Part shown: positions 1-64,000 of the stretch, piece after piece
How the letters are laid out: the number at the start of each line of letters is the position of its first letter
Numbering within the stretch: the stretch's first letter is position 1
Assembly: GCA_018262975.1 (NCBI GenBank)
Contig: JADFDG010000001.1
Coordinates: 163,372-227,371, forward strand
Direction of reading: 5' to 3'
Length of the DNA: 64,000 nt
Source of the DNA: Gammaproteobacteria bacterium
GTDB lineage: Bacteria; Pseudomonadota; Gammaproteobacteria; Pseudomonadales; JADFDG01
Translations under genes and position numbers: made by a program
Notes under the pieces: generated by a model
Told to the model about the DNA's origin: nothing
What the model saw: only the letters and a program-made list of their open reading frames with translations
The model's database searches: none

Positions 1-58
1 TCCACGGCGCGATTCTCCCGCTGCTGTTCCCGGTGACCAGGCGGCACGCGCTGCCGCG

Positions 59-87
59 TTGACAGCGTGCCGGCCCGCGCCGATATT
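59..87 (+). promoter_or_regulatory. Candidate sigma70 promoter for the asparaginase-II-family gene
   Basis: TTGACA (59-64), a 17-nt spacer, then GATATT (82-87), about 34 nt upstream of ATG 121. It lies inside the 67-start version of the ORF, which favours the ATG-121 start. Confidence 0.35.
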
Positions 88-120
88 TTGCCAGTCTTGC
101 CACCGAGCACGGAATTCCCG

Positions 121-1173
121 ATGACCGATGTCCGCACCGGCTGCGTTGCCCTGGCCGAAATCACCCGCGGCGACCTCGTCGAATCGGCACACTTCGGCGC
201 GCTGGCCGTGGTGGCCGCCGACGGCACCCTGCTGCTCAAGGCCGGCGATCCACGCACGGTGACCTACCTGCGTTCCACCGCCAAGCCGTTCCAGGCGCTG
301 CCCTTCATCGAGGCCGGCGGCGCCACGCAGTACGGCCTCGACACGCAAGACCTCGCCCTGCTGTGCGCATCGCACACCGGCACGGACAGGCATGCTGCCG
401 CGATCGCGCGCCTGCAGGCCAGGACGTCGGTCACGGAAGACGAGTTGCTGTGCGGCACGCATGCGCCATTCGACGATGACACCGCCTTCGCGCTGCGCCG
501 CGACCACGTATCACCGGGCTGCAACCGCCACAACTGCTCGGGCAAGCACACCGGCATGGTGGCCATGGCCCGGATGTCGCAGTGGAGCACCGGCGACTAC
601 GTCGCACGCGAACACCCGCTGCAACAATGCATCCTGGAAACCTTCGCGGCCATGGCCGGCGTCGCGACCAGCCAGATCGGCATCGGCATCGACGGCTGTT
701 CGGCGCCAAACTTCGCGGTGGGCCTGGATGCGGCCGCGCTGGCGTGGGCGCGCCTGGTGGACCCGGCCGGCCTGGACCTGAAGCGGGCCGAAGCGTGCCG
801 GCTGCTCACCGACGCCATGATGCGCGAGCCGGCGCTGGTGGCCGGCGACGACCGCATGGACACGCAACTGATGCGCGTCCTGCCCGGCCGGGTGTTGTCG
901 AAGATGGGTGCCGAGGGCTGCCAGGCACTGGCGATTCCGCCCGGCGTGGTGCACGTGCGCGGCGTCGGGGTGTTCGTGAAGATCGCCGACGGCGACCCCG
1001 AGGGGCGCGCGCGCCGCGTGGTCACCTGGCAATTGCTGGACAAGCTCGGCTTGCTCGACGCCGGCAGCCGCAAGGCACTGGCGGCGCTGGGACCGTCGCT
1101 GCCGGTCAACACCGCGCGCGGCGTGCGTTGCGGTGAAGTGCGCGCCTGTCACCACGCGATCAGCGCGACCTGA
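121..1173 (+). CDS. Asparaginase II family protein (PF06089-like)
   Basis: Frame of track ORF 67..1173, with ATG at 121 (MTDVRTG...). Family-typical stretches are present: LRSTAKPFQALP, CSGKHTGM, GIDGCSAPN, KMGAEG. Codon usage is good. Confidence 0.75.
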   Translation: MTDVRTGCVALAEITRGDLVESAHFGALAVVAADGTLLLKAGDPRTVTYLRSTAKPFQALPFIEAGGATQYGLDTQDLALLCASHTGTDRHAAAIARLQARTSVTEDELLCGTHAPFDDDTAFALRRDHVSPGCNRHNCSGKHTGMVAMARMSQWSTGDYVAREHPLQQCILETFAAMAGVATSQIGIGIDGCSAPNFAVGLDAAALAWARLVDPAGLDLKRAEACRLLTDAMMREPALVAGDDRMDTQLMRVLPGRVLSKMGAEGCQALAIPPGVVHVRGVGVFVKIADGDPEGRARRVVTWQLLDKLGLLDAGSRKALAALGPSLPVNTARGVRCGEVRACHHAISAT

Positions 1174-1189
1174 ACGAAACCTGCCGGCA

Positions 1190-1210
1190 GCGCGCGGGAT
1201 TGCCGCGCGC
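1190..1210. terminator. GC hairpin between convergent genes (possible bidirectional terminator, no U-tract)
   Basis: GCGCGCGG (1190-1197), loop GATTG, CCGCGCGC (1203-1210). It sits between the stop at 1173 (+) and the stop at 1218 (-). Confidence 0.3.
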
Positions 1211-1217
1211 CCGGCAC

Positions 1218-1964
1218 TCAGGTAAGGATCGCCAGCCGCCCCTGCGCCAGTTGCGTGGCGATCGTCTGCAGGCCCAGCACGCCCTGGCGGTGGGTTTCCT
1301 CGCTCTCCAGCAGGATGTTTTCGCGGGCGTCCTCGCGCCGCACCACCCGCCAGGTTTCGCGGCGTCCGCCCTCCAGGACCATCATCACGCGATCACCCGC
1401 GCGCAGGCCGGCAACACGAGCCATCGCATCGACCTGCTCGGATTGCTCGCGACGGCGCGCGCGGGAACCGGACAGGACTTGTTGCCAGGCGGGCGCGACA
1501 TCGCGGTCATGCGGGTGCGCCGGCACGGGCAGCGCGCGCAACGGTTCACGCGGAACCGGCGGACGGTAGAGCTGCACTGCGGCCGTCACGTGCAGGCAGT
1601 CGAGCAACTCCGAATCCAGCAATTCGATTTCCCGCCGTGCCGCCGCGGCATCGGCGAAAAGCTGCGCGGCGATGTCGCGCCACTCCGCACGGAACTCCCG
1701 GATGGCTCGATCGAGCAGGCCGCCATGGATGCTGGCGGCCTGCGGCAACGCACCCAGCAACCAGCCGAGCCGCACCAGCGCGCGGCGGGCGACCATGCCC
1801 CGCTCTCCCGCCAGGCCATCGTCACCCAGCCAGGCATGCAGGGACGGCAGCCAGCGCTGCCCCAGTCCCTGCGCGAGCGCGGCACTGGCGTGACGCCCGG
1901 CCAGCGTGGTGTTGTACAGGGCGATCAGTTGGACCCGGGTACGGTCGCGCGGGGAGGAATTCAC
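1218..1964 (-). CDS. Hypothetical protein (248 aa), no family recognised
   Basis: ATG start and GC3-rich codon usage typical of the window (ctg/gcc/cgc). The opposite-strand ORF 1200..2393 is Arg/Gln/Pro-rich junk. Confidence 0.55.
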   Translation of the reverse strand: MNSSPRDRTRVQLIALYNTTLAGRHASAALAQGLGQRWLPSLHAWLGDDGLAGERGMVARRALVRLGWLLGALPQAASIHGGLLDRAIREFRAEWRDIAAQLFADAAAARREIELLDSELLDCLHVTAAVQLYRPPVPREPLRALPVPAHPHDRDVAPAWQQVLSGSRARRREQSEQVDAMARVAGLRAGDRVMMVLEGGRRETWRVVRREDARENILLESEETHRQGVLGLQTIATQLAQGRLAILT

Positions 1965-2120
1965 GGCGGCTCAGGCCTCGCGTTGCATGACGTGTCCATC
2001 ATGAGACCGCGGCGACCACGCGAAATACGTGTTTTGTGCAGCCGCCACGACGAACGGTCGATTGCCGGCGTGAATGGCCGGTCAGCAACAATTCCACAAC
2101 AACGGACCCGCGACTGCCCC

Positions 2121-2150
2121 GAAAAGAAAGGCCCGCACTCGGCGGGCCTT
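2121..2150 (-). terminator. Rho-independent terminator downstream of alkB
   Basis: Plus strand reads AGGCCCGC (2129-2136), loop ACTCG, GCGGGCCT (2142-2149). On the minus strand the hairpin is followed by TTTCTTTTC. It lies about 40 nt after the alkB stop. Confidence 0.65.
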
Positions 2151-2190
2151 CCGGGGTTGCAGCAGGCAACCGGCGTTATCCGGCCGGGAA

Positions 2191-3399
2191 TCAGGCGCGC
2201 TCGGGCGACCCGTCCACCGGCGGCCGGTAGCCGTAGGTGTGCTTCATCAGTTCCGGAATACCGCTCTCCCAGTTCTGCTTGCCGGCCAGCAACTTCTCCT
2301 CGGGGGAGGCGTACTTCTGGTCCCACTCCAGCAGCTTCGGCACCATCAGCTTGTTCCACAGCGGCGGCACCAGCGTCAGCACGATCACGCTGAGGTAACC
2401 GTTCACCATCATCGGCGCGTCCTGGTAGGGCTTCAGCTGGTAGAACGGCACCTCGCCCTGCGCGTGGTGGTGCGAATGGCGCGTCAGGTTGAAGGTCGCC
2501 CACGAGGAGATCTTGCGGTTGGAATTCCAGCTGTGGTGCGGCTGCACCGGCGTACCGATCACGCGGGTGACGCCGTAGTGCTCCATGTAGTTGACGATCT
2601 CCAGCATGATCTTGGCGCCCAGGCACATGCCCAAGAAGAACAGCACGCCCGTCCAGCCGGCGATGGCGTACGAGGCCAGCGCAATCGACAAGCTCATCAG
2701 CTGGCCGCGGATGAAAGCATTGCGCAGCGACCACACCGCCTGGCCCTTCTTCTCCAGGCGTTTCTTCTCCAGCATCCAGGCGTTGCGGTTGGTCTTCCAG
2801 CTGGCGATGACGATCTGCTTCCACACGCTGCGGCCGCGCGGCGCGGTGGCCGGGTCCTCGGTGGTGCCCACGTAGACGTGGTGGCCGTAGACGTGCTCGG
2901 TGGCGAAGCCGACGTCCCAGCTGAACGCCAGCAGCCAGCGGCCGGTGAACATCGCCACCGGGTCCCAGGTGCGGTGGGTCAACTCGTGCGCGTTGAGCGT
3001 GGAGATGGTGGTGACGATCAGCGCCGCGGACAGGAACCCGCCGATGTAGTCGAACGCCGTGGTGGCGTCACGCGCCGCCAGCGCATCGTAGCCGAAGGTG
3101 TTGAACACCCAGGCGCCGTAGCCCAGCGGATCCACGCCCGGCGCCGCCGCGTGCCAGATGAACACGAACCAGTAACCGATCATGATCGGCAGGCCGAGGT
3201 AAAGCGTCAGGTTCAACCACGCGGGCTGCTTGTAATCCGGCACTTCCTTGTCATCGCCCAGGAACAGGTCGCCCGGGATGTAGATGGCAAGCGTGCCCAG
3301 CCAGCCGTACCACATCCAGTGGCCGCCGGCGGTGGTGGCGATGATCACGGGGATCGTCACCACCAGGTACAACAGGTATTTCGCGTAGTGGAACAGCAT
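2191..3399 (-). CDS. alkB: AlkB/XylM-family integral-membrane di-iron hydroxylase (alkane 1-monooxygenase-like)
   Basis: His boxes HELTHR, EHVYGHH, NYMEHYG and LTRHSHHH are present, with multiple TM segments. ATG at 3399 (MLFHYAKY) is preceded by GGGAGG. The track ORF extends spuriously to 3537. Confidence 0.88.
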   Translation of the reverse strand: MLFHYAKYLLYLVVTIPVIIATTAGGHWMWYGWLGTLAIYIPGDLFLGDDKEVPDYKQPAWLNLTLYLGLPIMIGYWFVFIWHAAAPGVDPLGYGAWVFNTFGYDALAARDATTAFDYIGGFLSAALIVTTISTLNAHELTHRTWDPVAMFTGRWLLAFSWDVGFATEHVYGHHVYVGTTEDPATAPRGRSVWKQIVIASWKTNRNAWMLEKKRLEKKGQAVWSLRNAFIRGQLMSLSIALASYAIAGWTGVLFFLGMCLGAKIMLEIVNYMEHYGVTRVIGTPVQPHHSWNSNRKISSWATFNLTRHSHHHAQGEVPFYQLKPYQDAPMMVNGYLSVIVLTLVPPLWNKLMVPKLLEWDQKYASPEEKLLAGKQNWESGIPELMKHTYGYRPPVDGSPERA

Positions 3400-3421
3400 G
3401 GCAATTACCTCCCGGTCATGA

Positions 3422-4498
3422 TCAGGGGCTTGCGGCACCCTTCCCGGCCGCCGCGGTATGCGACTGGTCGAGGAACTTGTCGAAGAAGATGTTGTTGGCG
3501 CGGAAGCTGAAACGCTCCAGCTCGGCAATGGCGGCATCGATCATCGGCGGCGGGCCGCACATGTACACCTGCGCCTGCGGATCGATGCGCTTCTCGATGA
3601 AGCCCGTGACGAAGCCACGCGCACCCTGCCAGTCGCTGCCTTCCGGCTCGTGCGACAGCACCGGGATGAAGATGAAGTCGGCATTCCACTTCGCCTTCAG
3701 GGCGGCAAAGTCGTCCAGGCAGTACAGGTCCTTCTGCGTGCGCGCGCCGAACACCAGCACCACCGGGCGGTTGAGCTTGTCGTTGAGCGCCTGCTCCAGC
3801 AGCGCCTTCACCGGCGCCAGGCCCGAACCGCCGGCCATCGCGAAGATCTGCGCACCGGAGTCGCGCAGGTAGAACTCGCCGTACGGGCCCTCCACCTGCA
3901 CGCGGTGGTTGAGGGCGGCGTCGCCCTGCAACCAGTTGCTCATCTGCCCGCCCGGCACGGCGCGCACGTAGAACACCACCGTGCGGTTGCCGTCGGCCTG
4001 CGGCGCGGTGGCGAACGAATAGGAACGCGCCTGGTCGATCACGCCGGGCACCGACAGCGCCGCGAACTGGCCGGCGGTGTATTTCATCGGCTCGTCGAGG
4101 GTGACGGTGAGCTCGACGATGTCGTGGGTCAGCGCGCGGCGGCCGCTGATGGTGCCGCCGGTGGTCACCAGCGGGTGCGCCGGCGCACCGGCGTCGATGT
4201 GGTCGACATGTACCACCACGTCGGTCTTCGGCACGGCCTGGCAACCGAGGATGTAGCCGGCCTTCAACTCCTCGGCGGTAAGGATGTAGGCGCTCTCGGT
4301 GAGTTCCTTGACCTTGCCGGACACCAGCCGGCACTTGCATGCACCGCAGCCACCCACCCGGCAGTTGTTGGGATAGCGAACGCCGGCCTTCAGGGCGGCG
4401 GTGAGGATGGTTTCCTTGCCGTCCGACTCGATGGGTGTCTCGACCCCCTCGATGGTCACTTTCTTCGGGCTGCGGCCGAAACCGAGAAAACTGAGCAT
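3422..4498 (-). CDS. [2Fe-2S] ferredoxin-FAD/NAD(P)H oxidoreductase fusion (XylA-type electron-transfer component)
   Basis: N-terminal plant-type ferredoxin motif CRVGGCGAC...LGCQ. RSYSFA is the FAD-binding RxYS motif. AMAGGSGLAP and MCGPPPM are NAD-binding motifs. It lies 22 nt upstream of alkB on the same strand. Confidence 0.88.
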   Translation of the reverse strand: MLSFLGFGRSPKKVTIEGVETPIESDGKETILTAALKAGVRYPNNCRVGGCGACKCRLVSGKVKELTESAYILTAEELKAGYILGCQAVPKTDVVVHVDHIDAGAPAHPLVTTGGTISGRRALTHDIVELTVTLDEPMKYTAGQFAALSVPGVIDQARSYSFATAPQADGNRTVVFYVRAVPGGQMSNWLQGDAALNHRVQVEGPYGEFYLRDSGAQIFAMAGGSGLAPVKALLEQALNDKLNRPVVLVFGARTQKDLYCLDDFAALKAKWNADFIFIPVLSHEPEGSDWQGARGFVTGFIEKRIDPQAQVYMCGPPPMIDAAIAELERFSFRANNIFFDKFLDQSHTAAAGKGAASP

Positions 4499-4629
4499 TT
4501 CTTGTTCTCCTGCGGAAGGTATACACCGTGTCTCCGCGGGAGAGAGTATTCCTTGTCGAGGCTGGGGACTACAGGTTATGGTCAGACATATTTCGGTGAA
4601 TTCCGGCCAACCCGTGATTTGCGGCCACC

Positions 4630-5721
4630 ATGCCCCCAGCCGATAACAGCGGCCAGTCGTTCCGGGTCCCGACCTGGTACCTGTCCAACGTCGATGACTA
4701 CGTGGTGCGCCAGGGCGCCCGCCCCGGCGAGTTGTATGCCGCTGCCGGCATCGACCCGGCGCGCGTGCAGGCGGGTGGCTGGATCGACTCCGCGCAGTTC
4801 TTCGCGGTGCTGCGCCACGCTGCGCGGTTGAGCGGCAACCCGGGCTTCGGCCTGGTGGTCGGCAGCGAGATGACCCCGGCCTCGCACGGCGCGCTGGGCA
4901 TCGCCGTGCTGTCCAGCCCCACGGTGCGCGACGCGGTATTGACCCTCACCCGCTACTTCCGCACGCGCACGCCGCTGGTGATCATCGAGGCGAGCCTCGA
5001 GGGCCAGGCCGGCGAGGATGCCTGGATCCGCATCAGCGACGCGGTGGTACTGGGCGATGCCCACCAGCCGTTGACCGAACTGGTGATGAGCACCGTGGTC
5101 AACGCGCTGCGTGCCCTCACGCTGGGCCAGATCCGCATCAGCGAGATCAGTTTCGATTTCCCCCCGCCGCCGCACGTGGCGGTGTACGAGCAACAGCTGC
5201 GTGCACCGCTGCGCTTCGGCGCGGCAGCCAATGCCGTTCACTTCCCGGCGAAGTACCTCGATGCCGCCCTGCCGCTGGCCGACCGCGTGGCGGCGCGCAC
5301 CGCCATCGAACAATGCCAGCGCGAGCTCGATGACCTGAACCGTCGCACCGACCTGCGCGACCGCGTGCGGGCCCGGCTGCTGCGCACCCCGGGCGAGCTG
5401 CCCGGCTGCGCGCAGGTGGCCACGGACCTGCACATGACCGAGCGCACCCTGCGCCGCCGGCTGGCCGAACTGGACACCTCGTTCCAGCAGTTGCTGGCCG
5501 ACACCCGCCGCCAGCTGGCCGAACACTACCTGCGCGACACGCGCCTCGGGGTGGGCGAGATCGCCGCGCGGCTGGGCTACAGCGACCCGTCGAACTTCGG
5601 CGCCGCGTTCCGCCAGTGGACCGGGCATGGCCCGCGCGAGTATCGCCAGCAACAGCAGCGCAGCGGGGACATGCGGGACAACACGACGAATCGACGCCCC
5701 GAACCCGGCACCGGCGACTAG
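4630..5721 (+). CDS. AraC/XylS-family transcriptional regulator
   Basis: C-terminal HTH_18-type region (LAEHYLRDTRLGVGEIAARLGYSDPSNFGAAFRQWTGHGPREYR). It is divergent from the reductase-alkB operon across a 131-nt intergenic region. Confidence 0.85.
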   Translation: MPPADNSGQSFRVPTWYLSNVDDYVVRQGARPGELYAAAGIDPARVQAGGWIDSAQFFAVLRHAARLSGNPGFGLVVGSEMTPASHGALGIAVLSSPTVRDAVLTLTRYFRTRTPLVIIEASLEGQAGEDAWIRISDAVVLGDAHQPLTELVMSTVVNALRALTLGQIRISEISFDFPPPPHVAVYEQQLRAPLRFGAAANAVHFPAKYLDAALPLADRVAARTAIEQCQRELDDLNRRTDLRDRVRARLLRTPGELPGCAQVATDLHMTERTLRRRLAELDTSFQQLLADTRRQLAEHYLRDTRLGVGEIAARLGYSDPSNFGAAFRQWTGHGPREYRQQQQRSGDMRDNTTNRRPEPGTGD

Positions 5722-5754
5722 AATGTGCGGTCTTCTTGCTGCCGGACCGCCCGC

Positions 5755-6588
5755 ATGACGCGCTTGCTGCTACCCCTGCTGCTCCTGCTGGCGACCACCG
5801 GCGTGCACGCCGCCTCCGTGACCTACGGCAAGTCCGGCGAGTTCCCGGGTTTTTCCGCCATCCAGCGCGGCAGCGGCCTGTCGCTGCACAAGGACAACTA
5901 CATCCTGCCGTTCACCTACAGCGATCGCTGGCATGGCGACGAGACGGAAGTGATCTTCCAGTTCAGCATCAAGCAGCGGCTGTTCATGAACAACCTGTAC
6001 GCCGGTTACACCCAGAAGTCCTTCTGGCAGGCGTACAACCACGACGTGTCGGCACCGTTCCGCGAAACCAACTACAACCCGGAAGTGTTCTATCGCTGGC
6101 TGCCGGGCGACGACATGCTGCGCCGCTGGCACCTGGACGAATGGGGCTTCGATGCCGGCATCGAGCACGAATCCAACGGCCTCACCGTGCCCGGCTCGCG
6201 CAGCTACAACCGCGCCTACTTCGCGCCGTTCCGGTCGTCCTCCGGCGGCACCAGCCTGTGGTACATCAAGGCCTGGTACCGCTTCCCCGAAAGCGACAAG
6301 AACGACCCGCTCGATCCCGGCGGCGACGACAACCCTGACCTGTACAAGTATTACGGCTGGACCGAGGCAACCTACCGGCACGAGTTCCCCAGCAAGCGCA
6401 TGGTGAGCGCCACCATGCGCGGCAACCTGTCGAGCGGCCGCGGATCGCTGTGGGTACGCGCCAGCCGCCCGGCCGGCAACGGCGAGTTCTTCTGGGTGGT
6501 GGATCTCTTCACCGGCTACGGCGAGAGCCTCATCGACTACGACCGCGAGGTGACGCGGATCGGCCTCGGCTTGATGTTCAGTCGCTGA
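5755..6588 (+). CDS. pldA: Outer-membrane phospholipase A
   Basis: Signal peptide MTRLLLPLLLLLATTGVHA. Motifs FRETNYNPE and the catalytic IEHESNG...SYNR (His-Ser-Asn). The 3' end overlaps the convergent M61 gene by 11 nt. Confidence 0.85.
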   Translation: MTRLLLPLLLLLATTGVHAASVTYGKSGEFPGFSAIQRGSGLSLHKDNYILPFTYSDRWHGDETEVIFQFSIKQRLFMNNLYAGYTQKSFWQAYNHDVSAPFRETNYNPEVFYRWLPGDDMLRRWHLDEWGFDAGIEHESNGLTVPGSRSYNRAYFAPFRSSSGGTSLWYIKAWYRFPESDKNDPLDPGGDDNPDLYKYYGWTEATYRHEFPSKRMVSATMRGNLSSGRGSLWVRASRPAGNGEFFWVVDLFTGYGESLIDYDREVTRIGLGLMFSR

Positions 6589-8407
6589 CGGCCTTGCCGC
6601 CGCCGTCCAGCAACCACGCCTGTGCCGCCGCCGCGGGCTGCCCGCCGGCAAACACCAGCCAGCAGGTATCAAGCGGCGCCGCGCCAAGCGTGACGGTGCA
6701 TTCGCGCAACTCGTCACGACGGAAGGCGTGTACCCGCAACACGTCGCCGGCACGCCGGCCAGCAATCATCTTCTCGAGATTGCCGTGGGTGGCGCGCAAC
6801 CCGTCCAGCGCGACGATGACATCCCCGGCGGACAATCCCGCCAGCATCGCCGCACCGCCCTCGTAGCAGTGCTGCAGTCGCGCGCCCAGCGGGTCCTGCT
6901 GGGTACGCACGCCCAGTGACGCCCGTTCGCGGTTGCCACGGCCGGCCTTGCCGCCGTTGTCGGACTGGGCTTCGGCCGCACGCAGGCGCAACTCCACGCC
7001 GACTGCCGCCAGCAAGCGCTCCAGCGGCAGGTCCTCGGTACCGTGCACGTACGCGGCGAAAAACTCCGCCTGGCTGCCGCCGGCAATCTCCCCGGCCAGC
7101 GCCTCGATGCCGTCCTCGTCGACGCCAAGGCCGGTGAGACCGTGTCGCTGCCAGAGCGCGCGCATCAGGTCGTCCAGCGAGCGCTGGCCACCGGTGCGCG
7201 CGCGGATTTCCAGGTCCAGCGCCAGGCCAACCAGCGCACCCTTCGCGTAGTAACTGACGATGGCGTTGGGCGAGTTCTCGTCCTGGCGGTAGAAGCGTGT
7301 CCAGGCGTCGAAACTGGACTCGGCCACGCTCTGCTTGTGACGGCCGGGCGTGCGCAGCACGCGGGTAATGCCCTGGCCGAGCAACTCCAGGTAACTGGCA
7401 GGCGTGATGACGCCGGCACGCACCAGCATCAGGTCGTCGTAATACGAGGTGAAGCCTTCGAAAGCCCACAACTGCGTGGTGTAACTCTCGCAGGACAGTT
7501 CGTAGGGCACGAACGCCGCCGGCTTGATGCGCTTGACGTTCCAGGTGTGGAAATACTCGTGGCTGCACAGGCCGAGGAAGGTACGGTAGCCATCGCTGAC
7601 CGTGGCCGGGTCGTCATGCAGCTGCGGCAGGTCGTCGCGCGAAGCGAGCAGCGACGTGGACGCGCGGTGTTCCAGCCCGCCGTAGCCATCACCCACCACC
7701 ATCACCTGGAACAGGTAGCGGTCCATCGGCGCGGGCGTGCCGAACAGGCGGATCTGCGCTTCGCAGATCTTCGCGAGGTCGCGGCACAGGCGCGCCGTGT
7801 CGCAACGGTGCACGCCGGTGATGACCACGTCGTGCGGCACGCCGCAGGCCTCGAAACGGGCGTGCGTGAAGGTGCCCATTTCCACCGGGTGGTCGACCAG
7901 TTCGTCGTAGTCGGCGGCCTCGTACTCACCGAAGGCCCACAGGGCCGTGCCCGGCCGCGTGCGCAGCGTGGTCGCCACGCGCCAGTCGCGGTAATCATCG
8001 CCGGCCGGCGGCAGGATGGTAACGTGGCAGGGCGCCGCTTCGCGGCCCACCGCGGCGAGGAACACCGAGGTGCCGTTGAAATAGCCGTGCGTGCTGTCGA
8101 GGTGCGCGGCACGCACCGACAGGTCCCACGCGTAGACGTCACAGGTGACGGTGAGCGGGCCGTCGACCGGCTCGCAGCGCCAGGTGGACTTGTCGAGCTT
8201 GCTGCAGGCGACGATGCGGCCACCACTCTCGGCCCACAACTCGACGACGTTCTTCGCGAACTCGCGGATCATGTAGCTGCCGGGAATCCACGCCGGCAGC
8301 CGGAAGCGTTGTCCGGCCGGATCAGGATCGCTCACCGTACAACTGACGCGGAACAGGTGCGCCGCCGGATCAAGCGGCTCGATGCTGTAGCGGACGGGCG
8401 TGTTCAT
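6578..8407 (-). CDS. M61-family glycyl aminopeptidase with C-terminal PDZ domain
   Basis: [11 protein letters not shown] zinc motif and a PDZ-like C-terminus ([13 protein letters not shown]). The ATG overlaps the pyrF stop (ATGA). Confidence 0.85.
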
Positions 8408-9114
8408 GCGAGCGCGGCGGCGACCTCGGCGTTGATGGCCTCGAGCACGCGCACCGGTTCGCGGGCACCAGTCACCGGCCGGCCGATCACCAGGTAGGTG
8501 GAACCGTTGCGGATGGCATCACCGGGCGTGACGACGCGGCGCTGGTCGCCGGCTTCGCTGCCCGCCGGACGAATGCCCGGCGTCACCGTGATGAAGCCGG
8601 GGCGACGCTCGGCGGCGAGCATCTGCGTTTCCCGTGCGCTGCACACCACGCCATCGAACGCGCATTCCTCGGCCAGCAACGCCAGCCGCGCCACCTGCTC
8701 CTCCACCGGCACCTCGATACCGATGTCGGCGAGATCGCCCGCCTCCATGCTGGTCAGCACCGTCACCGCGATCAGCAGCGGCGGCCGCTCGAAGGCATCT
8801 ACCGCCTCGCGCGCGGCCAGCATCATGCGCCGGCCGCCACTGGCGTGCACGTTCACCATCCACACGCCCAACTGGGCGGCGGCGCGGCAGGCACCGGCCA
8901 CGGTATTGGGAATGTCGTGGAATTTCAGGTCGAGAAACACCTCGAAGCCGAGCTCGTGCAGCGACTCCACCACCGCCGGACCGGCGGCGGTAAACAGTTC
9001 CTTGCCGACCTTCACGCGGCACTGCGCCGGATCGAGGCGGCGCGCGGTGTCGATGGCGGCACGCGCGTCGGCATGGTCAAGGGCGACGATCACGCGACGG
9101 GAATCTTGGCGCAT
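8404..9114 (-). CDS. pyrF: Orotidine 5'-phosphate decarboxylase
   Basis: VALD...KVGKELF...[12 protein letters not shown]...NVHASGG...VIGRPV signature stretches. Confidence 0.93.
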
Positions 9115-9116
9115 GG

Positions 9117-10127
9117 TCAGGGATTCCTGGCAGGTTCATGGGGGCGTGCGGCCGACGGGCGCAGCGTGCCCCAGCCGTGGCAACCCGGGCACATCCACAC
9201 CACGCTGCGCGCGTGGAAGCCGCACTGCGCGCAGACATACTGGCCACCGGCATGCGGCGGTTCGCTCTCCGGCATGGCGGCGGCAATGAGCGCTTCCGGC
9301 GAAGGCGACGGCTGGCCGGCCGGCACCGGCAGGCGCGCCAGCCAGCGCGCCAGCACGTCGCGCGCGAGCGGAGCGATGCCGGGATTGTTCTGCAGCAGAT
9401 CGCGCAGTTCGGCGATGGCGCTGTCGACGCCACCGCCGAGCATTTCCAGTTCGATCAGGTCCAGGCGCGCGCGCACGCACGCGGCATCGAAATCCAGCGC
9501 GCGGCGCAGCAATCGGCGGGCCACCACGGCCTCGCCGGCGCCCAGCTCCTTTTCCGCCAGCTCGCAGCAGTAGTGCGCGGCGGACGCGCTCACCGACGGT
9601 TCCACCGCCGCCAGGCGCTCGGCCACCGTCAGCGCGCTGTGCCAGTCGCGCTCCAGTTCGTAGATACGCGCGAGCTGGCGCAAGGCTTGCTGGGCGAACT
9701 GGCTCTGCCGGTCCACCAGCCCCTGGAATTGCAGTTCAGCGCGATCGAGCATGCCGGCGGCGAAATAGTCGCGACCCAGCTCGAAGTCGGCGTGGTCGGC
9801 CTGTTCGCCGGTGATGCCCGGCATGCCGCGCAGGCGCTCGTGCAACTCGGTGGCGCGGCCCAGCTCACCACGCCGGCGGAACAACGCCCCCAGCGACAGG
9901 TGCGCCTCGAAGTTCTCGGCGTCGAAGGCCAGCGCGCGCGCCACCGCGGTCAGCGAGGTATCACCCGGCGTTTCGCTCTCGCGCGTCACCTGCTTGAGGT
10001 AGGAGCGGATGTTGCGCGCCTCCTCGAGACGGCGGCGCAGGCTGCCCTGGCGGAAGCCCAGGTACCAACCGGCGGCCACGGCCGCCAGCAAAACCGCGAA
10101 CAGAAGAACGGTGGCCGTGAAAGTCAC
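9117..10127 (-). CDS. lapB: Lipopolysaccharide assembly protein LapB (YciM)
   Basis: N-terminal TM, TPR body, and a C-terminal rubredoxin-like CxxC...CxxC ([23 protein letters not shown]). The GTG start overlaps the lapA stop (GTGA). Confidence 0.88.
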
Positions 10128-10381
10128 GGACGTCCCCGCGGCGGCAAGGGCGGCAGGTCGCGTCCGCGACGACGGACCGCTGCCAGCGTGGCAACCAGCA
10201 GCCCGGCCACTGCACCGGCCACGAAGGCCAGCACCAGCGCCAGGCCGGCACGCAGCGTCACCTGCGGCCAGAACAGCAGGTCGAGCACGATCAGGTCACG
10301 GTTGGCGGCGCTGATGTAAAGGCCGGCCACGCAGGCCGCCAGCGCCACGACGATAAGCAGAAGGCCACCCAGGCGTTTCAA
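10124..10381 (-). CDS. lapA: Lipopolysaccharide assembly protein LapA (YciS)
   Basis: 85-aa protein with two TM segments directly upstream of lapB. TTG start is preceded by AGGAGG. Confidence 0.75.
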   Translation of the reverse strand: MKRLGGLLLIVVALAACVAGLYISAANRDLIVLDLLFWPQVTLRAGLALVLAFVAGAVAGLLVATLAAVRRRGRDLPPLPPRGRP

Positions 10382-10434
10382 GGCGACCTCCTGTGCAACT
10401 GAAAGGGAAGTGGAACCGGCGGCCAGCGGCCGCG

Positions 10435-10779
10435 TCAGTCATCCAGCGTGGACGCCACGCGGATCGTCGGCGAACCGCCGCGCTGCAGTTCTTCCTGCAG
10501 GCTCTCGTTCACGCGATCGCGCAGTTCCTTGCCGGGCTTGAAATGCGGGACGTACTTGCCCTGCAGGTCGACCGATTCACCGGTCTTGGGGTTGCGCCCC
10601 GTGCGCGGGGCACGGAAGTGCAGGGAAAAACTGCCGAAACCGCGGATCTCTATGCGTCCGCCGTTGGCAAGCATCTCGGACATGTCCTCGAGTATGGTCT
10701 TGACCGCGAGTTCCACGTCCTTGATCGACAGCTGGGGCTGGCGGGCGGCAATGCGCTCGATCAGCTCCGACTTCGTCAT
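10435..10779 (-). CDS. ihfB: Integration host factor subunit beta
   Basis: [11 protein letters not shown]...[10 protein letters not shown]...[13 protein letters not shown] at 10779; the track ORF starts 8 codons earlier. Confidence 0.93.
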
Positions 10780-10877
10780 GGATCCGTTGCTGTCGTGTTC
10801 CACGACAAACCCCCGTTCCTACACCCGAGAAAATGGGCCGGCCCGTTGCCGGGCCGACCCGCTTCTTGCTGGCGCGA

Positions 10878-12554
10878 TTACTCGCTCTTGCCCATCTGCG
10901 CCTTGATGAGGTCGCCGATGGTCTTCGGACCTTCGGACGGCACATCCTGGTTACGCAGGCCTTCCATTGCTTCACGCTCGTCGCTGACGTCCTTGGCCTT
11001 GATGGACAGGCCAATGGAGCGGTTCTTGCGGTCCAGGGCAACGATCTTGGCCTCGACCTCGGCGCCGACCTTCAGGACGTCACCGGCGTTCTCCACGCGG
11101 TCACGGCTGATTTCGGAGACCTTGATGTAACCCTCGACGTTCTCGGCCAGGGTCACAACCGCACCTTTTGCGTCAACTTCCTTCACTACGCCTTTGACAA
11201 TACTGCCTTTTTCATTGACGGCCGTATAGTCCGCATACGGGTCCTGGGCCAGTTGCTTGATGCCCAGGGAGATGCGGCCGTGCTCGGCGTCGATGGACAG
11301 GACGGTGGTGTCGACTTCCTGGCCCTTGGAGTAGCGACGAACGGCTTCCTCGCCCGCCTCGTCCCAGGAGATGTCGGACAGGTGGACCAGGCCGTCGATG
11401 CCGCCGTCCAGGCCGATGAAGATGCCGAAGTCGGTGATCGACTTGACCGTGCCCTTGATGCGGTCGCCCTTCTTGTACTTGTCGGCGAAGGACTCCCACG
11501 GGTTCTTCTTGCACTGCTTGATGCCCAGCGAGATGCGGCGACGCTCCTGGTCGATGTCCAGGATCATCACTTCCACTTCGTCGCCGATCGACACGACCTT
11601 GGACGGGTGGATGTTCTTGTTGGTCCAGTCCATCTCGGAGACGTGCACCAGGCCTTCGATGCCCGGCTCAAGTTCGGCGAAGCAGCCGTAGTCGGTGAGG
11701 TTGGTGACGCGCGCCTTGACCTTGGTGCCGACCGGGTAGCGGCCGACGATGGCGTGCCACGGATCCTCGCCCAGCTGCTTGAGGCCCAGCGACACGCGAT
11801 TCTTCTCGCGGTCGAACTTGAGGACCTTGACCTGGATTTCCTGGCCGACTTCGACGATCTCGCTCGGGTGCTTGATGCGCTTCCACGACATGTCGGTGAT
11901 GTGCAGCAGGCCGTCGATGCCACCGAGGTCCACGAACGCGCCGTAGTCGGTGAGGTTCTTGACGATGCCTTTGACTTCCATGCCTTCCTGGAGCTGCGAC
12001 AGCAGTTCCTGGCGCTCGGCGCTGTTCTCGGCTTCCATCACGGCGCGGCGCGAAACAACGACGTTGTTGCGCTTGGCGTCCAGCTTGATGACCTTGAACT
12101 CGAGCTCCTTGCCTTCCAGGTGCGTGGTGTCGCGCACCGGGCGGACGTCAACCAGCGAACCCGGCAGGAACGCGCGGATCGTCTCGATGTCGACGGTGAA
12201 GCCGCCCTTGACCTTGCCGTTGATGACGCCACGCACGGTGGTGTTGTCGGCGAACAGCTTTTCCAGCTTGATCCACGACTCGGCACGCTTGGCCTTTTCA
12301 CGCGACAGGCGGGTGTAACCCATGCCGTCGTCGATCGCGTCGACGACCACGGTGACTTCGTCACCGACGCGCACGTCGAATTCACCGCGATCGGTGAGGA
12401 ATTCTGCTTTCGGGATCACGCCCTCGGACTTGAGGCCCGCGTTGACGATGACCCAGTCGTTGTCGATGGCGACAACGCTGCCAGTGACGACGGCGCCACG
12501 ATCGACGTCAAGACCCTTGACGCTCTTCTCGAAGAGTTCGGCAAAACTTTCCAT
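10878..12554 (-). CDS. rpsA: 30S ribosomal protein S1
   Basis: 558 aa with six S1 repeats ([11 protein letters not shown]...[13 protein letters not shown]...). Confidence 0.97.
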
Positions 12555-12705
12555 TTCAGATATACCTTGCAGTTACCGCACCAGCCAGACGGCGCGGGTC
12601 AGTTGATGTAAAACGCCAGGCACCTGCGCGCTCCTGGCATGGCGCAGGCTGGCTCCCTCAGCGAGATCGGTGATGCAGGTGTCGCGAGCCGGACGGCCCG
12701 CCGGT

Positions 12706-13389
12706 TCAGGCGAGGCCGTGCTGGCGCACGATGGCCATGACTTGCTGAAAGACTTCCTCGCGGCTGAGGTGCGTGCTGTCGATCACGACGGCATCGGCGG
12801 CAGGCTTCAGGGGCGCTACCGGCCGGTTGCGGTCGCGGTCGTCACGCGCGCGCAGCTCTTCCACGAGGCGCGGCAAATTAGCACTAACCCCTTGGCCAAG
12901 CAACTGTTTTTCCCTCCGGCGGGCACGCTCCTCGACGCTGGCGTCGAGGAAGATCTTGGCCGGGGCCCCGGGGAAAACCACCGTGCCCATGTCCCGCCCG
13001 TCGGCCACCAGGCCGGGGGCGCGGGCAAAGGCCCGCTGGCGGGCCAGCAGGGACTCGCGCACGGCCGGGAAGGCCGCCACCCGGGACGCCATCTGGCCCA
13101 CGTCCTCCTCGCGGATACGGTCGCCCACGTCCTGGCCGGCCAGCAGTACCCGGGCCGGCTCGCCCGGTGCACCCTCCTCGAAGGTCACCGGCAGGTCCAG
13201 CGCCGCGGCAGCCAGGGCGGCCTCGTCATCGGCGGCAATGCCCTTCTCGAGGGCAGTCAGGGCCAGCAGGCGGTACAGGGCACCGCTGTCCAGCACGTGG
13301 TAGCCCAGCGCCCGGGCGACCATCAGGGCAATGCTGCCCTTGCCGGAGCCGGACGGGCCGTCGATGGCGATGACAGGGACGCTGGTCAT
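12706..13389 (-). CDS. cmk: (d)CMP kinase
   Basis: MTSVPVIAIDGPSGSGKGS P-loop. ATG at 13389 overlaps the aroA stop (ATGA). The track ORF extends spuriously to 14172. Confidence 0.92.
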   Translation of the reverse strand: MTSVPVIAIDGPSGSGKGSIALMVARALGYHVLDSGALYRLLALTALEKGIAADDEAALAAAALDLPVTFEEGAPGEPARVLLAGQDVGDRIREEDVGQMASRVAAFPAVRESLLARQRAFARAPGLVADGRDMGTVVFPGAPAKIFLDASVEERARRREKQLLGQGVSANLPRLVEELRARDDRDRNRPVAPLKPAADAVVIDSTHLSREEVFQQVMAIVRQHGLA

Positions 13390-15686
13390 TGCGGCTGCTC
13401 GACCCGGATGCGGATACCCAGGCGGGCGGCCAGCTGGTCGAAGCCGGGGAAGCTGGTGGCGACCGTGGCGCAGTCGTGGATGAGGATCTCGCCCGCCGCC
13501 CGCAGGCCGGCGACCGTGAAGGACATGGCGATGCGGTGGTCGTTGTGGCTGGTGATCTCGCCGCTGCCGAACACCGGGCCATTGCCGCCCTTGCCCTGGA
13601 TGACGATGCCGTCGGGGGTGGGCTCGGCCTGCACGCCCAGCACCTTGAGGCCGTCGGCCATCACCTGGATGCGGTCGGACTCCTTCACCCGCAGTTCCTC
13701 GGCACCTGTCAGCACGGTGCGGCCGGCGGCACAGGACGCCGCCACGAACAGCACCGGGAACTCGTCGATGGCCAGCGGCACCAGGTGCTCGGGAATGTCG
13801 ATGCCCTTGAGCGGGGCGTAGCGCACGCGGATGTCCGCCACCGGCTCGCCACCCACCTCGCGCTCGTTCATTACCGTGAGGTCCCCGCCCATCAGGCGCA
13901 GGATGTCGATGATGCCGGTACGGGTCGGGTTGATGCCGACGTGCTCGAGCACGATATCCGAACCCGGCGCGATGGACGCCGCCACCATGAAAAAGGCCGC
14001 GGAGGAAATGTCGGCCGGCACGTCGATACGGCAGGCCTTGAGCTTGCCACCGCCGGTGAGAGCGATGCGGTTGCCGGTGACGCGCACGTCGTAGCCGAAA
14101 CCGCGCAGCATGCGCTCGCTGTGATCGCGCGTGGGCGCCGGCTCGGTGACCGACGTCTCGCCCTCGGCCCACAGGCCGGCGAGCAGGATGGCGCTCTTCA
14201 CCTGGGCACTGGCCACCGGCAGGTCGTAGTGGATGCCCTTGAGATTGCGGCCACCCTTGATCTTCACCGGCGGGGTGCCGCGCTCGCCGGTGGTGTGGAT
14301 TTCGGCGCCCATCAGGCGCAGCGGCTTGGCGGCGCGCTCCATCGGGCGCTTGCTCAGCGACGAGTCGCCGGTCAGCTCGCTGTCGAAGGACTGCGCGCAG
14401 AGGATGCCGGACAGCAAGCGCATCGAGGTGCCGGAGTTGCCCATGTACAGGGCGCCGGCCGGTGCCTTCAGGCCGTGCATGCCCACGCCGTGGATGCGCA
14501 CGCGCCCGGCGTTCGGGCCCTCGATCACCACGCCGAGGTCACGGAAGGTCTGCAGCGTGGCCAGCGCGTCCTCGCCCTCGAGGAAGCCTTCCACCTCGGT
14601 CACGCCCTCGGCCAGCGAGCCGAGCATGATCGAGCGGTGGGAAATGGACTTGTCACCGGGCACGCGGGCGCGTCCGCTGACGCTGCCGCCGGGTTGCACG
14701 CGGTACTTGGTGTCGCCGTGGGTCATGATCGATTTCCGGTCCAGCAATTCGGGTTCGGCGTTCGCCACCAGCTGGTGGGCGGTGACGTACGCGGTCTGCA
14801 GGTTCAGGGCGGTGAAATGGTCGCGCGCCGCCTTCGCGCGGGTGAACACGCCGAGCATCGCCTCGCCGTCGCCGGTGGCGATCGCCTGGCGCATGGCCTC
14901 GAGGTCGGCGTTGAAGCGCGCCAGCACCTTGAGGGCGGAGTCGCGGTTGCTCAGGAAAATGTCGCGCCACATCACCGGGTCGCTGGAGGCGATGCGGGTG
15001 AAGTCGCGGAAGCCGCCGGCCGCGTAGCGGAAGATCTCGCGGTTGTCCTGCAGGTGCGCCAGGCAATCCACCAGCGTGTAGGCCAGCAGGTGCGGCAGGT
15101 GGCTGGTGGCGGCGAGCACCTCGTCGTGGTGCGCCGGCTCCATCACCAGCACGTTGGCGCCCACCGCGGCCCACAGGTCGCGCACGCGGTGCAGCGCGTC
15201 CACCGAGGTGGAATCCAGCGGCGTGAGGATGACCTTGTGGTTGATGTAGAGGTCGGCGTTGGCGGCCCCTACCCCGCTCTTCTCGGCGCCGGCGATCGGG
15301 TGGCCCGGCACGAAACCCGGCGGCAGCGTGCCCAGCGCGACGCGCGCGGCATCCACCACCGCGCCCTTCACGCTACCCACGTCGGTGATGATTGCATCCG
15401 GCGCAAGCACCTCGCGCACGCTGCGCAGGACCGCCTCGGTAGCGCCCACCGGCATCGCCAGCACGACCAGGTCGGCACCGCGCACGGCATCGCACGGATC
15501 GGCATGGCCCTCGTCGATGAGGCCCATGGCACGGCCATCAGCCAGCGTCTGCGCGGAGCGCGCACTGGCGACAATGGACTGCGCGAGCCCACGCTTCTTC
15601 ATCGCCGCGGCCAGCGAGCCGCCGATCAGCCCGAGGCCGAGGAAGGCCACGCGGCGGAACGCGGGCGACACGGACGGCGTGCTCAC
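13386..15686 (-). CDS. aroA: Bifunctional prephenate dehydrogenase / 3-phosphoshikimate 1-carboxyvinyltransferase (TyrA-AroA fusion)
   Basis: The N-terminal half has the Rossmann motif VAFLGLGLIGGS and a TyrA-like body. The C-terminal half has the EPSP synthase stretches PGDKSISHR and LGNSGT-type MGNSGTSMR. GTG at 15686 overlaps the hisC stop (GTGA). Confidence 0.88.
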   Translation of the reverse strand: MSTPSVSPAFRRVAFLGLGLIGGSLAAAMKKRGLAQSIVASARSAQTLADGRAMGLIDEGHADPCDAVRGADLVVLAMPVGATEAVLRSVREVLAPDAIITDVGSVKGAVVDAARVALGTLPPGFVPGHPIAGAEKSGVGAANADLYINHKVILTPLDSTSVDALHRVRDLWAAVGANVLVMEPAHHDEVLAATSHLPHLLAYTLVDCLAHLQDNREIFRYAAGGFRDFTRIASSDPVMWRDIFLSNRDSALKVLARFNADLEAMRQAIATGDGEAMLGVFTRAKAARDHFTALNLQTAYVTAHQLVANAEPELLDRKSIMTHGDTKYRVQPGGSVSGRARVPGDKSISHRSIMLGSLAEGVTEVEGFLEGEDALATLQTFRDLGVVIEGPNAGRVRIHGVGMHGLKAPAGALYMGNSGTSMRLLSGILCAQSFDSELTGDSSLSKRPMERAAKPLRLMGAEIHTTGERGTPPVKIKGGRNLKGIHYDLPVASAQVKSAILLAGLWAEGETSVTEPAPTRDHSERMLRGFGYDVRVTGNRIALTGGGKLKACRIDVPADISSAAFFMVAASIAPGSDIVLEHVGINPTRTGIIDILRLMGGDLTVMNEREVGGEPVADIRVRYAPLKGIDIPEHLVPLAIDEFPVLFVAASCAAGRTVLTGAEELRVKESDRIQVMADGLKVLGVQAEPTPDGIVIQGKGGNGPVFGSGEITSHNDHRIAMSFTVAGLRAAGEILIHDCATVATSFPGFDQLAARLGIRIRVEQPQ

Positions 15687-16780
15687 GCCAGCACCTTGCC
15701 CAGCGCGGCGAGGAAACGCGCGTTCTGCTCGTGGGTGCCGATGCTGACGCGCAGGTGGTCCGGCATGCCGTAGTTGCCGACCGGGCGCACGATCACGCCC
15801 TCGCGCAGCAGCGCCTGGAACACCGGCTGCGCCGGGCGACCGCAATCGAAGGTGATGAAGTTACCAATGGACGGAATCACCGCGAGGTCGAGCAGGCGCA
15901 GGCCGTCGGCCACTTGCGCGAGCCCCGCGCGGTTCACTGCCACTGAGCGTTTCAGGTAGTCGTCGTCGCCCAGCACGGCCTCGGCGGCGGCCAGCGCCAT
16001 CGACGAGACGTTGAACGGCTGGCGCACGCGGTTGAGCATGTCGGCGATTTCCGGCGACGACGCGCTGTAGCCCACGCGCAGGCCGGCCAGGCCGTAGGCC
16101 TTGGAAAAGGTGCGGCACACCACCAGGTTCGGGTGCTTCGCCAGGTACTCGAGGCCGTTCGGGTAGGCCGGCTCGTCGACGTACTCGCTGTACGCCTCGT
16201 CGAGCACCACCAGTACCGACTCCGGCACCTGCGCCATGAAGCGCTCGAATGCGGCGCGATCGAACCAGGTGCCGGTGGGATTGTTGGGGTTGGCCAGCCA
16301 CACCACCGCCGCGTCCTGCGCCGCGGTGGCCATGGCGTCGAGATCGTGGCCGTACAGGAACGCCGGGACTTCCACGGCCTGTGCACCCACCGCCTGGGTG
16401 GCAATCGGGTACACGGCGAACGAGTACTGCGCAAACACCGAGCGACGCCCCGGCGCCAGGAAGGCGCGGGCAATCATGTCCAGCAGGTCGTTGGAACCGT
16501 TGCCGAGGGTGAGCTGCGCGGGCGTGAGGCCAAAGCGCGCGCTGATCGCCGACTTCAGCGCGAAACCGCTGCCGTCCGGGTAGAGCGTGAGCTCATGCGC
16601 CGCACGCTCTACCGCGCGCAACGCCGCCGGACTGGGGCCCAGCGGGTTCTCGTTGCTGGCCAGCTTGACGATGTCGGAAATGCCCAGCTCGCGCTCCAGC
16701 TCGGCAATGGGCTTGCCGGGTACGTACGGCGACAACGCCTGCACGCCGGGCACCGCGAGCGCGCGGAAGTCACAGGCCAT
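15683..16780 (-). CDS. hisC: Histidinol-phosphate / aromatic aminotransferase
   Basis: Class-II aminotransferase (LASNENPLGPSP, NPNNPTG, FSKAYGLAGLRVGY). ATG at 16780 lies 2 nt after the pheA stop. Confidence 0.88.
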   Translation of the reverse strand: MACDFRALAVPGVQALSPYVPGKPIAELERELGISDIVKLASNENPLGPSPAALRAVERAAHELTLYPDGSGFALKSAISARFGLTPAQLTLGNGSNDLLDMIARAFLAPGRRSVFAQYSFAVYPIATQAVGAQAVEVPAFLYGHDLDAMATAAQDAAVVWLANPNNPTGTWFDRAAFERFMAQVPESVLVVLDEAYSEYVDEPAYPNGLEYLAKHPNLVVCRTFSKAYGLAGLRVGYSASSPEIADMLNRVRQPFNVSSMALAAAEAVLGDDDYLKRSVAVNRAGLAQVADGLRLLDLAVIPSIGNFITFDCGRPAQPVFQALLREGVIVRPVGNYGMPDHLRVSIGTHEQNARFLAALGKVLA

Positions 16781-16782
16781 GG

Positions 16783-17868
16783 TCAGAGCACCGCCCGCGG
16801 GTAGGAACCGAGCACGCGCACGTCCAGCACCTCGTCGGCCACCGATTTCAGCACCGCCTGCACCTTCGGGTCGTCCTGGTGGCCTTCGCAATCAATGAAG
16901 AACACGTAGCTCCAGTTGGCGCTCTTCGACGGCCGGCTTTCCAGCCGGGTCAGCGACACGCCCTCGCGGTTGAACGGCTCGAGCAGGCGGTACAGTGCAC
17001 CCGGCTTGTCGCGGGTGGACACCAGCAGCGAGGTCTTGTCATCGCCACTGGGCGCCACCGGGTCACGCCCGATCACCAGGAAGCGCGTGGTGTTGTTGGG
17101 GTTGTCCTCGATGTTCTCGGCGGTCTTGCTCAACCCGTAGAGTTCGGCGGCCACGTCACCGGCGATTGCCGCCGCGTGCCACTCGCCGCGAATGCGCCGC
17201 GCCGCCTCGGCGTTCGAGGACACCGCCACCCGCTCGACGTTGGGCAGGTGGGTGTCCAGCCACTGTCGGCACTGCGCCAGCGACTGCGAATGCGAATACA
17301 CGCGCGAGATGTTCTCGCGCTTGTTGTTCTCGCTGATCAGCAGGTGCTGGTGGATGCGCAGCTCCACCTCGCCGCAGACGCGCAGGTTGAAGCGCAGGAA
17401 GCTGTCCAGCGTGTGGGTGACCATGCCCTCGGTGGAGTTCTCCACCGGCACCACGCCGTAGTCCACCGCGCCGGCTTCGACCTCGCGGAACACGTCGTCG
17501 ATGGAGGCCAGCGGCACCGTCTGCGCGGCATGGCCGAACTGCTTGAGCACCGCCTGCTGGGTGAAGGTGCCTTCGGGACCCAGGTAGGCCACCTTCATCT
17601 GCTGCTCGAGCGCCAGGCAAGCCGACATGATCTCGCGGAAGATGCGCGCCACGGCCTCGCCGGCCAGCGGGGCGTTATCGGCCTCCTTCATGCGCCGCAG
17701 CACCTGCGCCTCACGCTCTGCGCGGTAGAACACGGTGGCATCCGGGTCGGCAGCACGCTTGACGTCCGCCACCCGGTGCGCACAGCGCGCCCGTTCGACC
17801 AGCAGCGCGCGGATGCGGTCGTCGATGCCGTCGATCTGCTCGCGCAGCTTTTTCAGTTCGTCGCTCAT
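16783..17868 (-). CDS. pheA: Bifunctional chorismate mutase / prephenate dehydratase (P-protein)
   Basis: N-terminal CM_2 domain (LREQIDGIDDRIRALLVERA), a PDT domain, and a C-terminal ACT domain (ESRPS motif LESRPSK). Confidence 0.93.
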   Translation of the reverse strand: MSDELKKLREQIDGIDDRIRALLVERARCAHRVADVKRAADPDATVFYRAEREAQVLRRMKEADNAPLAGEAVARIFREIMSACLALEQQMKVAYLGPEGTFTQQAVLKQFGHAAQTVPLASIDDVFREVEAGAVDYGVVPVENSTEGMVTHTLDSFLRFNLRVCGEVELRIHQHLLISENNKRENISRVYSHSQSLAQCRQWLDTHLPNVERVAVSSNAEAARRIRGEWHAAAIAGDVAAELYGLSKTAENIEDNPNNTTRFLVIGRDPVAPSGDDKTSLLVSTRDKPGALYRLLEPFNREGVSLTRLESRPSKSANWSYVFFIDCEGHQDDPKVQAVLKSVADEVLDVRVLGSYPRAVL

Positions 17869-17875
17869 GGGCGGC

Positions 17876-18955
17876 TCATCCGTGGCGGCGGGCGAAGTCC
17901 TTCATGAAGGCGATCAGCGCCTCCACCGCGGCGTCCGGCACCGCGTTGTACAGGCTGGCGCGCATGCCACCCACCGAGCGGTGGCCAGCCAGGTTCAGCA
18001 GACCGGCGGCCTCGGCTTCCTTCACGAACGGCTTCTCCAGCGCGACGTTTTCCACCGTGAACGGGATGTTCATCCACGAACGGTAGCGCGGATCGACCGG
18101 GTTGGCGTAGAAGCCGCTGCCATCGATGTAGTGGTACAGGCGCGAGGCCTTGCGCTGGTTGACCTCGCCCATGGCCGCGACGCCACCCTGCTTCTTCAGC
18201 CACTTGAACACCAGGCCTGCCAGGTACCAGGAATAGGTCGGCGGCGTGTTGTACATCGAACCGTTGTCGGCCTGGACCTTGTAATCGAACATGGTCGGCG
18301 TGCCCGGGATGACCTCGCCGATGAGGTCGTCGCGCACGATCACCACCACGATGCCCGCCGGTCCGATGTTCTTCTGCGCGCCGGCATAGATCAGCCCGTA
18401 CTTCGACACGTCGATGGGGCGCGACAGGATGGTGGAGGACAGGTCCGCAACCACCGGCACGTCCACCTGCGGCACGAACTCGAACTCCACGCCGTGGATG
18501 GTCTCGTTGGGCGTGACGTGCAGGTAGGCCGGCTTCTTCGAATGCTTCCAGGAGGCCAGCTCGGGCACGGTGGTGAAGTTGACGTCCTCGGCGCTGGCCA
18601 CGACGTTAACGTCGCAGTACTTGCGCGCTTCCTGGATGGCCTTGGTCGACCACATGCCGGTGTTCAGGTAGTCGGCCGACTTGTGGCCGCGCAGCAGGTT
18701 CATGGGGATCATCGCGAACTGCGACGTCGCCCCGCCCTGCAGGAACATCACCTTGTAGTTCGACGGGATGGCCAGCAGGTCACGCAGGTCCTGCTCGGCC
18801 TCCTCGGCGATGGACACGAAGTCCGCACCACGGTGGCTCATCTCCATCACCGACAGGCCCTTGCCACGCCAGTCGAGGATCTCGGCTTGCGCCTGTTCGA
18901 GTACTTCCTGCGGCAGCGCGGCAGGACCCGCGCAGAAATTCCAGGCCCGGGACAT
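17876..18955 (-). CDS. serC: Phosphoserine aminotransferase
   Basis: MSRAWNFCAGPAALP...GGATSQF...KNIGPAG. I chose the ATG at 18955. A GTG at 18961 would overlap the gyrA stop. Confidence 0.92.
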   Translation of the reverse strand: MSRAWNFCAGPAALPQEVLEQAQAEILDWRGKGLSVMEMSHRGADFVSIAEEAEQDLRDLLAIPSNYKVMFLQGGATSQFAMIPMNLLRGHKSADYLNTGMWSTKAIQEARKYCDVNVVASAEDVNFTTVPELASWKHSKKPAYLHVTPNETIHGVEFEFVPQVDVPVVADLSSTILSRPIDVSKYGLIYAGAQKNIGPAGIVVVIVRDDLIGEVIPGTPTMFDYKVQADNGSMYNTPPTYSWYLAGLVFKWLKKQGGVAAMGEVNQRKASRLYHYIDGSGFYANPVDPRYRSWMNIPFTVENVALEKPFVKEAEAAGLLNLAGHRSVGGMRASLYNAVPDAAVEALIAFMKDFARRHG

Positions 18956-18957
18956 CG

Positions 18958-21711
18958 TCACTCCGCTCCTGCACTGTTGTCATTGCTGTTGTCGACGGCG
19001 GCGTCGCCGTCACCCGCGGCCAGCGACGCGTCGTCGGCCTCGTCGTCATCCACCTCGGCGACCCGCACCAGGCCCACCAGCTTCTCGCCGGCATCGAGCT
19101 TGATGAGCGTGACGCCCTGGGTATTGCGGCCGGTCTCGCGCACTTCTTCCACGCGGGTACGCACCAGCGTGCCCTGGTCGGAAATGAGCATCAGCTGGTC
19201 GGCCGGGTACACCTGCACCGCCGCCACCAGGTCGCCGTTGCGCTCGCTGGTCTGGATGGCGATCACGCCCTGGCCGCCACGGCCGCGGCGCGGGAACTCG
19301 CCCAGCGCCGTGCGCTTGCCGAAGCCCTTCTCCGAGGCGGTGAGCACCTGCGCGCCACTCTCGGGAATGATCATGGAAATCAGGCGCTGGCCTTCCGGCA
19401 GGCGCATGCCGCGCACGCCGCGGGCGGTACGGCCCATGGTGCGCACGTGCTTTTCCTTGAAGCGGATGACCTTGCCGCCGCTGGAGAACAGCATCACGTC
19501 GCGCGCGCCGTTGGTGACCGAGGCGGCGATCAGCGTGTCGCCATCGTCGAGGCGCAGCGCGATCAGGCCGGCGCTGCGCGGACGGCTGAACTGCGCCAGC
19601 GGGGTCTTCTTGACGATGCCGCTGGCGGTGGCCATGAAGATGTAGGCACCGGTCGGCTCCTCTTCACCCTCATCGACAACCTCGGCGTCCTCGCCGTCGG
19701 CGACTTCCACCTCGTCGATCTCGGCAACGGCGTCGATGGCCCCATCATCCAGTTCGTCTTCCTCGCCGCCCGCCTGGGCAGCCAGCGCGCGGAAGTCGAC
19801 CAGCAGCAAGGCGGTGACCTTCTCGTTGTCGGCCAGCGACAGCAGGTTCACCAGCGGCTTGCCACGCGAACCGCGGCCACCCTGCGGCAACTCGTAGACC
19901 TTGATCCAGTACACGCGGCCGGCGGAGGTGAAGCACAGCACGGTGTCGTGCATGTTCGCCACCAGCAGGTGCTCGATGTAGTCCTCTTCCTTCACCGCCG
20001 TGGCGCTCTTGCCGCGACCGCCTCGCTTCTGCGCGCGGTAATCCGACAGCGGCTGGGTCTTGGCGTAGCCGGTGTGCGAGAGGGTGACCACCACCTGTTC
20101 GTTGGCGATCAGGTCCTCGGTGGTGAGGTCCTCGCGGCTGGTGAGGATCTCGGTGCGGCGCGCGTCGCCGAACTGCTCGCGCACGGCGACCAGCTCGCTG
20201 CGGATCACCTGCATCAGGCGCTCCGGGCTGGCGAGGATCAGGCCGAGCTCGCGGATGGTATCGAGCAGCTCGCCGTACTCGGCGATCAGCTTCTCGTGCT
20301 CCAGGCCGGTGAGTTTCTGCAGGCGCAGGTCGAGGATGGCCTGGGCCTGGTCCTCGCTCAGGTAGTACTGGCCGTCACGCAGGCCGAGGTTCGGCGCCAG
20401 CCCTTCGGGGCGGCAGGCCTTCTCGTCGCCGGCACGCTCGAGCATGGCGGTGACGATGCCCGGCGCCCAACCCTGCGACACCAGCGCGGCTTTCGCCTCG
20501 GCACCGGTCGGCGAGGCCTTGATCAGCGCGATCACCGGGTCGATGTTGGCCAGCGCCACGGCGAGGCCTTCGAGGATGTGGCCGCGTTCACGCGCCTTGC
20601 GCAGTTCATAGACGGTGCGACGGGTCACCACTTCGCGGCGGTGGCGCACGAAGGCGGAGATGAAGTCCTTGAGGTCCAGCAGGCGCGGCTGGCCATCGAC
20701 CAGCGCGACCATGTTGATGCCGAACACGCTCTCCAGCTGCGTCTGCGCGTAGAGGTTGTTCAGCACCACCTCGGCCATCGCGTCCTTCTTGATCTCGATG
20801 ACGATGCGCATGCCGTCCTTGTCGGACTCGTCACGCAGCTCGGCGATGCCCTCGATCACCTTCTCCTTCACGAGTTCGGCGATCTTCTCGATCAGGCGCG
20901 CCTTGTTGAGCTGGTAGGGGATCTCGGTGACGACGATCGCCTCGCGGCCGGAACGCTCGTTGGTCTCGACGGTGGCGCGGGCGCGGATGTAGATGCGGCC
21001 ACGACCGGTACGGTAGGCCTCGATGATGCCGGCGCGGCCGTTGATGATGGCGGCGGTGGGGAAATCCGGGCCCTTGATGTGTTCCATCAGGCCGTCGACG
21101 GTGATGTCCTCGTTCTCGATGTAGGCGAGGCAGCCGTTGATGACCTCGGTGAGGTTGTGCGGAGGGATGTTGGTGGCCATGCCCACCGCGATGCCGGCCG
21201 AACCGTTCACCAGCAGGTTGGGGACGCGGGTGGGGAGTACCGCGGGGATCTGCTCGGAGCCGTCGTAGTTCGGCACCCAGTCCACGGTTTCCTTGTCGAG
21301 ATCGGCCAGCAGCTCGTGGGCGATCTTCGACATGCGCACTTCGGTGTAACGCATGGCCGCGGCGGAGTCGCCGTCCACCGAACCGAAGTTGCCCTGGCCG
21401 TCCACCAGCATGTAGCGCAGGGAGAACGGCTGCGCCATGCGCACGATGGTGTCGTACACCGCCGAGTCGCCGTGCGGGTGGTACTTACCGATCACGTCAC
21501 CGACCACGCGGGCCGATTTCTTGTACGGCTTGTTCCAGTCGTTGCCGAGCTCGTGCATGGCGAACAGCACGCGGCGGTGCACCGGCTTCAGGCCGTCGCG
21601 CACGTCCGGCAGCGCGCGGCCGACGATCACGCTCATGGCGTAGTCGAGGTACGACTGCTTGAGTTCTTCTTCGATGTTGACCGGGGTGATTTCGCGGGCG
21701 AGGTCTGCCAT
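18958..21711 (-). CDS. gyrA: DNA gyrase subunit A
   Basis: [51 protein letters not shown] reads [14 protein letters not shown] at 21711; the track ORF starts 26 codons earlier. Confidence 0.97.
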
Positions 21712-21974
21712 GGTCCTGCTTTCTTGTCGGTCTGCGGACACCCCGGGCGGGATGTCCGGGCGGGGCCGGCACGGGGCTCCGCCCCGCACCTTTTGACCCT
21801 GCCGGAAAAGCCGGGAAGTCTAGCAGAGAAAGCCCCTCGGCCCCACCCTCGCCGGGGGCGGGGCGCGACCCGCCGGACACGGGTGGAATGCCTGCCGCCA
21901 CAAGCACTTGGCGGCGCCCTCCGCTATACTCCCGCGACCCATTTCGCCCCCTCGCTACACGTGAAGCAGGCTCC

Positions 21975-23309
21975 ATGACCAACCCCGACAGTCCCGTGCT
22001 GGTCATCGCTGCCGGCCACGTGCTGACCGTGGACCGCAAGGACCGCGTGCTGCGCGACCATGCCGTGGTGGTGCGCGACCGCAAGATCGCCGCCGTCGTC
22101 CCCGTCGAGGAGGCCAGCCGCCGCTGGCCGAAGGCCGAGCGCCTCGACCTGCCGGACCACGTGCTGATGCCCGGGCTGGTCAACGCCCATACCCATCTGG
22201 CCATGAACCTGCTGCGCGGGCTGGCCGACGACCTGCCGCTGAAGGCCTGGCTGGAAGACCACGTGTGGCCGGCCGAGGCGCGCTGGGTGAGCGACGAGTT
22301 CGTGCTGGACGGGTCGCTGCTGGCCATCGCCGAGATGATCCGCGGCGGCATCACCTGCTTCGCCGATAACTACTTCTTCCCCAATGCCACCGCCCGCGCG
22401 GCCGCCCAGGCCGGCATCCGCGCCATGCTGCACCCGCCGGTGATGGAGTTCGCCACCGCCTGGGCGGCCAACGCCGACGAGTACATCCACAAGGCACTGG
22501 CCCTGCACGACGACTACAAGAACCACCCGCTGGTGAGCGTCGGCATCGGCCCGCATGCGCCCTACACGGTCAGCGATGCCGCCCTGCGCAAGATCATCAT
22601 GCTCACCAACGAGCTGTCGGTGCCCATGCCGGTGCAGATGCACGTGCACGAGGCACCGCACGAGATCGGCGAGGCGCTGGCCAGCGACCAGCGGCGCCCG
22701 CTGGCGCGCCTGCACGCGCTGGGCATCACCGGGCCGTCGTTCCAGTGCGTGCACATGACCCAGGTGAACGACGAGGACATCGCCATCCTCGCCGCCACCG
22801 GCAGCCACGTGATCCACTGCCCGGAATCCAACCTCAAGCTGGCCAGTGGCTACTGCCCGGTGGCGAGACTGCTGGACGCCGGGGTCAACGTGGCCTTGGG
22901 CACCGACGGTGCCGCCTCCAACAACGACCTCGACATGTTCAGCGAGATGCGCACCGCCGCCATCCTCGCCAAGAGCGTGGCCGGCGATGCGGCCGCCTTC
23001 CCGGCGCGCGCCGTGCTGCGCGCCGCCACCATCAACGGCGCGAAGGCGCTTGGCCTGGACGCCGTCACCGGCAGCCTGGAAACGGGCAAGAGCGCCGACC
23101 TCATCGCCGTCGATCTCGGCGGCCTCGAATCGCAACCGCTCTACCACCTCGAATCGCAACTGGTCTACGCCACCGGCCGCCACCAGGTGACCCACGCCTG
23201 GGTCGCCGGCACGCCGCTGATGACCGGGCGCGTCCTGACCACCCTCAACGCGGGCCACATCGCCCAGCGCGCCGCCGAATGGGCGGCACGCATCAGCCCG
23301 CGCAACTGA
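21975..23309 (+). CDS. mtaD: TRZ/ATZ-family amidohydrolase, 5-methylthioadenosine/S-adenosylhomocysteine deaminase-like
   Basis: [13 protein letters not shown] metal-binding motif, HVHE and [12 protein letters not shown] at 21975. Confidence 0.82.
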
Positions 23310-23320
23310 CGGTCCCAACC

Positions 23321-24031
23321 ATGAGCAATGAAACACGCAACGTCGATGCCGCCGAGGTCGCCAAGTTCGAGGCGCTCGCCAGCCGCTGGTGGGACCCGCA
23401 CAGCGAGTTCAAGCCGCTGCACGACATCAACCCGCTGCGCCTGAACTGGATCGACGGCAAGGTGAAACTGGCCGGCAAGCGCGTGATCGACGTGGGCTGC
23501 GGCGGCGGCATCCTCGCCGAGAGCATGGCCCGCCGCGGCGCGGTGGTCACCGGCATCGACATGGGCGAAGCGCCGCTGGCGGTGGCCCGCCTGCACCTGC
23601 TGGAGACCGGCGCCGAGGTGGAATACCTGCACGGCACCGCCGAGGAGATGGCCGCGCAGCGCGCCGGCCAGTACGACGCCGTCACCTGCATGGAGATGCT
23701 CGAGCACGTGCCCGACCCGGCGGCGGTGGTGGCCGCCTGCGCGCGCCTGGTGAAGCCCGGCGGCGACGTGTTTTTCTCCACCATCAACCGCAACCCCAAG
23801 GCCTGGCTGTTCGCCATCGTCGGCGCCGAGCACGTGCTGCGCCTGCTGCCGCGCGGCACGCACGAATACGCCAAGTTCATCCGCCCCTCGGAGCTGGCCG
23901 GCTGGTGCCGCGACGCCGGCCTCGACACCGTCGACATCACCGGCATGCACTTCAATCCGCTCACCGGCAGCTACTGGCTGGGCCGCGGCGTGGACGTGAA
24001 CTACCTCGTACACACGGTGCGCCGCGCATGA
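23321..24031 (+). CDS. ubiG: Bifunctional 3-demethylubiquinol / 2-polyprenyl-6-hydroxyphenol O-methyltransferase
   Basis: [32 protein letters not shown] and the [16 protein letters not shown] motif. It lies in the frame of track ORF 22745..24031, with ATG at 23321. Confidence 0.92.
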
Positions 24032-24726
24032 ACCACGCTACTGCGACTGTCGGCCAGCCGGCCGGCCGCGCCTGGCGCGGCGTGCTGTTCGACCTCGACG
24101 GCACCCTGCTCGACACGGCGCCGGATTTCATCGTGGTGCTCAATGCCATGCTCACCGACCGCGGCCACGCGGCGCTGCCCGCGGACGACATCCGCGCGGT
24201 GGTATCGAACGGCGCCCGCGCGCTGGTGGCACTGGCTTTCGGCGGCGCGCCGGGCGAAGCGGAATTCGAGGCGCTCAACACCGAACTGCGCGATCGCTAC
24301 GCACGCCACCTGGCGGTGCATACGCGGCTGTTCCCGGGCCTCGACGACATCCTGCGCCGCCTCGAGGCCGCCGGCATTCCCTGGGGCATCGTCACCAACA
24401 AGCCCAGCATCTACACGTTGCCGCTGCTGGAAGCACTGGACCTGCGCGCGCGTTGTGCCAGCGTGGTGTGTCCCGACCAGGTGACGCACACCAAGCCGCA
24501 CCCGGAACCGATGTACAAGGCCTGCGCGGAAATCGGCATCGCCGCCGGCGACTGCCTCTACGTGGGCGACCACGAGCGCGACATCGCCGCCGGCCGCAAC
24601 GCCGGCATGGCCACCGTGGTCGCCGGCTGGGGCTACATCGGCGCCGACGAGCACCCGAGTGACTGGCAACCCGATTTCATGGTCGACAGCGTGCGCGAAT
24701 TCGGCGCGCTGCTGTTCGCCGACTGA
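24028..24726 (+). CDS. HAD-superfamily phosphatase (phosphoglycolate phosphatase / MupP-like)
   Basis: [14 protein letters not shown] and [11 protein letters not shown] motifs. The ATG overlaps the ubiG stop (ATGA). The ubiG-HAD-yciK order matches that known in pseudomonads. Confidence 0.8.
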
Positions 24727-24743
24727 TCCTGCGTGGAGAAACC

Positions 24744-25508
24744 ATGAGCAACACCCTGCCCGCCGGCTGGCAAGCACGCCCCGGTTGCCTGAACGACAAG
24801 ATCCTGCTGGTGACCGGCGCCGGCGACGGCATCGGCCGTGCCTGTGCGCTCGCCTTCGCGAAGCTCGGCGCCACCGTGGTGCTGCTGGGCCGCACCCAGG
24901 ACAAGCTCGAGGCGGTGTACGACCAGATCAAGCGCGACGGCGGCAAGGAGCCGGCCATGGTGCCGCTCAACCTCGCGGCGACCACGCCGGTGGAGTACGC
25001 GCAGCTGGCCGACATGCTCGACACCGAATTCCACCGCCTGGACGGCATCGTGCATTGCGCGGCCGTGCTCGGCGACATCACGCCCATGGAACTGTACAGC
25101 GCCGAAACCTGGTCGCAGGTGATGCGCGTGAACCTCGACGCGCCGGTTTTCCTGACCCAGGCCATGCTGCCGCTGCTCAAGGCCTCGCCGTCGGCATCGG
25201 TGGTGTTCACCAGCTCCAGCGTCGGCCGCAAGGGCCGCGCTTTCTGGGGCGCCTACGCGGTGAGCAAGGCGGGCATCGAGTCGGTGACGCAGGTGCTGGC
25301 CGACGAGATGGAACACCTCGGCACCCTGCGCTTCAACGCGGTGAACCCCGGCGCCACCCGCACCACCATGCGCGCGAAAGCCTACCCGGCGGAAAACCCG
25401 CTGACGCTGAAGACCCCCGACGAGATCGTGCCGCTGTTCACCTGGCTGGTGAGCGACGACAGCCGCGCCGTCAACGGCCAGTCGCTGGACGCGCAGCCGA
25501 AGCCCTGA
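24744..25508 (+). CDS. yciK: YciK-family short-chain dehydrogenase/reductase
   Basis: TGAGDGIG cofactor motif and an SDR YxxxK (YAVSK). GGAGAA RBS. Confidence 0.85.
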   Translation: MSNTLPAGWQARPGCLNDKILLVTGAGDGIGRACALAFAKLGATVVLLGRTQDKLEAVYDQIKRDGGKEPAMVPLNLAATTPVEYAQLADMLDTEFHRLDGIVHCAAVLGDITPMELYSAETWSQVMRVNLDAPVFLTQAMLPLLKASPSASVVFTSSSVGRKGRAFWGAYAVSKAGIESVTQVLADEMEHLGTLRFNAVNPGATRTTMRAKAYPAENPLTLKTPDEIVPLFTWLVSDDSRAVNGQSLDAQPKP

Positions 25509-25514
25509 GGCCGC

Positions 25515-26651
25515 TCAGCCCGCCGGGGTATCCCGGCGCAGCCACTCGCGGAACGGATACAGCATCTGGCCACGGAAGCCTTCCGGCGGCGGCGCACCGA
25601 CCGTGCTGAATTTCGTCGCGGTGTGCGCCGGCAGGTAGGCGGTACGGAACAGCCAGTCGTACACCGGCAGGAAGGCCGCGTAGTTGCGGTCGATCGCCTC
25701 GGCCTGCGAGCTGTGGTGCCAGTGGTGGAACTCCGGCGTCGCCAGCACCCAGCGGAAGTACGGGAAGCGGAAGCGCACGTTGGCGTGGATGAAGATGGCG
25801 TGGAACGAGATGAACACCAGGTAGGCATACACCGCCGGCGCCGCGAACCCGAGGATGAAGATCGGCAGGTAGCCGACCAGCCGGTTGGCAATGATCTCGA
25901 GGAAGTGCAGGCGCGATGACGCCAGCCAGTCCATGTGCTCGCTGGAATGGTGTACCGCGTGGATCTTCCACAGCGCCGGTACCTCGTGCAGCGCGCGGTG
26001 GATCCAGTAGCTGAAGAAGTCCACCACCACCAGGATCTCGATCACCTGCAGCCACAGCGGCTGGGCAGCGATGGCGCGCTGGAAATCCGCATCGATGGCC
26101 CAGGAAAAGAAATGGTGGGCCGGCACGATCGACAGGAAGGTGAACAACTGGATGCCGACGTGCCCGAACAGGAAATAGTTCAGGTCGGTGGTCCAGCCGC
26201 GCCGCAACATCTTCTGCTGCGGATTCTGCGGGAACAACCGCTCCAGCGGGATGAACACCAGCGCCAGGATGAACAGGGTCAGCACGAAGTAATCGAGCCC
26301 GGCATAGACGCTGCGCTGCTCGACCGGGCCGCCGGCAGATTCCATGCTGCCCAGCACGGCGGCCAGCGTCGCCAGCAGGATGCCGGCCAGCCCGAAGCGG
26401 CGCGTGCCACGGAATACGGCTACCACGCCGGCGAAGAAGGCTGCGGCGATCACCCCGTACAGCAGATTGCGCAGCAACGGCACGTTGTACAGGCGACGGA
26501 AATCGGGGGTGGTGAAGATTTCCGGGAACAGGAAGCACAGCGCGCCCAGAACACCCAGCATGCCCAGCGACACGGCGAGGAAGGCCGCCACCTGCCCGCG
26601 CCCCTGCACCAGTTCGATGTCTTCAAAACGACGACGGATAGCTTCACTCAT
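25515..26651 (-). CDS. Fatty-acid hydroxylase / sterol desaturase superfamily membrane protein
   Basis: His clusters HRALHE, HAVHHSSEH and HHWHH, plus several N-terminal TM segments. Confidence 0.8.
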   Translation of the reverse strand: MSEAIRRRFEDIELVQGRGQVAAFLAVSLGMLGVLGALCFLFPEIFTTPDFRRLYNVPLLRNLLYGVIAAAFFAGVVAVFRGTRRFGLAGILLATLAAVLGSMESAGGPVEQRSVYAGLDYFVLTLFILALVFIPLERLFPQNPQQKMLRRGWTTDLNYFLFGHVGIQLFTFLSIVPAHHFFSWAIDADFQRAIAAQPLWLQVIEILVVVDFFSYWIHRALHEVPALWKIHAVHHSSEHMDWLASSRLHFLEIIANRLVGYLPIFILGFAAPAVYAYLVFISFHAIFIHANVRFRFPYFRWVLATPEFHHWHHSSQAEAIDRNYAAFLPVYDWLFRTAYLPAHTATKFSTVGAPPPEGFRGQMLYPFREWLRRDTPAG

Positions 26652-26707
26652 GTCCTGTCCTTGACTGTGATGCCGGCAGGTCGGCGTACCGACCGGCCAC
26701 GAATTCC

Positions 26708-27613
26708 TCAGCGACGGCCGCGCAGGTAACCGCCGCCGCGGCGCGGGCGATCGCCGTCACGCGCGCGATTGCCGTCCGCCTCGCCGTCCCGGCCCCCACG
26801 CGGCGCAGGATCGTTGGCACGCTCCTGCCGTTCCGCCAGGCGCTTGGCGCGGCCGTACAGGCCGGTGTGCTTGCGCGGCGGCATGCGGCACAGCTGCTCC
26901 AGGCGCGCGATGTCCTCGGCGCCCAGCTCGATCCATGTGCCCTGGCGCAGCGTCGACGGCATCATGTAACTGCCGAAGCGGATGCGCATCAGGCGGCTCA
27001 CGGTCAGCCCCTGCGACTCCCACAGGCGGCGCACCTCGCGGTACTTGCCACCGGTGAGGCTGCAGCGGTACCAGTGGTTGGTGCCTTGCCCGCCGGCATC
27101 GGTGATGGCATTGAAGCGGCTGATGCCGTCCTCCAGCAACACGCCGCCCAGCAGTGCCTGGCGCTTGTCTTCCGTCAGCTCACCCATCACGCGCACGGCG
27201 TACTCGCGCTCGACCTCGGTGGTCGGGTGCATGAGGCGGTTGGCCAGCTCGCCGTCATTGCTGAACAGCAGCAGCCCGGAGGTGTTGATGTCGAGGCGAC
27301 CGACGCTGACCCAGCGCTGGCCGTTCAACGGCGGCAACTGGTCGAACACGCTCGGACGCCCCTCGGGGTCGTTGCGCGAGACCACCTCGCCTTCCACCTT
27401 GTGATACGCAATGACGCGACGTTCCATTTCATCCTCGGCCACCACTGCGACGCGCCGGCCGTCGACGCGGATATCGTCGCCGGAGCCGACACGGTCGCCC
27501 AGCGTGGCGGGCTTGCCGTTGACAGTGACGCGTCCGGCGGCGATCCATTCCTCGGCGACGCGTCGTGAGGCCAGCCCGGCCCGGGCCAGCACCTTCTGCA
27601 ATTTCTCGGTCAT
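26708..27613 (-). CDS. rluB: 23S rRNA pseudouridine(2605) synthase
   Basis: S4 domain (LQKVLARAGLASRR), the RLDINTSGLLL catalytic motif and an Arg/Gly-rich tail. ATG at 27613. Confidence 0.88.
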   Translation of the reverse strand: MTEKLQKVLARAGLASRRVAEEWIAAGRVTVNGKPATLGDRVGSGDDIRVDGRRVAVVAEDEMERRVIAYHKVEGEVVSRNDPEGRPSVFDQLPPLNGQRWVSVGRLDINTSGLLLFSNDGELANRLMHPTTEVEREYAVRVMGELTEDKRQALLGGVLLEDGISRFNAITDAGGQGTNHWYRCSLTGGKYREVRRLWESQGLTVSRLMRIRFGSYMMPSTLRQGTWIELGAEDIARLEQLCRMPPRKHTGLYGRAKRLAERQERANDPAPRGGRDGEADGNRARDGDRPRRGGGYLRGRR

Positions 27614-27622
27614 CACCGCCGC

Positions 27623-28564
27623 TCAGGGCTGGCCGTCGCCGACCGGCCCCTCGCCGGCAGCCGGCTCGTCTTCCTTGCGGCGGAAACTCTCTTCCACCCG
27701 CTTGAGCACCTCGTCGACTTCCTGCATGTCCATCTTGATCTCGTCGAGGCCGTCGTCTTCCGGCTCGGCACCGATGATGTACTGGTGGCCGGACTGCTCC
27801 TGGGCGGCGCCATCGGCCAGCGCGGCATTCTCGGCGGCCAGGATCGCCGCGGCCGGCGCCACTTCGAGCTGCAGTTCCTCGTTGACCTTGTCGAGGTCTC
27901 GGATCTCCGACAGCGTCGGCAACTCCTCGAGGCTCTTGAGGTCGAAGTAGTCGAGGAAGTCGTGGGTGGTGGCGTAGAGGGCGGGACGGCCCGGCACGTC
28001 GCGGTGGCCGACAATGCGGATCCAGTCGCGCTCGATCAGCGACTTGATCATCTCCGAACTGACCGTCACGCCGCGGATCTCCTCGATCTCGCCACGGGTG
28101 ATCGGCTGGCGATAGGCGATGAGTGCCAGGGTTTCCAGCAGCGCACGCGAATAGCGCGGCGGCTTTTCCGTCCACAGCCGGCTGACCCAGGGGCCGATGT
28201 CCTTGCGCACCTGGATGCGGAAACCGGAGGCAACCTCCTTCAGCTCCATGCCGCGGCCCTCGTACTCGGCGGCAATTTCGCCGAGCATTTCGCGGATGGC
28301 GGCCTCGTCCGGGCGCTCGTGGTCGTCGAACAGGGTGCCGAAGCGGTCGATGGCCAGCGTCTCGCCGGCGGCCAGCAGGGCGCCCTCGAGGATGCGCTTG
28401 ATGGTGGCGCGGTCGGGTGCCGGGCGCTGCACCGGCTCGACCGGCACGTCCATCGCCTCATCGATCGCCTGGTCCATCGCTGCATCGGCGTGCGCGACGT
28501 CTTCCGTGGCAACCACTTCCCCTACCGGCGCTTCCGGTGCGTCGTTGTCGTGCGTGTTATCCAT
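27623..28564 (-). CDS. scpB: Segregation and condensation protein B
   Basis: ScpB winged-helix core (LLETLALIAYRQPITRGEIEEIRGV...) with acidic N- and C-terminal extensions. The start overlaps the scpA 3' end by 8 nt. Confidence 0.85.
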   Translation of the reverse strand: MDNTHDNDAPEAPVGEVVATEDVAHADAAMDQAIDEAMDVPVEPVQRPAPDRATIKRILEGALLAAGETLAIDRFGTLFDDHERPDEAAIREMLGEIAAEYEGRGMELKEVASGFRIQVRKDIGPWVSRLWTEKPPRYSRALLETLALIAYRQPITRGEIEEIRGVTVSSEMIKSLIERDWIRIVGHRDVPGRPALYATTHDFLDYFDLKSLEELPTLSEIRDLDKVNEELQLEVAPAAAILAAENAALADGAAQEQSGHQYIIGAEPEDDGLDEIKMDMQEVDEVLKRVEESFRRKEDEPAAGEGPVGDGQP

Positions 28565-29540
28565 TGTCTTCCTCCGGGCTCACCCGGCTCTCGTACTCGT
28601 CGACCTGGATGCTCTCGTCGAGCGTGGCCACGCGCGCGCGCACGTGGATGGGGCTGTACGGGTCGGTCTGGATCAGTTCCACCAGCTGGTTCTTCACCAG
28701 TTCGAGGATGGCGATGAAGGTCACCACCACGCCGAGGCGGCCCTCTTCGGCGTCGAACAGCGACACGAAGGGCGCGAACTCGCGGCCCTGCAGCGACTCC
28801 AGCACCTTGCCCATGCGCTCGCGGGTGGACAGCTTCTCGCGCGAGATGTGGTGGTGCTCGAACATCTCGGCGCGCTGGAACACTTCCTTGAGCGACAGCA
28901 GCATTTCCTTGAGGTCGACGTCCGGCAGCGGCTTCTCGCGCACGAAATCCGGGCGGTAGGCGCGTGCCGGGAAGATGTCGCGCTCCAGGCGCGGCAGCGC
29001 CTCGATGTCCTCGGCGGCCTTCTTGAAGCGCTCGTATTCCTGCAGGCGGCGCACCAGCTCGGCGCGCGGGTCGACTTCCTCGCCCTCCTCGGTCTTCGGG
29101 CGCGGCAACAGCATGCGCGACTTGATCTCGCCGAGCATGGCCGCCATCACCAGGTACTCGGCGGCGAGCTCGAAGCGAACCGCCTTCATCAGCTCGACGT
29201 ATTCCATGTACTGGCGGGTGATTTCCGCCAGCGGGATGTCGAGGATGTCGAGGTTCTGCTTGCGGATCAGGTACAGCAGCAGGTCGAGCGGGCCCTCGAA
29301 GGCCTCGAGGAACACCTCGAGGGCATCCGGCGGGATATAGAGGTCTTCGGGCAGCTTGGTGATGACCTGCCCCTGCACGAGGGCAAACGGCATCTCGGCC
29401 TGGTGCGGCGCCTGGGCGCGCAACTCCAGAAGGCCCGGGTGGTGGCCTTCGTCGGCATCGACGGGCTGTCCGGCCTCGACGGGCTGTTCGTCCCCGGGCA
29501 AGGCCTGCGCCTCCATCGAGGCGTGTTCACTGTCTGTCAT
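28557..29540 (-). CDS. scpA: Segregation and condensation protein A
   Basis: FEGPLDLLLYLIRKQNLDILDIPLAEIT kleisin motif. ATG at 29540, with a GTG alternative at 29543. Confidence 0.88.
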   Translation of the reverse strand: MTDSEHASMEAQALPGDEQPVEAGQPVDADEGHHPGLLELRAQAPHQAEMPFALVQGQVITKLPEDLYIPPDALEVFLEAFEGPLDLLLYLIRKQNLDILDIPLAEITRQYMEYVELMKAVRFELAAEYLVMAAMLGEIKSRMLLPRPKTEEGEEVDPRAELVRRLQEYERFKKAAEDIEALPRLERDIFPARAYRPDFVREKPLPDVDLKEMLLSLKEVFQRAEMFEHHHISREKLSTRERMGKVLESLQGREFAPFVSLFDAEEGRLGVVVTFIAILELVKNQLVELIQTDPYSPIHVRARVATLDESIQVDEYESRVSPEEDNG

Positions 29541-29570
29541 CACGACAATTCCGTTGTGTCCCGTGCAGCG

Positions 29571-30785
29571 CTAGCGGTAGGCGAGCCCCATGGCCTTGCG
29601 GACTTCTGCCAGCGTGGCCTGGGCGGCGGCGCGGGCTTCCTCGCGACCCTCGGCCAGGATCGAACGCACCAGGTCCGGGCGCTCGGCGAAATGCTGCGCC
29701 CGTTCGCGTACCGGCGCCAGTTCGGCGTTGATCGCGTCGATGACCGGCTGCTTGCATTCCAGGCAGCCGATGCCGGCACTGCGGCACCCCTGCTGGACCC
29801 AGCCCTTCACGTCCTCGCCGGAATAGACCTCGTGCAACTGCCAGACCGGGCAGCGCGCCGGGTCGCCGGCGTCGGTACGACGGACGCGCGCCGGGTCGGT
29901 CGGCATCTTGCGCACCTTCTCCTGCACGACCGCCGGCTCCTCGCGCAGGGCGATCGAGTTGCCGTAGGACTTCGACATCTTCTGGCCGTCGAGGCCCGGC
30001 ATCTTCGATTCGGGGGTCAGCAGCGCCTGCGGCTCGGGCAGGATGATCTTGCCACCACCCTCGAGGTCGCCGAGCAGGCGCTCCTTGTCACCGAGGGTGA
30101 TGTTGCCGTTGTCCTGCACCAGCGCGCGGGCGACATCGCGCGCCGCCTCGTCGCCGCGTTCCTGCCAGGCGCGCTTGTTGTCCACGAACACCTTCGCCGG
30201 CTTCTTGCCGAGTTTCTTCACCGCGGCCTCGACCAGCTGTTCGAAGCCCGGCTCGCGGCCGTACATGTGGTTGAAACGGCGGGCCACCTCGCGGGTGATC
30301 TCCACGTGCGCCACCTGGTCGGCGCCCACCGGCACCTGGCCGGCGCGGTAAATGAGGATGTCGGCGCTCTGCAGCAGCGGGTAACCCAGGAAGCCGTAGG
30401 TGGCGAGATCCTTTTCCTTGAGCTTTTCCTGCTGGTCCTTGTAGGTCGGCACGCGCTCCAGCCAGCCCAGCGGCGTGATCATCGACAGCAACAGGTGCAA
30501 CTCGGCGTGCTCCGGCACCTGCGACTGGATGAAGAGCTTCGCGCCCGACGGGTTGACGCCGGCCGCCAGCCAGTCCACCACCATGTCGAACACGTGGTCT
30601 TCCAGCGAGCCCGGTTCGTCGTAGTGGGTGGTCAGCGCGTGCCAGTCGGCCACGAAGAAGAAGCATTCATAGGCGCGCTGCAACGCCACCCAGTTCTTCA
30701 ACACGCCGTGGTAATGGCCGAGGTGCAGGCGACCGGTCGGACGCATGCCGGAAAGGACGCGCTGCTGGGGATTCACGGAACTCAA
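29571..30785 (-). CDS. trpS: Tryptophan--tRNA ligase (long form with C-terminal Cys4 motif)
   Basis: HLGHYHG (HIGH) and KMSKS motifs. TTG start at 30785 has AGGAGA 5 nt upstream (a GTG alternative lies at 30776). C312/C334/C341/C344 form a cysteine cluster. Confidence 0.9.
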   Translation of the reverse strand: MSSVNPQQRVLSGMRPTGRLHLGHYHGVLKNWVALQRAYECFFFVADWHALTTHYDEPGSLEDHVFDMVVDWLAAGVNPSGAKLFIQSQVPEHAELHLLLSMITPLGWLERVPTYKDQQEKLKEKDLATYGFLGYPLLQSADILIYRAGQVPVGADQVAHVEITREVARRFNHMYGREPGFEQLVEAAVKKLGKKPAKVFVDNKRAWQERGDEAARDVARALVQDNGNITLGDKERLLGDLEGGGKIILPEPQALLTPESKMPGLDGQKMSKSYGNSIALREEPAVVQEKVRKMPTDPARVRRTDAGDPARCPVWQLHEVYSGEDVKGWVQQGCRSAGIGCLECKQPVIDAINAELAPVRERAQHFAERPDLVRSILAEGREEARAAAQATLAEVRKAMGLAYR

Positions 30786-31000
30786 GCGGGTCTCCTGTCT
30801 GCCTTGCTGCCTTGGGCTTGGCCGCCTGGTACGGCCGGCGGACGGCGCCCGGCCGGTGGCCAGGTCCCGTCATGCAAAGCGGGAAAGTATAGCGGCAAAC
30901 GCCGTGCGTATCGGCAGTAGCGCCGCGGCGACATGCCGCGGCACGCGCCAGAACCCCGGCAGCCGCAAGGCGCCGGGGAACAACGATCGCAAGGAAAGAA

Positions 31001-31076
<76 letters not shown>

Positions 31077-31118
31077 CCGGGAAGCCCGCGCCGGACGGCG
31101 CGGACGCACTACGAAAGA

Positions 31119-31194
31119 TGGCGTCCCCTAGGGGAGTCGAACCCCTGTTACCGCCGTGAAAGGGCGGTGTCCTAGGCCACTAGACGAAGGGGAC
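31119..31194 (-). tRNA. tRNA-Glu (anticodon UUC)
   Basis: The reverse complement reads GTCCCCTTCGTCTAGTGGCCTAGGACACCGCCCTTTCACGGCGGTAACAGGGGTTCGACTCCCCTAGGGGACGCCA. Anticodon loop is CTTTCAC, and CCA is encoded. Confidence 0.97.
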
Positions 31195-31212
31195 GTGGCG
31201 TAAGAGGCGCGC

Positions 31213-31241
31213 ATTCTAGGAAGCGTTCCGGGGGTCGTCAA
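31213..31241 (-). promoter_or_regulatory. Sigma70 promoter of the tRNA-Glu/tRNA-Gly operon
   Basis: The minus strand reads TTGACG (31241-31236), a 17-nt spacer, TAGAAT (31218-31213), then the GC-rich discriminator GCGCGCC. It ends about 18 nt before the mature tRNA-Glu 5' end. Confidence 0.6.
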
Positions 31242-31598
31242 CAGTCTGTCGGGAATCTTTTTTCGATCGCTGTTTTTTTATCCAGGCCACCCCTGGCCTG
31301 CCGGGACGACCCGGCAGGCCAGCCGGTGCCCGCGCGCCGTGGACAGGCTGTGGATATTTCTGTGCATGAATTGGCCGGCCGCGCAGTTGCGGGCAGCGGA
31401 CCAGCACCGGCGGCACCGTGCGGCACGTCACAAATCAAAAATAACCATTTACTTTCAATGAATTACAAGCGCATTCAGGGCGCACACGGGCGCCAGACGG
31501 TGGAACAATGGTTCCACGGCGAGCAGTCACTAACTGTGCACAACTTCATGACTGATGCACGAACCGGCCGCCGGCACAACCCCCGAACCGGGGATATT

Positions 31599-32000
31599 TC
31601 AGCGACCGTCCGGTTCCAGCTCGACGGCCACCGAGTTGACGCAATAGCGCAGGCCGGTGGGCGCGGGGCCATCGTCGAACACGTGGCCGAGGTGGGCATC
31701 GCAGCGCGCGCAGCGGATTTCCACGCGCACCATGCCGTGCGTGTGGTCCGGCAGTTCCCGGATGGCGGCCGCCTCCACCGGTTGCCACCAGCTCGGCCAG
31801 CCGGTCCCGGAATCGAACTTGTGCTCGGAGCGGAACAGCGGCGCCCGGCAGCACACGCAGCGGTACAGTCCCGGCGTCTTCGTGGCCCAGTAGCGGCCGG
31901 AAAACGGCGGTTCGGTGCCGCATTGCCGGCACACCCGGTACTGCTCGGCATCCAGCTGGCTGCGCCACTCGCCGTCACTCTTTTCCACCTTGTCGCTCAT
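31599..32000 (-). CDS. msrB: Peptide-methionine (R)-S-oxide reductase
   Basis: Two CxxC zinc motifs (CRQC, CVCC...CARC) and the catalytic RYCVNS. ATG at 32000. Confidence 0.93.
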
Positions 32001-32138
32001 GGCCGTCTCTCCTTCCCTGCCCGGCGCCGCCGGATGCTGACCCCGCGGTCGATTCCCCACATATACACGACCCGGACAACGCCGGTAATATCCCGCGCTT
32101 ACCGCGAAAAATCACGCGGATTGACCGGGCGAGCCGAC

Positions 32139-33365
32139 ATGACCACGCGACACCAGCAACCGATCCTCAAGTCCACCAAGCTGCACAACGTCTGCTACGA
32201 CATCCGTGGCCCGGTGCTGGAAGTGGCCAAGCGCATGGAAGAGGAAGGCTCGCGCCTGATCAAGCTGAACATCGGCAACCCGGCGCCGTTCGGATTCGGC
32301 GCGCCGGACGAGATCCTGCAGGACGTCATCTACAACCTGCCGAACGCCACCGGCTACTCCGACTCCAAGGGCCTGTTCTCCGCGCGCAAGGCGGTGATGC
32401 AGCACTACCAGGAAAAGGGCGTGTTCGGCGTCACCATCGACGACATCTACCTCGGCAACGGCGCCTCCGAGCTGATCGTCATGGCGATGCAGGCGTTGCT
32501 CAACAACGGTGACGAGATCCTGATCCCGGCGCCGGACTACCCGCTGTGGACGGCGGCCGCCAGCCTGGCCGGCGGCAAGCCGGTGCACTACCTGTGCGAC
32601 GAGCAGCAGGGCTGGATGCCGTCCATCGAGGACATCAAGCGCAAGATCACGCCGAACACGCGCGGCATCGTGGTGATCAACCCGAACAATCCCACCGGTG
32701 CAAACTACACCAGGGACCTGCTGCTCGACATCGTCAAGCTGGCGCGCGAGCACGGGCTGATCATTTTCGCCGACGAGATCTACGACAAGATCCTCTACGA
32801 CAACGAGGTGCACGTGCCGATGTCGTCGCTGGCCGACGACCTGCTGGTGGTCACCTTCAACGGCCTGTCCAAGGCCTACCGCGCCGCCGGCTTCCGCAGC
32901 GGCTGGCTGATGGTCAGCGGCAACAAGGCGCGCGCGAAGGACTACATCCAGGGCCTGGACATGCTCGCCTCGATGCGCCTGTGTGCCAACGTACCGGCGC
33001 AATGGGCCATCCAGACCGCGCTGGGCGGCTACCAGTCGATCAACGACCTGATCAAGCCCGGCGGCCGCCTGTGCCGCCAGCGCGACCTGTGCCACCAGTT
33101 GCTCAACGACATCCCCGGCGTTTCCTGCGTGAAGCCGCAGGGCGCGCTGTACGCGTTCCCGCGCCTGGACCCGAAGGTGTACGAGATCCACAACGACCAG
33201 CAGTTCGTGCTCGAATTCCTGCAGGAAGAGAAAGTCCTGCTGGTGCAGGGCAGCGGCTTCAACTGGCCGCACCCGGACCACGTGCGCATCGTGTTCCTGC
33301 CCAACGAGGACGACCTGCGCGAGGCCATCGGCCGCTTCGCCAACTTCCTGTCGCGTCGTCGCTGA
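32139..33365 (+). CDS. alaA: Glutamate-pyruvate (alanine) aminotransferase, AlaA/YfbQ-like
   Basis: Near-colinear similarity to E. coli AlaA as I recall it (KLNIGNPAPFGF, INPNNPTG, FNGLSKAYRAAGFR, MRLCANVPAQ). ATG at 32139 in the frame of track ORF 31326..33365. Confidence 0.9.
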   Translation: MTTRHQQPILKSTKLHNVCYDIRGPVLEVAKRMEEEGSRLIKLNIGNPAPFGFGAPDEILQDVIYNLPNATGYSDSKGLFSARKAVMQHYQEKGVFGVTIDDIYLGNGASELIVMAMQALLNNGDEILIPAPDYPLWTAAASLAGGKPVHYLCDEQQGWMPSIEDIKRKITPNTRGIVVINPNNPTGANYTRDLLLDIVKLAREHGLIIFADEIYDKILYDNEVHVPMSSLADDLLVVTFNGLSKAYRAAGFRSGWLMVSGNKARAKDYIQGLDMLASMRLCANVPAQWAIQTALGGYQSINDLIKPGGRLCRQRDLCHQLLNDIPGVSCVKPQGALYAFPRLDPKVYEIHNDQQFVLEFLQEEKVLLVQGSGFNWPHPDHVRIVFLPNEDDLREAIGRFANFLSRRR

Positions 33366-33385
33366 GCACGCGGGCGGACGGGCAG

Positions 33386-33829
33386 ATGGCCGACATCCAC
33401 ATCGACGATTTCTGCCGCGACGTTGCCGTCGTGCTGGTGACGCTGTGGAACGCCTTCCCGCGCCGCCACACCATCTACGTCGAGGACGTGTCCGGCCCGG
33501 ACGAGACCGACGAGGTGGGGCTGCACAGCAACCGCTTCCACGCCTGCCTGGGTTCCATGCTGTGGCTGGCCGACGAGGGCTACATCCGCTACGAATCGCT
33601 GGTCTACCGCGAGGGCATCGACCAGGCGACGCTTACCGAGAAGGCCTTCGTGGCGTTGTCGGCGGCCAGCGACGTGCGTTTCGACGACCCGATCGACCCG
33701 TCGCTGCCGGAATCGGTCGCGCAGCAGAAGCAGACGCTGGTGGCGCAGATCCGCATGGCGCTGCGCAGCGGCTCGTCGAACAACATCAACCAGATCGTCC
33801 GCTACTTCTTCACGCGCGCCAGCCTGTAA
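33386..33829 (+). CDS. Hypothetical protein (147 aa)
   Basis: ATG lies 20 nt after the alaA stop. Codon usage is good and the sequence looks protein-like (MADIHIDDFCRDVAVVLVTLWNAF...). No family recognised. Confidence 0.55.
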   Translation: MADIHIDDFCRDVAVVLVTLWNAFPRRHTIYVEDVSGPDETDEVGLHSNRFHACLGSMLWLADEGYIRYESLVYREGIDQATLTEKAFVALSAASDVRFDDPIDPSLPESVAQQKQTLVAQIRMALRSGSSNNINQIVRYFFTRASL

Positions 33830-33878
33830 CGAGCGGGCCATGCCCGCGACGGGCACGCTCGGGCGCATGGCGCCCTCG

Positions 33879-34877
33879 CTACAGGGGCGGCAGGTCGGCC
33901 GGCCGGGTGTAGCGGTAATGCACCACCTTGAGCGCGGCCTGCGGGTCGCTGTCGGCGAATTCCGCCGGGTTGGGCAGGCGCGCCACGCGCACCGCGCCCG
34001 GCAGTTCCTGCGCGAACACGGCGTCGAGGAAGTCCTCGCCCAGGTGCGGGGCATTCAGGCAGGCCAGGATGTCGGCCTCCGGCTTGAGCAACTTGGCGAA
34101 GCGCCGCACCACCTTGCCGTAATCCTTCTCCACCACGAAGCTGCCCTTCTGCAGGGTGGGCGGATCCATGATGGCGATGTCGTAACGGCCCAGCTTGTGC
34201 AGCTTGTTCCAGGAGCGGAACAGGTCGTGGTCGAGGAAATGGATGTCTTCGGTGCCCAGCCCGTTCAGGCGATGGTTGTCACGGCCGATGGACAACGACG
34301 GCCGGCTGAGGTCGATGTTCACCACCCGCCCGGCGCCGGCGGCGCGCGCCACCACCGAAAATGCACAGGTGAAGGCAAACAGGTTGAGCACCGAGCGGCC
34401 GCCGGCGCGCTCGCGCAACCAGGTACGCGCTTCGCGCATGTCCAGGAAGAAGCCGAGGTTCTGCCCACGCGTCGGGTCGATGCGGAACGCCAGGCCGGCT
34501 TCGTGCGCCAGCATGTCCGCCGGCAGGCTGCCGTGCACCACCTCGAAGGCGACGTCCGCGCCGTCCCCGCGCCGCTGCACGGCCAGGCAGTCGCCCTCTG
34601 CCAGCCCCAGCCGCTGCACCAGGCCGGCCAGCAGCGCCTCTTCAAGCTCCGGCGCCAGTGGACGGAACAGGGTCACCAGCACCAGCGGCGGGAACCTGTC
34701 GATACACACGTGTTCAAAGCCGGGATGGCAACGCCCCCGCCCGTGGAACAGGCGACGCGCCTCTCCGCCGGCCCCGGCGGCGCGGACAGCGCAGGTATCG
34801 AGAATGCCCTGCAGGTCCAGGGGGCTTTCGGCAGGCGGGCGGGTCGCGGGGAAATCTGTCACAGGAGGTAAAGGCAC
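33879..34877 (-). CDS. Class I SAM-dependent methyltransferase (RlmI/RlmKL-type catalytic domain)
   Basis: [12 protein letters not shown] and IMDPP motifs typical of PF10672-type rRNA methyltransferases. The start is uncertain: GTG 34877 follows AAGGTGG, and the track uses TTG 34901. Confidence 0.72.
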
Positions 34878-34972
34878 ACTCGTGCCACCTTGAAAACGCA
34901 ACGCGGGACCCGCATTGTAGCGCCCGTGTGAGACAGCACAACGAACCGAGTAACCAGGAGCGTTCTACCACC

Positions 34973-35854
34973 ATGTTGCGCATCTTCCTTTTCCTGCTCA
35001 CCAACATCGCCGTGATCGCGCTGGCCAGCATCACGCTGAGCCTGCTGGGCTTCACCGGTTTCATGCAGGCCAACGGGGTCGACCTCGACCTCGGCCAGCT
35101 GCTGGTGTTCTGCGCCGTGTTCGGTTTCGCCGGTTCACTGGTGTCGCTGCTGATGTCCAAGTGGATGGCCAAGCGCGCCATGGGCGTGCACGTCATCGAG
35201 CAGCCGCGCAACCAGACCGAGCAGTGGCTGGTACGCACTGTCCAGGAGCTGTCGCAGCAGGCCGGCATCGGCATGCCGGAAGTCGGCATCTTCGACGCCC
35301 CGGAATCCAACGCCTTCGCCACCGGCTGGAACCGCAACAACGCGCTGGTCGCGGTGAGCACCGGCCTGCTGTCGCGCTTCCGTGAAGACGAGGCCCGCGC
35401 GGTACTGGCGCACGAGATCGGCCACGTGGCCAACGGCGACATGGTCACCCTCACCCTGATCCAGGGCGTGGTGAACACCTTCGTGATGTTCTTCGCGCGC
35501 ATCATCGGCCACACCGTTGACCGCGTGGTGTTCAAGACCGAAGAAGGCCACGGCATCGGCTTCTACATCGTGACCTTCGTGGCCGAGATCATCCTCGGCA
35601 TCCTGGCCACCATGGTGGTGATGGCCTTCTCGCGCTGGCGCGAATACCGCGCCGACGCGGCCGGTGCCCGCCTGTCCTCCAGCGGCGCCATGATCCGCGC
35701 CCTGGAGCGACTCAAGGCCGAGCACGAGGCCGGCGCCGAGGTGCACATGCCGGACACCATGCGCGCCTTCGGCATCGCCGGCGGCCTGGGCAAGTTCTTC
35801 GCCTCGCACCCGCCGCTCGACGCGCGTATCGCTGCCCTGCGCAACGCCGCCTGA
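34973..35854 (+). CDS. htpX: Zinc metalloprotease HtpX
   Basis: [14 protein letters not shown]..., the HEIGH zinc motif ([12 protein letters not shown]) and 4 TM segments. ATG at 34973 with AGGAG upstream. Confidence 0.93.
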
Positions 35855-35869
35855 GCAAGACCGTTCGAC

Positions 35870-35897
35870 AAAAAGCCGCCCCCGGGGCGGCTTTTTC
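35870..35897. terminator. Bidirectional rho-independent terminator (htpX / NAD-kinase-like gene)
   Basis: AAAAAGCCGCCCCCGGGGCGGCTTTTT: a GC stem flanked by an A-run and a T-run, between convergent stops at 35854 and 35924. Confidence 0.85.
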
Positions 35898-35923
35898 ATT
35901 GGTGTGCCGGCGATGCGGGTGTT

Positions 35924-37102
35924 TCAGGCCGGCAGGTCGGCCGCCGCCACCCGGTACAACACCTGCCGGCGATAGCCGGTGATCACCGTGCGCAAACCGG
36001 CCAGCCGGTGATCCAGGGCGCGGTCGCCGGTATCCACCAGCAGCGGCCTGCCCGCCAGTTCATCCAGCTTGTTGCGCGTGGCGAGGATGAGCATGTTGTC
36101 GATGCCGATGCGCGCGAGCACCGCTGCCGACAACTGCTGGTTGCCGCGCCCGAACAGGAAGCCCTGGCCTCCGGTGACGGTCACCACCAGCTTCACCCGC
36201 GGATGCGCATCCAGCAGCTGTTCCAGCGCACGCGCATCGAGGTCCGCCGCCAGCAAGCCGCGGTCGAGTACCGCGTCGATCCCCAGCAGCGACCCGGCAA
36301 GGCCCAGTTCCGCCAGCACCGCCTTGGGCGTCGTGCCGGTGCCCACCAGGTACAGCACGCCCTCCTCCATGTCTTCGGCGATGCCGGCGGCAATCTCCTG
36401 CTGCGCCAGCGGCTCGGCCTCCTTGCCACCGCACTTCACGTGTTGCACGTAGCCACGCACGCCAGGCACCCGCAGTTCGCCGTACCAGCGCGACTGCACG
36501 CGGTCATGGCGGAAGGCCTCCTCGTCGATGTCGCGCACCTCCGCCTGCTCGACCGACACCGCTTCCCCGCCCGCCAGGCGCGCGACGATTTCCGCGGCCG
36601 CCTCCGGTGAGACCGCGAACACTCCCGAATACATCTTCACGCCGGCGGGGATGCCCAGCACCGGCACCCGCTGGCCGACCGCATCGCAGACATCGCGGGC
36701 GGTGCCATCGCCGCCGGCGAACAGCAACAGGTCGATGCCGGCCTCGACCAGGGCACGGGCTGCGGCCCGGGTGTCGGCCGGAGTGCTCGGCTCACTGGCT
36801 GGCTGGCCCAGCACGCCTGGCTGCAGCCCGGCCGCACGGACGACGTCCGCACCCATCCCACCACCGAAGCAGTAAACGGCGACATCGAGCGGGCGCGCGG
36901 CCAGCGCGTGCAGGCAGCGCAGCGCCCGTTCACCGGCCAGTGGCACCGCGCCGAGCGCGACCGCCCGGTCACGGATTTCCGTGCCGTCGCTGCCACGCAA
37001 GCCGGCGGGGCCGCCAATGCCGGCCCAGGGATTCACCACCAGGCCGATGCGGAAATGCGAGTGATTCACGACTGTAATCCTTGCTAACAATTGGCGCGGC
37101 AT
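35924..37102 (-). CDS. ATP-NAD kinase family protein (COG3199-like)
   Basis: FAGGDGTARDV and GIPAGVKMYSGVFA motifs of the NAD kinase / diacylglycerol kinase fold. ATG at 37102. Confidence 0.72.
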   Translation of the reverse strand: MPRQLLARITVVNHSHFRIGLVVNPWAGIGGPAGLRGSDGTEIRDRAVALGAVPLAGERALRCLHALAARPLDVAVYCFGGGMGADVVRAAGLQPGVLGQPASEPSTPADTRAAARALVEAGIDLLLFAGGDGTARDVCDAVGQRVPVLGIPAGVKMYSGVFAVSPEAAAEIVARLAGGEAVSVEQAEVRDIDEEAFRHDRVQSRWYGELRVPGVRGYVQHVKCGGKEAEPLAQQEIAAGIAEDMEEGVLYLVGTGTTPKAVLAELGLAGSLLGIDAVLDRGLLAADLDARALEQLLDAHPRVKLVVTVTGGQGFLFGRGNQQLSAAVLARIGIDNMLILATRNKLDELAGRPLLVDTGDRALDHRLAGLRTVITGYRRQVLYRVAAADLPA

Positions 37103-37208
37103 GCCGACATGTCGCGTTCATGCACGAGAGTCTAGTCTGTACCCGTACCACGTCGCAGACAGGGCAACGGGACCGCACAGGCGGCAGACCGACCCGGGAG
37201 GAACCGAC

Positions 37209-37415
37209 ATGCAGGCCAACATTCCCGCGGATTCCCGCAACAGCGACGCGCGCCGCGATCCGGACGCGCCGGTGGGCTGGGGCGCTGCCATTGTCGACGA
37301 GCAAGGCAACGAAACGCCGATCACCGAATCGATGATCGCGCGCGCCTGCGACGAACTGGCCCGCCACTGGACCTTCCCGGTAGGCAACCGTACGCGCGGC
37401 GCCCTCGCCGGCTAG
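37209..37415 (+). CDS. Small hypothetical protein (68 aa)
   Basis: ATG at 37209 is preceded by GGGAGGAA. Its stop shares the palindrome CTAG with the convergent pdxB stop. Confidence 0.45.
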   Translation: MQANIPADSRNSDARRDPDAPVGWGAAIVDEQGNETPITESMIARACDELARHWTFPVGNRTRGALAG

Positions 37416-38569
37416 TCCTCCACTCCGAATCCCAGCGCCGCGAGCAGCTGCAAGGTTGCCCGCGGCGTTTCTTTTTGCGCGTCATCCGCAACGCCATGCA
37501 CCCGGTAGGCGGAGAATTCGCGGCGCTCGGCGTAATGACGGCGCAAGCGGTCGAACGCCAGCGCCGTCTCGCCGGCATCACCGCTGACCACGGCACGCAG
37601 GCGGGTATCGTCGCCACGCACGTCGCAGCAGGTGGCCAGCAGGCTTGCCAGCGAGCCGGGCCAGGCCACCTCGCGCGGGGCGTCGCCGGCCCGTGCGCGG
37701 ATATCCGCCAGGCTGACGCGCGGAGCGATTCCCAGTGCGCTGCACGCCGCGCGGTAAACCTGCTCGGTGCCACGCCACTTGCCCTCCACCGAGTAACCGG
37801 CAATGTGCGGCGTGCCGAGCCAGCAGCGCGACAACAGTGCCGGCGGCACCGCCGGTTCATCTTCCCAGACATCAAGGACGGCGCGGCGTGACGGCTCGCG
37901 GGCCAGCAGTGTGTCCAACGCCGCGTTGTCCACCACCGGTCCGCGCGCGGTGTTGACCAGCAGTTGCCAGCGACCTGCACGCAGGCGCGCCTCGTCGAGC
38001 AGGTGCCAGGTAGGCGCGTCACCGCCGCGCGTCAGCGGCACGTGCAGGGTCAGGATGTCGGCGCGCGCCAGCAGCGTGTCGAGGTCCAGCAACGTCGCGC
38101 CGGCCGGCAATGCATCGCGCGGCAGCAGCGGGTCACAGACGACCACCTGCAGGCCGAGCGCCTGCGCGCGCGGCACCACTGCCCGGCCGACATTGCCGCA
38201 GCCGATCACGCCCAGGCACTGCCCGGCCAGTTCACGTCCGCTGCGCGCGGCATGCAGTGCCAGCACGGTGCACACGTACTCGGCCACCGCGACGGCATTG
38301 CAACCCGGCGCGGCGGCAAACGGTATGCCACGCGCGGCCAGCCAGCCGGTATCGACGTGGTCGGTGCCGATGGTGGCGGTGCCGACGAAGCGCGGCGCTG
38401 CCCGCGCGAGCAGTGCGGCGTCCACGCGCGTCACCGAGCGCACCAGCAACAGGTCGGCATCGGCGACGTCCACCGCTGTCATGGCGCGGCCCGGCAGGCG
38501 GCGGATCTCCCCCAGCCCGGAAAAGAATTCATCCAGCAGCGGCATGTTCTCGTCGGCAACGATCAGCAT
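37412..38569 (-). CDS. pdxB: 4-phosphoerythronate dehydrogenase
   Basis: MLIVADENMPLLDEFF..., the GVIGCGNVG NAD motif and a PdxB-specific C-terminal dimerisation region. ATG at 38569 is preceded by AGGAG. Confidence 0.9.
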   Translation of the reverse strand: MLIVADENMPLLDEFFSGLGEIRRLPGRAMTAVDVADADLLLVRSVTRVDAALLARAAPRFVGTATIGTDHVDTGWLAARGIPFAAAPGCNAVAVAEYVCTVLALHAARSGRELAGQCLGVIGCGNVGRAVVPRAQALGLQVVVCDPLLPRDALPAGATLLDLDTLLARADILTLHVPLTRGGDAPTWHLLDEARLRAGRWQLLVNTARGPVVDNAALDTLLAREPSRRAVLDVWEDEPAVPPALLSRCWLGTPHIAGYSVEGKWRGTEQVYRAACSALGIAPRVSLADIRARAGDAPREVAWPGSLASLLATCCDVRGDDTRLRAVVSGDAGETALAFDRLRRHYAERREFSAYRVHGVADDAQKETPRATLQLLAALGFGVED

Positions 38570-38574
38570 CTCGT

Positions 38575-39510
38575 TCACTCCTGTTGCAGCATCGCGGCAC
38601 GCAGCGCACGGGCACTGCCGGCCGGCAGGCCGAGCGAAGCGACCGCTTCGTCGACCTGCGCCGCCGGTGCGGGCCGGAAGCGCAGCGACGACACCCGCGG
38701 CAAGCCGGTGGCCCGGCGCGACAAGGTCACCAGGCGCAGGTTCAGGCGCACGCGCGGCGCATGGTCCGCCAGCAGGTCCGCCAGCCGTGGGGCACCGCGC
38801 AGAGGCAGGCCGGCCACCCGCTGCGGCTGCGCCAGCAACTCCTCCACGTGCCGGCAATGTCCGAGCAGGGCCAGCGCGGTACGCGGACCGATGCCGGGCA
38901 CACCCGGCACGTCATCGACCGGGTCGCCGGTGAGCGCCTGCAGTTCCGGCAGGCGCTCCGGGTGGATGCCCAGCCAGCTCGCCACGTCATCGCGGTCCAG
39001 CAGGCGATCGCGGGCCGCCTGCCACAGAAGGTCGTGCGGGCCGGCCAGCGCCTGCGCCAGGTCCTTGTCCTCGCCGGCCAGCACGCTGAAACCGCCCGCC
39101 GCCGCAACCCGCGCGGCCAGCGTTGCCAGCAAGTCATCGGCCTCGAACTCGCGACTGGCCATCGCGCGCAATCCGAGGCGCTCCACGAGCAGCCGGCAGG
39201 CCTGCATCTGCCAGGCGAGGTCCTCGTCGGGCAACACCCGGCTGGCCTTGTAGCCGGGATCGAGGCGGTGGCGGAACCCGCTGAACAGGGACTCGTCAAA
39301 CGCTATGGCGACCGCAGCGGGACGGGCCTCGGCGAGCAGGCGCGCCAGCGTGCGGGCAAAGCCCACCACGGCGTTCAGCGGACGGCCTCGCCGGTCGGCA
39401 AAGACGTCGGGCACGCCGAACCAGGCCCGGAACAGGTAAGCCGAGGCATCGACGAGCAGCACACCGCCAGCGGGCGGTCGGGGACGGGAGGGTCTGGTCA
39501 CGCCCGGCAT
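38575..39510 (-). CDS. xni: 5'-3' exonuclease / flap endonuclease (Xni/ExoIX-like)
   Basis: LLVDASAYLFRAWF, EFEADDLLATLA and the H3TH GVPGIGPRTA. ATG at 39510; the track ORF starts 16 codons earlier. Confidence 0.82.
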   Translation of the reverse strand: MPGVTRPSRPRPPAGGVLLVDASAYLFRAWFGVPDVFADRRGRPLNAVVGFARTLARLLAEARPAAVAIAFDESLFSGFRHRLDPGYKASRVLPDEDLAWQMQACRLLVERLGLRAMASREFEADDLLATLAARVAAAGGFSVLAGEDKDLAQALAGPHDLLWQAARDRLLDRDDVASWLGIHPERLPELQALTGDPVDDVPGVPGIGPRTALALLGHCRHVEELLAQPQRVAGLPLRGAPRLADLLADHAPRVRLNLRLVTLSRRATGLPRVSSLRFRPAPAAQVDEAVASLGLPAGSARALRAAMLQQE

Positions 39511-39738
39511 TGTATCGGTGGCCGTGCTGTGCGTGGGTCGACACTCCTGACAATTCATGGTGTTGCAATGGAAAGGCTATGTATCTTGCTAAGGAATTCT
39601 GGCTATACTCGGGCGCCTCCTTCTCAGCGGAAGGGGTGGCAATACCCGGTGCAATGCGCGACCGGGACCGTCTGTTTTTTTATGAAAATCAGTCGGTTGC
39701 ACCTAAAAAGAATCCGTACAGACGGGACAAGAAAAATA

Positions 39739-40254
39739 ATGGCCACTTTTGTCCGCATCCTGTTTACCGCCGTTCTGGTGACCCTTGCCGCCACGGGCGC
39801 GCAGGCAGCCGAACAGGCCAGCCGCGACCTGCAGGCACTGAAGCAGAACGTCCTCGACCTCAACCGCGAGCTGACCACCCTCGAGCAGCAATTGCTGTAC
39901 CCGAGCACCCAGGTCGCCATGTTCCTGTCGATCGACGTCGGCACCCCGATCCGCCTGGTCGACATCAACCTCGCCATCGACAACAAGAACGTCGGTTACC
40001 ACTTCTATTCCGACCAGGAATTCCAGGCCCTGACCAAGGGCGGCATCCACCGCCTCTACACCGGCAACCTGTCCAGCGGCGAACACACGCTGCGCGCGAC
40101 CATCACCGGCTACGACCCGCAGGGCAAGGACTACCAGCGCACCACCGCCTACAAGTTCGTCAAGGGCGCCGGCCGCAAGATGATCGAACTGAAGGTGGTC
40201 GACGACGTCGAGACCCGCCAGCACAAGTTCGAATTCAAGGAGTGGAGCGAGTAA
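39739..40254 (+). CDS. Secreted 171-aa protein, first gene of the motor/TPR cluster
   Basis: Signal peptide MATFVRILFTAVLVTLAATGAQA|AEQ, a short coiled coil (LQALKQNVLDLNRELTTLEQQLL), then a beta-rich domain. ATG at 39739 in the frame of track ORF 38110..40254. Confidence 0.7.
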   Translation: MATFVRILFTAVLVTLAATGAQAAEQASRDLQALKQNVLDLNRELTTLEQQLLYPSTQVAMFLSIDVGTPIRLVDINLAIDNKNVGYHFYSDQEFQALTKGGIHRLYTGNLSSGEHTLRATITGYDPQGKDYQRTTAYKFVKGAGRKMIELKVVDDVETRQHKFEFKEWSE

Positions 40255-40300
40255 CTCGCCCGTAGCCCCGCCAGCAACCCGCACAGGCACGGTCTCGCGC

Positions 40301-42223
40301 ATGTCGATACGCCGCCGGAAATTCACGCTGCCCGCCGTGGCCGCCCTGGTAGCCGCCGTCGCCTGCAGTGCGGCCATTGGCGCCCCGGCCTCCAAGCGCA
40401 GCTTCGTGCCCGACGATTACGTCGAGCCCCTCGATCCGCCTGCCGTACTGTTCGGCGAGGTGATGTACGAGTACTACAACAACCGCAACCTGCCGGCGAT
40501 CACCCACCTGCTGATCGCCCGCCAGCAGGGCCTGCTGTCCGAGCGCGACGACTACTCGGAAATGCTGCTCGGCGACCTGTACACCAACTTCGGCCTGGTC
40601 GACCGCGCGCAGGCGATCTTCTCGCGCCTGGTCACCCGCGACATCCTCGCCAAGACCCGCAACGAGACCTGGTTCCACACTGCCGAGCTGCAGTACAACC
40701 AGGGCAAGTACGACGAGGCCGCGCGCATCCTCGAGAACAAGATCGAGAACCTGTCGCCGGCCATCGAGAAGGAGCGGCTGGTGCTGCTCGGCAACATCTA
40801 CATCCTGCGCGGCGAGTACCAGCGCGCGGCCGACCTGCTCTCCTCCGTGAAGGCCGATGACGTGGTCGGCGCCTATGCGCTGTACAACGCCGGCGTCGCC
40901 TTCGTCCGCTCCGGCGAGATCGAGCGTGGCATCCCGCTGCTCAAGCGCGTGCGCGACCTGCCGCCGGGTGACGAGGAAACCAACGCCCTCAAGGACCGCG
41001 CGGCACTGGCCGTCGGTTTCACCTGGCTGCAGAAGAACAACCACGACCTGGCGCGCGAATCCCTGCTGACCATCCGCATGGACGGCCCGTTCACCAACCA
41101 GGCGATGCTCGGCCTGGGCTACGCGAACTTCCAGCGCGGCGACTACAAGAAGGCCCTGCCGCTGTGGCTGGAATTGCTGCAGCGCAACACCTCCGACACC
41201 ACCGTGCAGGAAGCGCTGATGCTGGCGCCGCGGGCCTACGAGGAACTCGGCGACCTGCCGCGCGCCCTGTTCGGCTACCGCTACGCTGCCGACACCCTGC
41301 GCGGCGAACTGAAGAAGGTCGAACGCACCATCGTGCGCATCCGCGAGAGCGACTGGATCGACTCGCTGAGCCCCGAGACGGCGAAGGACTCCGCGATCCT
41401 CACCGACCCGCTGGCGCCGGTGACCGGCTACACGCCGGCCAACATCCCGGAAGCGCCCTACCTGTATGCGCTGTTCGCCTCGAACTCGTTCAGCGAGGAC
41501 TACAAGGTCTACCTGGAGCTGAAGCGCATCGAGAAGTTGCTGGACTTCTGGCAGGCACAGTTGCCCATCTACCAGTCCACGCTCGCCCAGCACCGCGTCC
41601 AGCTGGCCACGCTCAAGCCGCGCCTCGACGACACCATCAGCCGCCGCAAGCGCGACGTGGAAGCACTGCGCGCGCAGGTCGCGCCGCTCAAGGCGCGCAT
41701 CGAGAACGCCATCCGCAAGGGCGATCTCGAACAGACCGCGACCCTGCAGCAACTGGCGCAACTGGACGTCGCGCGCGCCATCGAGGCCAGGCTCGGCAAC
41801 AGCACCGGCGCCCAGGCCGAACGCCTGCGGCGGGTCAAGGGACTGGTGATCTGGGACATCGCCGCCAGCGCCACCGCCCAGCAGCAGCAGGCAGTCAAGG
41901 ACATCGAGATCGTGCGCAACGACATCGAGATGGCTGCGTTGCACGTCGAATCGCTGGAGACCCTCCGCACGGACATCCTGCGGCGCATGGGTCCGGAATA
42001 TGACCAGCGCATCGCCGCTGCCGGCGAGCGCCTGCGCGCAATGAAGGATGAAATCACCCAGCGCCTGAAGGCACAGACCGTGGCCCTGCAGAACCAGGCG
42101 CTCGTGGTACTGGCTGAAAACCGCCGCAACCTGGGCGCGCAGCTCGCCGAGACGCACCTGTCCATCGCCCGCCTGCAGGACACCTCGGTCAGCGAGGCCA
42201 TCGAGAAGAGGAAGCGCCAGTGA
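40301..42223 (+). CDS. Exported TPR + long coiled-coil protein (640 aa)
   Basis: N-terminal signal sequence, at least 7 TPR-like repeats in the first ~330 aa, and a heptad-rich, Gln/Arg/Leu/Ala-rich C-terminal ~260 aa. Confidence 0.8.
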   Translation: MSIRRRKFTLPAVAALVAAVACSAAIGAPASKRSFVPDDYVEPLDPPAVLFGEVMYEYYNNRNLPAITHLLIARQQGLLSERDDYSEMLLGDLYTNFGLVDRAQAIFSRLVTRDILAKTRNETWFHTAELQYNQGKYDEAARILENKIENLSPAIEKERLVLLGNIYILRGEYQRAADLLSSVKADDVVGAYALYNAGVAFVRSGEIERGIPLLKRVRDLPPGDEETNALKDRAALAVGFTWLQKNNHDLARESLLTIRMDGPFTNQAMLGLGYANFQRGDYKKALPLWLELLQRNTSDTTVQEALMLAPRAYEELGDLPRALFGYRYAADTLRGELKKVERTIVRIRESDWIDSLSPETAKDSAILTDPLAPVTGYTPANIPEAPYLYALFASNSFSEDYKVYLELKRIEKLLDFWQAQLPIYQSTLAQHRVQLATLKPRLDDTISRRKRDVEALRAQVAPLKARIENAIRKGDLEQTATLQQLAQLDVARAIEARLGNSTGAQAERLRRVKGLVIWDIAASATAQQQQAVKDIEIVRNDIEMAALHVESLETLRTDILRRMGPEYDQRIAAAGERLRAMKDEITQRLKAQTVALQNQALVVLAENRRNLGAQLAETHLSIARLQDTSVSEAIEKRKRQ

Positions 42224-45200
42224 CGTTTGCTGCCCGCCATCGCCTGCCGTTCCGGCTGACCCCGCTGGCCCTTGCCGCACTGCTGGCAGCCGGTTGCGGC
42301 ACCACCGGAAGCACACCAACGGGCACGGCCGCCACGCAGTCGGCACAGAGCCGTTATGCATCGCAGACACTGGCCGACCTCGAGAGCGTCGAGGTGGAAG
42401 TCCAGCAAGGCAGCATCGAGGAATCCGCGTCCATCGAAGGTGCGCTGGAGAGCTACAAGCAGGCCGTGCAGTTGTTCAACGACCCGGAAAAGCGCGTCGA
42501 GTCACTGCGCCGCATGGCCGACCTTGCCATGGCCGCATCCACCGAGAAGGAAGGTGAAGCCCCGGTTTCGCTGGAAGAAAAGCCGGTGGTGCCGGCGCAG
42601 CTTTCCGAGTCCGAGGAAGTCAAGCTCGACCGCGACATCGACGCCATGCTGTTCAAGAGCTTCATGGAAGGCGCCACCAACGCCAAGTCGCAGGAAGAGA
42701 TGTACCGCATGCTCGACCTCGCCGGTGGCATCGCCCCGGAACTCGAGGGCACCGAGCTGGCGGCCAACTATGACACCGCGGTCATCCTCTACCAGTCGGT
42801 GATCAAGAACACCAAGGATTCGAAGGAAAAAGCCGAGGCCTATTACCTGCTGGCCAAGGCCTATGACATCGGCGGCAAGCACGAGGAGTCCGTCGCCACC
42901 CTCAAGGAACTCGGCCGCCTTTACCCGGACAGCACCTTCTACCTCGAGGCGCAGTTCCGCCTGGGCGAGAGCTACTTCAGCGAGGGTGAGTACGACCTCG
43001 CCACCGCCGCCTACTCCGAGGTCATCCAGGCGGGCGCGACGACCGCATTCTTCGAGCAGTCCATCTACAAGCGCGGCTGGAGCCAGTACAAGGTCTCCGA
43101 GTACGAGAAGGCGCTGGTCGACTTTTTCAGGTTGATTGACCTGGTGTCTGCCCAGCCGGCCCAGGGCAAGGACGCGGACCGCAACGCCCGCCTGCTCGAC
43201 GACACCTTCCGCGTCGCCAGCATGTCGTTCAACAACCTCGACGGCGCGAAGTCGGTGAAGGCCTGGTTCGCCCGCAACGGCCACAAGCCGTACGAGAACC
43301 GCGTGTACCGCGCGCTGGGCGACATCTACGTCAAGCAGGAACGCTACGCGGACGCCGCCGAGACCTACGAGGCGTTCGTCACGCTGTACCCGGATGACGA
43401 CCTGGCGCCGGAATTTTCCTCCAGCGCGATCAAGGCGCTGCAGGACGGCGGCTTCCCGACCCAGGTACTGCCGGCCAAGGAACGCTTCGTGAAGGCCTAT
43501 GGCCTCGACAGCGCGTACTGGAAGAAGCATGCAAAGCAGCGCCAGGAATACCTGCCGCTGCTCAAGTCGCACCTGCTCGACCTGGCACGCCACTACCACG
43601 CCACCGCGCAGAAGTCCGGCGACAGCGCCGGCTTCCTGGTGGCCGCGGGCTGGTACGAGCAGTTGCTGCGCACCGACCCGGCTGATGCCGGCGCGGCCAC
43701 CGTCAACCAGCTGTACGCCGAGGCGCTGTTCTCCGGCAAGGAATTCGCGCGCGCGGTGCGTGAATTCGAACGCACGGCCTACGAATACGCCGGCTACGAC
43801 AAGGCCTCCGAATCGGCCTACTTCGGCCTGGTGGCCTACCAGGCGTGGAGCGACAACCTCGAGAAGGACCAGGCGCGCGCCGCCGAACTGCAGCAACTGC
43901 TCGGCCGCAAGATCGACGCCGGCCTGAAGTTCGCGCGCACCTTCCCGTCGCACGAAAAGACCCCGAAAGTGCTGCAGAGCATCACCGAGGACCAGCTGGC
44001 ACGGAAGGATGTGCCCGGCGCGGTCGCCACCGCGGGTATGCTGGTGTCGCTCAACCCGCCGGCATCCATCGACCTGCAGAAGTACGGCTGGCAGACCATC
44101 GCCAACGGCGAATTCGACCTCGGCCGCCACAAGGTCGCGGAGTTTGCCTACGGCAAGGTGCTGGGCTTCCAGGACCTGACGCCGGCCGAGCGCAAGACCT
44201 ACAACGAGCGACTGGCCGCCAGCATCTACAAGCAGGGCGAGAAACTCATCGCCGAGGGCAAGGAGCTGGAAGGTGCGCAGGAATTCCTGCGCGTGGGCAC
44301 CGTGGTGCCGGACGCCGAGGTGCGCGCCAACGCCGAGTTCGATGCCGCCACCATCTTCCTGAAGAAGGAGCAGTACACGGCTGCCATCCCGGTGCTCGAG
44401 CAGTTCCGCACGCGCTGGCCGAAGAACACCCTGGCCGACACCATCCCCGACAAGCTGGCGCTCGCCTACGAGAAGACCGGCAACTGGGCCGGCGCCGCGC
44501 GCGAGATGGAAACCATCCACGACGTCAACCTGAAGGCGCAGCCGGAACTGGCCCGCGTGGCCTTGTGGCAGGCCGCCGAGCTCACCGGGAAAGCCGGCAA
44601 CGAGGATGGCGAGCTGCGCCTGTACGCGAAGTACGTGGCCGAGAACCCGGCACCGCTCGAAGCGCGCATGGAAGCCCAGTACCGCTTGCTGAAGATCCAC
44701 GAAAAGCGTGGCGACCTGAAGGCACGCGACACCATGCTGGCGGCACTGTCCGCGGGTGCGCGCGGCGCCGGCGGCGATGCCACGCCGCGCACCAACTACC
44801 TGGGCGCATTCGCATCGTTCACGCTGGCCGAGCCCACGTTCCTGCGCTTCACCGAGTACAAGTTGCGTGCGCCGCTGAAGACGTCGCTGGCCGAGAAGCG
44901 CCGCCTGATGCAGTCGGCGCTCGACGCTTACTCCACCACCGCGAAGCTGGGCGTCGCCGAGTACACGTCGGCAGCCCAGTTCCGCACCGCCGAGGTCTAC
45001 CGCATCCTTGCCGCCGACCTGATGTCGTCGGAGCGACCCAAGGGCCTCGACGAACTTGAACTCGAACAGTACGACCTGCTGCTCGAGGAACAGGCCCTGC
45101 CCTTCGAGGACAAGGCGATCGAGCTGTACACGATCAACGCCAACCTCGTGAAGCAGGACGTCTACGACGAGTGGGTCAGGAAGAGCATCAAGGCGCTGGC

Positions 45201-45267
45201 GGTCCTGCAACCGGGTCGCTACGGCAAGAAGGAACAGGCGGAAGACTATGTCGATGTCATTTACTGA
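42220..45267 (+). CDS. Large TPR lipoprotein (1015 aa)
   Basis: Lipobox LLAAGC. TPR / YbgF-like repeats run throughout. The GTG start overlaps the upstream stop (GTGA). Confidence 0.82.
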   Translation: MTFAARHRLPFRLTPLALAALLAAGCGTTGSTPTGTAATQSAQSRYASQTLADLESVEVEVQQGSIEESASIEGALESYKQAVQLFNDPEKRVESLRRMADLAMAASTEKEGEAPVSLEEKPVVPAQLSESEEVKLDRDIDAMLFKSFMEGATNAKSQEEMYRMLDLAGGIAPELEGTELAANYDTAVILYQSVIKNTKDSKEKAEAYYLLAKAYDIGGKHEESVATLKELGRLYPDSTFYLEAQFRLGESYFSEGEYDLATAAYSEVIQAGATTAFFEQSIYKRGWSQYKVSEYEKALVDFFRLIDLVSAQPAQGKDADRNARLLDDTFRVASMSFNNLDGAKSVKAWFARNGHKPYENRVYRALGDIYVKQERYADAAETYEAFVTLYPDDDLAPEFSSSAIKALQDGGFPTQVLPAKERFVKAYGLDSAYWKKHAKQRQEYLPLLKSHLLDLARHYHATAQKSGDSAGFLVAAGWYEQLLRTDPADAGAATVNQLYAEALFSGKEFARAVREFERTAYEYAGYDKASESAYFGLVAYQAWSDNLEKDQARAAELQQLLGRKIDAGLKFARTFPSHEKTPKVLQSITEDQLARKDVPGAVATAGMLVSLNPPASIDLQKYGWQTIANGEFDLGRHKVAEFAYGKVLGFQDLTPAERKTYNERLAASIYKQGEKLIAEGKELEGAQEFLRVGTVVPDAEVRANAEFDAATIFLKKEQYTAAIPVLEQFRTRWPKNTLADTIPDKLALAYEKTGNWAGAAREMETIHDVNLKAQPELARVALWQAAELTGKAGNEDGELRLYAKYVAENPAPLEARMEAQYRLLKIHEKRGDLKARDTMLAALSAGARGAGGDATPRTNYLGAFASFTLAEPTFLRFTEYKLRAPLKTSLAEKRRLMQSALDAYSTTAKLGVAEYTSAAQFRTAEVYRILAADLMSSERPKGLDELELEQYDLLLEEQALPFEDKAIELYTINANLVKQDVYDEWVRKSIKALAVLQPGRYGKKEQAEDYVDVIY

Positions 45268-46078
45268 CCGCGCTCCGCGCCTGCTGATCGCCGCGACGCT
45301 GGCCGCGGCGTTGGCGGCCTGCAGCAGTGCGCCGAAGCAACAGGGTGGCGACACCGCCGGCGTCGACAACGTGAACGTGATCAAGCCCGTGCGCGCCCAG
45401 GCCGCCGCGCCCGCCGCGGTTGCCAGCGACACCGCCCACGTGACCACCGTGACCGCCAGTCCGCAGGCGCAGGCCGCCGCGCAGCAGGCGGCACCCGAGT
45501 ACTTCGCGGCCATGCAGCTGTTGCAGGCCGGCAAGCTCGACGAGGCACAGAAAGCGTTCGCTGCGCTGGCGGTGAAATTCCCGAGCCTGTCCGGCCCGGT
45601 GGTCAACCAGGCGCTGATCGCGCTGCGCAACGAGCGCTGGGACGACGCGCTGGCACTGGCCGACCGCGCGCTCAAGGTCAATGCGCGCAACCCGTTCGCC
45701 TGGAACATGCGCGGCATGGCACTGCGCGAGCAAGGCAAGTTCGCCGACGCCCGCAAGTCCTATGAGAGCGCGCTGGCCATCGACCCCAATTACGCCAAGG
45801 CACACTTCAACCTCGGCGTGCTGGCCGACCTGTACCTGCAGGACCTGCCGCTGGCACTGGCGCACTACGAGAAGTACCAGTCGCTGCAGCGCAAGCCCGA
45901 CCAGGCCGTAGGCAACTGGATTGCCGACCTGCGCAACCGCCTGGGGCTGCCCGCCCCGGCAGCTCCCGCAGCTCCGGCAGCACCTGCACCGGCAGCAGCG
46001 CCGGCCGGCGGCGAATCCGCGCCGGCGGCGGGCGACCCCGAAACCGGCACCGATACCATCCCGGCCCAGGCAGGGTGA
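45248..46078 (+). CDS. TPR lipoprotein (276 aa) with Pro/Ala-rich C-terminus
   Basis: Lipobox LAAC, 3-4 TPRs (NPFAWNMRGMALREQGKFADARKSYESALAIDPNY...) and a PAPAAPAAPAAPAP tail. The start overlaps the upstream gene by 20 nt. Confidence 0.8.
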   Translation: MSMSFTDRAPRLLIAATLAAALAACSSAPKQQGGDTAGVDNVNVIKPVRAQAAAPAAVASDTAHVTTVTASPQAQAAAQQAAPEYFAAMQLLQAGKLDEAQKAFAALAVKFPSLSGPVVNQALIALRNERWDDALALADRALKVNARNPFAWNMRGMALREQGKFADARKSYESALAIDPNYAKAHFNLGVLADLYLQDLPLALAHYEKYQSLQRKPDQAVGNWIADLRNRLGLPAPAAPAAPAAPAPAAAPAGGESAPAAGDPETGTDTIPAQAG

Positions 46079-46083
46079 ACGAC

Positions 46084-46395
46084 ATGAACAGACTCGCACG
46101 CATGGCCACCGTCCTCGCCGCCCTCCTCGCCGTCCCGGCGTGGGCAGCCGACCCGCAGCCCGCCGCCAAGCCGGGCAGCAACGGCAAGGCAGACGCGCTC
46201 TCCACCAACGTCATCGGCTCCCAGGAAGCACCCACGGTGCTCAACGTCGTGCCGTGGAAGGACAAGGAAGTGAAACTGGAGAAGAAATCTCCGACCACCT
46301 CCATTCTCAACCAGGTCCTGCAGCCACTGGATCGTGACGTACTGCGCCGCGAGGTGCAGTACTTCCGCAGCCTGCAGGAAAACAAGACCAACTGA
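46084..46395 (+). CDS. Small secreted protein (103 aa)
   Basis: Signal peptide MNRLARMATVLAALLAVPAWA|ADP. An alternative GTG at 46075 overlaps the upstream stop (GTGA). Confidence 0.65.
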   Translation: MNRLARMATVLAALLAVPAWAADPQPAAKPGSNGKADALSTNVIGSQEAPTVLNVVPWKDKEVKLEKKSPTTSILNQVLQPLDRDVLRREVQYFRSLQENKTN

Positions 46396-46482
46396 CAAAC
46401 CCCGGCGCGTCCACCGCGCCTCGCTCCACCCGCCAACACCACAACCACAAACTGACATTCGATTCACATACAGGAGATACCC

Positions 46483-47160
46483 ATGGCAACTGCAGCCGAC
46501 CCCGGTTTCATGATGAGCAGCGTCCGCTTCTTCCAGGATGGCGGCCCCTGGATGTGGCCCATCCTCGTGGTATTCCTGCTCGGCATTGCCCTGGTCGTCG
46601 AACGTTTCATTTACCTGCAGATGGTGACCGGCAAGAACAGCCGCGTGTGGGGTGAGATCTACCCGCTGCTTGCCAAGGGCCAGTTCAAGCAGGTCATGGA
46701 AATTGCCAAGGGCAACGACACCTTCATTTCCGGCATCATCGGTGCCGGCCTGACCCGCGCCACCATTACCCGCCGCCACGAGGATATCGGCCTGGCGATG
46801 GAGGAGTCGCTGATGGAGGTCATGCCGCGACTCGAGCAGCGCACCCCTTACATCGCCACGCTGGCCAACATCGCCACCCTGCTTGGCCTGCTCGGCACCA
46901 TCATGGGCCTGATCGATGCGTTTACCGCCATCGCCAGTGCCGACCCGGCACAGAAAGCAGCCATCCTGTCGTCGTCGATTTCGGTCGCGATGAACACCAC
47001 GGCGTTCGGCCTGATTGCCGCCATCCCGCTGATGCTGGCCTTCACCTACCTGCAGTCGAAGACGGCGAAAGTCGTCGAGAGCATGGAGATGGCCTCCGTC
47101 AAACTGCTGAACATCTACCGCCAGCTGTCCGCTGCCTCCGAGAAGAACCAGGGTGACTGA
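46483..47160 (+). CDS. MotA/TolQ/ExbB-family proton channel
   Basis: Three TM segments and the conserved LLGLLGTIMGLI...TTAFGLIAAIPLMLAFTYL core. AGGAG lies 6 nt upstream of the ATG. Confidence 0.9.
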   Translation: MATAADPGFMMSSVRFFQDGGPWMWPILVVFLLGIALVVERFIYLQMVTGKNSRVWGEIYPLLAKGQFKQVMEIAKGNDTFISGIIGAGLTRATITRRHEDIGLAMEESLMEVMPRLEQRTPYIATLANIATLLGLLGTIMGLIDAFTAIASADPAQKAAILSSSISVAMNTTAFGLIAAIPLMLAFTYLQSKTAKVVESMEMASVKLLNIYRQLSAASEKNQGD

Positions 47161-47219
47161 CCGGCGGGCCTGCCCAGGCTCGCCTTTCTACAGTGCCCGG
47201 ATGATCCGGAGGACCGAAC

Positions 47220-47762
47220 ATGAGTTCACGCAAGAAACCGCGTGTAACCGACGTCGAGCTGAACATCACGACCTTCATGAACCTGATGGTCGTCCTGATT
47301 CCGTTCCTGCTGCTCGACGCGGTATTCACGCAGATGTCGATATTGCAGCTGACGCTGCCCTCTTCGGCCGAGGCACCGCCTTCGCCGGAGGAGGACCGCA
47401 AGCCGTTCTCGCTGGAAGTGCTGATCTACAAGAACCGCTATGAGCTGGTGGACCGCAAGTCCGAATCCGTGCTCTCGGTGATTCCCGTTGCCGCCGACGG
47501 CAAGCACGATACCGCCAAGCTTCACGAAACGCTGGTGCGCCTGAAGGGCCGCGCCGACGAGTTCGGTGAGCCGGTACGCGACATTGCCATCCTCTGCGAG
47601 AAGGACACGCCCTACGAGATCCTCATCATGACGATGGATACCGTGCGCGTGACCGATACCATGGTGAACGGCACGTCGATCAAGAAGGAGCTGTTCCCGG
47701 ACATCTCCATCGGCACGGCACCGGCCGACCAGTCGGGTGTGGCACCGGGAGGTGCGGCATGA
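47220..47762 (+). CDS. ExbD/TolR-family protein 1 (Asn at the conserved TM Asp position)
   Basis: Single N-terminal TM (ELNITTFMNLMVVLIPFLLL) and an ExbD-like periplasmic domain. GGAGG RBS. Confidence 0.85.
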   Translation: MSSRKKPRVTDVELNITTFMNLMVVLIPFLLLDAVFTQMSILQLTLPSSAEAPPSPEEDRKPFSLEVLIYKNRYELVDRKSESVLSVIPVAADGKHDTAKLHETLVRLKGRADEFGEPVRDIAILCEKDTPYEILIMTMDTVRVTDTMVNGTSIKKELFPDISIGTAPADQSGVAPGGAA

Positions 47763-48289
47763 GCCTGCAGAAGCCTACTGCCAAGCAGCGGCGCATGCAG
47801 CGCCGCGCCAAGCACCTGGCACCGACGACGTTGAGCCTGACGTCCCTGATGGACATCTTCACGATCCTGCTGTTCTTCCTGCTGGTGAGCGTTTCGACGT
47901 CGCAGAAAATGCCCGACGAGCGCTACATCCTGCTGCCGAAATCCAGCGCCGAGGAGTTGCCCAAGGAGACGCTCACGGTCGAGGTCAGCGGCAACACGAT
48001 CATCGTGCAGGGCCAGCTGATTGCCGAAACCACGCAGGTCGCCGCCCAGGAAGGCGTATTGATCGCCAAGCTCAAGGAAGAACTGGACTACCAGGCCGCC
48101 AAGTCGGCAGCGCCGCTCAATGAGGCCGGCGTTCCGGAGCGGGAAGTCACGATCCTCATGGACAGCAAGGTTCCCTATGCCGTCCTCGACAAGATCATGA
48201 AGACCTGCATGGTGACCGAGTACAGCAAGATCTCGTTCGCGGTGATGCAGGACAAGAAGAAGCCGGCCACCGGCGGGGAGGGCTCCTGA
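47759..48289 (+). CDS. ExbD/TolR-family protein 2 (conserved TM Asp present)
   Basis: TM segment LSLTSLMDIFTILLFFLLV with Asp32. ATGA overlap with the upstream gene; GGGAGG RBS. Confidence 0.85.
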   Translation: MSLQKPTAKQRRMQRRAKHLAPTTLSLTSLMDIFTILLFFLLVSVSTSQKMPDERYILLPKSSAEELPKETLTVEVSGNTIIVQGQLIAETTQVAAQEGVLIAKLKEELDYQAAKSAAPLNEAGVPEREVTILMDSKVPYAVLDKIMKTCMVTEYSKISFAVMQDKKKPATGGEGS

Positions 48290-49254
48290 TGAGCAGCCCA
48301 CGTCCCGCCATGCCCTCGCGCGGCATTGCCTTTGTTTCCGGCTACCTGCCCTGGGATACGGTCGGTTCCGAGGAAAAACGTGCGCGCTGGCTCCTGTTGG
48401 CCGCCCTGTTGCTCGCGTTCGTGCTGCTCGTGGTGCTGCAGAGCATTACCCTGCCGCCGGTCGACCGCGCGCAGGCCGAGAAGATGCCCGAACGGCTCGC
48501 CAAGCTGGTGATGGAGAAGAAGAAGGAACCGCCGCCGCCGCCGCCCAAGGAAGAAGTGGTGAAGGAAGAGGAAAAGCCCAAGGAAGAGAAGCCGAAGGAG
48601 GAAAAGCCGGTCGAGGAGAAGGTGCAGAAGGCCCGTGAAAAGGCCAGCAAGGCACTGGCCGAGGCCAAGGAAGAACTCGCGGCCATGCAGGACCTCGCCG
48701 CGGCATTCGACTTCGGTGCAGACCAGCCGCTGTCCAAGGCCGGCGCAGCCAGTCCCTCGGAAGGCGCGCTGTCGCGCGACCTGATCACCAGCCGCACCGG
48801 CAAGGGTTCGGGTGGCGTGAACATCGGCACCGCGTCCAGCGGTGGCGGTGGCGCCGGCGTGGCCGGTGGCGGCAAGCTCGGCGGTGCGCAGGTTGCCAAG
48901 GTGGATTCCAACATCACCGAGGGCGGCATCGGCGCGACGCGCAAGAGCGCCAGCGGCAAGCTGGAGCGTACCGAGGAAGAGATCCGCCGCGTGATGGACC
49001 GCAACAACGGTGCCTTGCAGGCGATCTACCAGCGTGCGCTGCGCAGCAACCCGACGCTCAAGGGCGCCATCGTCCTGCGCCTGGTGATCGCGCCGGACGG
49101 CTCGGTGACCTCGGCTGACCTGGTTTCCAGCGAACTGGGCGACGCGGAGACCGAGAAGAAGCTGCTCACCCGCATCAAGGCCATCAACTTCGGCGCCATC
49201 GAGGGCGTGGCCGTGTGGGATGACAAGTACACGCTCAACTTCTTCCCGAGCTGA
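48289..49254 (+). CDS. TonB-like energy transducer with AgmX/PglI-type C-terminal domain (321 aa)
   Basis: N-terminal TM (WLLLAALLLAFVLLVVL), a Pro/Glu/Lys-rich linker (KKKEPPPPPPKEEVVKEEEKPKEEKPKEEKPVEEK), a Gly-rich region, and a TonB_C-like C-terminus (ALRSNPTLKGAIVLRLVIAPDGSV...). TGATG overlap with the upstream gene. Confidence 0.82.
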   Translation: MSSPRPAMPSRGIAFVSGYLPWDTVGSEEKRARWLLLAALLLAFVLLVVLQSITLPPVDRAQAEKMPERLAKLVMEKKKEPPPPPPKEEVVKEEEKPKEEKPKEEKPVEEKVQKAREKASKALAEAKEELAAMQDLAAAFDFGADQPLSKAGAASPSEGALSRDLITSRTGKGSGGVNIGTASSGGGGAGVAGGGKLGGAQVAKVDSNITEGGIGATRKSASGKLERTEEEIRRVMDRNNGALQAIYQRALRSNPTLKGAIVLRLVIAPDGSVTSADLVSSELGDAETEKKLLTRIKAINFGAIEGVAVWDDKYTLNFFPS

Positions 49255-49278
49255 CGTGTAGTGCGTGTGTAACACCGA

Positions 49279-49308
49279 CAAGGGGCGCTGCGGCGCCCCT
49301 TGTTTTTT
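49279..49308 (+). terminator. Rho-independent terminator ending the motor operon
   Basis: CAAGGGGCGC, loop TGCG, GCGCCCCTTG, followed by TTTTTT. It lies 25 nt after the stop at 49254. Confidence 0.85.
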
Positions 49309-49348
49309 GCGGTATCTTGTCGTCGTTCAGAGACGGCCGGAGTCCGCC

Positions 49349-49867
49349 ATGCGCCACACCACCCTGTTTTCCCGTGCCTGCCTGCTTGCCGCGGTCGTGG
49401 GCCTCACCGCCTGTATTCCGCCACCGGCGGACATCGGCGTCGACTACTCCGGCCCCATCTACCGCAAGCCCGGCGCCGATGCACCGCGCACGCAGTCCTC
49501 GTCACTGCCGGCACAACCGGCCGGCAGCGAGTGCGCGAAACTCGAGGAAACGCCGACCCGCAAGCGCAGCGCCTGTGGCGTGCGCGAGATCATGACGCGC
49601 TACAACGGCGGCCTGCAGATGCTTTACCAGCGCCGACTGGTCGACAACCCGCGCCTGCAGGGACAGGTCGTGTTGCGCCTGAACATCGCCGCCGATGGCA
49701 GCGTGCAGGCCTGCGACATCGCCTCCAGCACCCTCAACGACAGCGAACTCGACCGGCAGATCGCCGCCTACGTGCGCACCATCAACTTCGGGGCGCTCGA
49801 AAACGTACCGGCCTGGGCTGACACCTACACGCTGGAACTGACGCCGCCGGTGGCCGGCAAGCGCTGA
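49349..49867 (+). CDS. Lipoprotein carrying a second AgmX/PglI-type TonB_C-like domain (172 aa)
   Basis: Lipobox GLTAC. The C-terminal ~90 aa align by eye with the C-terminus of the 321-aa protein (LYQRRLVDNPRLQGQVVLRLNIAADGSV...TINFGALE...TYTLEL). ATG at 49349 with GGAG upstream. Confidence 0.75.
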   Translation: MRHTTLFSRACLLAAVVGLTACIPPPADIGVDYSGPIYRKPGADAPRTQSSSLPAQPAGSECAKLEETPTRKRSACGVREIMTRYNGGLQMLYQRRLVDNPRLQGQVVLRLNIAADGSVQACDIASSTLNDSELDRQIAAYVRTINFGALENVPAWADTYTLELTPPVAGKR

Positions 49868-49876
49868 GCCACGCGT

Positions 49877-50431
49877 TCAGCCGGGCGGCGGCAGGAAGCG
49901 CCCGGCCGGCAATGGCCAGGGCTGGCCATAATGCGCGGCCAGCCGCGCGCCCAGTTGCGCCGCGCGCGGCGGCAGCTGCCCGTCGACGCAGCGCAGCACC
50001 TCGGCATGCACCGCACGCCACAGCGAGCCTTCATCGAGCGGGTCCTCGCAATCGAGGTTATCCATGCTGACGCGAAAGGACTTGCCGCACGCCGCGGTGA
50101 GCACCCATTCCACCGCCTGGGGCCTCGCTTCCACGCGCTCGAACTCCGCTTGCCGGGCGCCACTGCGGCCATCGGGGTCGTACCAGTAACCGTAGTCGAC
50201 CTGCCGGCGCCGTTCGCTGCCGGCCACGCACCAGTGAGCGATCTCGTGCAGCGCACTCTGGAAATAGTCGTGGCGGAACACGATCTCGTTCCAGCCGTGC
50301 TCGTCGGCGGCCGGGACGTAGAGGGGCTCTTCGCCGCCAGCGACCAGCCGCACGCGATGCGATTGCGCAAACGTGGCGGCAAAGATCGCCGCCAGCTCAT
50401 CGGCATCGAAGCGGTCAGCACCCATCGACAT
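49877..50431 (-). CDS. epmC: Elongation factor P hydroxylase
   Basis: Strong resemblance to E. coli YfcM/EpmC as I recall it (HEIAHWCVAG, DYGYWYDPDGR, PQAVEW, MDNLD). ATG at 50431. Confidence 0.85.
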   Translation of the reverse strand: MSMGADRFDADELAAIFAATFAQSHRVRLVAGGEEPLYVPAADEHGWNEIVFRHDYFQSALHEIAHWCVAGSERRRQVDYGYWYDPDGRSGARQAEFERVEARPQAVEWVLTAACGKSFRVSMDNLDCEDPLDEGSLWRAVHAEVLRCVDGQLPPRAAQLGARLAAHYGQPWPLPAGRFLPPPG

Positions 50432-50570
50432 CACCCTGTAGCGGGGGCGCCATGCGCCCACCCGTGTTCCTGTATGATCATCCGCCGCCGTGGTCCGCCG
50501 CCCCGCCGCTGGCAACCGCCAGTCCCGGGGCCGGGATCACCCGAGCCGGCAACGTGGTGCGCACCCTACC

Positions 50571-52013
50571 TTGAGCCTCCCCTCGCCTCAATCCCCGTCC
50601 GCCACCATCCCGCCACCACGCGGTGAACTGCGCGCGTTGCTGGCGCTGGTACTGCCGATCCTCGGCGGCCAGGTGGCGCAGACCGCCAACGGTTTCGTCG
50701 ATACCGTGATGGCCGGCCAGGTCAGCCCGCTGGACCTCGCTGCCGTCGCCGTCGGGGCCAGCATCTGGGTGCCGGTGTTCCTGTTCATGGTCGGCGTGAT
50801 CATCGCCGCCACGCCCATCCTCTCCCAGCACCTCGGCGCCGGCCGCCACCACCACGTGGTGCCTACCGCCTGGCAGGCGCTGTGGCTGGCGCTGGGCGTG
50901 GGCATCGCCGGCCTGCTGGTGACGCGCAATGCGGGCGTGCTGTTCAGCGCGCTGGAGGTGCCGGTGCATTTGCGCCAGCTGACCGGGCGCTACCTGGACG
51001 GCCTGTCCTGGGGCCTGCCCGGCGTCGCGCTGTTCATCGGACTGCGCAGCTACACCGAGTCGCTGTCGCACACCACGCCCGTGCTGGTGATCAGTTTCAT
51101 CGGCCTGTTCGCCAACATCCCGCTCAATTACCTGTTCATCCACGGCGCGACGCTGCCGGCCGGCCTGACGATCCCGGCCATGGGCGGTGCCGGGTGCGGC
51201 GTCGCTACCGCCATCGTGATGTGGCTGATGGCCGGCCTGATGTGGCTTTACGTGCGCAACGCCAGCCACTATCGACGACGTGCACCGGCCGGCACGCGCA
51301 TCGACGGCGGCCCGCACGCCCCGGACGTCCGCGCACTGGCGGCGATGCTCGCCCTGGGCCTGCCGATCGGCCTGGCCATTTTCTTCGAGGTGAGCATCTT
51401 CTCGATCATCGCCGTGTTGCTGGCGACCATGGGTGAACGGGTGGTGGCTGGCCACCAGATCGCCCTGAATTTCGCTTCCCTGACCTTCATGTTGCCGCTG
51501 TCGGTGGCGCTGGGACTCACCGTGCGTACCGGGCTGGCCGCCGGCGCGGGTGACCTGGCCGCGGTGCGCCGCGCGGTACGCACCGGCATGATGCTGTCGA
51601 CGGTGCTGGCCCTGTTCAACCTGTGCGTGTTGCTGCTCGGACGCGAGGCCATCCCCGCGCTGTACACCGATGACCCGGGCGTACGTGCACTGGCGGGTGC
51701 ACTGATCGTCTATGCAGCGATTTTCCAGTTGCCCGACGCGCTGCAGGTGACCGCCAGCGGAGCGCTGCGCGGCTTCCGCGACACGCGCAGCCCGATGTGG
51801 ATCACCCTGCTGGCGTACTGGGGCATCGGCTTGCCGGTGGGATGGGCGCTCGGCTTTGGCACGCTGCTCGGCGTGCCGGTCACCGAACCACTGGGACCGC
51901 AGGGTTTCTGGGTGGGCCTGATCGTGGGCCTGGTGTGCGCCGCGGTGCTGCTCAACCTGCGGCTGGCCGGCTACCTCTCGGGGCGACGGACCTGGCAACG
52001 CGGCAGTGACTGA
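50571..52013 (+). CDS. norM: MATE-family multidrug efflux transporter (NorM-like)
   Basis: 12-TM MatE pattern (LPILGGQVAQTANGFVDTVMAG...ALRGFRDTRSP). The start is uncertain because there is no in-frame ATG near the N-terminus. I chose TTG 50571; the track uses 50490. Confidence 0.8.
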   Translation: MSLPSPQSPSATIPPPRGELRALLALVLPILGGQVAQTANGFVDTVMAGQVSPLDLAAVAVGASIWVPVFLFMVGVIIAATPILSQHLGAGRHHHVVPTAWQALWLALGVGIAGLLVTRNAGVLFSALEVPVHLRQLTGRYLDGLSWGLPGVALFIGLRSYTESLSHTTPVLVISFIGLFANIPLNYLFIHGATLPAGLTIPAMGGAGCGVATAIVMWLMAGLMWLYVRNASHYRRRAPAGTRIDGGPHAPDVRALAAMLALGLPIGLAIFFEVSIFSIIAVLLATMGERVVAGHQIALNFASLTFMLPLSVALGLTVRTGLAAGAGDLAAVRRAVRTGMMLSTVLALFNLCVLLLGREAIPALYTDDPGVRALAGALIVYAAIFQLPDALQVTASGALRGFRDTRSPMWITLLAYWGIGLPVGWALGFGTLLGVPVTEPLGPQGFWVGLIVGLVCAAVLLNLRLAGYLSGRRTWQRGSD

Positions 52014-52057
52014 CGGCAAGAGCCCGCCCGCGACTCCCCTGCTATGCTGGAGCGGCC

Positions 52058-53989
52058 ATGTCGTCTGAAGGGACGCAAGCCATGCGCAGCACGTCGACAC
52101 GTACCACCGGCGCCAATGTCCGTGCCCTGATGGAATTCCTGCAGGCCTGGGCGCCGTTCAGCCAGATGGAAACGGCGCACCTCGCCGCGCTGGTGGAATG
52201 CAGCGAACTGCATTACTTCGCCGACGGCGAGGTGGTCTTGCGCCCGGAAGACGGCCCGGCGCGACGGTTCTGGGTTGTCCGCCAGGGCCGGATACGCGGT
52301 GAACGCAGCGGCAGTGACGGGCGCGCGGAAACCACCTTCGAGATCGCCCGTGGCGAATGCTTCCCGCTGGCGGCGCTGCTGGGCGAGCGCCCCACCCGCA
52401 CCCTGCACCGCGCCGTCGGTGACACCTTCTGCCTGAGCATCGACCGCGCCGATTTCGCTCGCCTGATGACCATGAGCGAGCCGTTCCGGGACTACTGCCT
52501 GCGCGGCGTCAGCAGCCTGCTCGACGAGGTCAACCGCGGCATCCGTCGCCAGGCCCAGCAGGCCGTGGTGGATGACGCCAGCCTCGACCAGCCGCTGACG
52601 CGCTACGCGCAGCGCCGGCCGGTGACCTGCGCACCGGATACGCCGCTGCGCGCTGCCGTGCAGCACATGCACGAAGCCAATGTCGGCTCCATCGTGGTCA
52701 CCGACGAACAGCACAAGCCGCTGGGCATCTTCACGCTGCGCGACCTGCGCGCACAGGTTGCCGCCGCGGTCGCGATGGATGCGCCCATCGCCTCGGTGAT
52801 GAGCCATGACCCGGTCTGCCTGCCGCCGGACGCTACTACCTTCGACGCCTCGCTGCAGATGGCCGCCCGCCACTTCGCACACGTTTGCCTGGTGGATGCC
52901 GGCGGTGCGCTGGCCGGCGTGGTGTCGGAGCGCGACCTCTTCTCGTTGCAGAAAGTCAGCCTCGTGCGCCTCACGCGCACGCTGGGCACCGCACCCGACC
53001 TCGCCACCCTTGCCAGCCTGCGCGAGGACATCCGCCAGCTGGTTGATGCCATGCTGGCGCGAGGCGCCGCGGCCCGCCAGGTGCTGCGCGTGATCACCAC
53101 CCTCAACGACGTCACCGTGAGACGCATCATCGAGCTGCAACGGGCGAAGCAGGATCCCGGCATACGCTTCGCGTGGCTGAGCTTCGGCAGCGAGGCCCGC
53201 CAGGAACAGACCCTGCACACCGACCAGGACAACGCCATCCTTTTCGACCCGCCCGCGGGCATGGGCAACGACGAGGCGCGCCGGCGCCTGCTGCCCTTCG
53301 CGCAGGCAGTCAATGCCGACATGGCGCAGTGCGGATTCGCGCTGTGCAAGGGCAACATCATGGCCGGCAACCCGGAACTGTGCCTGTCGGTGGAAGAATG
53401 GGAAGCGTGGTACCAGCGCTTCATCGAGAGCTGGACGCCGAAGAACCTGATGTATTCGGCAATCTTCCTCGACGGGCGTGCCCTGTGGGGCGATACCGCC
53501 ATGGCCGATGCACTGTTCGCGCGCGTGCGCACGCGCATACGTGCCCACAGCCTGTTCCAGCGCATGATGGCCGGCGCGGCGCTGGAATCGCGGCCACCGC
53601 TGAATTTCTTCCAGGGTTTCGTGTACGCCAAGGGCGGCGAGAAACACACCATCGACCTGAAAGTTCAGGGACTCACGCCATTCGTCGATGTCGCCCGCGT
53701 ATTGTGCTACGCCGAAAACCTGCCGGCGGTGAACACCTTCGAGCGCCTGGAGGCGCTGCGTGATGCGGGACGCCTCGATGCCAACGACGTGAATGCGTGG
53801 CTGGAGGCCTACGGGCTGCTGCACCTGTTGCGCATGCGCCACCACCAGGAGCGCATGGCGAGCGGCCAGCCGCTGGACAACCGGCTGAACCCCGACACCC
53901 TCAACCCGCTGGATGCACGCATCCTGCGCGAATCCTTCCGCCAGGCGCAGCGCCTGCAGCAGTCGCTGGCGCTGGCCTACCAGTTGTGA
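52058..53989 (+). CDS. cNMP-binding + tandem CBS + DUF294 (GlnD-like) nucleotidyltransferase protein
   Basis: N-terminal cyclic-nucleotide-binding fold and a CBS pair (VTCAPDTPLRAAVQHM...IVVTDEQHKPLGIFT). Pol-beta NTase signature FGSEARQEQTLHTDQDNAI, plus a C-terminal DUF294_C-like helical domain. Confidence 0.82.
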   Translation: MSSEGTQAMRSTSTRTTGANVRALMEFLQAWAPFSQMETAHLAALVECSELHYFADGEVVLRPEDGPARRFWVVRQGRIRGERSGSDGRAETTFEIARGECFPLAALLGERPTRTLHRAVGDTFCLSIDRADFARLMTMSEPFRDYCLRGVSSLLDEVNRGIRRQAQQAVVDDASLDQPLTRYAQRRPVTCAPDTPLRAAVQHMHEANVGSIVVTDEQHKPLGIFTLRDLRAQVAAAVAMDAPIASVMSHDPVCLPPDATTFDASLQMAARHFAHVCLVDAGGALAGVVSERDLFSLQKVSLVRLTRTLGTAPDLATLASLREDIRQLVDAMLARGAAARQVLRVITTLNDVTVRRIIELQRAKQDPGIRFAWLSFGSEARQEQTLHTDQDNAILFDPPAGMGNDEARRRLLPFAQAVNADMAQCGFALCKGNIMAGNPELCLSVEEWEAWYQRFIESWTPKNLMYSAIFLDGRALWGDTAMADALFARVRTRIRAHSLFQRMMAGAALESRPPLNFFQGFVYAKGGEKHTIDLKVQGLTPFVDVARVLCYAENLPAVNTFERLEALRDAGRLDANDVNAWLEAYGLLHLLRMRHHQERMASGQPLDNRLNPDTLNPLDARILRESFRQAQRLQQSLALAYQL

Positions 53990-53996
53990 GGACGCC

Positions 53997-54704
53997 ATGA
54001 GCTGGCTCACCCGCCTGCTGGGAAAAAGCCACGCCGGTGACGCCAGTCTGCAACAGGCATTGGCGGAATTGCCGCCCTGCCCGCCGCCGGCGCAACTGGC
54101 GCTGGCCGACACCCGTTTCGTGGTGGTGGATACCGAGAGCACCGGGCTCGACGTGCAGAAGGACAAGTTGCTGTCGATCGGCGCCGTGGCCATCGAGGGC
54201 GGCAGGTTGCGCGTGGGCGACCAGTTCGAGGCCGTGCTCGCCCACGCCGACGCCGATACCCGGCCCACCGTGCTGCTGCACGGCATCGGCGCGGATGCGG
54301 TGCGCGCGGGACAGGCACCTGCCGAAGCGTTGCTGGCGTTCTACCGCTGGAGCGGACCCTGCGTGTTCATTGCCTTCCACGCCGGCTTCGATCGCGCGCT
54401 CACCGAGCGCTCGCTGCGCGACGTTGGCGGCAGCGTGCCGCAACGCTCGTGGCTGGATCTTGCCGTCGCGCTGCCCGCCCTGTACCCGGCGCGGCGGGAC
54501 AAGCGGCGCAGCCTGGACGACTGGACCTCGGCGTTCGGCCTGTACAACCCGGGACGCCACCAGGCCGCCGCCGATGCCTTCGTCACCGCCGAGCTCGCGC
54601 TGGCGATGCTGGCGGCGGCGCGGCGCAACGGGCTGCACAGCGTGGCCGACCTGCAGCGCGTCATGCAGGATTACCAGCGACTGCAGCAACTGCACCCGCG
54701 CTGA
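53997..54704 (+). CDS. DEDDh 3'-5' exonuclease (DnaQ/epsilon-like)
   Basis: ExoI VVVDTESTGL, ExoII AFHAGFDRA, ExoIII HQAAADA. ATG lies 7 nt after the upstream stop. Confidence 0.85.
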   Translation: MSWLTRLLGKSHAGDASLQQALAELPPCPPPAQLALADTRFVVVDTESTGLDVQKDKLLSIGAVAIEGGRLRVGDQFEAVLAHADADTRPTVLLHGIGADAVRAGQAPAEALLAFYRWSGPCVFIAFHAGFDRALTERSLRDVGGSVPQRSWLDLAVALPALYPARRDKRRSLDDWTSAFGLYNPGRHQAAADAFVTAELALAMLAAARRNGLHSVADLQRVMQDYQRLQQLHPR

Positions 54705-54714
54705 TTGCACCCTG

Positions 54715-54744
54715 AAAAAAAAAAGCGGGCGCCGAAGCGCCCGC
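54715..54744 (-). terminator. Rho-independent terminator of yjcH-actP
   Basis: The plus strand has A10 followed by GCGGGCGC-CGAA-GCGCCCGC. On the minus strand this reads as a hairpin plus a T-run about 20 nt after the actP stop. It also closes the convergent exonuclease gene. Confidence 0.85.
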
Positions 54745-54766
54745 CAAAGACCGGAATCCGTCCGGT

Positions 54767-56482
54767 TCAGTGATCGACCGCCGCCCCGGCACCACGCGGC
54801 ACGCGGATGTGCTCGACCAGGTCCTGCACGTGCTGCGGCGGCGGCGCGGTGAGGTGGCTGACCACCATCGCCACGGCGAAGTTCAGCAGCATGCCGACCA
54901 CGCCGATGCCTTCCGGCGAGATGCCGAGGAACCAGTTGGCCTTCACGTTCTCCGCCATCGGCGCCATGAACACGCCCTTGAAGTAGAGGATGTAGGCGAT
55001 GGTGAAGGTGAGGCCCACCACCATGCCGGAGATCGCCCCCCAGTTGTTCATGCGCTTGTAGAAGATACCCAGCACGATGCACGGGAAGAACGATGCCGCA
55101 GCGAGGCCGAAGGCAAAGGCCACCACCTCCGCCACGAAGCCCGGCGGATAGATGCCGAGGATGCCGGCCACCACCACCGCCACCGCCGCGGCGATGCGCG
55201 CCGCCACCAGTTCCTGCTTGTCGGTGATGTGGGGCATCACCATCTTCTTGAGCAGGTCGTGGGAGATGGCCGCGGAGATCACCAGCAGCAGGCCGGCCGC
55301 GGTGGACAACGCCGCCGCCAGCGCACCGGCAGCCACCAGCGCGATCACCCACGGCGGCAGGTTGGCGATTTCCGGGTTGGCCATCACGATGATGTCCTTG
55401 TCGATCTTCATCTCGTTGCGCTCGTCACCGGCGTAGAACATGCGGCCATCGCCGTTCTTGTCTTCCCACGAGATCAGGCCGGTCTTCTCCCAGTTGGTGA
55501 TCCAGGACGGCGCCTCGGTGTACAGCGTGCCCTGCTGGTCCTTGCCGTTGATGGTGTCGATCATGTTCAGGCGGGCGAACCCGGCGATGGCCGGCGCCGT
55601 GGTGTACACCAGCATGATGAACAGCAACGCCCAGCCGGCCGAGCGGCGGGCATCGCGCACCTTCGGCACGGTGAAGAAACGCACGATCACGTGCGGCAGG
55701 CCGGCGGTACCCACCATCAGTGCCAGTGCAATGCAGAACACGTCGATCATGTCCTTGGTGCCGCTGGTATAGGCGGCAAAGCCCAGTTCCGTGCTCAGCC
55801 CGTCGAGTTTCTGCAGCAGGTGCTGCCCGGAACCATCAGTGAGTTCGGCACCGAAGCCGAACTGCGGGATCACGTGGCCGGTCATCATGATCGACAGGAA
55901 GAACGCCGGCACCATGTAGGCGAACAGCAGTACGCAGTACTGGGCCACCTGGGTATAGGTGATGCCTTTCATGCCGCCAACCACCGCGTAGAAGAACACC
56001 AGCGCCATGCCGATGATCACGCCGGTGGTCACGTCCACCTCGAGGAAGCGCGCGAACACGATCCCGACACCGCGCATCTGTCCGGCCACGTAGGTGAACG
56101 ACACGAAGATGGCACAGATCACCGCCACCAGCCGCGCCAGGTCCGAGTAGTAGCGGTCGCCGACGAAATCGGGCACGGTGAATTTGCCGAACTTGCGCAG
56201 GTACGGCGCCAGCAGCAAGGCCAGCAGCACGTAGCCGCCGGTCCAGCCGAGCAGGTACACCGAGCCGTCATAGCCCATGAAGGAAATGAGGCCGGCCATG
56301 GAAATGAACGACGCGGCGCTCATCCAGTCGGCGGCGGTGGCCATGCCGTTGGTGACCGGGTGCACGCCGCCACCGGCGACGTAGAATTCCTTGGTGGATC
56401 CGACACGGGCCCACCAGGCAATGCCGATGTAGAGGGCGAACGACAGGCCGACGATGAGGTAGGTCCAGGCTTGGATGGACAT
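54767..56482 (-). CDS. actP: Cation/acetate symporter (SSS family)
   Basis: 571 aa with ActP-like N-terminus EFYVAGGGVHPVTNGMATAADWMSAASFISMAG and about 14 TM segments. Confidence 0.9.
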   Translation of the reverse strand: MSIQAWTYLIVGLSFALYIGIAWWARVGSTKEFYVAGGGVHPVTNGMATAADWMSAASFISMAGLISFMGYDGSVYLLGWTGGYVLLALLLAPYLRKFGKFTVPDFVGDRYYSDLARLVAVICAIFVSFTYVAGQMRGVGIVFARFLEVDVTTGVIIGMALVFFYAVVGGMKGITYTQVAQYCVLLFAYMVPAFFLSIMMTGHVIPQFGFGAELTDGSGQHLLQKLDGLSTELGFAAYTSGTKDMIDVFCIALALMVGTAGLPHVIVRFFTVPKVRDARRSAGWALLFIMLVYTTAPAIAGFARLNMIDTINGKDQQGTLYTEAPSWITNWEKTGLISWEDKNGDGRMFYAGDERNEMKIDKDIIVMANPEIANLPPWVIALVAAGALAAALSTAAGLLLVISAAISHDLLKKMVMPHITDKQELVAARIAAAVAVVVAGILGIYPPGFVAEVVAFAFGLAAASFFPCIVLGIFYKRMNNWGAISGMVVGLTFTIAYILYFKGVFMAPMAENVKANWFLGISPEGIGVVGMLLNFAVAMVVSHLTAPPPQHVQDLVEHIRVPRGAGAAVDH

Positions 56483-56493
56483 GATGCGCGCCC

Positions 56494-56760
56494 TCAGTCC
56501 TCGTGGACGTCATGTTCCCGGTCGAGCCGGTTCATGCGCCACGTGTAGTAGAAGATCAGCAGGGTGAAGACGAAGATCGATCCCTGCTGCGCGAACCAGA
56601 ACCCCAGCTTGAAGCCGAAGAACTGGATGTGGTTGAGCGGGCCGGCAAACAGGATGCTGGCGCCGAAGCCGAAAATGGCCCAGATCGCCAGGCAGATGAA
56701 CAGCACGCGCAGGTTCGCGCGCCAGTAGGCCTGCCCGGACGAGTCGTCGCGTTGGCTCAT
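56494..56760 (-). CDS. yjcH: DUF485 inner-membrane protein (YjcH-like)
   Basis: 88 aa with two TM segments, immediately upstream of actP as in the E. coli acs-yjcH-actP operon. ATG at 56760. Confidence 0.82.
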   Translation of the reverse strand: MSQRDDSSGQAYWRANLRVLFICLAIWAIFGFGASILFAGPLNHIQFFGFKLGFWFAQQGSIFVFTLLIFYYTWRMNRLDREHDVHED

Positions 56761-56837
56761 GGTGGTCTCCCTCGGGCGCAGCCGCGCCTTCTTGTTTTGG
56801 CGATCCCACGCTAGCGCAGGGCGGCATGGCCCCGCCC

Positions 56838-56853
56838 TTAGACCTTGGTCGAA
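56838..56853. promoter_or_regulatory. Inverted repeat TTAGACC-TT-GGTCGAA in the yjcH-actP / crbS divergent promoter region (candidate CrbR operator)
   Basis: Near-palindrome. Its reverse complement, CTTCGACCAAGGTCTAAG, matches two sites upstream of acs (63151-63166 and 63182-63198). Confidence 0.45.
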
Positions 56854-56929
56854 GCCACGGCCGGCGGCCGCCGATGGACGGCCGCGCGACGCTGTTCCAT
56901 AGTCGGGATGTCGCCCACCGGGAGCCTCC

Positions 56930-59900
56930 ATGCCAGCCTGGCTGCTGCCACTGACCGCACTGGTCTACATCGCGCTGCTGTTCGCGCTTGCCTTCTGGGG
57001 CGATCGCCAGGTGGGGCGCTTCAGCCAGCGCCAGCGCATGGTGCTGTTCAGCCTGACCATCGCCGTCTACTGCACGTCGTGGACTTTCTACGGTGCGGTG
57101 GGCGCGGCGGTGCAGGACGGCTGGTCGTTCCTGCCCATCTATCTCGGGCCGCTGCTGCTGTTGCTGTTCGGTCACCGCCTGTGGGAGCGACTGGTGCTGG
57201 CCAGCCGCACGCAGGGCATCACCTCCATCGCCGACTTCATCGCCGCTCGCTACGGCAAGGCCCCGCATCTCGCCGCACTGGTGGCGTTGTTCGCGGTCAT
57301 CGGCGTATTGCCATACATCGCCCTGCAACTGAAGGCCGTCTCCCTGAGTGCGCAGGTGATGGCCGACCACGGCATGGCCATGGAGTTGCTGCCCGGTGAC
57401 ACGGCACTGTGGACGGCGCTGCTGCTGGCCCTGCTGGCGATCCTGTTCGGCACCCGCCGGCTCGACGCCAGCGAACACCACCTCGGGCTGATGCTGGCCA
57501 TCGGCCTCGAATCGCTGGTGAAACTGGTGGCGCTGGTGGCCGTGGCACTGTTCGCGCTCGACGCACTTCCGCTGGACACGCTCTGGCAGGACGAACGCGT
57601 GCGCCACCTGGCGGCACCGGGCGACCTGCCACCGGGCTTCCTCGCGCAGACCCTGCTGGCCTTCGCCGCGTTGTTCTGCCTGCCTCGCCAGTTCCACGTC
57701 GGCGTGGTCGAATGCGACGACGTGCGCCACGTGCAGGGCGCCCGCTGGCTGTTCGGTGGCTACCTGGTGCTGGTCACCCTCGCCGTTCTGCCGATTGCCG
57801 CCGTTGCGCTCACCGATCCGCGGCTGGCGGGCCTCAACCCGGATATCGCCGTACTGGCCCTGCCACTGGCGGCCGGCCAGGATGGCCTGGCGCTGCTGGC
57901 CTTCCTCGGCGGCTTCTCCGCCGCCACCGGCATGGTGATCGTGGCGACCGTGGCGCTGTCGACCATGGTCAGCAACGACCTGCTCGTTCCCGCCCTGCTG
58001 CGCCTGCAAAGGTTGCGCCTCGGCGAGCGACGGCAGATGAAAGGGATGCTGCTGGCCGCCCGGCGGCTGTCGATCATCGCCATCGTGCTGCTCGGCTATG
58101 GCGGTTACCGGTTGATCGACCAGTACCAGCAACTGGCCAGCATCGGCCTGCTGGCCTTCGCCGCAGTAGCCCAGTTCGCGCCGGCCATCATCGGCGGCCT
58201 GTACTGGCGCGGCGGCAGCCGCGTTGGCGCCACCGCCGGGCTGTGCGCCGGTTTTGCGTTGTGGGTCTACACGCTGCTGCTGCCGGCGCTGCTGCGCAGC
58301 GGCGGCGCCGGCCCCGAGTGGTTGCTGGCCGGCCCGTTCGGCATCGACTGGCTGCGTCCGGAGTCGCTGTTCAAGCTCGCCGGCTGGGATGCGCTGACAC
58401 ACGGAGTGTTCTGGTCGTTGCTGGCCAATACCAGCCTCTACGTGCTGCTGTCGCTGCGCTTCCGGCCTACGCTCGGCGAGCAGATCCAGGCCACGCCTTT
58501 CCTCGACCCGTGGGCAACGCAGGACACCCCGGTGACACCGGCGGAATGGGCGCGACTGCCGGTCAGCGACCTGCTGGCACTGGCCGGGCGCATCGTCGGT
58601 GACGGCCCGGCTACGCAGGCATTTACCGTGTTCGCGCAGCAGCGCGGGGAAGCGCTCGATACCCGTCGCGTCGCGGATGCCTCCTGGTGGCAACTCACCG
58701 AGCGCCTGCTCGCCGGCGCCATCGGCGCCCAGTCGGCACGCGCGATGATCACCACCACGCTGCGCGGCAGCGGCATGGAAATCGGCCAGGTCATGGCCTT
58801 GCTCGACCAGACCTCGCAGCGCCAGCGCTTCAACCGCGACCTGCTGGCGACCATGATGGAAAACATCACCCAGGGCATCAGCGTGGTGGATGCCGACCTG
58901 TGCCTGGTCGCCTGGAACCGCCGTTACCTGGAACTGTTCGACTACCCGCCGGGCATGGTCTACGTCGGCTGCCCGGTCAGCGATCTCATCCGCTACAACG
59001 CCCTGCGCGGAGAGTGCGGCCCCGGCGACGTGGACGCGCACGTACGCAAGCGCATCGACCACATGCGTGCCGGCAGCGCGCACGTGTTCGAGCGCGTGCG
59101 CAGCGACGGCCGCGTGATCGAGATGCGCGGCCAGCCGGTCCCCGGCGGCGGTTTCGTCACCACCTTCAGCGACGTCACCCATTTCAAGCGCACCGAACAG
59201 GAACTGGCGGAAGCCAAGGGCGTGCTCGAGCAGCGCGTCGAACAACGCACCACCGAGTTGCGCGCGGCGCTGGCAGCGCAGGAAGAAGCGCGCCGGCACG
59301 CGGTGGAGGCCAACCTGTCGAAGACGCGCTTCATCGCGGCCGCCAGCCACGACCTGCTGCAGCCGTTGAATGCCGCCCGGTTGTTCGTTGCCGCGCTCGA
59401 ACAGCAGCACCCCGACGACAGCACCGGCGAACTGGTGCAACGCCTGGACGGCTCGCTGCGCGGCGCGGAGGAGCTGCTGTCGGCGCTGCTGGAAATCTCC
59501 CGGCTGGACGCCGGCGCGCTCACCCCGACGGTGACCGCGGTACCGCTGGGCGAACTGTTCGACAGCCTGCGCACGCAGTACGCCCCGCTGGCCGAGCAGC
59601 GCGGCCTGGCCTTGCACGTGGTAGCCACCAGCGCCTGGGTCTCCAGCGACCGCCAGTGGCTGCGCCGCATCCTGCAGAACCTGCTGAGCAACGCCCTGCG
59701 CTACACCCGTGAAGGACGCATCACCCTGGGCGTGCGACGCCGTGGCGACCGCGTGCGCATCGAGGTTCGCGATACCGGCCCGGGCATTCCGCCGGGCCGG
59801 CAGTCGCAGATCTTCGAGGAATTCCACCGCGGCGGCGAGGCATCGCCCTGGGGCGAGAAAGGCATGGGCCTTGGCCTCGCCATCGTCGATCGCATGGCGC

Positions 59901-60391
59901 GCCTGCTCGGGCATGCGGTGGACGTGTCCTCGGCCCCTGGCCACGGGGCAGTGTTCTCGCTGACGGTGCCGCGTGCCGGCGCGCAACCGCAACCGACGGC
60001 ACAGAGCCGCGCGGATACGCGCAGCGAGTCACTCAGCGGACTGGCCGTACTGTGCGTGGACAACGAGCCGGACATCCTGGCCGGCATGCAGGCGCTGCTC
60101 TCCCGCTGGGGCTGCCACGTCATTGTCGCCGGCAATGCAGCAGAGGCTGAAACGCAAGCACGCACGCACGCCGTGGACGTGCTGCTGGCGGACTACCACC
60201 TGGGTGGCGAGGAAAATGGCCTGGCCTTGCTGCAGCGACTGGCCGGCGAACGCCCCGCGGCGCTGGTCACCGCCGACCAGTCTGACACCCTGGCCGCCAG
60301 CGTGCGCGAGGCAGGCTTCGTGCTGCTGCGCAAACCGGTTAAACCGGCGGCGCTGCGCGCATTCCTGTCGGCCCAGCGCCGCACGCACTGA
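56930..60391 (+). CDS. crbS: CrbS/CbrA-like hybrid sensor kinase with N-terminal sodium:solute-symporter domain
   Basis: About 500 aa of SSS-type TM domain, a PAS domain (ITQGISVVDADLCLVAWNRRYLELF), the HisKA H-box ASHDLLQPLN, a HATPase_c domain (GLGLAIV), and a C-terminal receiver (DVLLADYHL). Confidence 0.85.
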   Translation: MPAWLLPLTALVYIALLFALAFWGDRQVGRFSQRQRMVLFSLTIAVYCTSWTFYGAVGAAVQDGWSFLPIYLGPLLLLLFGHRLWERLVLASRTQGITSIADFIAARYGKAPHLAALVALFAVIGVLPYIALQLKAVSLSAQVMADHGMAMELLPGDTALWTALLLALLAILFGTRRLDASEHHLGLMLAIGLESLVKLVALVAVALFALDALPLDTLWQDERVRHLAAPGDLPPGFLAQTLLAFAALFCLPRQFHVGVVECDDVRHVQGARWLFGGYLVLVTLAVLPIAAVALTDPRLAGLNPDIAVLALPLAAGQDGLALLAFLGGFSAATGMVIVATVALSTMVSNDLLVPALLRLQRLRLGERRQMKGMLLAARRLSIIAIVLLGYGGYRLIDQYQQLASIGLLAFAAVAQFAPAIIGGLYWRGGSRVGATAGLCAGFALWVYTLLLPALLRSGGAGPEWLLAGPFGIDWLRPESLFKLAGWDALTHGVFWSLLANTSLYVLLSLRFRPTLGEQIQATPFLDPWATQDTPVTPAEWARLPVSDLLALAGRIVGDGPATQAFTVFAQQRGEALDTRRVADASWWQLTERLLAGAIGAQSARAMITTTLRGSGMEIGQVMALLDQTSQRQRFNRDLLATMMENITQGISVVDADLCLVAWNRRYLELFDYPPGMVYVGCPVSDLIRYNALRGECGPGDVDAHVRKRIDHMRAGSAHVFERVRSDGRVIEMRGQPVPGGGFVTTFSDVTHFKRTEQELAEAKGVLEQRVEQRTTELRAALAAQEEARRHAVEANLSKTRFIAAASHDLLQPLNAARLFVAALEQQHPDDSTGELVQRLDGSLRGAEELLSALLEISRLDAGALTPTVTAVPLGELFDSLRTQYAPLAEQRGLALHVVATSAWVSSDRQWLRRILQNLLSNALRYTREGRITLGVRRRGDRVRIEVRDTGPGIPPGRQSQIFEEFHRGGEASPWGEKGMGLGLAIVDRMARLLGHAVDVSSAPGHGAVFSLTVPRAGAQPQPTAQSRADTRSESLSGLAVLCVDNEPDILAGMQALLSRWGCHVIVAGNAAEAETQARTHAVDVLLADYHLGGEENGLALLQRLAGERPAALVTADQSDTLAASVREAGFVLLRKPVKPAALRAFLSAQRRTH

Positions 60392-60412
60392 ACACCCGAC
60401 CCGGACGACGGC

Positions 60413-61087
60413 TCAGTCCTCTTCCACCACCGGCAGGCGGGTCGACGGATCGAGTTGCAGGCGCGAGGCCGCCACCACCGCCTGCGTCCGGTTGCTGGCA
60501 CCGAGTTTCTTCAGGATCGCCGTCATGTGCGCCTTCACCGTGGCCTCCGACACGCCGAGCTCCCAGGCAATCTGCTTGTTGAGCAGGCCGTCGGCCAGCA
60601 TCATCAGGACACGGAACTGCTGCGGCGTGAGATCGCGCAAGCGACGCGCGATGTCCGCCTCGTCGGCCGGCAGCCGGTGGCCGGCCGCGCGCGCGTCGGG
60701 TGGCATCCAGGTATCGCCGTCCAGCACCACCTGGATCGCCTCGCCCATCTGCGCAGTGGGCAGCGATTTGGGAATGTAGGCGCTGGCGCCGTGCGCCATC
60801 GCGCGCCGCATCACCTCGGCTTCCTCGTTGCCGGACACCACGATCACTGGTACCTGCGGGTAATGCGCCCGCACGAACACCAGCCCGGAAAAGCCGCTGG
60901 CCCCGGGCATGTGCAGGTCGAGCAGCAACAGGTCTATGTCGCTGTCGCGCTCCAGCGCTGACTGCAGCGCGGCAATGCTGTCCACCTCGGCGATGCGCGC
61001 CGATGGCAACAACGTCGCCGCGGCGCGGTGCAGCGCGTCGCGGAACAGCGGGTGATCATCGGCGATCAGCAGCTTGAGCATCTTCAT
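60413..61087 (-). CDS. crbR: LuxR/NarL-family response regulator (CrbR-like)
   Basis: REC domain (LLIADDHPLF...DLLLLDLHMPG) plus a LuxR HTH (LTPQQFRVLMMLADGLLNKQIAWELGVSEATVKAH). Confidence 0.82.
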   Translation of the reverse strand: MKMLKLLIADDHPLFRDALHRAAATLLPSARIAEVDSIAALQSALERDSDIDLLLLDLHMPGASGFSGLVFVRAHYPQVPVIVVSGNEEAEVMRRAMAHGASAYIPKSLPTAQMGEAIQVVLDGDTWMPPDARAAGHRLPADEADIARRLRDLTPQQFRVLMMLADGLLNKQIAWELGVSEATVKAHMTAILKKLGASNRTQAVVAASRLQLDPSTRLPVVEED

Positions 61088-61144
61088 GCCCCCACTGTAG
61101 CAGCCGGCGGGCAGGCGGCTGGAGTGCAGCCCGCCTGCCGTTCG

Positions 61145-63094
<1,950 letters not shown>

Positions 63095-63150
63095 GGGCTG
63101 TCCTCCTCGGGAATGGCCCCGAGTATCGGCAGCACCGCCGGCAGGCGGTA

Positions 63151-63198
63151 TTAGCCAAAGGTCTAAACACCTGCCGCCGCCTTCGACCAAAGGCCAAT
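63151..63198. promoter_or_regulatory. Two related imperfect inverted repeats upstream of acs / porin (candidate CrbR operators)
   Basis: TTAGCC-AAA-GGTCTAA (63151-63166) and TTCGACC-AAA-GGCCAAT (63182-63198). They lie 57-104 nt upstream of the acs ATG. Confidence 0.45.
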
Positions 63199-63273
63199 GG
63201 CCAGCACCTGCGGTCCGTCCTATACCGGTAGCCATCCGCGCAGGCCGCGCGGCCAACCGCCAGGAGCGCCACC

Positions 63274-64000
63274 ATGCCGATCCGCCAAACGACCCGCCTC
63301 GCCCTGCCGGCAGCCCTGCTGGCCCTAGCCGGCGCCGCGCAGGCCGCCGACACCACGTTCACCTTCAAGGGCTACGTGAAAGCCGATGCCCTGTTCAGCC
63401 GCTTTTCCGCCGGCGAAGTCGCCAGCACCAACGGCCTGCGGGATTTCTGGTCGCCCTCGGCCCTGCCGGTGGGCAACGGCTCGTCCAGCTCGGTGTTCGA
63501 TGCCCACGCCAAGCAGACGCGCTTCATCTTCAACACCAGCACCCCCGCCGGCGAGCAGGCGGTGAAAACGCACATCGAACTGGATTTCATGAGCGCCATC
63601 GACGGCAACGAGCGTGCCACCAACGGCTACGAGCCGGAATTGCGCCAGGCGTTCATCCAGTACGACCGCTGGCTGGTCGGCCAGGCCTGGAGCACGTTCC
63701 AGGACGTGGCGGCGCTGCCCGACAGCCTGGACTTCGTCGGTCCCAGCGAAGGCACGGTGTTCGTGCGCCAGCCGCAGGTGCGCTACAGCACGCCCGGCGG
63801 ATTGTCGCTGGCGCTGGAAAACAGCGAAACCACCGTCACCGCTTTCAACAACGCCTCCAGCACCGTTTCCGGCGACGGCCGGCTGCCGGACTTCGCTGCC
63901 CGCCAGGTCTGGAAGCACGCCAAGGGCCACCTTTCGCTCGGCGCCCTGCTGCGCGAAGTGCGCACTGTCAACAACGCCGGGCGCGACCGCAACGAACTGG
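63274..64000 (+). CDS. DcaP-like outer-membrane porin, 5' partial (runs off the window end)
   Basis: It is absent from the ORF track because no stop falls inside the window. ATG at 63274 follows CAGGAG. My own translation gives [24 protein letters not shown]|[18 protein letters not shown]...ELDFMSA...[20 protein letters not shown]. That is a signal peptide followed by a beta-barrel porin pattern. Confidence 0.7.

Follow-up and report, generated by a model that had tools for sequence, protein, structure and literature searches.

Luciano et al. 2011 (PLoS Genet 7:e1002268; PMC3169522) described a "core complex" as ancestral to the gliding machine of Myxococcus. This core is composed of gltC, gltD, gltE, gltG, aglR, aglQ, aglS and one small extra gene, arranged in the order gltC-gltD-gltE-(small extra gene)-aglR-aglQ-aglS-gltG, and AglR was found to interact with GltG by two-hybrid (PMC3169522). 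Wartel et al. 2013 named it a standalone "basal transport machinery" (PMC3858216). The initial annotation of the locus studied here was correct in stating that Luciano et al. 2011 had reported a related core in other proteobacteria. The system has been known since 2011, is present in hundreds of species and is common in gammaproteobacteria; the operon presented below is no discovery.

Here, we analysed a 64-kb stretch of DNA (the window) whose gammaproteobacterial host comes from an uncultured clade outside that survey. Ten same-strand genes with their domains had been annotated at 39739-49867, and all ten + strand ORFs are indeed at these positions (Table 1), with a GC3 of 0.79-0.91 that gives a coding signal. 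Neighbouring genes overlap by 4, 20, 4 and 1 bases, which fits translational coupling. On the basis of these overlapping stop/start codons and of the terminal terminator, genes 1-9 form a single tightly packed operon. The terminator announced ahead of g10 is real: it has a 12-bp GC-rich stem, a 4-nt loop and T6, and the 101-nt region around it folds with an MFE of -49.1 kcal/mol (z = -4.6). An alternative GTG start at 46075 extends g5 to 106 aa. Sequence inspection predicts export signals from N-terminal hydrophobic regions and from the lipoboxes LLAAGC, LAAC and LTAC. On the other side, an xni-like exonuclease gene diverges from g1 across a 180-bp gap. This gap presumably carries the promoter, and searches in it for a sigma-70 consensus and for Rfam elements gave no match.

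Table 1. Coordinates of the features of the locus, numbered within the 64-kb window.
Feature	Position	Strand	Basis
Intergenic region, 180 bp, presumed promoter, upstream of gene 1	39559..39738	+	position only
g1, 171 aa, secreted	39739..40254	+	signal peptide, AF2 model, synteny
GltC-like TPR protein, 640 aa, periplasmic	40301..42223	+	TPR families, size, position
GltD-like TPR lipoprotein, 1015 aa	42220..45267	+	TPR families, lipobox, size, position
GltE-like TPR lipoprotein, 276 aa	45248..46078	+	TPR_16, lipobox
g5, 103 aa, secreted	46084..46395	+	position, conserved core
AglR-like MotA/TolQ/ExbB channel, 225 aa	46483..47160	+	PF01618
AglQ-like ExbD/TolR paralogue, 180 aa	47220..47762	+	PF02472
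AglS-like ExbD/TolR paralogue, 176 aa	47759..48289	+	PF02472
g9, GltG-like transducer, 321 aa	48289..49254	+	NF033768, NF033760, transmembrane segment, linker
Intrinsic terminator closing the nine-gene operon	49277..49308	+	hairpin, folding energy
g10, lipoprotein with TonB-like domain, 172 aa	49349..49867	+	NF033768, lipobox LTAC, AF2

Eight genes of the window share with the published core an identical order, near-identical sizes, a single-operon arrangement, a gammaproteobacterial host and an AgmX/PglI domain on the GltG-like protein. Indeed, the Cellvibrio genes CJA_3319-3312 encode proteins of 660/964/244/(extra gene)/231/181/173/323 aa, against 640/1015/276/103/225/180/176/321 aa in the window, and the published order and sizes are also matched in Methylibium, Marinobacter, Saccharophagus, Shewanella, Teredinibacter, Thioalkalivibrio and Geobacter. 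Relatives of the GltD-like protein are found in at least 568 GTDB species. We fetched 80 loci covering Alcanivoracaceae, Ketobacter, Steroidobacteraceae, Woeseiaceae, Kangiellaceae, Permianibacter, Chromatiaceae and Acidiferrobacterales, across which the order and strand of genes 1-9 are kept; the co-occurrence of TPR and small secreted genes with the motor genes, which the initial annotation had proposed to check, is seen in essentially all of these loci. The conserved unit is made of nine genes, in an order kept across many gammaproteobacterial families: nine members of the proposed ten-gene system are retained, while the tenth is lineage-specific. The nearest named relatives are Alcanivoracaceae (~47-50% identity), and a place of the host within Xanthomonadales is not demonstrable. 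Compared with the core of 2011, the window adds the g1 beta-sandwich protein as a ninth conserved member and its lineage gains a second TonB-like domain on the lipoprotein g10, whereas most lineages gain a TlpA-like thioredoxin, whose gene lies alongside the operon in 63/80 loci and is missing in the window. We consider it likely that the block encodes an Agl-Glt/Nfs-family "core complex" standing on its own, that is, an ion-driven Tol/Ton-like motor wired to OM-associated TPR scaffolds. The match to the core, together with the sub-cut-off equivalog scores reported below, supports the early view of an Agl/Glt-core-like, PMF-driven, envelope-spanning machine apart from Tol-Pal and iron TonB systems.

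The motor is composed of one channel and two plugs. The AglR-like channel has three transmembrane segments and a MotA_ExbB domain (E = 5e-28); it scores 70 bits with the TolQ model (cut-off 221) and 49 with the ExbB model (cut-off 206), and its best relatives among solved structures are TolQ (E = 2.7e-11). An ExbD domain was found in the AglQ-like (E = 7e-11) and AglS-like (E = 3e-15) proteins, which reach only ~20 bits with the TolR equivalog (cut-off 127) and ~20 with the ExbD equivalogs (cut-offs 123-216). At the proton-relay position of its transmembrane segment, the AglQ-like protein has Asn21; in the alignment, window included, this position is Asn in 39/67 sequences and Asp in 28/67. 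The corresponding Asp32 of the AglS-like protein is invariant (61/61 aligned sequences, window included), and this protein carries one conserved periplasmic Cys. The replacement of Asp by Asn in the first ExbD paralogue of this lineage could mean an altered ion coupling. No motor paralogues were found elsewhere in the window.

The transducer g9 has a short cytoplasmic N-terminus of only ~30 residues, one transmembrane segment (~30-54), a P/E/K linker (66% of residues 61-125), a Gly/Ala/Ser-rich segment and a C-terminal AgmX/PglI domain. This domain, predicted from the start for the 321- and 172-aa proteins, passes the curated cut-off of NF033768 (40 bits) in both g9 (63.4 bits) and g10 (54.3 bits). 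Moreover, g9 scores 53.8 bits with the GltG model NF033760 over positions 375-633 of 650, namely with the linker and C-terminal domain that form its periplasmic half. In g10, a disordered linker separates the lipobox from the AgmX/PglI / TonB-like domain, which is 46% identical to the C-terminal domain of g9 (E = 1e-30). The AF2 model of g10 (pLDDT ~83-96 across residues 71-160) confirmed the predicted TonB/TolA fold of this domain, a probable paralogue of the C-terminal domain of g9: in Foldseek, the first 22 matches are all C-terminal domains of TonB, HasB, FusB or TolA (TolA-III), and TM values over 70-90 residues reach 0.67. A separate g10 copy was seen in 1/64 loci (L001 only), and 28 of its 29 matches at E <= 0.001 are close relatives with >=54% identity. 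g10 is confined to the closest relatives of the window; it lies outside the conserved system, as a duplicate of the GltG-like C-terminal domain specific to this lineage.

This TonB fold, as well as the ExbB and ExbD Pfam families of the channel and plugs, could point to a specialised TonB-ExbB-ExbD system energising TonB-dependent OM transporters encoded elsewhere, for instance those for substrates that are large or hydrophobic; the TPR proteins would then be accessories. g10 is even just at the cut-off of tonB_Cterm (TIGR01352; 27.3 vs 27.1 bits), and Raut et al. assign cellodextrin uptake to Fibrobacter FSU_2400-2403, which they interpret as a TonB system. We nevertheless find this reading unlikely. 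g9 reaches neither TonB_C threshold and is closer to the GltG model than to tonB_Cterm (17.6 bits, cut-off 27.1), the channel and plugs are far from the ExbB and ExbD cut-offs, and no TonB-dependent receptor was found in the 64 kb or among the conserved neighbours of the 80 loci. In addition, the motor is inherited in every lineage together with three TPR and two small secreted proteins while known TonB systems need none, and in the published Myxococcus model the homologous TonB-like domain binds GltD (PMC11761067).

TPR families were found by profile search in the 640-, 1015- and 276-aa proteins. The labels GltC, GltD and GltE rest on gene order, size and domain models, the TPR matches to the GltE and Tgl models being generic. 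The GltC-like gene, seen in 77/80 loci, matches CJA_3319, Mpe_A1224 and TERTU_3747 (assigned to MXAN_2541) in size and position. Its product, first described as an exported TPR and coiled-coil protein, does contain TPRs (TPR_16, E = 7e-17, plus other TPR families), and the C-terminal half is charged and helical by composition with crude support for a coiled coil; its Cys22 "lipobox" is unconserved and orthologues mostly have ordinary signal peptides. The GltD-like protein (TPR_2, E = 4e-16) matches CJA_3318 and others (assigned to MXAN_4870) in size and position, and its lipidation signal, LLAAGC in the window, varies among orthologues; by analogy, we infer that it would be the central scaffold of the machine. 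The GltE-like protein combines a lipobox (LAAC; present in 68/77 orthologues), TPR_16 (E = 6e-17) and an Ala/Pro-rich tail, and its match to NF033758 GltE is weak (30.7 bits, cut-off 225).

The GltC-like and GltD-like proteins have YbgF/CpoB-type and BamD-type TPRs. Such partners are reminiscent of Tol-Pal which, like TonB-ExbBD, belongs to the envelope-spanning 5:2-type PMF stator family and uses a single-transmembrane transducer that combines a Pro-rich linker with a C-terminal domain of TonB/TolA fold. A second Tol-Pal-type system, acting in OM invagination at division and in envelope integrity, would also account for TolQ being the channel's best match among solved structures and in NCBIfam, for TolA-III among the fold matches and for the OM lipoproteins of the set. 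We hold it to be improbable: TolB, Pal and TolA are missing, the GltD-like protein is below the cut-off of the CpoB model (72.5 vs 90.1 bits), the TolQ and TolR equivalogs are far from reached, and there are two non-identical plugs instead of one. Three TPR proteins of large or medium size are obligatory partners here, and the phylogenies of Luciano et al. group such clusters with aglRQS and glt, not tol genes (PMC3169522). The reported absence of receptor, siderophore and Tol-Pal genes nearby extends to the ~45 other predicted genes of the whole window.

The two small secreted proteins are also part of the core complex that we favour. g1 carries a signal peptide. Its AF2 model (pLDDT 86.6), in which a long helix extends to ~residue 53 and eight strands form a beta-sandwich, gave nothing better than E = 1.6e-3 and TM 0.35 against PDB folds. 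No Pfam or NCBIfam family passed its curated cut-off, the sole match being a sub-threshold FtsL_2. The g1 family counts 966 clusters at E <= 1e-10, and g1 adjoins the GltC-like gene on its upstream side in 76/80 loci; it is the conserved ninth member, unnamed in the core list of Luciano et al. 2011. g5, with no match in Pfam/NCBIfam, has a variable N-terminus and a ~55-aa conserved core (VLxIVPWK...LLDEVLAPVDRDVFRREV), and lies between the GltE-like and AglR-like genes in 70/80 loci. Its equivalent in the published core is the "additional gene", its place is that of gltF in M. xanthus, and the locus-tag gaps CJA_3316, Mpe_A1227 and Maqu_1599 sit where its counterpart falls.

With the M. xanthus Agl-Glt/Agl-Nfs machines, the window shares the motor logic of an AglR channel, AglQ/AglS plugs and a GltG that binds a GltD scaffold with GltE and GltC, as well as two TonB-like domains per machine (GltG and GltJ in M. 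xanthus, g9 and g10 here). It differs by having no AglZ/MglA and by the unrelated g5 at the position of GltF. These seven common core components could evoke a gliding motor like the full Agl-Glt machine, which we regard as highly improbable. Indeed, neither the cluster nor the window contains the Group A genes (GltA/B/H OM barrels, GltK, CglB adhesin, GltI, GltJ), and g9 has no counterpart of the cytoplasmic FHA domain of GltG. Moreover, core genes are insufficient for motility and most of their hosts are non-gliders (PMC3169522).

By analogy with solved TolQR/ExbBD structures and with the published AlphaFold model of the Myxococcus machine (PMC11761067), we can propose the following mechanism for the core complex. 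Five AglR-like subunits would surround an AglQ-like/AglS-like heterodimer (5:2 stator), in which, in this lineage, only the AglS-like subunit would keep the protonatable Asp. Proton flow would turn or pull the transmembrane helix of g9, whose Pro/Glu/Lys-rich linker would cross the peptidoglycan and, with the TonB-like domain, bind the GltD-like lipoprotein. The latter might be joined by the GltE-like and GltC-like proteins, g5 (as a positional GltF analogue) and the g1 beta-sandwich, and g10 would contribute the second TonB-like domain, the part played by GltJ in Myxococcus. In the least certain step, the energy would move or remodel an OM-associated partner complex encoded elsewhere. The output might couple the inner membrane to the OM in a Tol-like manner and thereby organise surface complexes or control vesiculation, rather than serve nutrient import or gliding; since neither the window nor the conserved surroundings of the 80 loci contain a gene for an outer-membrane beta-barrel or other cargo, this output is a guess.

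The only experimental hint on output comes from Fibrobacter succinogenes S85, where Fisuc_1892-1897 (FSU_2397-2403) represent the same core according to Table S3 of Luciano et al., with GltC, GltD, AglR, AglS and GltG homologues and no GltE homologue listed. As in the window, TPR proteins and a MotA/ExbD/TonB-like motor are encoded in one cluster; this cluster differs by its phylum and by an adjacent OmpA-family gene, and Luciano's trees place it alongside the deltaproteobacterial clade and apart from the gammaproteobacterial one (PMC3169522). The Fibrobacter core proteins rise on cellulose, and a cellulase complex of OMVs contains both the GltC-like FSU_2397 and the adjoining OmpA protein FSU_2396. 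The core is part of the eight-gene cluster FSU_2396-2404, which shows high expression in vivo and for which a role in OMV formation was suggested.

From its gene order, protein sizes and profile scores, we file the ten-gene cluster as a probable member of the "core complex" family. Luciano et al. (2011) split 14 Myxococcus gliding genes into two groups (PMC3169522): Group A, confined to Myxococcales and Bdellovibrionales, and Group B, composed of gltC, gltD, gltE, gltG, aglR, aglQ and aglS, which received the name "core complex", function unknown. In their Table S3, the Cellvibrio locus CJA_3319-3312 encodes proteins of 660 (GltC), 964 (GltD), 244 (GltE), 231 (AglR), 181 (AglQ), 173 (AglS) and 323 aa (GltG), with CJA_3316 standing between GltE and AglR, and nearly the same size series is found in eight other genomes, including those of Methylibium, Marinobacter, Saccharophagus, Shewanella frigidimarina, Teredinibacter, Thioalkalivibrio and Geobacter (PMC3169522). 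The window series reads, in matching order, 640, 1015, 276, 103, 225, 180, 176 and 321 aa, and a single operon holds three TPR genes in gltC-gltD-gltE order 5′ of the motor genes and a small gene before aglR. The AglR-like channel matches PF01618 (E = 5e-28) and has three TM segments, and the AglQ- and AglS-like ExbD paralogues both match PF02472 (E = 7e-11 and 3e-15) and are encoded by adjacent genes with a 4-bp overlap. The GltG-like transducer combines a single TM segment, a Pro-rich linker and an AgmX/PglI C-terminal domain. The latter was checked with NF033768, which scores above its curated cut-off of 40 both in this protein (63.4 bits) and in the 172-aa lipoprotein g10 encoded by the last gene (54.3 bits). 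The GltG equivalog model NF033760 covers the linker and C-terminal domain of the transducer (model positions 375-633, E = 1.2e-14). As for the TPR proteins, their matches to the NCBIfam GltE and Tgl models are generic TPR matches, and they are assigned by order, size and TPR domains. The filing thus combines the agreement in gene order and sizes, the fit of the transducer to the GltG model and the scores on the Tol/Exb equivalog models, which lie far below their cut-offs. The Agl/Glt-core-like identity put forward in the initial annotation is thereby upheld, since order and sizes match those of the published core and the GltG model is matched, and its statement that other proteobacteria have a related core of unknown function agrees with the 2011 paper (PMC3169522). 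In 2013 the idea was taken up again under the name "basal transport machinery", a standalone system of many gammaproteobacteria (PMC3858216).

Sub-threshold scores also bear on the better-known relatives of such motors. A dedicated TonB-ExbB-ExbD system would be in keeping with the C-terminal fold, itself TonB-like as seen in the g10 model, but the transducer has no Pfam TonB_C match and reaches 17.6 bits on the TonB C-terminal model TIGR01352 (cut-off 27.1). Likewise, the channel scores 49 bits on the exbB model against 206 and the plugs about 20 on ExbD models against 123-216. What the initial annotation had noted for the surroundings of the cluster is true of the whole 64-kb window, which holds no TonB-dependent receptor, Tol-Pal gene or siderophore gene. 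Scanning one genome per GTDB species with the GltD-like protein gave at least 568 loci encoding a relative, and no receptor is found among the conserved neighbours of the best 80 of them. A TonB system is disfavoured by these scores, by the obligatory TPR partners and by the lack of any receptor near the 80 loci. A second Tol-Pal system would share the TolQ-like channel and YbgF-like TPRs; against it, the tolQ, tolR and ybgF models give 70 bits versus 221, about 20 versus 127 and 72.5 versus 90.1, neither TolB nor Pal (WD40/OmpA) is encoded in the cluster or close to it, and the plugs are two different proteins. As channel and plugs fall well short of the equivalog cut-offs for TolQ, TolR, ExbB and ExbD, the proposed distinction from Tol-Pal and iron-uptake TonB systems is supported. 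The idea of a gliding motor like the complete Agl-Glt machinery, which has this core in common with the cluster, does not survive the comparison with Group A: the GltA/B/H barrels, GltK, CglB, GltF, GltI and GltJ are absent from the cluster and no Group A domain is found elsewhere in the window, and the transducer lacks the FHA domain that Myxococcus GltG carries. Anti-phage defence with MotAB-like parts (e.g. Zorya) was also considered and rejected, as none of the ten proteins (0/10) matches any PADLOC model at E <= 0.001.

All ten plus-strand ORFs of the initial annotation were found where it had placed them; their codon-position GC pattern is that of real genes, in a sequence of 67% GC, and their packing is operon-like, with neighbour overlaps of 4, 20, 4 and 1 bases and no gap longer than 94 bases. 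Pfam and NCBIfam profile searches bore out the domains named earlier, with TPR families in the 640-, 1015- and 276-aa proteins, and the N-termini show signal regions and lipoboxes. The terminator placed between the last two genes is real, a textbook intrinsic hairpin (see the table) overlooked by a pattern-based terminator scan. A pattern-based promoter scan picked up no promoter, there is no Rfam match to a regulatory RNA within or upstream of the operon, and the window contains no second copy of the motor genes.

Coordinates of the operon, its terminator and other features of the window
Feature	Position	Strand	Description
Core complex-like cluster	39739-49867	+	ten genes
Intrinsic terminator	49277-49308	+	12-bp GC stem + T6, very strong; sequence reading and folding
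Hydroxylase-like module	2191-5721		449-aa membrane FA_desaturase-family protein beside Fer2/FAD/NAD reductase and divergent AraC-type regulator
Outer-membrane phospholipase A1 (PldA) gene	5722-6588
Acetate-switch-like genes	54767-63358		DUF4212 gene and sodium:solute symporter, 1162-aa hybrid histidine kinase with PAS_7, LuxR-type response regulator, acetyl-CoA synthetase
DcaP-like outer-membrane protein gene	63232-63999		partial

The nearest relatives of the GltD-like protein are encoded by uncultured Pseudomonadota MAGs (73-96% identity), followed by Alcanivoracaceae (about 47-50%). When all ten window proteins were searched against the best 80 of the at least 568 loci, the order and strand of genes 1-9 were kept wherever the contig was long enough; the exceptions are L008 and L010, where a block with genes 1-2 lies downstream of the GltG-like gene. 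The TPR and small secreted genes therefore co-occur with the motor genes in nearly all of these loci. The ten-gene unit first described is thus retained for genes 1-9 and given up for g10, which has a separate copy in L001, the closest relative of the window, and in none of the other loci among the 64 compared. The L001 locus sits between NAD kinase-pdxB and epmC-MATE; NAD kinase and pdxB also precede the cluster in Alcanivorax, Ketobacter and further loci, with epmC on the downstream side in L009 and L011. These shared flanks indicate that the locus is vertically inherited, and a genomic island was rejected on the same grounds. No gene for an outer-membrane barrel or other client was found in the window or conserved beside the best 80 loci. 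Separately, in 26 Steroidobacteraceae-type loci (L012, L015, L021-L024 and others) the GltG-like gene is followed after 3 bp by an additional conserved ORF of 116 aa that belongs to no Pfam family.

Among the components, the 171-aa secreted protein g1, encoded at 39739-40254, is a genuine ninth core member, absent by name from the 2011 list. It matches no Pfam or NCBIfam family above threshold, and its own family numbers 966 clusters at 50% identity (E <= 1e-10). Its confident structure model consists of a long helix and a beta-sandwich, for which a PDB fold search gave no informative match. Some members are labelled "AraC family transcriptional regulator" in RefSeq and UniRef, which is wrong for a secreted beta-sandwich protein. 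Directly upstream of the g1 orthologue, on the same strand, 63 of the 80 loci (L008, L010 and others within L012-L080) have a TlpA-like AhpC/TSA-Redoxin gene with a WCGPC motif. This gene travels with genes 1-2 in the rearranged L008 and L010, and is missing from the window, L001 and the Alcanivorax loci. Conserved Cys pairs were sought in the periplasmic parts: g1, the GltC-like protein and the 103-aa secreted protein g5 are essentially Cys-free and no clear disulfide target emerged. What stands out is a single conserved Cys in the AglS-like protein. That single Cys, past the first 30 residues in 56/65 AglS-like orthologues, falls at about residue 148 of the window protein, in the periplasmic part, and could be a redox-sensitive or cross-linking site.

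The two plugs, the AglQ-like one encoded at 47220-47762 and the AglS-like one at 47759-48289, differ in their TM residue. The AglS-like paralogue has Asp in all 61 aligned sequences (61/61), while the AglQ-like one has Asn in 39/67, including the window, and Asp in 28/67. With Asp invariant in the former and Asn in the window copy of the latter, the plug in this lineage is predicted to be an asymmetric heterodimer with one protonatable residue. Among solved structures, TolQ is closest to the channel. In the GltG-like transducer, about 30 cytoplasmic residues precede the single TM helix; next come a linker whose Pro/Glu/Lys content is 66% over residues 61-125, a stretch rich in Gly/Ala/Ser and the C-terminal domain. 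A lipobox is present in 68 of 77 GltE-like orthologues, variable in GltD-like and mostly absent in GltC-like proteins. The N-terminus of g5 is variable and a core of ~55 residues is conserved; occupying the same slot after gltE as in Myxococcus, g5 is a positional analogue of gltF.

As to g10, its apparent conservation dissolves on inspection, the tblastn matches in 62 of the 80 loci being cross-matches to the C-terminal domain of the GltG orthologue, and it was rejected as a conserved member. Its family is small, with 29 matches at E <= 0.001 of which 28 are close relatives, and members bear the NCBI name "AgmX/PglI C-terminal domain-containing protein". The C-terminal domains of g10 and the transducer are 46% identical. 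The g10 model is confident over residues 71-160 (pLDDT about 83-96), and the TonB/TolA fold of this domain is confirmed by its first 22 Foldseek matches, all of them TonB, HasB, FusB or TolA-III C-terminal domains. On TonB_C models g10 is borderline, with 27.3 bits versus the 27.1 cut-off on TIGR01352 and 19.0 versus 24.6 on Pfam.

How these parts might work together can be read from an AlphaFold model of the Myxococcus machinery (PMC11761067). There, AglR5-AglQS binds the TM helix of GltG, whose linker wraps a crevice of GltD; the N-terminal domain of GltD is contacted on opposite faces by the TonB-like domains of GltG and GltJ, its C-terminal domain by GltE, and GltC and GltF link to the outer-membrane module. 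A two-hybrid result also connects AglR and GltG (PMC3169522). Onto the parts observed here, with their conservation and folds, we would project the same wiring, g10 possibly supplying a second TonB-like domain; stoichiometry, contacts and energy flow in the window cluster would then be those of the Myxococcus model.

Since 2011 the field has recognised the question of what output the core has outside myxobacteria. The initial annotation called this output undescribed in gammaproteobacteria, and our literature searches concur: systems of this type were already described in 2011, and no paper found gives them a function there. Full-text searching returned nothing beyond the Myxococcus papers, the locus tags of the Cellvibrio, Marinobacter, Saccharophagus and Shewanella clusters led to no paper, and a search on AgmX/PglI/GltG gave only Myxococcus papers and unrelated ones. 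A lead comes from Fibrobacter succinogenes, listed in Table S3 with Fisuc_1892 (GltC), 1893 (GltD), 1894 (AglR), 1896 (AglS) and 1897 (GltG) (PMC3169522). In the proteomic studies of this organism Fisuc_1892 is FSU_2397 and Fisuc_1894-1897 are FSU_2400-2403; by position and mass (146.7 kDa fits 1292 aa) we equated Fisuc_1893 with FSU_2398. The TonB-like and ExbD-like proteins were detected only in envelopes of cellulose-grown cells (PMC4619616), the core proteins all increase on cellulose, and the GltC-like FSU_2397 is in an outer-membrane-vesicle complex that also contains cellulases, a fibro-slime protein and FSU_2396, an OmpA protein (PMC6851124). High in vivo expression is reported for FSU_2396-2404, a cluster of eight genes with a possible role in vesicle formation (PMC8092306). 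The Fibrobacter authors take the motor for a TonB uptake system, without citing a link to Agl/Glt.

Host lifestyles are mixed. Insoluble substrates are attacked by Alcanivorax, Ketobacter and Peristeroidobacter agariperforans among the 80 loci and by Cellvibrio, Saccharophagus, Teredinibacter and Marinobacter in the 2011 survey (PMC3169522); Woeseia, Chromatiaceae and Thiodiazotropha are hosts with no obvious attack of this kind. Moreover, Fibrobacter groups with a deltaproteobacterial clade in the published trees (PMC3169522). Given the proteomics, the mixed lifestyles and this grouping, our leading guess, of low confidence, is a role in organising or energising a surface complex at the outer membrane, or in the control of vesiculation. 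A wider reading, which we offer tentatively and judge doubtful, would make the standalone core a third functional class of Ton/Tol-like trans-envelope motor, with the ancestral job of energising or organising an outer-membrane-associated multiprotein surface complex (e.g. one that adheres to and processes insoluble material such as cellulose, agar or oil, or one for controlled vesicle release), myxobacterial gliding and spore-coat assembly being later elaborations. If this were true, g1, the TlpA-like thioredoxin and the extra lipoprotein TonB-like domain would be undescribed machine parts.

An answer would show the origin of the gliding and spore-coat machines and a third job for the Tol/Ton motor family. 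The question is sharpened here to a unit of nine genes that is passed on vertically and occurs in hundreds of gammaproteobacterial species, with cultured, tractable hosts such as Alcanivorax, Aliikangiella and Peristeroidobacter; further hosts named in the 2011 survey are Cellvibrio, Marinobacter and Shewanella frigidimarina (PMC3169522). To the parts list we add as candidates g1, a TlpA-like partner in most lineages and a second, lineage-specific lipoprotein with a TonB-like domain. Further increments are the asymmetry of the plugs (Asn/Asp) and the breadth of distribution, and the myxobacterial literature is now tied to Fibrobacter proteomics, pointing to outer-membrane complex or vesicle biology. 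We regard these increments as useful leads, not surprises.

The rest of the window is ordinary chromosome, with, among others, gyrA, serC, pheA, tyrA-aroA, rpsA, lapB, pyrF, scpAB and a tRNA synthetase gene, as well as NAD kinase, pdxB, epmC, a MATE pump and acs. For the PldA and DcaP-like genes (see the table), other loci show no linkage to the operon. The arrangement that includes the acetyl-CoA synthetase gene is like a CrbS/CrbR acetate-switch regulon. The FA_desaturase-family gene and its neighbours are laid out like a hydroxylase module of the alkane or xylene monooxygenase type, as would suit a hydrocarbon-degrading host similar to Alcanivorax.

Follow-up and report, generated by a model that had tools for sequence, protein, structure and literature searches.

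The window, a stretch of 64,000 nucleotides, encodes 2 adjacent proteins of the ExbD/TolR family, and the question raised by this locus is whether the first of them has really given up the transmembrane (TM) aspartate of ion-driven motors, and if so what such a subunit might do. In functional motors that residue is D25 of ExbD, D23 of TolR, D32 of MotB, or D28 of AglQ. Models of the MotAB, ExbBD, and TolQR 5:2 motors have the 2 central Asp residues taking turns binding protons, and in MotB, ExbD, and TolR the D-to-N change leaves the motor inactive; such mutants are the usual dead controls. Homodimers carrying the D-to-N change are inert, yet they assemble.

Subunit 1, called D1 here, has 180 aa (47220..47762, + strand), and subunit 2, called D2, has 176 aa (47759..48289, +). 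The original prediction had read an Asn at D1 position 21 (AAC, 47280-47282, within TTFMNLMVVLIPF) where the relay Asp was expected, an intact Asp32 in D2 (GAC, 47852-47854, within SLMDIFTILLFF), and an ATGA overlap made of the D1 stop and the D2 start. Codons, coordinates, and overlap are all as it had them, and 3 independent alignment methods agree on the column. HMMER against E. coli ExbD (PDB ID: 6tyi_Y) pairs D1 residue 21 with Asp25, residue 25 of that chain; MAFFT with ExbD and TolR puts Asn21 in the same column as ExbD Asp25 and TolR Asp23; and hhalign of the D1 and D2 family profiles sets Asn21 on Asp32 with a probability of 98%. The protonatable TM Asp is absent from D1, which has Asn21 in its column, and present in D2 as Asp32.

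Both proteins pass the gathering score of 25.4 for Pfam ExbD (PF02472), D1 with 42.7 bits and D2 with 56.7 bits. The AF2 monomer models place Asn21 and Asp32 alike about 5 residues into a TM helix, which spans residues 16-41 in D1 and 27-45 in D2. A periplasmic alpha/beta domain follows at residues 65-166 of D1, with pLDDT >90 over that range, and the corresponding D2 domain is at 72-162. D2 starts with a basic N-terminal tail longer than that of D1, while D1 ends in a distinct and highly conserved C-terminal motif, ELFPxISIGDAP, and has extra C-terminal strands in its AF2 model. Foldseek with the D1 model returns mainly generic alpha/beta matches (ribosomal uS11-like), with TolR (5by4) at rank 4, probability 1.0 and a low TM-score.

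One plain explanation for the Asn would be misalignment, mutation in a single strain, or decay of the paralogue, with some other acid doing the job. The candidate acid is Asp33, which the window protein has in the same helix 12 residues after Asn21 and which the original prediction had named, as the Asp of LLLDAVF, for a possible relocated relay. Asp33 is not that, because its column is poorly conserved (N 80, D 26, T 11, E 3), the family having mostly Asn or Thr there, and there is no other conserved TM acid in D1, in the channel subunit, or in D2 beyond Asp32. The concurrence of the 3 methods speaks against misalignment, and a strain-specific mutation is at odds with an Asn that is fixed over hundreds of species. 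Rather than varying freely between Asp and Asn, a possibility raised along with the proposal to align orthologues, the position has Asn in 120 of 120 close homologues, and in 145 of the 148 representatives of 50%-identity clusters with a residue at the column, a set that is unbiased for this column and reaches ~35% identity. Of the other 3, 2 have Asp and 1 has Ser. The TM motif of the D1 family is ELNITAFMNLMVVLVPFLL, and a pattern including the Asn, taken from an alignment of 16 sequences, matched at least 590 species genomes. The 80 loci used below were found by that pattern; because it contains the Asn, the D1 column and the D1 TM identity are biased in them, and the unbiased evidence is that of the close homologues and the cluster representatives. 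In these 80 genomes the Asn codon is AAC in 55 and AAT in 25, and the D1 TM segment, the most conserved part of D1, has 86% identity against 80% for the D2 segment. Mean pairwise identity over the same 80 genomes is 51% for D1 and 53% for D2, and the D1 TM helix is near-invariant over ~25 residues at ~35% overall identity. A decaying paralogue is ruled out by the equal rates of D1 and D2 together with this near-invariant helix, and we hold the explanation as a whole to be very improbable. Since Asn is fixed with both of its codons in use, and Ser occurs once with no other substitute, the sequences argue for selection on Asn itself having kept it in D1, and not for relaxed constraint. The literature searched yielded no report of an ExbD or AglQ homologue that naturally has the Asn.

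The conservation of the helix bears also on whether D1 belongs in a channel at all. D1 might sit outside the pentamer pore as a bitopic periplasmic adaptor to peptidoglycan or to tetratricopeptide repeat (TPR) lipoproteins, which would make the relay residue irrelevant, and a periplasmic domain that is confidently folded, TolR-like, and marked by family-specific conserved motifs would suit such a role. A mere anchor helix should drift, however, whereas the TM helix is what D1 conserves best, and D1 retains the ExbD/TolR register with a polar residue at the Asp position. We find this explanation rather improbable.

As to the system that D1 belongs to, the paired genes are part of the Agl/Glt core complex and differ in this from a generic ExbBD or TolQR pair. 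The ten-gene operon at 39739-49867, all of it on the + strand, is the gammaproteobacterial Agl/Glt "core complex". The order and sizes of the window genes (640, 1015, 276, 106, 225, 180, 176, and 321 aa) are those of the Cellvibrio, Marinobacter, Saccharophagus, Shewanella, and Teredinibacter clusters listed by Luciano et al. 2011 (Table S3, PMC3169522), running GltC, GltD, GltE, an extra gene, AglR, AglQ, AglS, GltG, and this order is kept in 80 loci. For Marinobacter, Saccharophagus, and Teredinibacter the table has genomes with more than one such cluster. D1, at position 1, corresponds to the homologue of MXAN_6861 in Table S3 and thus to AglQ, and D2, at position 2, to that of MXAN_6860 and thus to AglS, assignments that are based on Table S3, gene order, and the lengths of the N-terminal tails, and not on direct comparison with the M. 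xanthus sequences. With respect to the tails, the Pfam match starts at residues 15 and 28 in AglQ and AglS, and at 11 and 24 in D1 and D2. A Ton or Tol system was considered as the identity of the locus and rejected, the equivalog models of ExbD, TolR, ExbB, and TolQ all falling far under their cut-offs; D1 reaches at best 19-21 bits against TIGR02804, PRK11267, and TIGR02801 (cut-offs 123-216), and D2 reaches 19.3 bits (cut-off 127.3).

Upstream of the channel subunit, the operon begins with a conserved secreted protein of ~171 aa (39739..40254, +), with the signal peptide MATFVRILFTAVLVTLAATGAQA and no Pfam family match. The listed open reading frame, 38110-40254, is over-extended; conservation is confined to its residues ~540-714, and this part matches the reading frame adjoining the GltC-like gene in 59 related loci. 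The GltC-like gene itself (40301..42223, +), also kept in related loci, encodes a 640-aa protein with TPR Pfam matches that resembles GltC (MXAN_2541) by size and position; the gammaproteobacterial clusters of Table S3 (PMC3169522) have a "MXAN_2541 homologue" of 550-690 aa at that place. It overlaps by 4 nt the gene for a 1015-aa TPR lipoprotein (42220..45267, +), which TPR matches and synteny identify as GltD/AgmU (MXAN_4870)-like, and whose YbgF/BamD-like matches are only sub-threshold. A second TPR lipoprotein, of 276 aa (45248..46078, +), is GltE/AglT (MXAN_4869)-like, likewise by TPR matches and synteny, and scores 30.7 bits against the GltE model NF033758, far under the cut-off of 225. 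The next gene (46075..46395, +) encodes a small secreted protein of 106 aa with no family match in profile searches and no Myxococcus homologue. In 71 loci it is kept with the GltE-like gene before it and the AglR-like gene after it, a synteny that marks it as the "additional gene" of the core complex; an extra gene of this kind was described by Luciano et al. (PMC3169522).

Downstream of D2, and joined to it by the overlap TGATG, there is encoded a TonB/TolA-like transducer of 321 aa (48289..49254, +), identified by NF033768 and synteny as a GltG homologue without the FHA domain, and it follows subunit 2 in related loci too. Its parts are a TM helix, a Pro/Lys/Glu-rich spacer, and an AgmX/PglI-type C-terminal domain that scores 63.4 bits against NF033768, the model for that domain (cut-off 40). 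The full-length GltG equivalog gives 53.8 versus 650, aligned over model positions 375-633 of 650, a low score because the FHA-containing N-terminal half is missing. Homologues of MXAN_4867 of ~325 aa occupy the GltG-like position in the Table S3 clusters (PMC3169522). The last gene (49349..49867, +; the listed start is 49265, and 49349 was inferred from sequence) encodes a probable lipoprotein with an LTAC lipobox and a second AgmX/PglI/TonB-type C-terminal domain (NF033768, 53.9 bits, cut-off 40). In other loci it is matched best by the C-terminal domains that the GltG-like gene encodes, and not by a separate gene.

The channel subunit, a MotA/TolQ/ExbB-family protein of 225 aa and the AglR homologue of the operon (46483..47160, +), scores 97.8 bits against PF01618 (cut-off 22.9). 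In a HMMER alignment to TolQ, its T139 and T173 correspond to T145 and T178 of TolQ and to T148 and T181 of ExbB, and these threonines of TM2 and TM3, which ring the Asp, are kept in 77-78 of 79 related proteins. With E. coli ExbB-ExbD and TolQ-TolR, both 5:2 motors, the operon shares the Pfam families, the TM register, and the Thr ring; the periplasmic fold of D1 is like that of TolR, and the TonB/TolA-type and YbgF-like TPR partners are reminiscent of Ton and Tol. It differs in that the Ton and Tol-Pal motors of E. coli have a homodimer with 2 Asp, where here there are 2 diverged paralogues, one without Asp.

The closer comparison is with M. xanthus AglRQS and its Glt/Nfs partners, where, as here, one MotA/ExbB-type subunit goes with 2 non-identical ExbD/TolR-type subunits and where the GltG-type C-terminal domain, borne here by the 321-aa protein, is found as well. 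M. xanthus GltG has an FHA domain that the GltG-like protein of the operon lacks, and AglQ and AglS of M. xanthus both have the TM Asp (Rieu et al. 2022, PMC9389320), whereas the AglQ homologue here has a fixed Asn. In Myxococcus, AglQ D28N abolishes motor function, paralysing the machinery without removing it, and single mutants of aglR, aglQ, and aglS have an identical severe sporulation defect (Wartel et al. 2013, PMC3858216), so AglQ and AglS are not interchangeable there. A substitution that serves elsewhere as a dead control, AglQ D28N in Myxococcus, appears here to have been fixed by selection in the AglQ homologue, and the operon concerned is widespread. As for what the operon drives, Luciano et al. 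2011 (PMC3169522) state that the core complex is not enough for gliding by itself, and none of the Group A genes (gltA, B, F, H, I, J, and K), which are Myxococcales-specific and needed for motility, lies within the operon. Asn21 of D1 and Asp32 of D2 offer a concrete handle on the function of the gammaproteobacterial Agl/Glt core complex.

Some relatives of the operon have Asp in both subunits (e.g. in Steroidobacteraceae; loci L083, L085, and L088-L091). These Asp/Asp sister operons have the same layout of TPR genes, small protein, ExbB-like gene, 2 ExbD-like genes, and TonB-like gene, and their position-1 protein agrees in the latter half of its TM helix and in the C-terminal motif (AELFPxISIGDAP), but it retains the Asp, in the motif ELLLVPMIDIFTVLVTFLL, in 120 of 120 cases. 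Both of their subunits have Pro at -3, and AglR-like position 172 is Cys, not Thr. Relative to the Asp/Asp clade, D1 of the Asn/Asp clade is without the Pro at -3, has Asn in place of Asp, and has a new Pro at +7, D2 lost its Pro at -3, and the AglR-like Cys172 became Thr; these TM changes shared by 3 partners amount to one clade-level event, with no independent replicates. A neighbour-joining tree of the periplasmic domain sets the position-1 and position-2 paralogues apart and leaves the order inside position 1 unresolved, Asp types nesting among long Asn-type branches. We provisionally take Asn to be derived from Asp in the position-1 proteins because the Asp-type TM motif looks like canonical ExbD/TolR.

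D2 has stayed with Asp throughout, in all 113 homologues and all 80 genomes, and in all 80 loci D1 and D2 are strictly paired in invariant synteny. We lean mildly toward a heteromeric motor, AglR5:AglQ(Asn):AglS(Asp), that has only one proton carrier. We infer the heterodimer from the co-occurrence of the subunits and from a published AlphaFold model for Myxococcus in which the pore of AglR5 holds a heterodimer of AglQ and AglS (PMC11761067). A dimer that is obligately heteromeric and has one protonatable subunit type, the first option of the original prediction, fits the strict pairing, the coupling, the equal rates, and the Myxococcus model, though these do not set it apart from the second option, a structural or regulatory role of D1.

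D1 and D2 might also divide themselves otherwise, in that the AglR-like pentamer could be shared by 2 homodimeric complexes, an active AglR5:(D2)2 and an AglR5:(D1)2 that would be a proton-inert brake, scaffold, or peptidoglycan anchor, their ratio regulating output. That a D-to-N homodimer assembles while being inert is what such a complex would need, and the AglQ D28N machinery, too, is still present; the ELFPxISIGDAP motif and the extra C-terminal strands of D1 could mean a separate periplasmic role. Rieu et al. point out that a MotAB-like channel could in theory be formed by AglRQ and by AglRS separately, the in vivo stoichiometry being unknown (PMC9389320). Against this, the ATGA coupling and invariant adjacency suggest equimolar production, the 3 TM partners changed jointly in the Asn/Asp clade, the Myxococcus model favours the heterodimer, and an inert complex has no obvious need for Asn over any neutral residue. 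On the whole we think the arrangement in 2 homodimers unlikely, with a real share of the probability all the same.

In the heteromeric motor, the assembly would be 5:1:1, with one TM helix each from the AglQ-like and the AglS-like subunit enclosed by an AglR pentamer, and protons would be bound and released by Asp32 of the AglS-like helix alone. Asn21, permanently neutral and able to hydrogen-bond, would resemble a protonated Asp, probably set against the conserved Thr139/Thr173 ring, and instead of serving its turn as proton carrier it may keep the two unlike partners of the dimer in register. Running on one carboxylate, the motor would spend one proton on every two sub-steps or work as a reciprocating stroke, and the GltG-like protein would relay its force to the TPR lipoproteins of the outer membrane. 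This single-carrier mechanism and its cellular output we infer. A working single-Asp motor conflicts with the alternating two-Asp model because AglQ D28N and the other D-to-N mutants are dead. If D1 and D2 do share one complex, it would be a natural half-site motor, which asks how many carboxylates a 5:2 motor needs and for which the Asp/Asp sister operons are built-in natural controls. It is a doubtful further step, worth stating, that ion motors of the 5:2 type include a large natural clade working with a single carboxylate and an Asn that permanently stands in for the "protonated" state, and that these motors either use one proton for two 36-degree sub-steps of rotation or work by a two-state reciprocating power stroke. 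Were the single-carboxylate reading true, the alternating two-Asp cycle would not be obligatory in the motor superfamily.

Two further positions of the channel subunit were examined for a connection to the Asn. A shift of the charge to AglR-like Asp145, in TM2 and six residues past Thr139, is rejected, as the column is Q/N/R/S in the family. The other position is Val168, which aligns with TolQ Glu173 and ExbB Glu176; the original prediction had seen by eye a Val in place of ExbB Glu176, and that alignment stands. Where ExbB and TolQ of E. coli have the conserved TM3 Glu, at 176 and 173, the AglR-like protein has none, and over the 80 loci position 168 is V69/T8/I1, never Glu. The tie to the Asn does not stand, because the Asp/Asp sister operons have Val as well, in 5 of the 6 examined, only L085 still having Glu; the Val is a family trait apart from the Asn.

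The gene for ExbD-like protein 1 (D1; 47220-47762, forward strand, 180 aa) is joined to that for ExbD-like protein 2 (D2; 47759-48289, forward strand, 176 aa) by an ATGA that holds the stop of one and the start of the other; D2 shares one base with the next gene (TGATG), and a GGAGGA sequence is found upstream of D1. Both are over the Pfam ExbD gathering score of 25.4, D1 with 42.7 bits and D2 with 56.7 bits. The original prediction was that D1 has Asn21 (AAC, 47280-47282) where ExbD and TolR have the relay Asp, and that D2 keeps this residue as Asp32 (GAC, 47852-47854). HMMER aligns Asn21 with Asp25 of E. coli ExbD (PDB ID: 6tyi_Y), ELNITTFMNLMVVL against DINVTPFIDVMLVL, the column is unchanged in a MAFFT alignment that includes ExbD and TolR, and hhalign of the 2 family profiles pairs Asn21 with Asp32 at 98% probability, so the methods concur, and the codons and the ATGA coupling are as predicted. 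AF2 monomer models place each residue about 5 residues inside a single transmembrane helix, at 16-41 in D1 (mean pLDDT 84) and 27-45 in D2 (pLDDT 77).

The neighbors of this pair are 3 TPR proteins, a small secreted protein, a MotA/ExbB-family protein (AglR-like, 46483-47160) and a TonB-like protein, whose C-terminal domain passes the NCBIfam AgmX/PglI model (63.4 bits against a cut-off of 40) and, on the GltG model, covers the C-terminal half. The ExbD, TolR, ExbB and TolQ equivalog models all score far under their cut-offs on the proteins of the locus. The locus is what Luciano et al. 2011 called the "core complex", a cluster of GltC, GltD, GltE, GltG, AglR, AglQ and AglS homologs with one extra gene (PMC3169522), known from Gammaproteobacteria, one betaproteobacterium and Geobacter, where its function is unknown (PMC3169522; PMC3858216). 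Their Table S3 lists clusters in Cellvibrio, Hahella, Marinobacter, Saccharophagus, Shewanella frigidimarina and Teredinibacter, with several complete clusters in Marinobacter aquaeolei (2), Saccharophagus degradans (2) and Teredinibacter turnerae (3), in the order MXAN_2541 (~550-690 aa), MXAN_4870 (~950 aa), MXAN_4869 (~160-260 aa), a skipped locus tag, MXAN_6862 (~220 aa), MXAN_6861 (~170-188 aa), MXAN_6860 (~162-185 aa) and MXAN_4867 (~325 aa) (PMC3169522). The window operon has the same layout gene for gene, hence D1 is the AglQ homolog and D2 the AglS homolog, an orthology taken from the literature and synteny rather than from direct comparison with the M. xanthus sequences. The N-terminal tail lengths agree, the Pfam domain starting at 15 in AglQ and 28 in AglS, and at 11 in D1 and 24 in D2. 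The operon and its paired paralogs are already known.

Asn is present in 120/120 of the best homologs of D1 (51-98% identity). HMMER, run exhaustively against 1.84 billion cluster representatives, gave 150 diverse relatives, 148 of them with a residue at the relay column, which is Asn in 145, Asp in 2 and Ser in 1, down to about 35% overall identity. In a pattern scan that took a single genome from each species, at least 590 genomes matched, and among the best 80 loci, which were compared, the Asn codon is AAC in 55 and AAT in 25, indicating that the amino acid is held while the codon drifts. The D2 Asp is found in 113/113 homologs and in the D2-type partner of 80/80 genomes, a column independent of the search pattern. 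The helix around Asn21, ELNITAFMNLMVVLVPFLL, is the best-conserved part of D1; in the 80 genomes, transmembrane segment identity is 86% for D1, a figure inflated by the 9-residue search pattern, and 80% for D2, and the near-invariance of the D1 segment is also seen in the unbiased HMMER set. D1 has an invariant C-terminal motif of its own, ELFPxISIGDAP, and a confidently predicted TolR-like periplasmic domain with extra C-terminal strands (AF2). Asp33 of D1, which had been raised as a possible relocated relay residue, does not hold up in that role, being mostly Asn, Thr or Glu in the family. That D1 is a decaying copy is ruled out by this conserved helix and motif together with a mean pairwise identity of 51% versus 53% for D2 in the same 80 genomes. 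Judged from these alignments, Asn21 is specifically selected, with Ser once and no other substitute. The Ser belongs to one 50%-identity cluster (P0260), whose helix is otherwise of the Asn type, EVNVTAFLSLMVVLVPFLL.

The 2 Asp-bearing outliers, P0256 and P0258, are encoded in operons that share the architecture of the window operon. The proteins returned by a profile search with these two have Asp in 120/120 cases, in the motif ELLLVPMIDIFTVLVTFLLMTAVFS (Steroidobacteraceae are one example), and 4 further Asp-type loci have the same layout. These six sister loci (L083, L085 and L088-L091) have Asp and the canonical Pro at -3 in both ExbD-like subunits, and the operons with Asn in D1 and Asp in D2 differ from them in all 3 transmembrane partners. 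In D1 (residues 18-28, 47271-47303), Pro at -3 is exchanged for Ala and Asp for Asn, and an invariant Pro has appeared at +7, on the same face of the helix; in D2 (residues 29-32, 47843-47854), Pro at -3 is exchanged for Ser; and in the AglR-like protein, Cys172, adjoining the ring Thr173, is exchanged for Thr. In the Asn/Asp clade both subunits have lost the Pro at -3 that is canonical in ExbD (VTPFID) and TolR (IVPLLD), and the helix-kink site, formerly below the polar residue, now seems to lie above it. A neighbor-joining tree restricted to the periplasmic domain sets the position-1 proteins of both the Asn and the Asp type apart from position 2, so the duplication is older than the Asp/Asn split; polarity within position 1 is not resolved by this tree.

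In the AglR-like channel subunit, Val168 falls on TolQ Glu173 and ExbB Glu176 by HMMER against TolQ and by MAFFT with ExbB and TolQ, as the by-eye alignment had it for ExbB, and both pore threonines are kept (T139 corresponds to ExbB T148, and T173 to T181). The implied link between this Val and the Asn does not stand, since Val is already present in 5/6 of the Asp/Asp operons and is a family trait that predates the Asn or is independent of it. Only L085, a metagenome contig of 68% GC, has Glu here (SSSISEAMNCTAFGL, ExbB-like gene at L085 8417-9118), followed by 2 Asp-type ExbD-like genes (L085 9149-10236). The states E+D/D, V+D/D and V+N/D are all natural and open to experimental comparison. 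Residues 171-173 of transmembrane helix 3 (46993-47001) lie in MNTT, with Asn171 invariant and, in the Asn/Asp clade, Thr172 immediately ahead of the ring Thr173; in E. coli this stretch reads LLAT (ExbB) or LIAT (TolQ), so the AglR-like pore lining is more polar than that of the Ton and Tol motors.

In M. xanthus, a mid-membrane Asp is described in both AglQ and AglS (PMC9389320), and in the AglQ D28N mutant proton conductance, gliding and sporulation are all lost (PMC3858216). The substitution that makes a null mutant there is the selected wild-type state of D1 in the gammaproteobacterial clade studied here. A limited search of the open-access literature turned up no AglQ homolog, and no ExbD/TolR paralog of any kind, reported to have Asn naturally at the relay position. 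Of the two possibilities in the original prediction, the heteromer with one protonatable subunit type is the best-supported reading, as AglR5:AglQ-like:AglS-like, because of the invariant adjacency and translational coupling of D1 and D2, their matched evolutionary rates, the concerted changes in 3 transmembrane partners, the severe defect that is the same whether aglR, aglQ or aglS is mutated singly in Myxococcus (PMC3858216), and a published AlphaFold model that puts an AglQ-AglS heterodimer within an AglR pentamer (PMC11761067). A heterodimer has already been proposed in print for Myxococcus; the step to one complex with one carboxylate is one we infer. The main rival has 2 homodimeric complexes, one active and the other inert or regulatory, and it draws on the complex stoichiometry being experimentally unknown according to Rieu et al. 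(PMC9389320). Within the heteromer, proton cycling would be by Asp32 only, and Asn21, neutral and capable of hydrogen bonding, would probably sit at the Thr ring and permanently mimic the protonated Asp. The output may be a rotary cycle, slower and using one proton per 2 sub-steps, or a reciprocating stroke with force passed via the GltG-like transducer to the TPR lipoproteins; both are possible and the sequence does not separate them.

The best 80 loci come from Alcanivorax, Ketobacter, Agitococcus and other Moraxellaceae, Woeseiaceae, Chromatiales, Kangiellaceae, Pleionea and a few Burkholderiales MAGs, and where the contig is long enough the common order is secreted protein, TPR1, TPR2, TPR3, small protein, ExbB-like, D1, D2, TonB-like. 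A minority (e.g., L010-L017, Ketobacter and "Pseudomonadales" MAG relatives) have the GltC-like TPR1 and secreted-protein genes downstream of the GltG-like gene, a rearrangement in a cluster otherwise rigid; L006-L009 and the window keep them at the head. The secreted protein (~171 aa, 39739-40254, forward strand, no Pfam family) is encoded 46 nt upstream of the GltC-like gene, adjoins it as an ORF match in 59 related loci, and is neither one of the 7 core genes of Luciano et al. nor their extra gene. The 714-aa ORF that contains it (38110-40254) is an artefact of high GC. Beginning 10 nt past the GltG-like gene, 49265-49867 (forward strand, probable true start 49349) encodes a probable lipoprotein (LTAC lipobox) with a second AgmX/PglI/TonB-type C-terminal domain; its best matches in other loci are C-terminal domains of the GltG-like gene and no separate gene, and it looks like a lineage-specific partial duplication. 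The flanks are ordinary housekeeping genes with no sign of a mobile element or island: NAD kinase (35924-37102, reverse), the EF-P hydroxylase EpmC (49877-50515, reverse), a MatE efflux protein (50490-52013, forward) and a cNMP-binding/CBS/DUF294 nucleotidyltransferase (52058-53989, forward). The operon has a GC content of 65%, against 67.5% for the window.

Follow-up and report, generated by a model that had tools for sequence, protein, structure and literature searches.

A Glt/Agl-type gene cluster

The window, by which we mean the whole 64,000-nucleotide stretch of gammaproteobacterial DNA analysed here, carries nine consecutive genes on the forward strand, followed on the same strand by a gene coding for a 172-aa lipoprotein. 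The first gene of the cluster (39739..40254) encodes a 171-aa secreted protein with a signal peptide, a coiled-coil N-terminus and a beta-rich C-terminus; its frame was set by comparison with the called genes of loci L001 and L003. Family searches with this protein returned no match, and its gene was found upstream in all loci examined whose sequence reaches that far. Three proteins with TPR Pfam matches follow. The 640-aa protein (40301..42223), kept in every locus compared, and the 1015-aa lipoprotein (42220..45267; lipobox LAAGC) are termed GltC-like and GltD-like, labels based on size and position rather than on alignment to GltC and GltD of Myxococcus xanthus. The sizes listed for Marinobacter, Saccharophagus, Cellvibrio and Hahella in the supplement of Luciano et al. 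(2011) are 648-660 aa for GltC (648 aa in Marinobacter, 660 aa in Cellvibrio), which the 640-aa protein fits, and 952-964 aa for GltD. The third, a 276-aa lipoprotein (45248..46078; lipobox LAAC), is GltE-like and gave a weak match to the gliding_GltE model NF033758 (E=1.6e-7) which lies below the cut-off. Next comes a 106-aa secreted protein (46075..46395) with a signal peptide visible in its sequence, conserved in all loci by tblastn and without a known family in our searches.

The remaining genes encode the putative motor and its transducer. An AglR-like proton channel of the MotA/TolQ/ExbB family (46483..47160; PF01618, E=5e-28) is followed by two AglQ/S-like proteins of the ExbD/TolR family (47220..47762 and 47759..48289; PF02472, E=7e-11 and E=3.3e-15, respectively), the stop codon of the second overlapping the start of the gene for a 321-aa GltG-like protein by 1 nt. 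This order (secreted protein, three TPR proteins, small secreted protein, ExbB/AglR-like protein, two ExbD-like proteins, GltG-like protein) is kept wherever the available sequence is long enough, 12 of the 32 genome loci having been checked gene by gene.

Luciano et al. (2011) describe a gammaproteobacterial core complex (aglR, aglQ, aglS, gltC, gltD, gltE, gltG and one extra gene) as ancestral to the Myxococcus gliding machine. The window agrees with the complex described there in gene content, gene order and protein sizes, the 321-aa protein comparing with GltG homologues of 321-334 aa. All its components are present: one MotA/TolQ/ExbB-type protein, two TolR/ExbD-type proteins, a GltG-like transmembrane protein with a TonB-like end, three TPR proteins and an extra gene, for which the 171-aa and 106-aa proteins are two candidates. 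None of the gliding genes gltA, gltB, gltH, gltK and cglB lies within the cluster. Scanning the window for Rfam families and tRNAs yielded nothing of relevance, the only finds being tRNA-Gly and tRNA-Glu near 31 kb. The cluster is a Glt/Agl-type core complex and not a TonB nutrient-uptake system. A TonB iron-uptake system was considered and rejected because a receptor gene is absent, neither protein reaches the Pfam TonB_C threshold and the gene content is of the Glt type.

Two proteins with a common C-terminal domain

The 321-aa GltG-like transducer (48289..49254), defined by models NF033768 and NF033760 and an alignment of 20 sequences, begins with a short cytoplasmic N-terminus of about 33 residues carrying a conserved LPW motif. 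A single hydrophobic transmembrane helix (W34-I53; 48388-48447) and a Pro/Glu/Lys-rich linker (residues 77-110; 48517-48618) follow, as the initial annotation had described, and a conserved periplasmic segment leads from the linker to the C-terminal domain (48970-49251). The latter scores 63.4 bits with NF033768, the AgmX/PglI C-terminal domain, against a curated cut-off of 40. The GltG model NF033760 aligns to residues 67-306 (E=1.2e-14) through its positions 375-633, covering the whole of the periplasmic part and no more, and with 53.8 bits against a cut-off of 650 the protein is not a GltG equivalog. Nor is it a classical TonB transducer, since its transmembrane helix lacks the His of the SHLS type and the cluster lacks a receptor gene. 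It gave no match to PF03544 (TonB_C) and only 17.6 bits with TIGR01352 (tonB_Cterm; cut-off 27.1).

The 172-aa protein (49349..49867) was delimited by its open reading frame, its similarity to the 321-aa protein, NF033768, a structural model and alignment of homologues. Its ATG (49349) lies 7 nt downstream of a GGAG. A signal peptide (49349-49411) precedes the predicted lipidation residue Cys22 (49412-49414) in the lipobox L-T-A-C, and this Cys is invariant in 28 homologues as well as in protein P0150. The earlier call of a lipoprotein was therefore upheld: signal peptide, lipobox of the form [LVI][ASTVI][GAS]C and invariant Cys together predict a bacterial lipoprotein from sequence. Position +2 is Ile, Leu or Val among the homologues, and positions +3 and +4 are Pro, Gly or Ala; we infer that the lipoprotein probably resides at the outer membrane solely from the missing Asp at +2. 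Directly after Cys22 stands the N-terminal motif IPPPADIGVDYSGPIY (49415-49462), and a variable linker separates it from two cysteines, Cys62 (49532-49534) and Cys76 (49574-49576), which flank the residues PTRKRS. The motif, DIGxDYSGP-I/L-Y/F, and the Cys-x13-Cys pair are invariant across 28 sequences, and both are retained in an orthologue of only 34% identity at the same position. A protein search with the N-terminal 61 residues gave zero candidates.

The C-terminal part of the lipoprotein is a diverged AgmX/PglI domain (49568-49849) scoring 54.3 bits with NF033768, above the curated cut-off of 40. With PF03544 it reaches 19.0 bits, under the gathering threshold of 24.6, and with TIGR01352 it passes marginally (27.3 versus 27.1). 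The AlphaFold2 model has pLDDT above 90 over residues 75-165 and shows the fold of TonB and TolA C-terminal domains, a three-stranded sheet packed on helices. The top 25 PDB matches in Foldseek were C-terminal domains of TonB, HasB, FusB and TolA (probability up to 1.0), with probabilities of 0.99-1.0 and TM scores on the target of 0.5-0.63 for the TonB and TolA domains. A sequence profile search of the PDB returned only weak TonB matches (E of at least 0.27) and no close relative with a solved structure. The TonB_C-like label initially given to both proteins is accordingly right as to fold, whereas the family is specifically AgmX/PglI (GltG/GltJ), Pfam TonB_C being sub-threshold for both. The N-terminal motif is not docked onto the protein's own domain in the model.

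The domain common to both proteins spans about 95 aa at the C-terminus. BLASTP aligned residues 220-320 of the 321-aa protein with residues 60-166 of the 172-aa protein at 49/107 identities (46%, E=1e-30), the domain proper being gap-free. The similarity is far beyond chance, and it bears out both the duplicated domain noticed at first in these two open reading frames and the gapless identity of roughly 40-45% estimated by eye. The two families have 20 positions in common at 90% or more and resemble each other in edge strand beta3 (W-x-D-x-Y-T-L) as well as in the hydrophobic core. The similarity of the edge strand also fits competition for one ligand.

Over the same genome pairs, mean pairwise identity is 58% for the lipoprotein domain versus 85% for the GltG-type domain, the former evolving about three times faster than its parent. 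Nine positions, mostly on helices, are fixed differently between the two families. Coding-sequence comparisons (dN/dS 0.19-0.45) point to purifying selection on the lipoprotein gene despite its rapid divergence. Given its faster evolution, and an invariant N-terminal motif and Cys pair of its own, the paralog is not a symmetric twin of its parent. No consistent difference separates the GltG-type domains of genomes that have the paralog from those of genomes that lack it, and there is therefore no co-evolution signal.

Terminator and leader

An intrinsic terminator (49277..49308, forward strand) closes the operon and confirms the strong terminator noted initially between the two genes. It consists of a G+C-rich hairpin with a 12-bp stem and a 4-nt loop (49277-49304), followed by a T-run up to 49308. 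The hairpin was found by folding, the 94-nt intergenic region reaching -48.8 kcal/mol (z=-5.1); a consensus terminator scan did not pick it up. In related loci it is kept with compensatory changes, including loci devoid of the paralog, and it is the ancestral end of the operon. Since the terminator also stands in loci without the paralog, it does not prove a dedicated transcription unit for the lipoprotein, as had been proposed, and a promoter scan of the region found no sigma-70 promoter.

The leader of the lipoprotein gene (49309..49348), delimited by alignment and folding, starts with a conserved GCGGTAT(C/G)TT box (49309-49318; here the GCGGTATCTT box), and in the predicted fold a second hairpin pairs the GGAG ribosome-binding site. 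The distance from the T-run to the lipoprotein ATG is only about 20 nt at locus L038.

Distribution and origin of the lipoprotein gene

The initial annotation had made synteny with the cluster in relatives a point to check. The paralog is indeed flanked by the GltG-like gene and epmC in seven related lineages, namely the window, L005, L006, L007/L011, L009, L010 and L038. Three related loci (L008, L045/L046 and L047) lack it, hence the machine works without the lipoprotein. Nor does it occur in 25 Alcanivoracaceae loci with the cluster, of which L029, L034 and L035 retain epmC and matE downstream. In the tree, the lipoprotein domains form one monophyletic group, with the GltG-type domains from the same clade of genomes as its sister. 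One protein, P0002 (L003/L009), combines a lipoprotein-type domain with a second domain 68% identical to its own GltG domain; in its model, confidence is confined to domain 2 and extends neither to domain 1 nor to the N-terminal motif, MAFFT having put the GltG-like sequences on one domain only.

By a partial tandem duplication specific to this lineage, the 3' end of the gltG-like gene gave rise to the lipoprotein gene, which sits just past the ancestral terminator of the operon, ahead of the convergent epmC. The duplicate gained a lipoprotein signal peptide, an invariant N-terminal motif and a Cys-x13-Cys loop, then diverged fast. Its product is a real, conserved and lineage-specific accessory. 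That it could be a decaying duplicate or an annotation artefact is suggested by its faster evolution relative to the parent domain. This reading is effectively refuted by the invariant motif, Cys pair and lipobox together with the dN/dS values, and about 30 sequences, drawn from different samples, retain an intact open reading frame.

Comparison with known systems

Both window proteins pass NF033768, the C-terminal domain family of M. xanthus GltG (PglI) and GltJ (AgmX), and as in the M. xanthus Agl-Glt machine a TolQ/TolR-type motor is encoded alongside two such domains (PMC11761067). Unlike GltG and GltJ, they lack cytoplasmic FHA, ZnR and GYF domains, and the second domain sits on a lipoprotein instead of a second inner-membrane protein, having arisen by independent duplication in a gammaproteobacterial clade. 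In M. xanthus the C-terminal domains of GltG and GltJ are both predicted to bind the N-terminal domain of GltD, and a strand of GltF augments the GltG sheet (PMC11761067).

With TonB and TolA the parent shares a transmembrane helix, a Pro/Glu/Lys linker, a C-terminal domain and a position next to ExbB/ExbD-type genes, while the window cluster has neither a SHLS-type transmembrane motif nor a TonB-dependent receptor or a TolB/Pal gene nearby. The TonB and TolA structures matched by Foldseek include no lipoprotein, and the literature searched yielded no TonB-fold domain with a lipid anchor; the available part of Luciano et al. (2011) makes no mention of the lipoprotein paralog.

TolA binds the N-terminal segment of TolB by beta-augmentation (PMC8928145). 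The lipoprotein motif has 7 identities with residues 22-41 of Escherichia coli TolB, in register from mature residue +1; as shuffled TolB peptides gave at least 6 identities in 6.5% of trials, the resemblance is weakly significant. Like TolB/Pal, the lipoprotein would be an outer-membrane-side protein with a short N-terminal motif, here predicted to form a strand, but it contains neither a beta-propeller nor an OmpA-like domain and the resemblance is short. In stand-alone AgmX/PglI-domain proteins from metagenomes, such as P0029, P0221, P0272 and P0244, the domain likewise comes straight after a signal peptide or lipobox; devoid of the DIGxDYSGP motif and the Cys pair, they are not orthologous to the lipoprotein. 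Their contigs are short or lack a visible motor cluster, and the contexts of P0244, P0221, P0272 and P0160 are too short or unrelated.

Proposed role of the lipoprotein

We propose, with a probability of about 0.45, that the lipoprotein is an outer-membrane-tethered accessory subunit of the Glt/Agl-type machine. The ExbB/ExbD-like motor would drive the inner-membrane GltG-like transducer, and the lipoprotein, on a flexible tether of about 50 residues, would contribute another TonB_C-like module from the side of the outer membrane. This module may dock on the TPR scaffold (GltD-like) or on a beta-strand of a partner, much as GltJ is predicted to bind GltD beside GltG in Myxococcus. Its invariant N-terminal strand would be a candidate 'box' for beta-strand augmentation, in the manner of TonB boxes and of the TolB N-terminus. 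A more specific version, which we consider improbable, makes the lipoprotein the outer-membrane target of the core motor: DIGxDYSGPIY would be a TonB-box or TolA-box analogue grabbed by the PMF-driven GltG-like domain while the lipoprotein's own domain holds the TPR scaffold.

The natural fusion P0002 bears on three other readings. By Rosetta-stone logic, it favours a direct heterodimer of the inner-membrane and lipoprotein domains forming a trans-envelope bridge, a pairing already raised in the initial annotation, as does their common fold, but GltG-type domains lack co-evolving differences between genomes with and without the paralog, and we regard such a bridge as unlikely. TonB C-terminal fragments can dimerise, the physiological relevance of which is debated. 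The same fusion joins the two domain types on a single outer-membrane tether, an odd arrangement if the lipoprotein were an antagonist, that is, a competitive decoy or regulator taking the ligand of the GltG-like domain (a beta-strand or TPR surface) at the outer membrane and so tuning motor engagement. Under this scheme the lipoprotein would be expressed separately or via terminator read-through. The conserved edge strand, hydrophobic core and 20 common positions speak for it; so do the dispensability of the gene in some lineages and its location behind a strong terminator, which allows its dosage to deviate from the operon's. A decoy, however, would not need a new invariant N-terminal motif or Cys loop, and the divergence is fast and asymmetric with nine family-specific switches fixed on helices; we find the proposal doubtful. 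Finally, P0002 re-fuses the lipoprotein with a GltG-type domain, and the position of the gene is kept even in the lineage where the protein is only 34% identical. Both facts make it rather implausible that the lipoprotein is a functionally unrelated neighbour, adjacent only by origin, whose domain was co-opted for another envelope task such as TolA or peptidoglycan binding. In that event the N-terminal motif or the basic loop would bind TolA or peptidoglycan. This reading draws on the intervening terminator, the absence of the lipoprotein from part of the clade, the likeness of its N-terminus to the TolA box of TolB, and the stand-alone secreted or lipoprotein forms of the domain found elsewhere with no visible motor cluster, e.g., P0244 in L042.

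Significance

The practical value of the lipoprotein paralog is limited, the organism being uncultured and the gene an accessory lost in sister lineages; the invariant N-terminal motif nevertheless offers a concrete peptide for binding tests. If the lipoprotein proved to be the target of the motor, this would be the first defined motor-to-outer-membrane contact of the ancestral core complex. The Agl/Glt core complex occurs widely among Gammaproteobacteria, and the gliding and spore-coat machines of Myxococcus evolved from it. Myxococcales added GltJ, another inner-membrane protein ending in the same type of domain as GltG; the lineage of the window independently attached an additional copy of the domain to a lipoprotein tether and, in one instance, joined the two types. 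Consequently, two TonB-like heads appear to be a recurrent solution for the Glt/Agl-type machine.

A GltG-type domain shared by a transducer and a lipoprotein

Both open reading frames of the initial annotation, an inner-membrane transducer of 321 aa (48289-49254, forward strand) and a lipoprotein of 172 aa (49349-49867, forward strand), were confirmed, the latter starting at ATG 49349 with a GGAG just upstream. BLASTP aligned their proposed common C-terminal domain with 46% identity over ~100 residues (E=1e-30). The predicted anchors were likewise recovered: the 321-aa protein has one hydrophobic helix, W34-I53, ahead of a stretch rich in Pro, Glu and Lys (residues 77-110), and the signal peptide of the 172-aa protein ends in a lipobox, L-T-A-C. 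The label "TonB_C-like" is correct at the fold level and the family is the GltG/GltJ branch, since both C-termini pass the curated 40-bit cut-off of NCBIfam NF033768 (AgmX/PglI C-terminal domain; 63.4 bits for the 321-aa and 54.3 bits for the 172-aa protein), the Pfam TonB_C score lies under threshold and Foldseek matches are of the TonB/TolA type. Both proteins also match the M. xanthus GltG model, which aligns with the whole periplasmic part of the 321-aa protein (residues 67-306, E=1.2e-14). The AlphaFold2 model of the lipoprotein, built from an alignment of 72 sequences, exhibits pLDDT values above 90 over residues 75-165 and a helix-helix-strand-strand-helix-strand topology; its best Foldseek PDB matches are all C-terminal domains of TonB, HasB, FusB and TolA (probability up to 1.0). 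A PDB sequence search returned no solved structure for any close relative of the lipoprotein. The short cytoplasmic N-terminus of the 321-aa protein bears an L-P/A-W motif (residues 20-23, window 48346-48357), of which L20 and W22 are invariant across 20 diverse homologues (alignment A1), making it a candidate contact site with the cytoplasmic face of the motor.

Upstream of the lipoprotein gene lie nine same-strand genes with mostly overlapping stops and starts. The first encodes a secreted protein of 171 aa (39739-40254), and the next three encode TPR proteins, one of 640 aa and two lipoproteins of 1015 and 276 aa. A secreted protein of 106 aa, one protein of the MotA/TolQ/ExbB type and two of the ExbD/TolR type follow, and the 321-aa protein comes last. 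This gene set corresponds to the core complex reported by Luciano et al. (2011; PMC3169522), made up of aglR, Q, S, gltC, D, E, G and one extra gene. According to that paper, the cluster is conserved in Gammaproteobacteria, has no known function and is ancestral to the Myxococcus gliding machine. Protein sizes agree with those in its supplement (GltG homologues 321-334 aa, GltD 952-964, GltC 648-660). Our literature search found no later paper assigning the core complex a function. The 171-aa secreted protein is highly conserved, sharing long identical stretches with its homologues in related loci L001 and L003, and received no family assignment; in the automatic ORF list its gene is hidden within an ORF of 714 aa and an off-frame one of 251 aa.

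Distribution and origin of the lipoprotein gene

Searching one genome per species for relatives of the 321-aa protein yielded 32 loci, and gene-by-gene comparison of 12 of these found the cluster genes wherever the sequence reaches far enough. A domain HMM detected a second copy directly downstream only in loci L005, L006 (=L001), L007, L009 (=L003), L010 and L011, all members of the uncultured gammaproteobacterial clade that includes the window. The paralog is also present in L038, from a more divergent lineage, where the lipoprotein is 34% identical and the adjoining GltG-like protein 62%; the two genes are adjacent in all of these loci, the divergent one included. The paralog is absent from all 25 Alcanivoracaceae loci, three of which (L029, L034, L035) retain the downstream genes epmC and matE. 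A sub-lineage of the window's clade (L008, L045/L046, L047) has neither the lipoprotein gene nor epmC, the GltG-like gene being followed directly by matE (L008 4263-4370; L045 6915-6918; L047 6942-7080), most likely through one deletion event. At E<1e-30, the lipoprotein has a single matching cluster among 1.84 billion library representatives. On a 1.1-kb contig, L040 (85-612) encodes P0160 (175 aa), a GltG-type domain after only a short hydrophobic N-terminus, which may represent another case of the transducer head being truncated or duplicated independently.

In a neighbour-joining tree of 151 domains, the lipoprotein domains form one group on a long stem, sister to the GltG-type domains of the same clade. 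The terminator proposed between the genes was found as a 12-bp G+C-rich hairpin followed by a T-run (49277-49308), and the 94-nt spacer has a folding energy of -48.8 kcal/mol (z=-5.1). As this hairpin lies 3' of the GltG-like gene in loci both with and without the paralog, it marks the ancestral operon end, right behind which the new gene stands. The 3' ends of the lipoprotein gene and convergent epmC are 9 nt apart (49865-49879), and the orthologues called in L001 overlap by ~75 nt; given this spacing, the new gene is tightly wedged between old terminator and epmC.

A separate transcription unit for the lipoprotein, as initially suggested, is plausible. The promoter scan detected no sigma-70-type promoter. 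A GCGGTAT(C/G)TT box, conserved in six loci, lies 31-36 nt 5' of the ATG. In the lipoprotein leader (49309-49347), a second predicted hairpin overlaps this box and pairs the GGAG ribosome-binding site. Only ~20 nt separate T-run and start codon in L038, so terminator read-through may contribute there.

Divergence after duplication

The lipoprotein evolves under purifying selection (dN/dS 0.19-0.45); the paralog is functional, and a duplicate in decay is excluded. Across the same genome pairs, mean identity is 58% for lipoprotein domains versus 85% for GltG-type domains. The two families share 20 conserved positions, located in the core, the DG turn, FG and the edge strand W-x-D-x-Y-T; a further nine, mainly on helices, are fixed differently (C76/E, G77/E, G88/A, R96/A, Q137/K, Y141/R, V142/I, T144/A).

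Conservation in the lipoprotein peaks at the mature N-terminus, C-IPPPA-DIGVDYSGPIY, rather than in the domain. The segment IPPPADIGVDYSGPIY (residues 23-38, window 49415-49462) is nearly invariant across 28 homologues, with C22, P24, P26, D28, I29, G30, D32, Y33, S34, G35 and P36 invariant. Just before the domain, the invariant pair Cys62 and Cys76, spaced 13 residues and absent from the parent 321-aa protein, encloses a conserved basic PTRKRS (window 49532-49576), probably as a disulfide-closed loop. Both features are retained in P0150, the 34%-identical orthologue. The N-terminal motif has no other occurrence in the window or the fetched loci, and AlphaFold2 did not dock it on the lipoprotein's own domain. 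In L010 (~11080-11160), about ten extra residues (KLMLPPLLL) separate the lipobox Cys from the PPPSDIGTDYSGP motif; the distance from motif to lipid anchor is therefore not fixed.

A proposed second head for a Glt-like machine

We tentatively propose, with a probability of roughly 0.45, that the lipoprotein is a second head of the Glt-like machine acting from the outer-membrane side, its invariant N-terminal strand being a docking motif. The lipoprotein would probably be sorted to the outer membrane, since position +2 is not Asp, and a flexible tether of ~50 residues would bring its domain within reach of the TPR scaffold in the periplasm. AlphaFold-based modelling of the Myxococcus machine has GltG and GltJ binding, through their C-terminal domains, to opposite sides of the N-terminal domain of GltD, with a strand of GltF augmenting the sheet of GltG (PMC11761067). 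The motif shares seven residues, ungapped and in register from mature residue +1, with the E. coli TolB N-terminus EVRIVIDSGVDSGRPIGVVPF, a segment that TolA binds by beta-strand augmentation (PMC8928145). At least 6 identities also arise in 6.5% of composition-preserving shuffles, which leaves this likeness a lead rather than a result.

A natural fusion, P0002 (298 aa; L003 10001-10897 = L009 11052-11945), is a lipoprotein with a second C-terminal domain, 68% identical to the GltG domain of the same genome and 39% to its own first domain; a GltG-type head was thus duplicated again and joined to the lipoprotein. Because P0002 unites both head types, it argues that they act in the same place. 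A function co-opted away from the cluster is accordingly one we consider unlikely. The two domains might instead pair directly as a heterodimer, an improbable arrangement for which P0002 was modelled as a stand-in, with an alignment covering only one of its two domains. The conserved edge strand and separate expression would suit a competitive decoy, a role we regard as doubtful.

The system, an Agl/Glt core complex, and the fold are both of known type. The available passages of the text and supplement of Luciano et al. (2011) make no mention of a lipoprotein-tethered transducer head with its own invariant motif, and no TonB-like domain with a lipid anchor came up in literature searches. In these uncultured bacteria the lipoprotein is a lineage-specific accessory, an elaboration of narrow scope.

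Follow-up and report, generated by a model that had tools for sequence, protein, structure and literature searches.

In Pseudomonas a single operon encodes a four-domain nucleotidyltransferase (NTase) followed by an RNase_T-family exonuclease; it is PP_0354-PP_0353 in P. putida/alloputida KT2440, PFLU5625 in P. fluorescens SBW25 and PA3233-PA3232 in P. aeruginosa. The operon belongs to the CrbS/CrbR (MxtR/ErdR) regulon for short-chain carboxylates (PMC5715377, PMC8402216, PMC9927547), and EMSA, reporter, RNA-seq and deletion data identify the pair as a direct CrbS/CrbR target (PMC5715377, PMC8402216, PMC9927547, bioRxiv 10.64898/2026.09.07.749794). Its regulatory connection to acetate has thus been published before and is not new. 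In P. putida, deletion of the exonuclease gene impairs growth on pyruvate, as do actP-I and yjcH deletions, while deletion of the NTase gene has little effect; on propionate each of the two deletions lowers growth, and the mutant phenotypes are mild overall (PMC9927547; bioRxiv 10.64898/2026.09.07.749794).

Here we analysed a corresponding gene pair in a window of 64,000 nucleotides, i.e. the whole stretch of DNA under study. Its NTase has the same four domains and is likewise followed by an RNase_T-family exonuclease. Like GlnE, GlnD and the AMPylation domain of DrrA/SidM, it combines a pol-beta core with a helical domain of the KNTase_C clan. Writer/eraser logic would be shared as well, and the ACT domains of GlnD provide the comparison case for an output regulated by sensor domains. 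The window NTase differs from these proteins in standing outside their sequence families and in having cNMP-fold and CBS domains as sensors. The eraser differs as well: a second NTase domain acting by phosphorolysis in GlnE, an HD domain in GlnD and, putatively, a separate DEDDh exonuclease in the window. In MntA-HepT (MNT-HEPN) an NTase is also combined with a partner domain of the KNTase_C/HEPN clan. The oligo-AMPylation of HepT by MntA places short 3'-5'-linked chains on a protein tyrosine, a precedent for nucleotide chains on protein that a 3'-5' exonuclease could in principle trim. Unlike the window NTase, MntA is a minimal NTase within a toxin-antitoxin pair, without sensors, dedicated exonuclease or metabolic context. 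The mycobacterial cAMP-dependent acetyltransferase and Bacillus AcuA/AcuB/AcuC exert sensor-fused post-translational control over Acs. They resemble the window pair in that a covalent modifier in acetate metabolism is joined to cNMP-fold or CBS sensors and opposed by an eraser enzyme, but their chemistry is lysine acetylation and deacetylation, whereas the window pair consists of a nucleotidyltransferase and an exonuclease.

The two window genes form a real operon (Table 1), and when genes were called independently in another assembly with this sequence, the same products of 643 and 235 aa resulted. The exonuclease starts at ATG 53997, internal to the listed ORF 53913..54704(+) and 7 nt past the NTase stop codon, which is overlapped by the GAGGA Shine-Dalgarno sequence of the exonuclease. 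The 643-aa NTase frame of the initial annotation, beginning at 52058, was confirmed, but translation may instead start at ATG 52082 (M9), giving 635 aa. Gaps of 44 nt upstream, towards a MatE gene, and 62 nt downstream flank the pair. The window NTase shares 52-56% identity with those of Pseudomonas, and it is well supported that the window pair is this organism's copy of the PFLU5625 / PP_0354-PP_0353 / PA3233-PA3232 operon. The pair itself is thus already known, and the regulon membership and deletion phenotypes of its Pseudomonas counterparts are from the literature.

Table 1. Features of the gene pair and its surroundings, in window coordinates.
Feature	Position	Strand	Basis or remark
Candidate degenerate CrbR/ErdR (ACTU-type) box GACTGACGGC	52008..52017	+	overlaps MatE stop codon
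-10-like hexamer TATGCT	52043..52048	+	read from sequence
NTase gene, sensor-gated, 643 aa	52058..53989	+	ORF list; matches PFLU5625, PP_0354, PA3233
cNMP_binding-fold domain, residues 52-137	52211..52468	+	PF00027, 46 bits, cut-off 27.5 (Pfam)
CBS pair, residues ~184-300	52607..52957	+	PF00571, two stretches, 82 bits (Pfam)
DUF294 pol-beta-type NTase core, residues 324-461	53027..53440	+	PF03445, 143 bits (Pfam)
NTase motif G377-S378...D389-x-D391	53186-53230	+	conserved in relatives
D472, probable third catalytic carboxylate	53471..53473	+	invariance; putative role
DUF294_C helical domain, residues 499-641	53552..53980	+	PF10335, 146 bits (Pfam)
DEDDh (DnaQ-like) 3'-5' exonuclease gene, 235 aa	53997..54704	+	matches PP_0353, PA3232
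Exonuclease ExoI D45/E47	54129-54137	+	
Exonuclease ExoII D132	54390-54392	+	
Exonuclease ExoIII H188...D193	54558-54575	+	
GC-rich hairpin + T-run, intrinsic terminator of convergent symporter operon	54724..54745	-	
VC_2705-family Na+/solute (monocarboxylate-type) symporter, large subunit	54767..56482	-	TIGR03648, 870 bits
DUF4212 symporter small subunit, 88 aa	56494..56760	-	PF13937, TIGR03647; independent gene call
CrbR/ErdR-type box GACCAAGGTCTAA	56838..56850	-	divergent promoter region, symporter operon / kinase gene
CrbS/MxtR-like hybrid sensor kinase	56930..60391	+	PAS_7, HisKA, HATPase_c, REC
CrbR/ErdR-like LuxR-family response regulator	60413..61087	-	REC + GerE domains
Acetyl-CoA synthetase (acs)	61145..63100	-	TIGR02188, 1007 bits
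CrbR/ErdR-type box GCCAAAGGTCTAA upstream of acs	63154..63166	+	
Second, weaker CrbR/ErdR-type site upstream of acs	63185-63195		

The four modules that had been assigned to the NTase, cNMP_binding, two CBS, DUF294 and DUF294_C, were all recovered with Pfam. The signature motif FGSEARQEQTLHTDQDNAI spans residues 376-394, and G377, S378, D389 and D391 within it are at least 90% conserved among 70 relatives of 27-50% identity. In the same relatives, and also in a second alignment, D472 is invariant; it is probably the third catalytic carboxylate. The catalytic motifs of both enzymes, previously described as intact, thus proved to be conserved, even in relatives with as little as 27% identity. 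Control by a cyclic nucleotide, which had also been suggested, is not secure: The cNMP pocket is non-canonical, with two contact positions altered in the phosphate-binding cassette (F102-P103-L104 in place of FGE, and the Arg off by one residue), and residues 95-115 of this domain have a pLDDT below 50 in the AlphaFold model. For the CBS pair the top structural matches were AMP- and SAM-binding CBS pairs, with target-normalised TM-scores of 0.8-0.9, and AcuB CBS structures were also among the fold matches.

When the AlphaFold model of the NTase was compared with the PDB, the best multi-domain match was the GlnE adenylylation domain (3k7d, E 3e-9), alongside the DrrA AMPylation domain (6yx5, 3e-7) and the GlnE deadenylylation domain (1v4a, 6e-7). 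The predicted fold comes nearest to GlnE and DrrA, both of which AMPylate proteins. This similarity is confined to the fold: A search with a profile covering the NTase core and the C-terminal domain found neither a PDB homologue nor a GlnE or GlnD Pfam match. As far as the model can tell, the fold leans towards protein over RNA or DNA as target class. DUF294_C belongs to the KNTase_C/HEPN clan, which also holds GlnD_UR_UTase and NTase_sub_bind (PMC3710099); Table 1 of that study places DUF294_C together with GlnD/GlnE and reports the HEPN catalytic residues as missing from the DUF294_C group.

The exonuclease contains an RNase_T domain (residues 42-200, 68 bits, Pfam), in which the DEDDh residues D45, E47, D132, H188 and D193 are invariant across 79 partner exonucleases and 44 database homologues. 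The latter also conserve an N-terminal extension, MxWLxRLxG. The best matches of the structural model were the exonuclease domains of DinG and PolC as well as epsilon, with Orn also among the structural matches; its appearance is that of an ordinary 3'-5' exonuclease acting on nucleic acids. In some lineages variants of this enzyme are fused to PAS domains.

Pairing of the two genes is almost obligatory. At 78 of 80 genome loci the exonuclease gene follows the NTase gene directly and in the same orientation; at the other two the sequence ends just past the NTase gene, so that the pairing holds at 78 of 78 testable loci. In 37 of these 78 the genes overlap by 4 nt (ATGA). A relative sharing just 27% identity with the window NTase served to recruit 80 distant metagenomic loci; a DEDDh gene is nearby at 62 of the 71 that were testable (adjacent at about 57), and a search begun from the exonuclease side found the same pairing in Betaproteobacteria. 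Genes repeatedly met near the pair encode Na+/monocarboxylate symporters and their small subunits, Acs, and CrbS-like kinases. A symporter with its DUF4212 subunit lies within 10 kb at 46 of the 80 genome loci, with the order NTase-exo-DUF4212-SSF-CrbS in Marinobacter, and an SSF, DUF4212 or Acs gene is present at 38 of the 80 distant loci. On a Sulfuricella-like contig the pair is flanked by DUF485-SSF and DUF4212-SSF operons, and in Gallionella DUF485-SSF is convergent with it. Synteny with acetate genes, as named in the initial annotation, thus holds. Like the conserved catalytic residues, this outcome is in favour of the proposal made there.

As in the Pseudomonas system, a CrbS-like kinase, a CrbR-like regulator, acs and a carboxylate symporter are located nearby in the window, and CrbR-type boxes precede acs and the symporter operon. 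Along its whole length the kinase shares 44-46% identity with those of the Marinobacter loci; its N-terminal 620 aa gave no Pfam match. The best NCBIfam match of the response regulator was ErdR (NF041830) with 249 bits, under the cut-off of 390 bits. Unlike the ActP/YjcH of Pseudomonas, the adjoining transporter is of the VC_2705/DUF4212 type: The convergent genes taken for yjcH-actP in the initial annotation are really a DUF4212 subunit and a VC_2705-family symporter, since ActP models scored 164-207 bits against cut-offs of 750-1099. A terminator shared by both operons had been proposed as well. The hairpin is present, but its T-run exists on the minus (symporter) strand only; on the plus strand eleven A precede it and CAAAGACC follows, without a T-run.

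In Pseudomonas loci GACTTACGTC, the core of the published ACTU site of PFLU5625 (PMC5715377), occurs 49-110 nt upstream of the pair, and the closest relatives (L001, L163 and L162) carry GACCTTGGTC, TACCTTGGTC and GACCATGGTC 25-26 nt ahead of CTAGAGT or CTAGACT. In contrast to these clear boxes, the window pair lies behind MatE with a degenerate box only, and scans of the sequence found no clear CrbR box ahead of it. The candidate GACTGACGGC has one half-site mismatch and is located 24 nt ahead of a -10-like CTATGCT; its assignment as the CrbR/ErdR box of the pair is suggestive only. A strict sigma-70 scan of 51400-57000 did not find a promoter.

Our preferred explanation, which we hold tentatively and at somewhat less than even chances, is that the NTase, gated by energy status, inhibits a protein of monocarboxylate uptake or activation by (oligo)nucleotidylylation and that the exonuclease reverses this. 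The NTase would be a GlnE/DrrA-like nucleotidyltransferase whose activity is set by the CBS pair, probably sensing adenine nucleotides or energy charge, and also by the cNMP-fold domain, whose ligand is uncertain. Once active, it would attach one or few nucleotides to its target and dampen it; the likeliest target would be the SSF symporter together with the small subunit, with Acs as the alternative. The translationally coupled DEDDh exonuclease would be the antagonist that hydrolyses the 5'-phosphodiester-linked nucleotide(s), frees NMP and restores target activity. We infer three elements of this mechanism: the protein target, the inhibitory sign of the modification and the exonuclease as eraser. 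A DEDDh two-metal site cuts an X-O-P(5'-NMP) diester and frees 5'-NMP; to our knowledge no DEDDh enzyme strips nucleotides from proteins, and the known de-AMPylases have other folds. The pyruvate pattern in P. putida is the one expected if the NTase product were inhibitory and removed by the exonuclease, and the antagonistic logic of the writer/eraser-like pair suggested initially fits these published genetics.

Against this mechanism stand the restriction of the GlnE and DrrA similarity to the fold, the ordinary look of the exonuclease model, the lack of a clear CrbR box ahead of the window pair and the mildness of the P. putida phenotypes. A diffusible inhibitory nucleotide would also account for the genetics just as well, and the PAS-fused exonucleases resemble second-messenger phosphodiesterases such as GdpP. 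In such a signalling system energy or cNMP signals would prompt the NTase to make a linear or cyclic (oligo)nucleotide, the exonuclease would degrade it and the messenger would inhibit monocarboxylate uptake or activation. The cNMP, CBS and PAS modules of the two partners are typical second-messenger sensors, the near-obligatory pairing is reminiscent of a synthase and its hydrolase, and pGpG is degraded by DEDDh enzymes such as Orn. We nevertheless consider it rather unlikely, as the top NTase fold matches are protein AMPylators and not cGAS/DncV/OAS-type synthases, PADLOC found no CD-NTase-like match, and the locus neighbourhoods show no recurrent effector or receptor gene. The fold matches bear likewise on an editing of RNA 3' ends, where the NTase would add untemplated nucleotides to tRNA, sRNA or mRNA and the exonuclease would trim them, adjusting the expression of carboxylate-utilisation genes. 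This would parallel the end-turnover cycle of CCA-adding enzyme and RNase T, and it would suit the bona fide DnaQ/RNase T-class fold with its complete catalytic residues, the pol-beta motif common to tailing enzymes and the speculation of the PMC9927547 authors that PP_0353 degrades mRNAs. It is unlikely, given that GlnE and DrrA are among the top structural matches but CCA-adding enzymes, poly(A) polymerases and TUTases are not, that the helical C-terminal domain is of the GlnE/KNTase type (PMC3710099) and that neither a conserved RNA gene nor a structured intergenic region was found beside the pair, whose window gaps are 44 and 62 nt.

Strict adjacency, translational coupling, the stronger phenotype of the exonuclease deletion and an N-terminal extension that could serve docking would also suit an NTase that nucleotidylates the exonuclease as an on/off switch, with the exonuclease alone acting on nucleic acids. 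This purely speculative reading appears improbable: Apart from T197, the exonuclease has no invariant Tyr, Ser or Thr outside the catalytic helices, and natural fusions of the two proteins were not seen among 150 family representatives and 160 loci. Homologues of the exonuclease are often labelled 'DNA polymerase III subunit epsilon' in databases and its fold matches epsilon, yet that it is the replicative proofreader DnaQ, an identity the initial annotation had named as fatal to its proposal, or a general DNA-repair nuclease beside the NTase by chance, is very improbable. It failed every replicative-DnaQ model (TIGR01406, 30.7 bits against a cut-off of 222.7; PRK05711, 39.6 against 196), the pairing is kept at 78 of 78 and 62 of 71 loci, and the Pseudomonas counterpart is under ErdR control and deletable. 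Even less credible is an anti-phage defence or toxin-antitoxin module, be it a CBASS-like NTase with a Cap18-like exonuclease or an MNT/HEPN-like pair. The clan of DUF294_C (PMC3710099) and generic DEDDh models in PADLOC that match the exonuclease speak for it, but the NTase has no PADLOC match, the HEPN catalytic residues are reported missing, and the surroundings of the pair are metabolic and consistent from genus to genus rather than a defence island. Under the preferred mechanism of reversible target nucleotidylylation, NTase and exonuclease would jointly tune the uptake and activation of acetate, pyruvate and propionate to the energy status of the cell.

The nucleotidyltransferase gene (NTase, 643 aa) is followed by the gene of a 235-aa DEDDh exonuclease on the same strand, which starts only 7 nt past the NTase stop codon; a GAGGA Shine-Dalgarno sequence overlaps this stop codon. 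Another public assembly that contains this sequence (Logan, SRR30482337) has identical gene calls. For the NTase, Pfam searches returned cNMP_binding (residues 52-137), two CBS domains (about 184-300), DUF294 (324-461) and DUF294_C (499-641), all above gathering scores; the exonuclease contains an RNase_T domain (residues 42-200). The pair described in the initial annotation is therefore real, with its ORFs, domains and motifs verified, while three details had to be corrected: the start codon, the terminator and the identity of the neighbouring transporter.

The start codon concerns the 44 nt that separate the end of the upstream MatE gene from the annotated NTase ATG at 52058. A -10-like TATGCT lies only 9 nt before this ATG, suggesting that translation may instead start at ATG 52082, which is preceded by AAGGGA. 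The resulting protein would have 635 aa, compared to 636-638 aa in the nearest homologues. Downstream of the exonuclease a hairpin is indeed present, as had been proposed for a terminator shared with the convergent genes. It carries a T-run on the minus strand only, and is therefore the terminator of the symporter operon.

The catalytic residues of both enzymes are well preserved. Among 70 relatives of the NTase with 27-50% identity, G377-S378 and D389-x-D391 were at least 90% conserved, and R381, E383, Q390, W448 and D472 were invariant. The protein carries the pol-beta NTase signature G-[GS]...D-x-D together with a probable third carboxylate (D472). For the exonuclease, D45, E47, D132, H188 and D193 were invariant in 79 partner exonucleases and 44 database homologues. 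The motifs quoted earlier for the two proteins thus proved to be both present and conserved.

The genes that converge on the pair had been labelled yjcH-actP. The symporter scored 870 bits with TIGR03648 (VC_2705 family), vs only 164 bits with TIGR02711 (ActP; cut-off 1099) and 207 bits with NF006903 (cut-off 750), and its small partner matches DUF4212/TIGR03647 and not DUF485. Since the scores with the ActP models remain far below the cut-offs, the convergent genes are not ActP and YjcH, and the former label is not secure. In relatives, the module is found paired with a VC_2705/DUF4212-type symporter, with an ActP/DUF485-type symporter or with both.

Beyond the symporter operon follow a hybrid kinase resembling CrbS/MxtR and a LuxR-type regulator resembling CrbR/ErdR, candidates for the kinase and regulator of the short-chain-carboxylate regulon, as well as acs (see table). 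The regulator reached 249 bits with the ErdR model, below the cut-off of 390 bits. In the N-terminal 620 aa of the kinase (56930-58789) no Pfam match of any kind, an SLC5/SSF domain included, was obtained even at E <= 1, so that the expected SLC5-like sensor is unconfirmed by profile search. The sites ahead of the symporter operon and ahead of acs share an extended box, G[AC]C[AC]AAGGTCTAA, which has no other exact occurrence in the 64 kb. On the other side of the pair, the longest ORFs of the divergent EpmC and MatE genes overlap by 26 nt, and the MatE start probably lies further downstream than the longest-ORF start. Further upstream, the translations alone suggest a cluster of the ExbB/ExbD/ExbD/TonB type, with two large TPR-rich proteins ahead of it.

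Coordinates of the pair, its neighbours in the window and variant family members at homologous metagenomic loci (L numbers)
Feature	Position	Strand	Domains or remarks
Two large TPR-rich proteins	42220-46078
ExbB/ExbD/ExbD/TonB-like genes	46483-49254	+
EpmC (EF-P hydroxylase)	49877-50515	-
MatE efflux gene	50490-52013	+
Degenerate candidate box GACTGACGGC	52008-52017		overlaps MatE stop
NTase	52058-53989	+
DEDDh exonuclease	53997-54704	+
Hairpin	54724-54745
VC_2705-family symporter operon with DUF4212 small subunit	54767-56760	-	TIGR03648, DUF4212/TIGR03647
CrbR-type box GACCAAGGTCTAA, perfect	56838-56850		divergent promoter region, upstream of symporter operon
CrbS/MxtR-like hybrid kinase	56930-60391	+	PAS_7, HisKA, HATPase_c, REC
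CrbR/ErdR-like LuxR regulator	60413-61087	-	REC+GerE
acs	61145-63100	-
CrbR-type box GCCAAAGGTCTAA	63154-63166		at acs
Further CrbR/ErdR (ACTU)-type box	63185-63195		upstream of acs
PAS-fused exonucleases	L107:3748-5934, L128:3531-5984, L137:550-2634, L147:7227-9329, L150:7679-9949		also at L112, L115
NTases with two cNMP_binding domains	L107:6001-8352, L129:5992-8316		about 775-784 aa

The arrangement of the pair was compared between genomes at 80 loci with NTases 49-72% identical to that of the window (Marinobacter, Pseudomonas, Halopseudomonas, Hahella, Oleiphilaceae and a Moraxellaceae MAG). The best of these relatives, at 72% identity, belongs to the uncultured Moraxellaceae MAG. The exonuclease gene follows the NTase gene immediately and in the same orientation in 78 of the 80 loci, i.e. 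in all 78 testable ones, as the other two end just past the NTase gene. A 4-nt overlap between the genes is seen in 37 of the 78. To recruit a distant set of 80 metagenomic loci, an alignment was used whose lead sequence has just 27% identity to the window NTase. Here a DEDDh gene was nearby in 62 of the 71 loci with enough flank (adjacent in about 57), and an SSF symporter, DUF4212 or Acs was present in 38 of the 80 (28 of 44 among loci of at least 8 kb). In the nine distant loci that lack the exonuclease no phosphodiesterase recurs as a substitute; their neighbours include chaperonin, YcaO, radical-SAM, alpha/beta-hydrolase and cytidylate-kinase-like proteins, with 4 of 10 scanned ORFs having no Pfam match. 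Natural fusions of NTase and exonuclease were absent among 150 family representatives and 160 loci.

Searches from the exonuclease side added a Sulfuricella-like contig, on which DUF485-SSF, the pair (4-nt overlap) and DUF4212-SSF all run in one direction, and Candidatus Gallionella acididurans, in which the pair is convergent with DUF485-SSF. From these locus surveys, two-subunit Na+/monocarboxylate symporters are the most constant companions of the pair, followed by Acs and CrbS-like kinases, in agreement with the synteny with acetate genes that had been noted in the initial annotation. On the Sulfuricella-like contig (L164:10471-14705) the module is followed by a gene of the pyruvate phosphate dikinase type (domains PPDK_N and PEP-utilizers) and by one for a GGDEF protein, a further link to pyruvate/C3 metabolism.

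At E <= 1e-30 the NTase family comprises approximately 1,518 clusters (50% identity) from several phyla, including Pseudomonadota, Thermodesulfobacteriota and Chloroflexota, with members e.g. in Anaerolineae, Thermodesulfobacteriota and Thioalkalivibrionaceae, and its members nearly always have a DEDDh exonuclease as partner. Besides the form of about 640 aa, a form of about 480 aa lacks the cNMP domain (e.g. L101:5992-7428 and the family representative P0147).

We also examined whether the pair carries the CrbR/ErdR site (ACTU box) found at its neighbours. Of 78 genome loci, 40 have a [TG]ACN4GTC box in the 260 nt that precede the NTase gene, vs 9.4% of background windows. In nearly all Pseudomonas loci GACTTACGTC, the core of the published site of the P. 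fluorescens counterpart PFLU5625, is located at -49 to -110 of the gene. Upstream of 52058 in the window [TG]ACN4GTC is absent, and no clear box was found before the NTase with exact matches to KACNNNNGTC or GMCNAAGGTCTAA, or with the 17-mer consensus when as many as 3 mismatches were allowed. KACNNNNGTC is rarer than expected in the window (22 matches vs 55 expected) and informative by position only. The sole candidate is the degenerate GACTGACGGC, 24 nt before a -10-like CTATGCT. It thereby sits at the conserved spacing: in the closest relatives the boxes GACCTTGGTCTAAG (L001), TACCTTGGTCTAAG (L163) and GACCATGGTCGTAG (L162) lie 25-26 nt before a -10-like CTAGAGT or CTAGACT. A sigma-70 promoter scan of 51400-57000 gave no sites. 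As the window offers only this degenerate box, direct control of the pair by CrbR in this organism is at most plausible.

In Pseudomonas the corresponding operon has been described. PFLU5625 is activated by CrbS/CrbR via an ACTU inverted repeat, and was described as a cAMP-binding/CBS/nucleotidyltransferase protein with predicted protein nucleotidylation (Sepulveda and Lupas, PMC5715377). In P. putida the promoter of PP_0354 is bound by ErdR and the gene is induced by acetate (Henriquez and Jung, PMC8402216). PP_0354 and PP_0353 (RNase_T family) form one operon, and this type of operon adjoins actP/yjcH in P. aeruginosa (PMC9927547), where PA3232-PA3235 are up approximately 16-fold on propionate (PMC9765439). 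Deletion of PP_0354 or PP_0353 left growth on 20 mM acetate unaffected, and the PP_0353 deletion was impaired on pyruvate, as is the actP-I deletion (PMC9927547). On propionate growth was reduced in both mutants, and sensing of cNMP and energy coupled to protein modification was explicitly proposed (bioRxiv 10.64898/2026.09.07.749794). Over residues 20-643 the window NTase has 52-56% identity to its counterparts at Pseudomonas loci, P. entomophila and P. syringae among them, and it shares with these loci the order of a four-domain NTase gene followed by an RNase_T/DEDDh exonuclease gene on the same strand. The pair is thus a new instance of the published module and not itself new; as one more example, from a high-GC organism with gammaproteobacterial closest relatives, it adds little to the literature. 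When the literature was searched for DUF294, the genuine mentions found were a HEPN survey and a footnote reporting a DUF294-dnaQ operon in Bacilli, several other matches being to DUF2946.

The AlphaFold model of the NTase has a mean pLDDT of 76.8; in the half with the NTase core and the C-terminal domain, values are mostly between 70 and 95, with a mean of about 85. In Foldseek, the best PDB matches that span several domains were all protein nucleotidyl-transfer enzymes: the adenylylation domain of E. coli GlnE (3k7d, E 3e-9), the AMPylation domain of Legionella DrrA (6yx5, E 3e-7) and the deadenylylation domain of GlnE (1v4a, E 6e-7). The likeness to GlnE, GlnD and DrrA consists of a pol-beta core plus a helical domain of the KNTase_C clan (PF10335) and holds at the fold level only. 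DUF294_C is placed in the KNTase_C/HEPN clan together with the C-terminal domains of GlnD and GlnE (PMC3710099). Membership in the GlnE or GlnD_UR_UTase families was rejected, since at E up to 10 the Pfam matches were limited to DUF294, DUF294_C and, weakly, Polbeta. No solved homologue of the NTase and C-terminal domains was found with phmmer, nor with a 23-sequence profile, which gave nothing in the PDB at E < 0.1.

The cNMP-fold domain passes PF00027 (46 bits vs a cut-off of 27.5) and matches PKG and PKA domains in the PDB at E 1e-6 to 1e-5. Canonical domains (CAP, PKA, PKG) contact the ligand through a Glu in the F-G-E motif and an Arg in R-[ST]-A. These contacts are absent from the phosphate-binding cassette of the window NTase (residues 99-119, 52352-52414), which reads GECFPLAALLGERPTRTLHRA: F-G-E is replaced by F102-P103-L104, and in the alignment T113 takes the place of the PKA/PKG Arg, R114 being one residue further on. 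Nor does the wider family conserve the Arg, and the AlphaFold confidence drops below 50 at the cassette. The two deviating contacts and the low-confidence segment make the ligand of this domain uncertain. The writer/eraser idea of the initial annotation is reasonable and overlaps with published speculation, while its gating by a cyclic nucleotide is not secure.

The exonuclease model (pLDDT 91.9) shows a standard DnaQ-type fold closest to the exonuclease domains of S. aureus DinG and PolC and to epsilon, with a conserved N-terminal extension MxWLxRLxG. The DEDDh residues and the fold are common to the whole superfamily and therefore not diagnostic of DnaQ. An identity as replicative DnaQ was rejected from the scores for TIGR01406 (30.7 vs 222.7 bits), PRK05711 (39.6 vs 196) and TIGR00573 (48.1 vs 71.5). 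A role in anti-phage defence was likewise discarded: PADLOC gave no match for the NTase and only generic DEDDh models for the exonuclease.

Overall, the data speak for two enzymes that act antagonistically as one module and are functionally linked to the uptake and activation of monocarboxylates. As best explanation we tentatively favour a reversible protein modification. The CBS pair and the cNMP-fold domain would gate a GlnE/DrrA-like NTase that (oligo)nucleotidylates a protein involved in uptake or activation and thereby dampens it; the coupled exonuclease would hydrolyse the 5'-phosphodiester-linked nucleotide(s) and restore activity. This explanation is supported by the fold matches, which point to protein AMPylators, by the clan that DUF294_C shares with GlnD and GlnE, and by the P. 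putida phenotypes, in which loss of the exonuclease, and not of the NTase, phenocopies the loss of actP-I or yjcH on pyruvate. Such chemistry is plausible: a DEDDh site cuts X-O-P(5'-NMP) bonds, and MntA, which extends HepT by chains of 3'-5'-linked AMP, sets a precedent for nucleotide chains on a protein. To our knowledge no DEDDh enzyme acts on proteins.

The NTase could instead produce a diffusible nucleotide messenger that the exonuclease degrades. Two kinds of family variants speak for this: NTases with two cNMP domains, and, in some metagenomic lineages, partner exonucleases of 700-818 aa (stop-to-stop ORFs) with N-terminal PAS domains fused to the DEDDh domain, one with a weak HATPase_c match, whose genes adjoin the NTase gene on its upstream or downstream side. 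The PAS fusion makes the exonuclease itself a sensor-gated output in those lineages. We nevertheless consider a messenger unlikely. Tailing of RNA 3' ends by the NTase with trimming by the exonuclease appears about as unlikely. CCA-adding enzymes, poly(A) polymerases and cGAS/OAS-type enzymes were all missing from the top 50 structural matches of the NTase model. In the most far-reaching reading, the exonuclease would in vivo not be a nucleic-acid nuclease; it would be dedicated either to erasing a new (oligo)nucleotidylylation mark from proteins or to hydrolysing a new nucleotide messenger, the product coming from the GlnE-like, CBS- and cNMP-fold-gated NTase. This very widespread module would then, according to energy status, generally brake Na+/monocarboxylate symporters and/or Acs. 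We regard this as rather doubtful.

DUF294 (COG2905) proteins were predicted decades ago to be signal-gated nucleotidyltransferases, and we know of none with an established substrate. What they modify, and why an exonuclease is needed, is an attractive and directly testable question. The Pseudomonas pair is among the genes under the strongest control of MxtR/ErdR, the regulator for acetate, propionate and pyruvate. The chemistry of the pair could bring to light a new control of short-chain carboxylate uptake, by either a post-translational switch or a signalling nucleotide; this uptake matters for gut and lung pathogens as well as for biotechnology strains.
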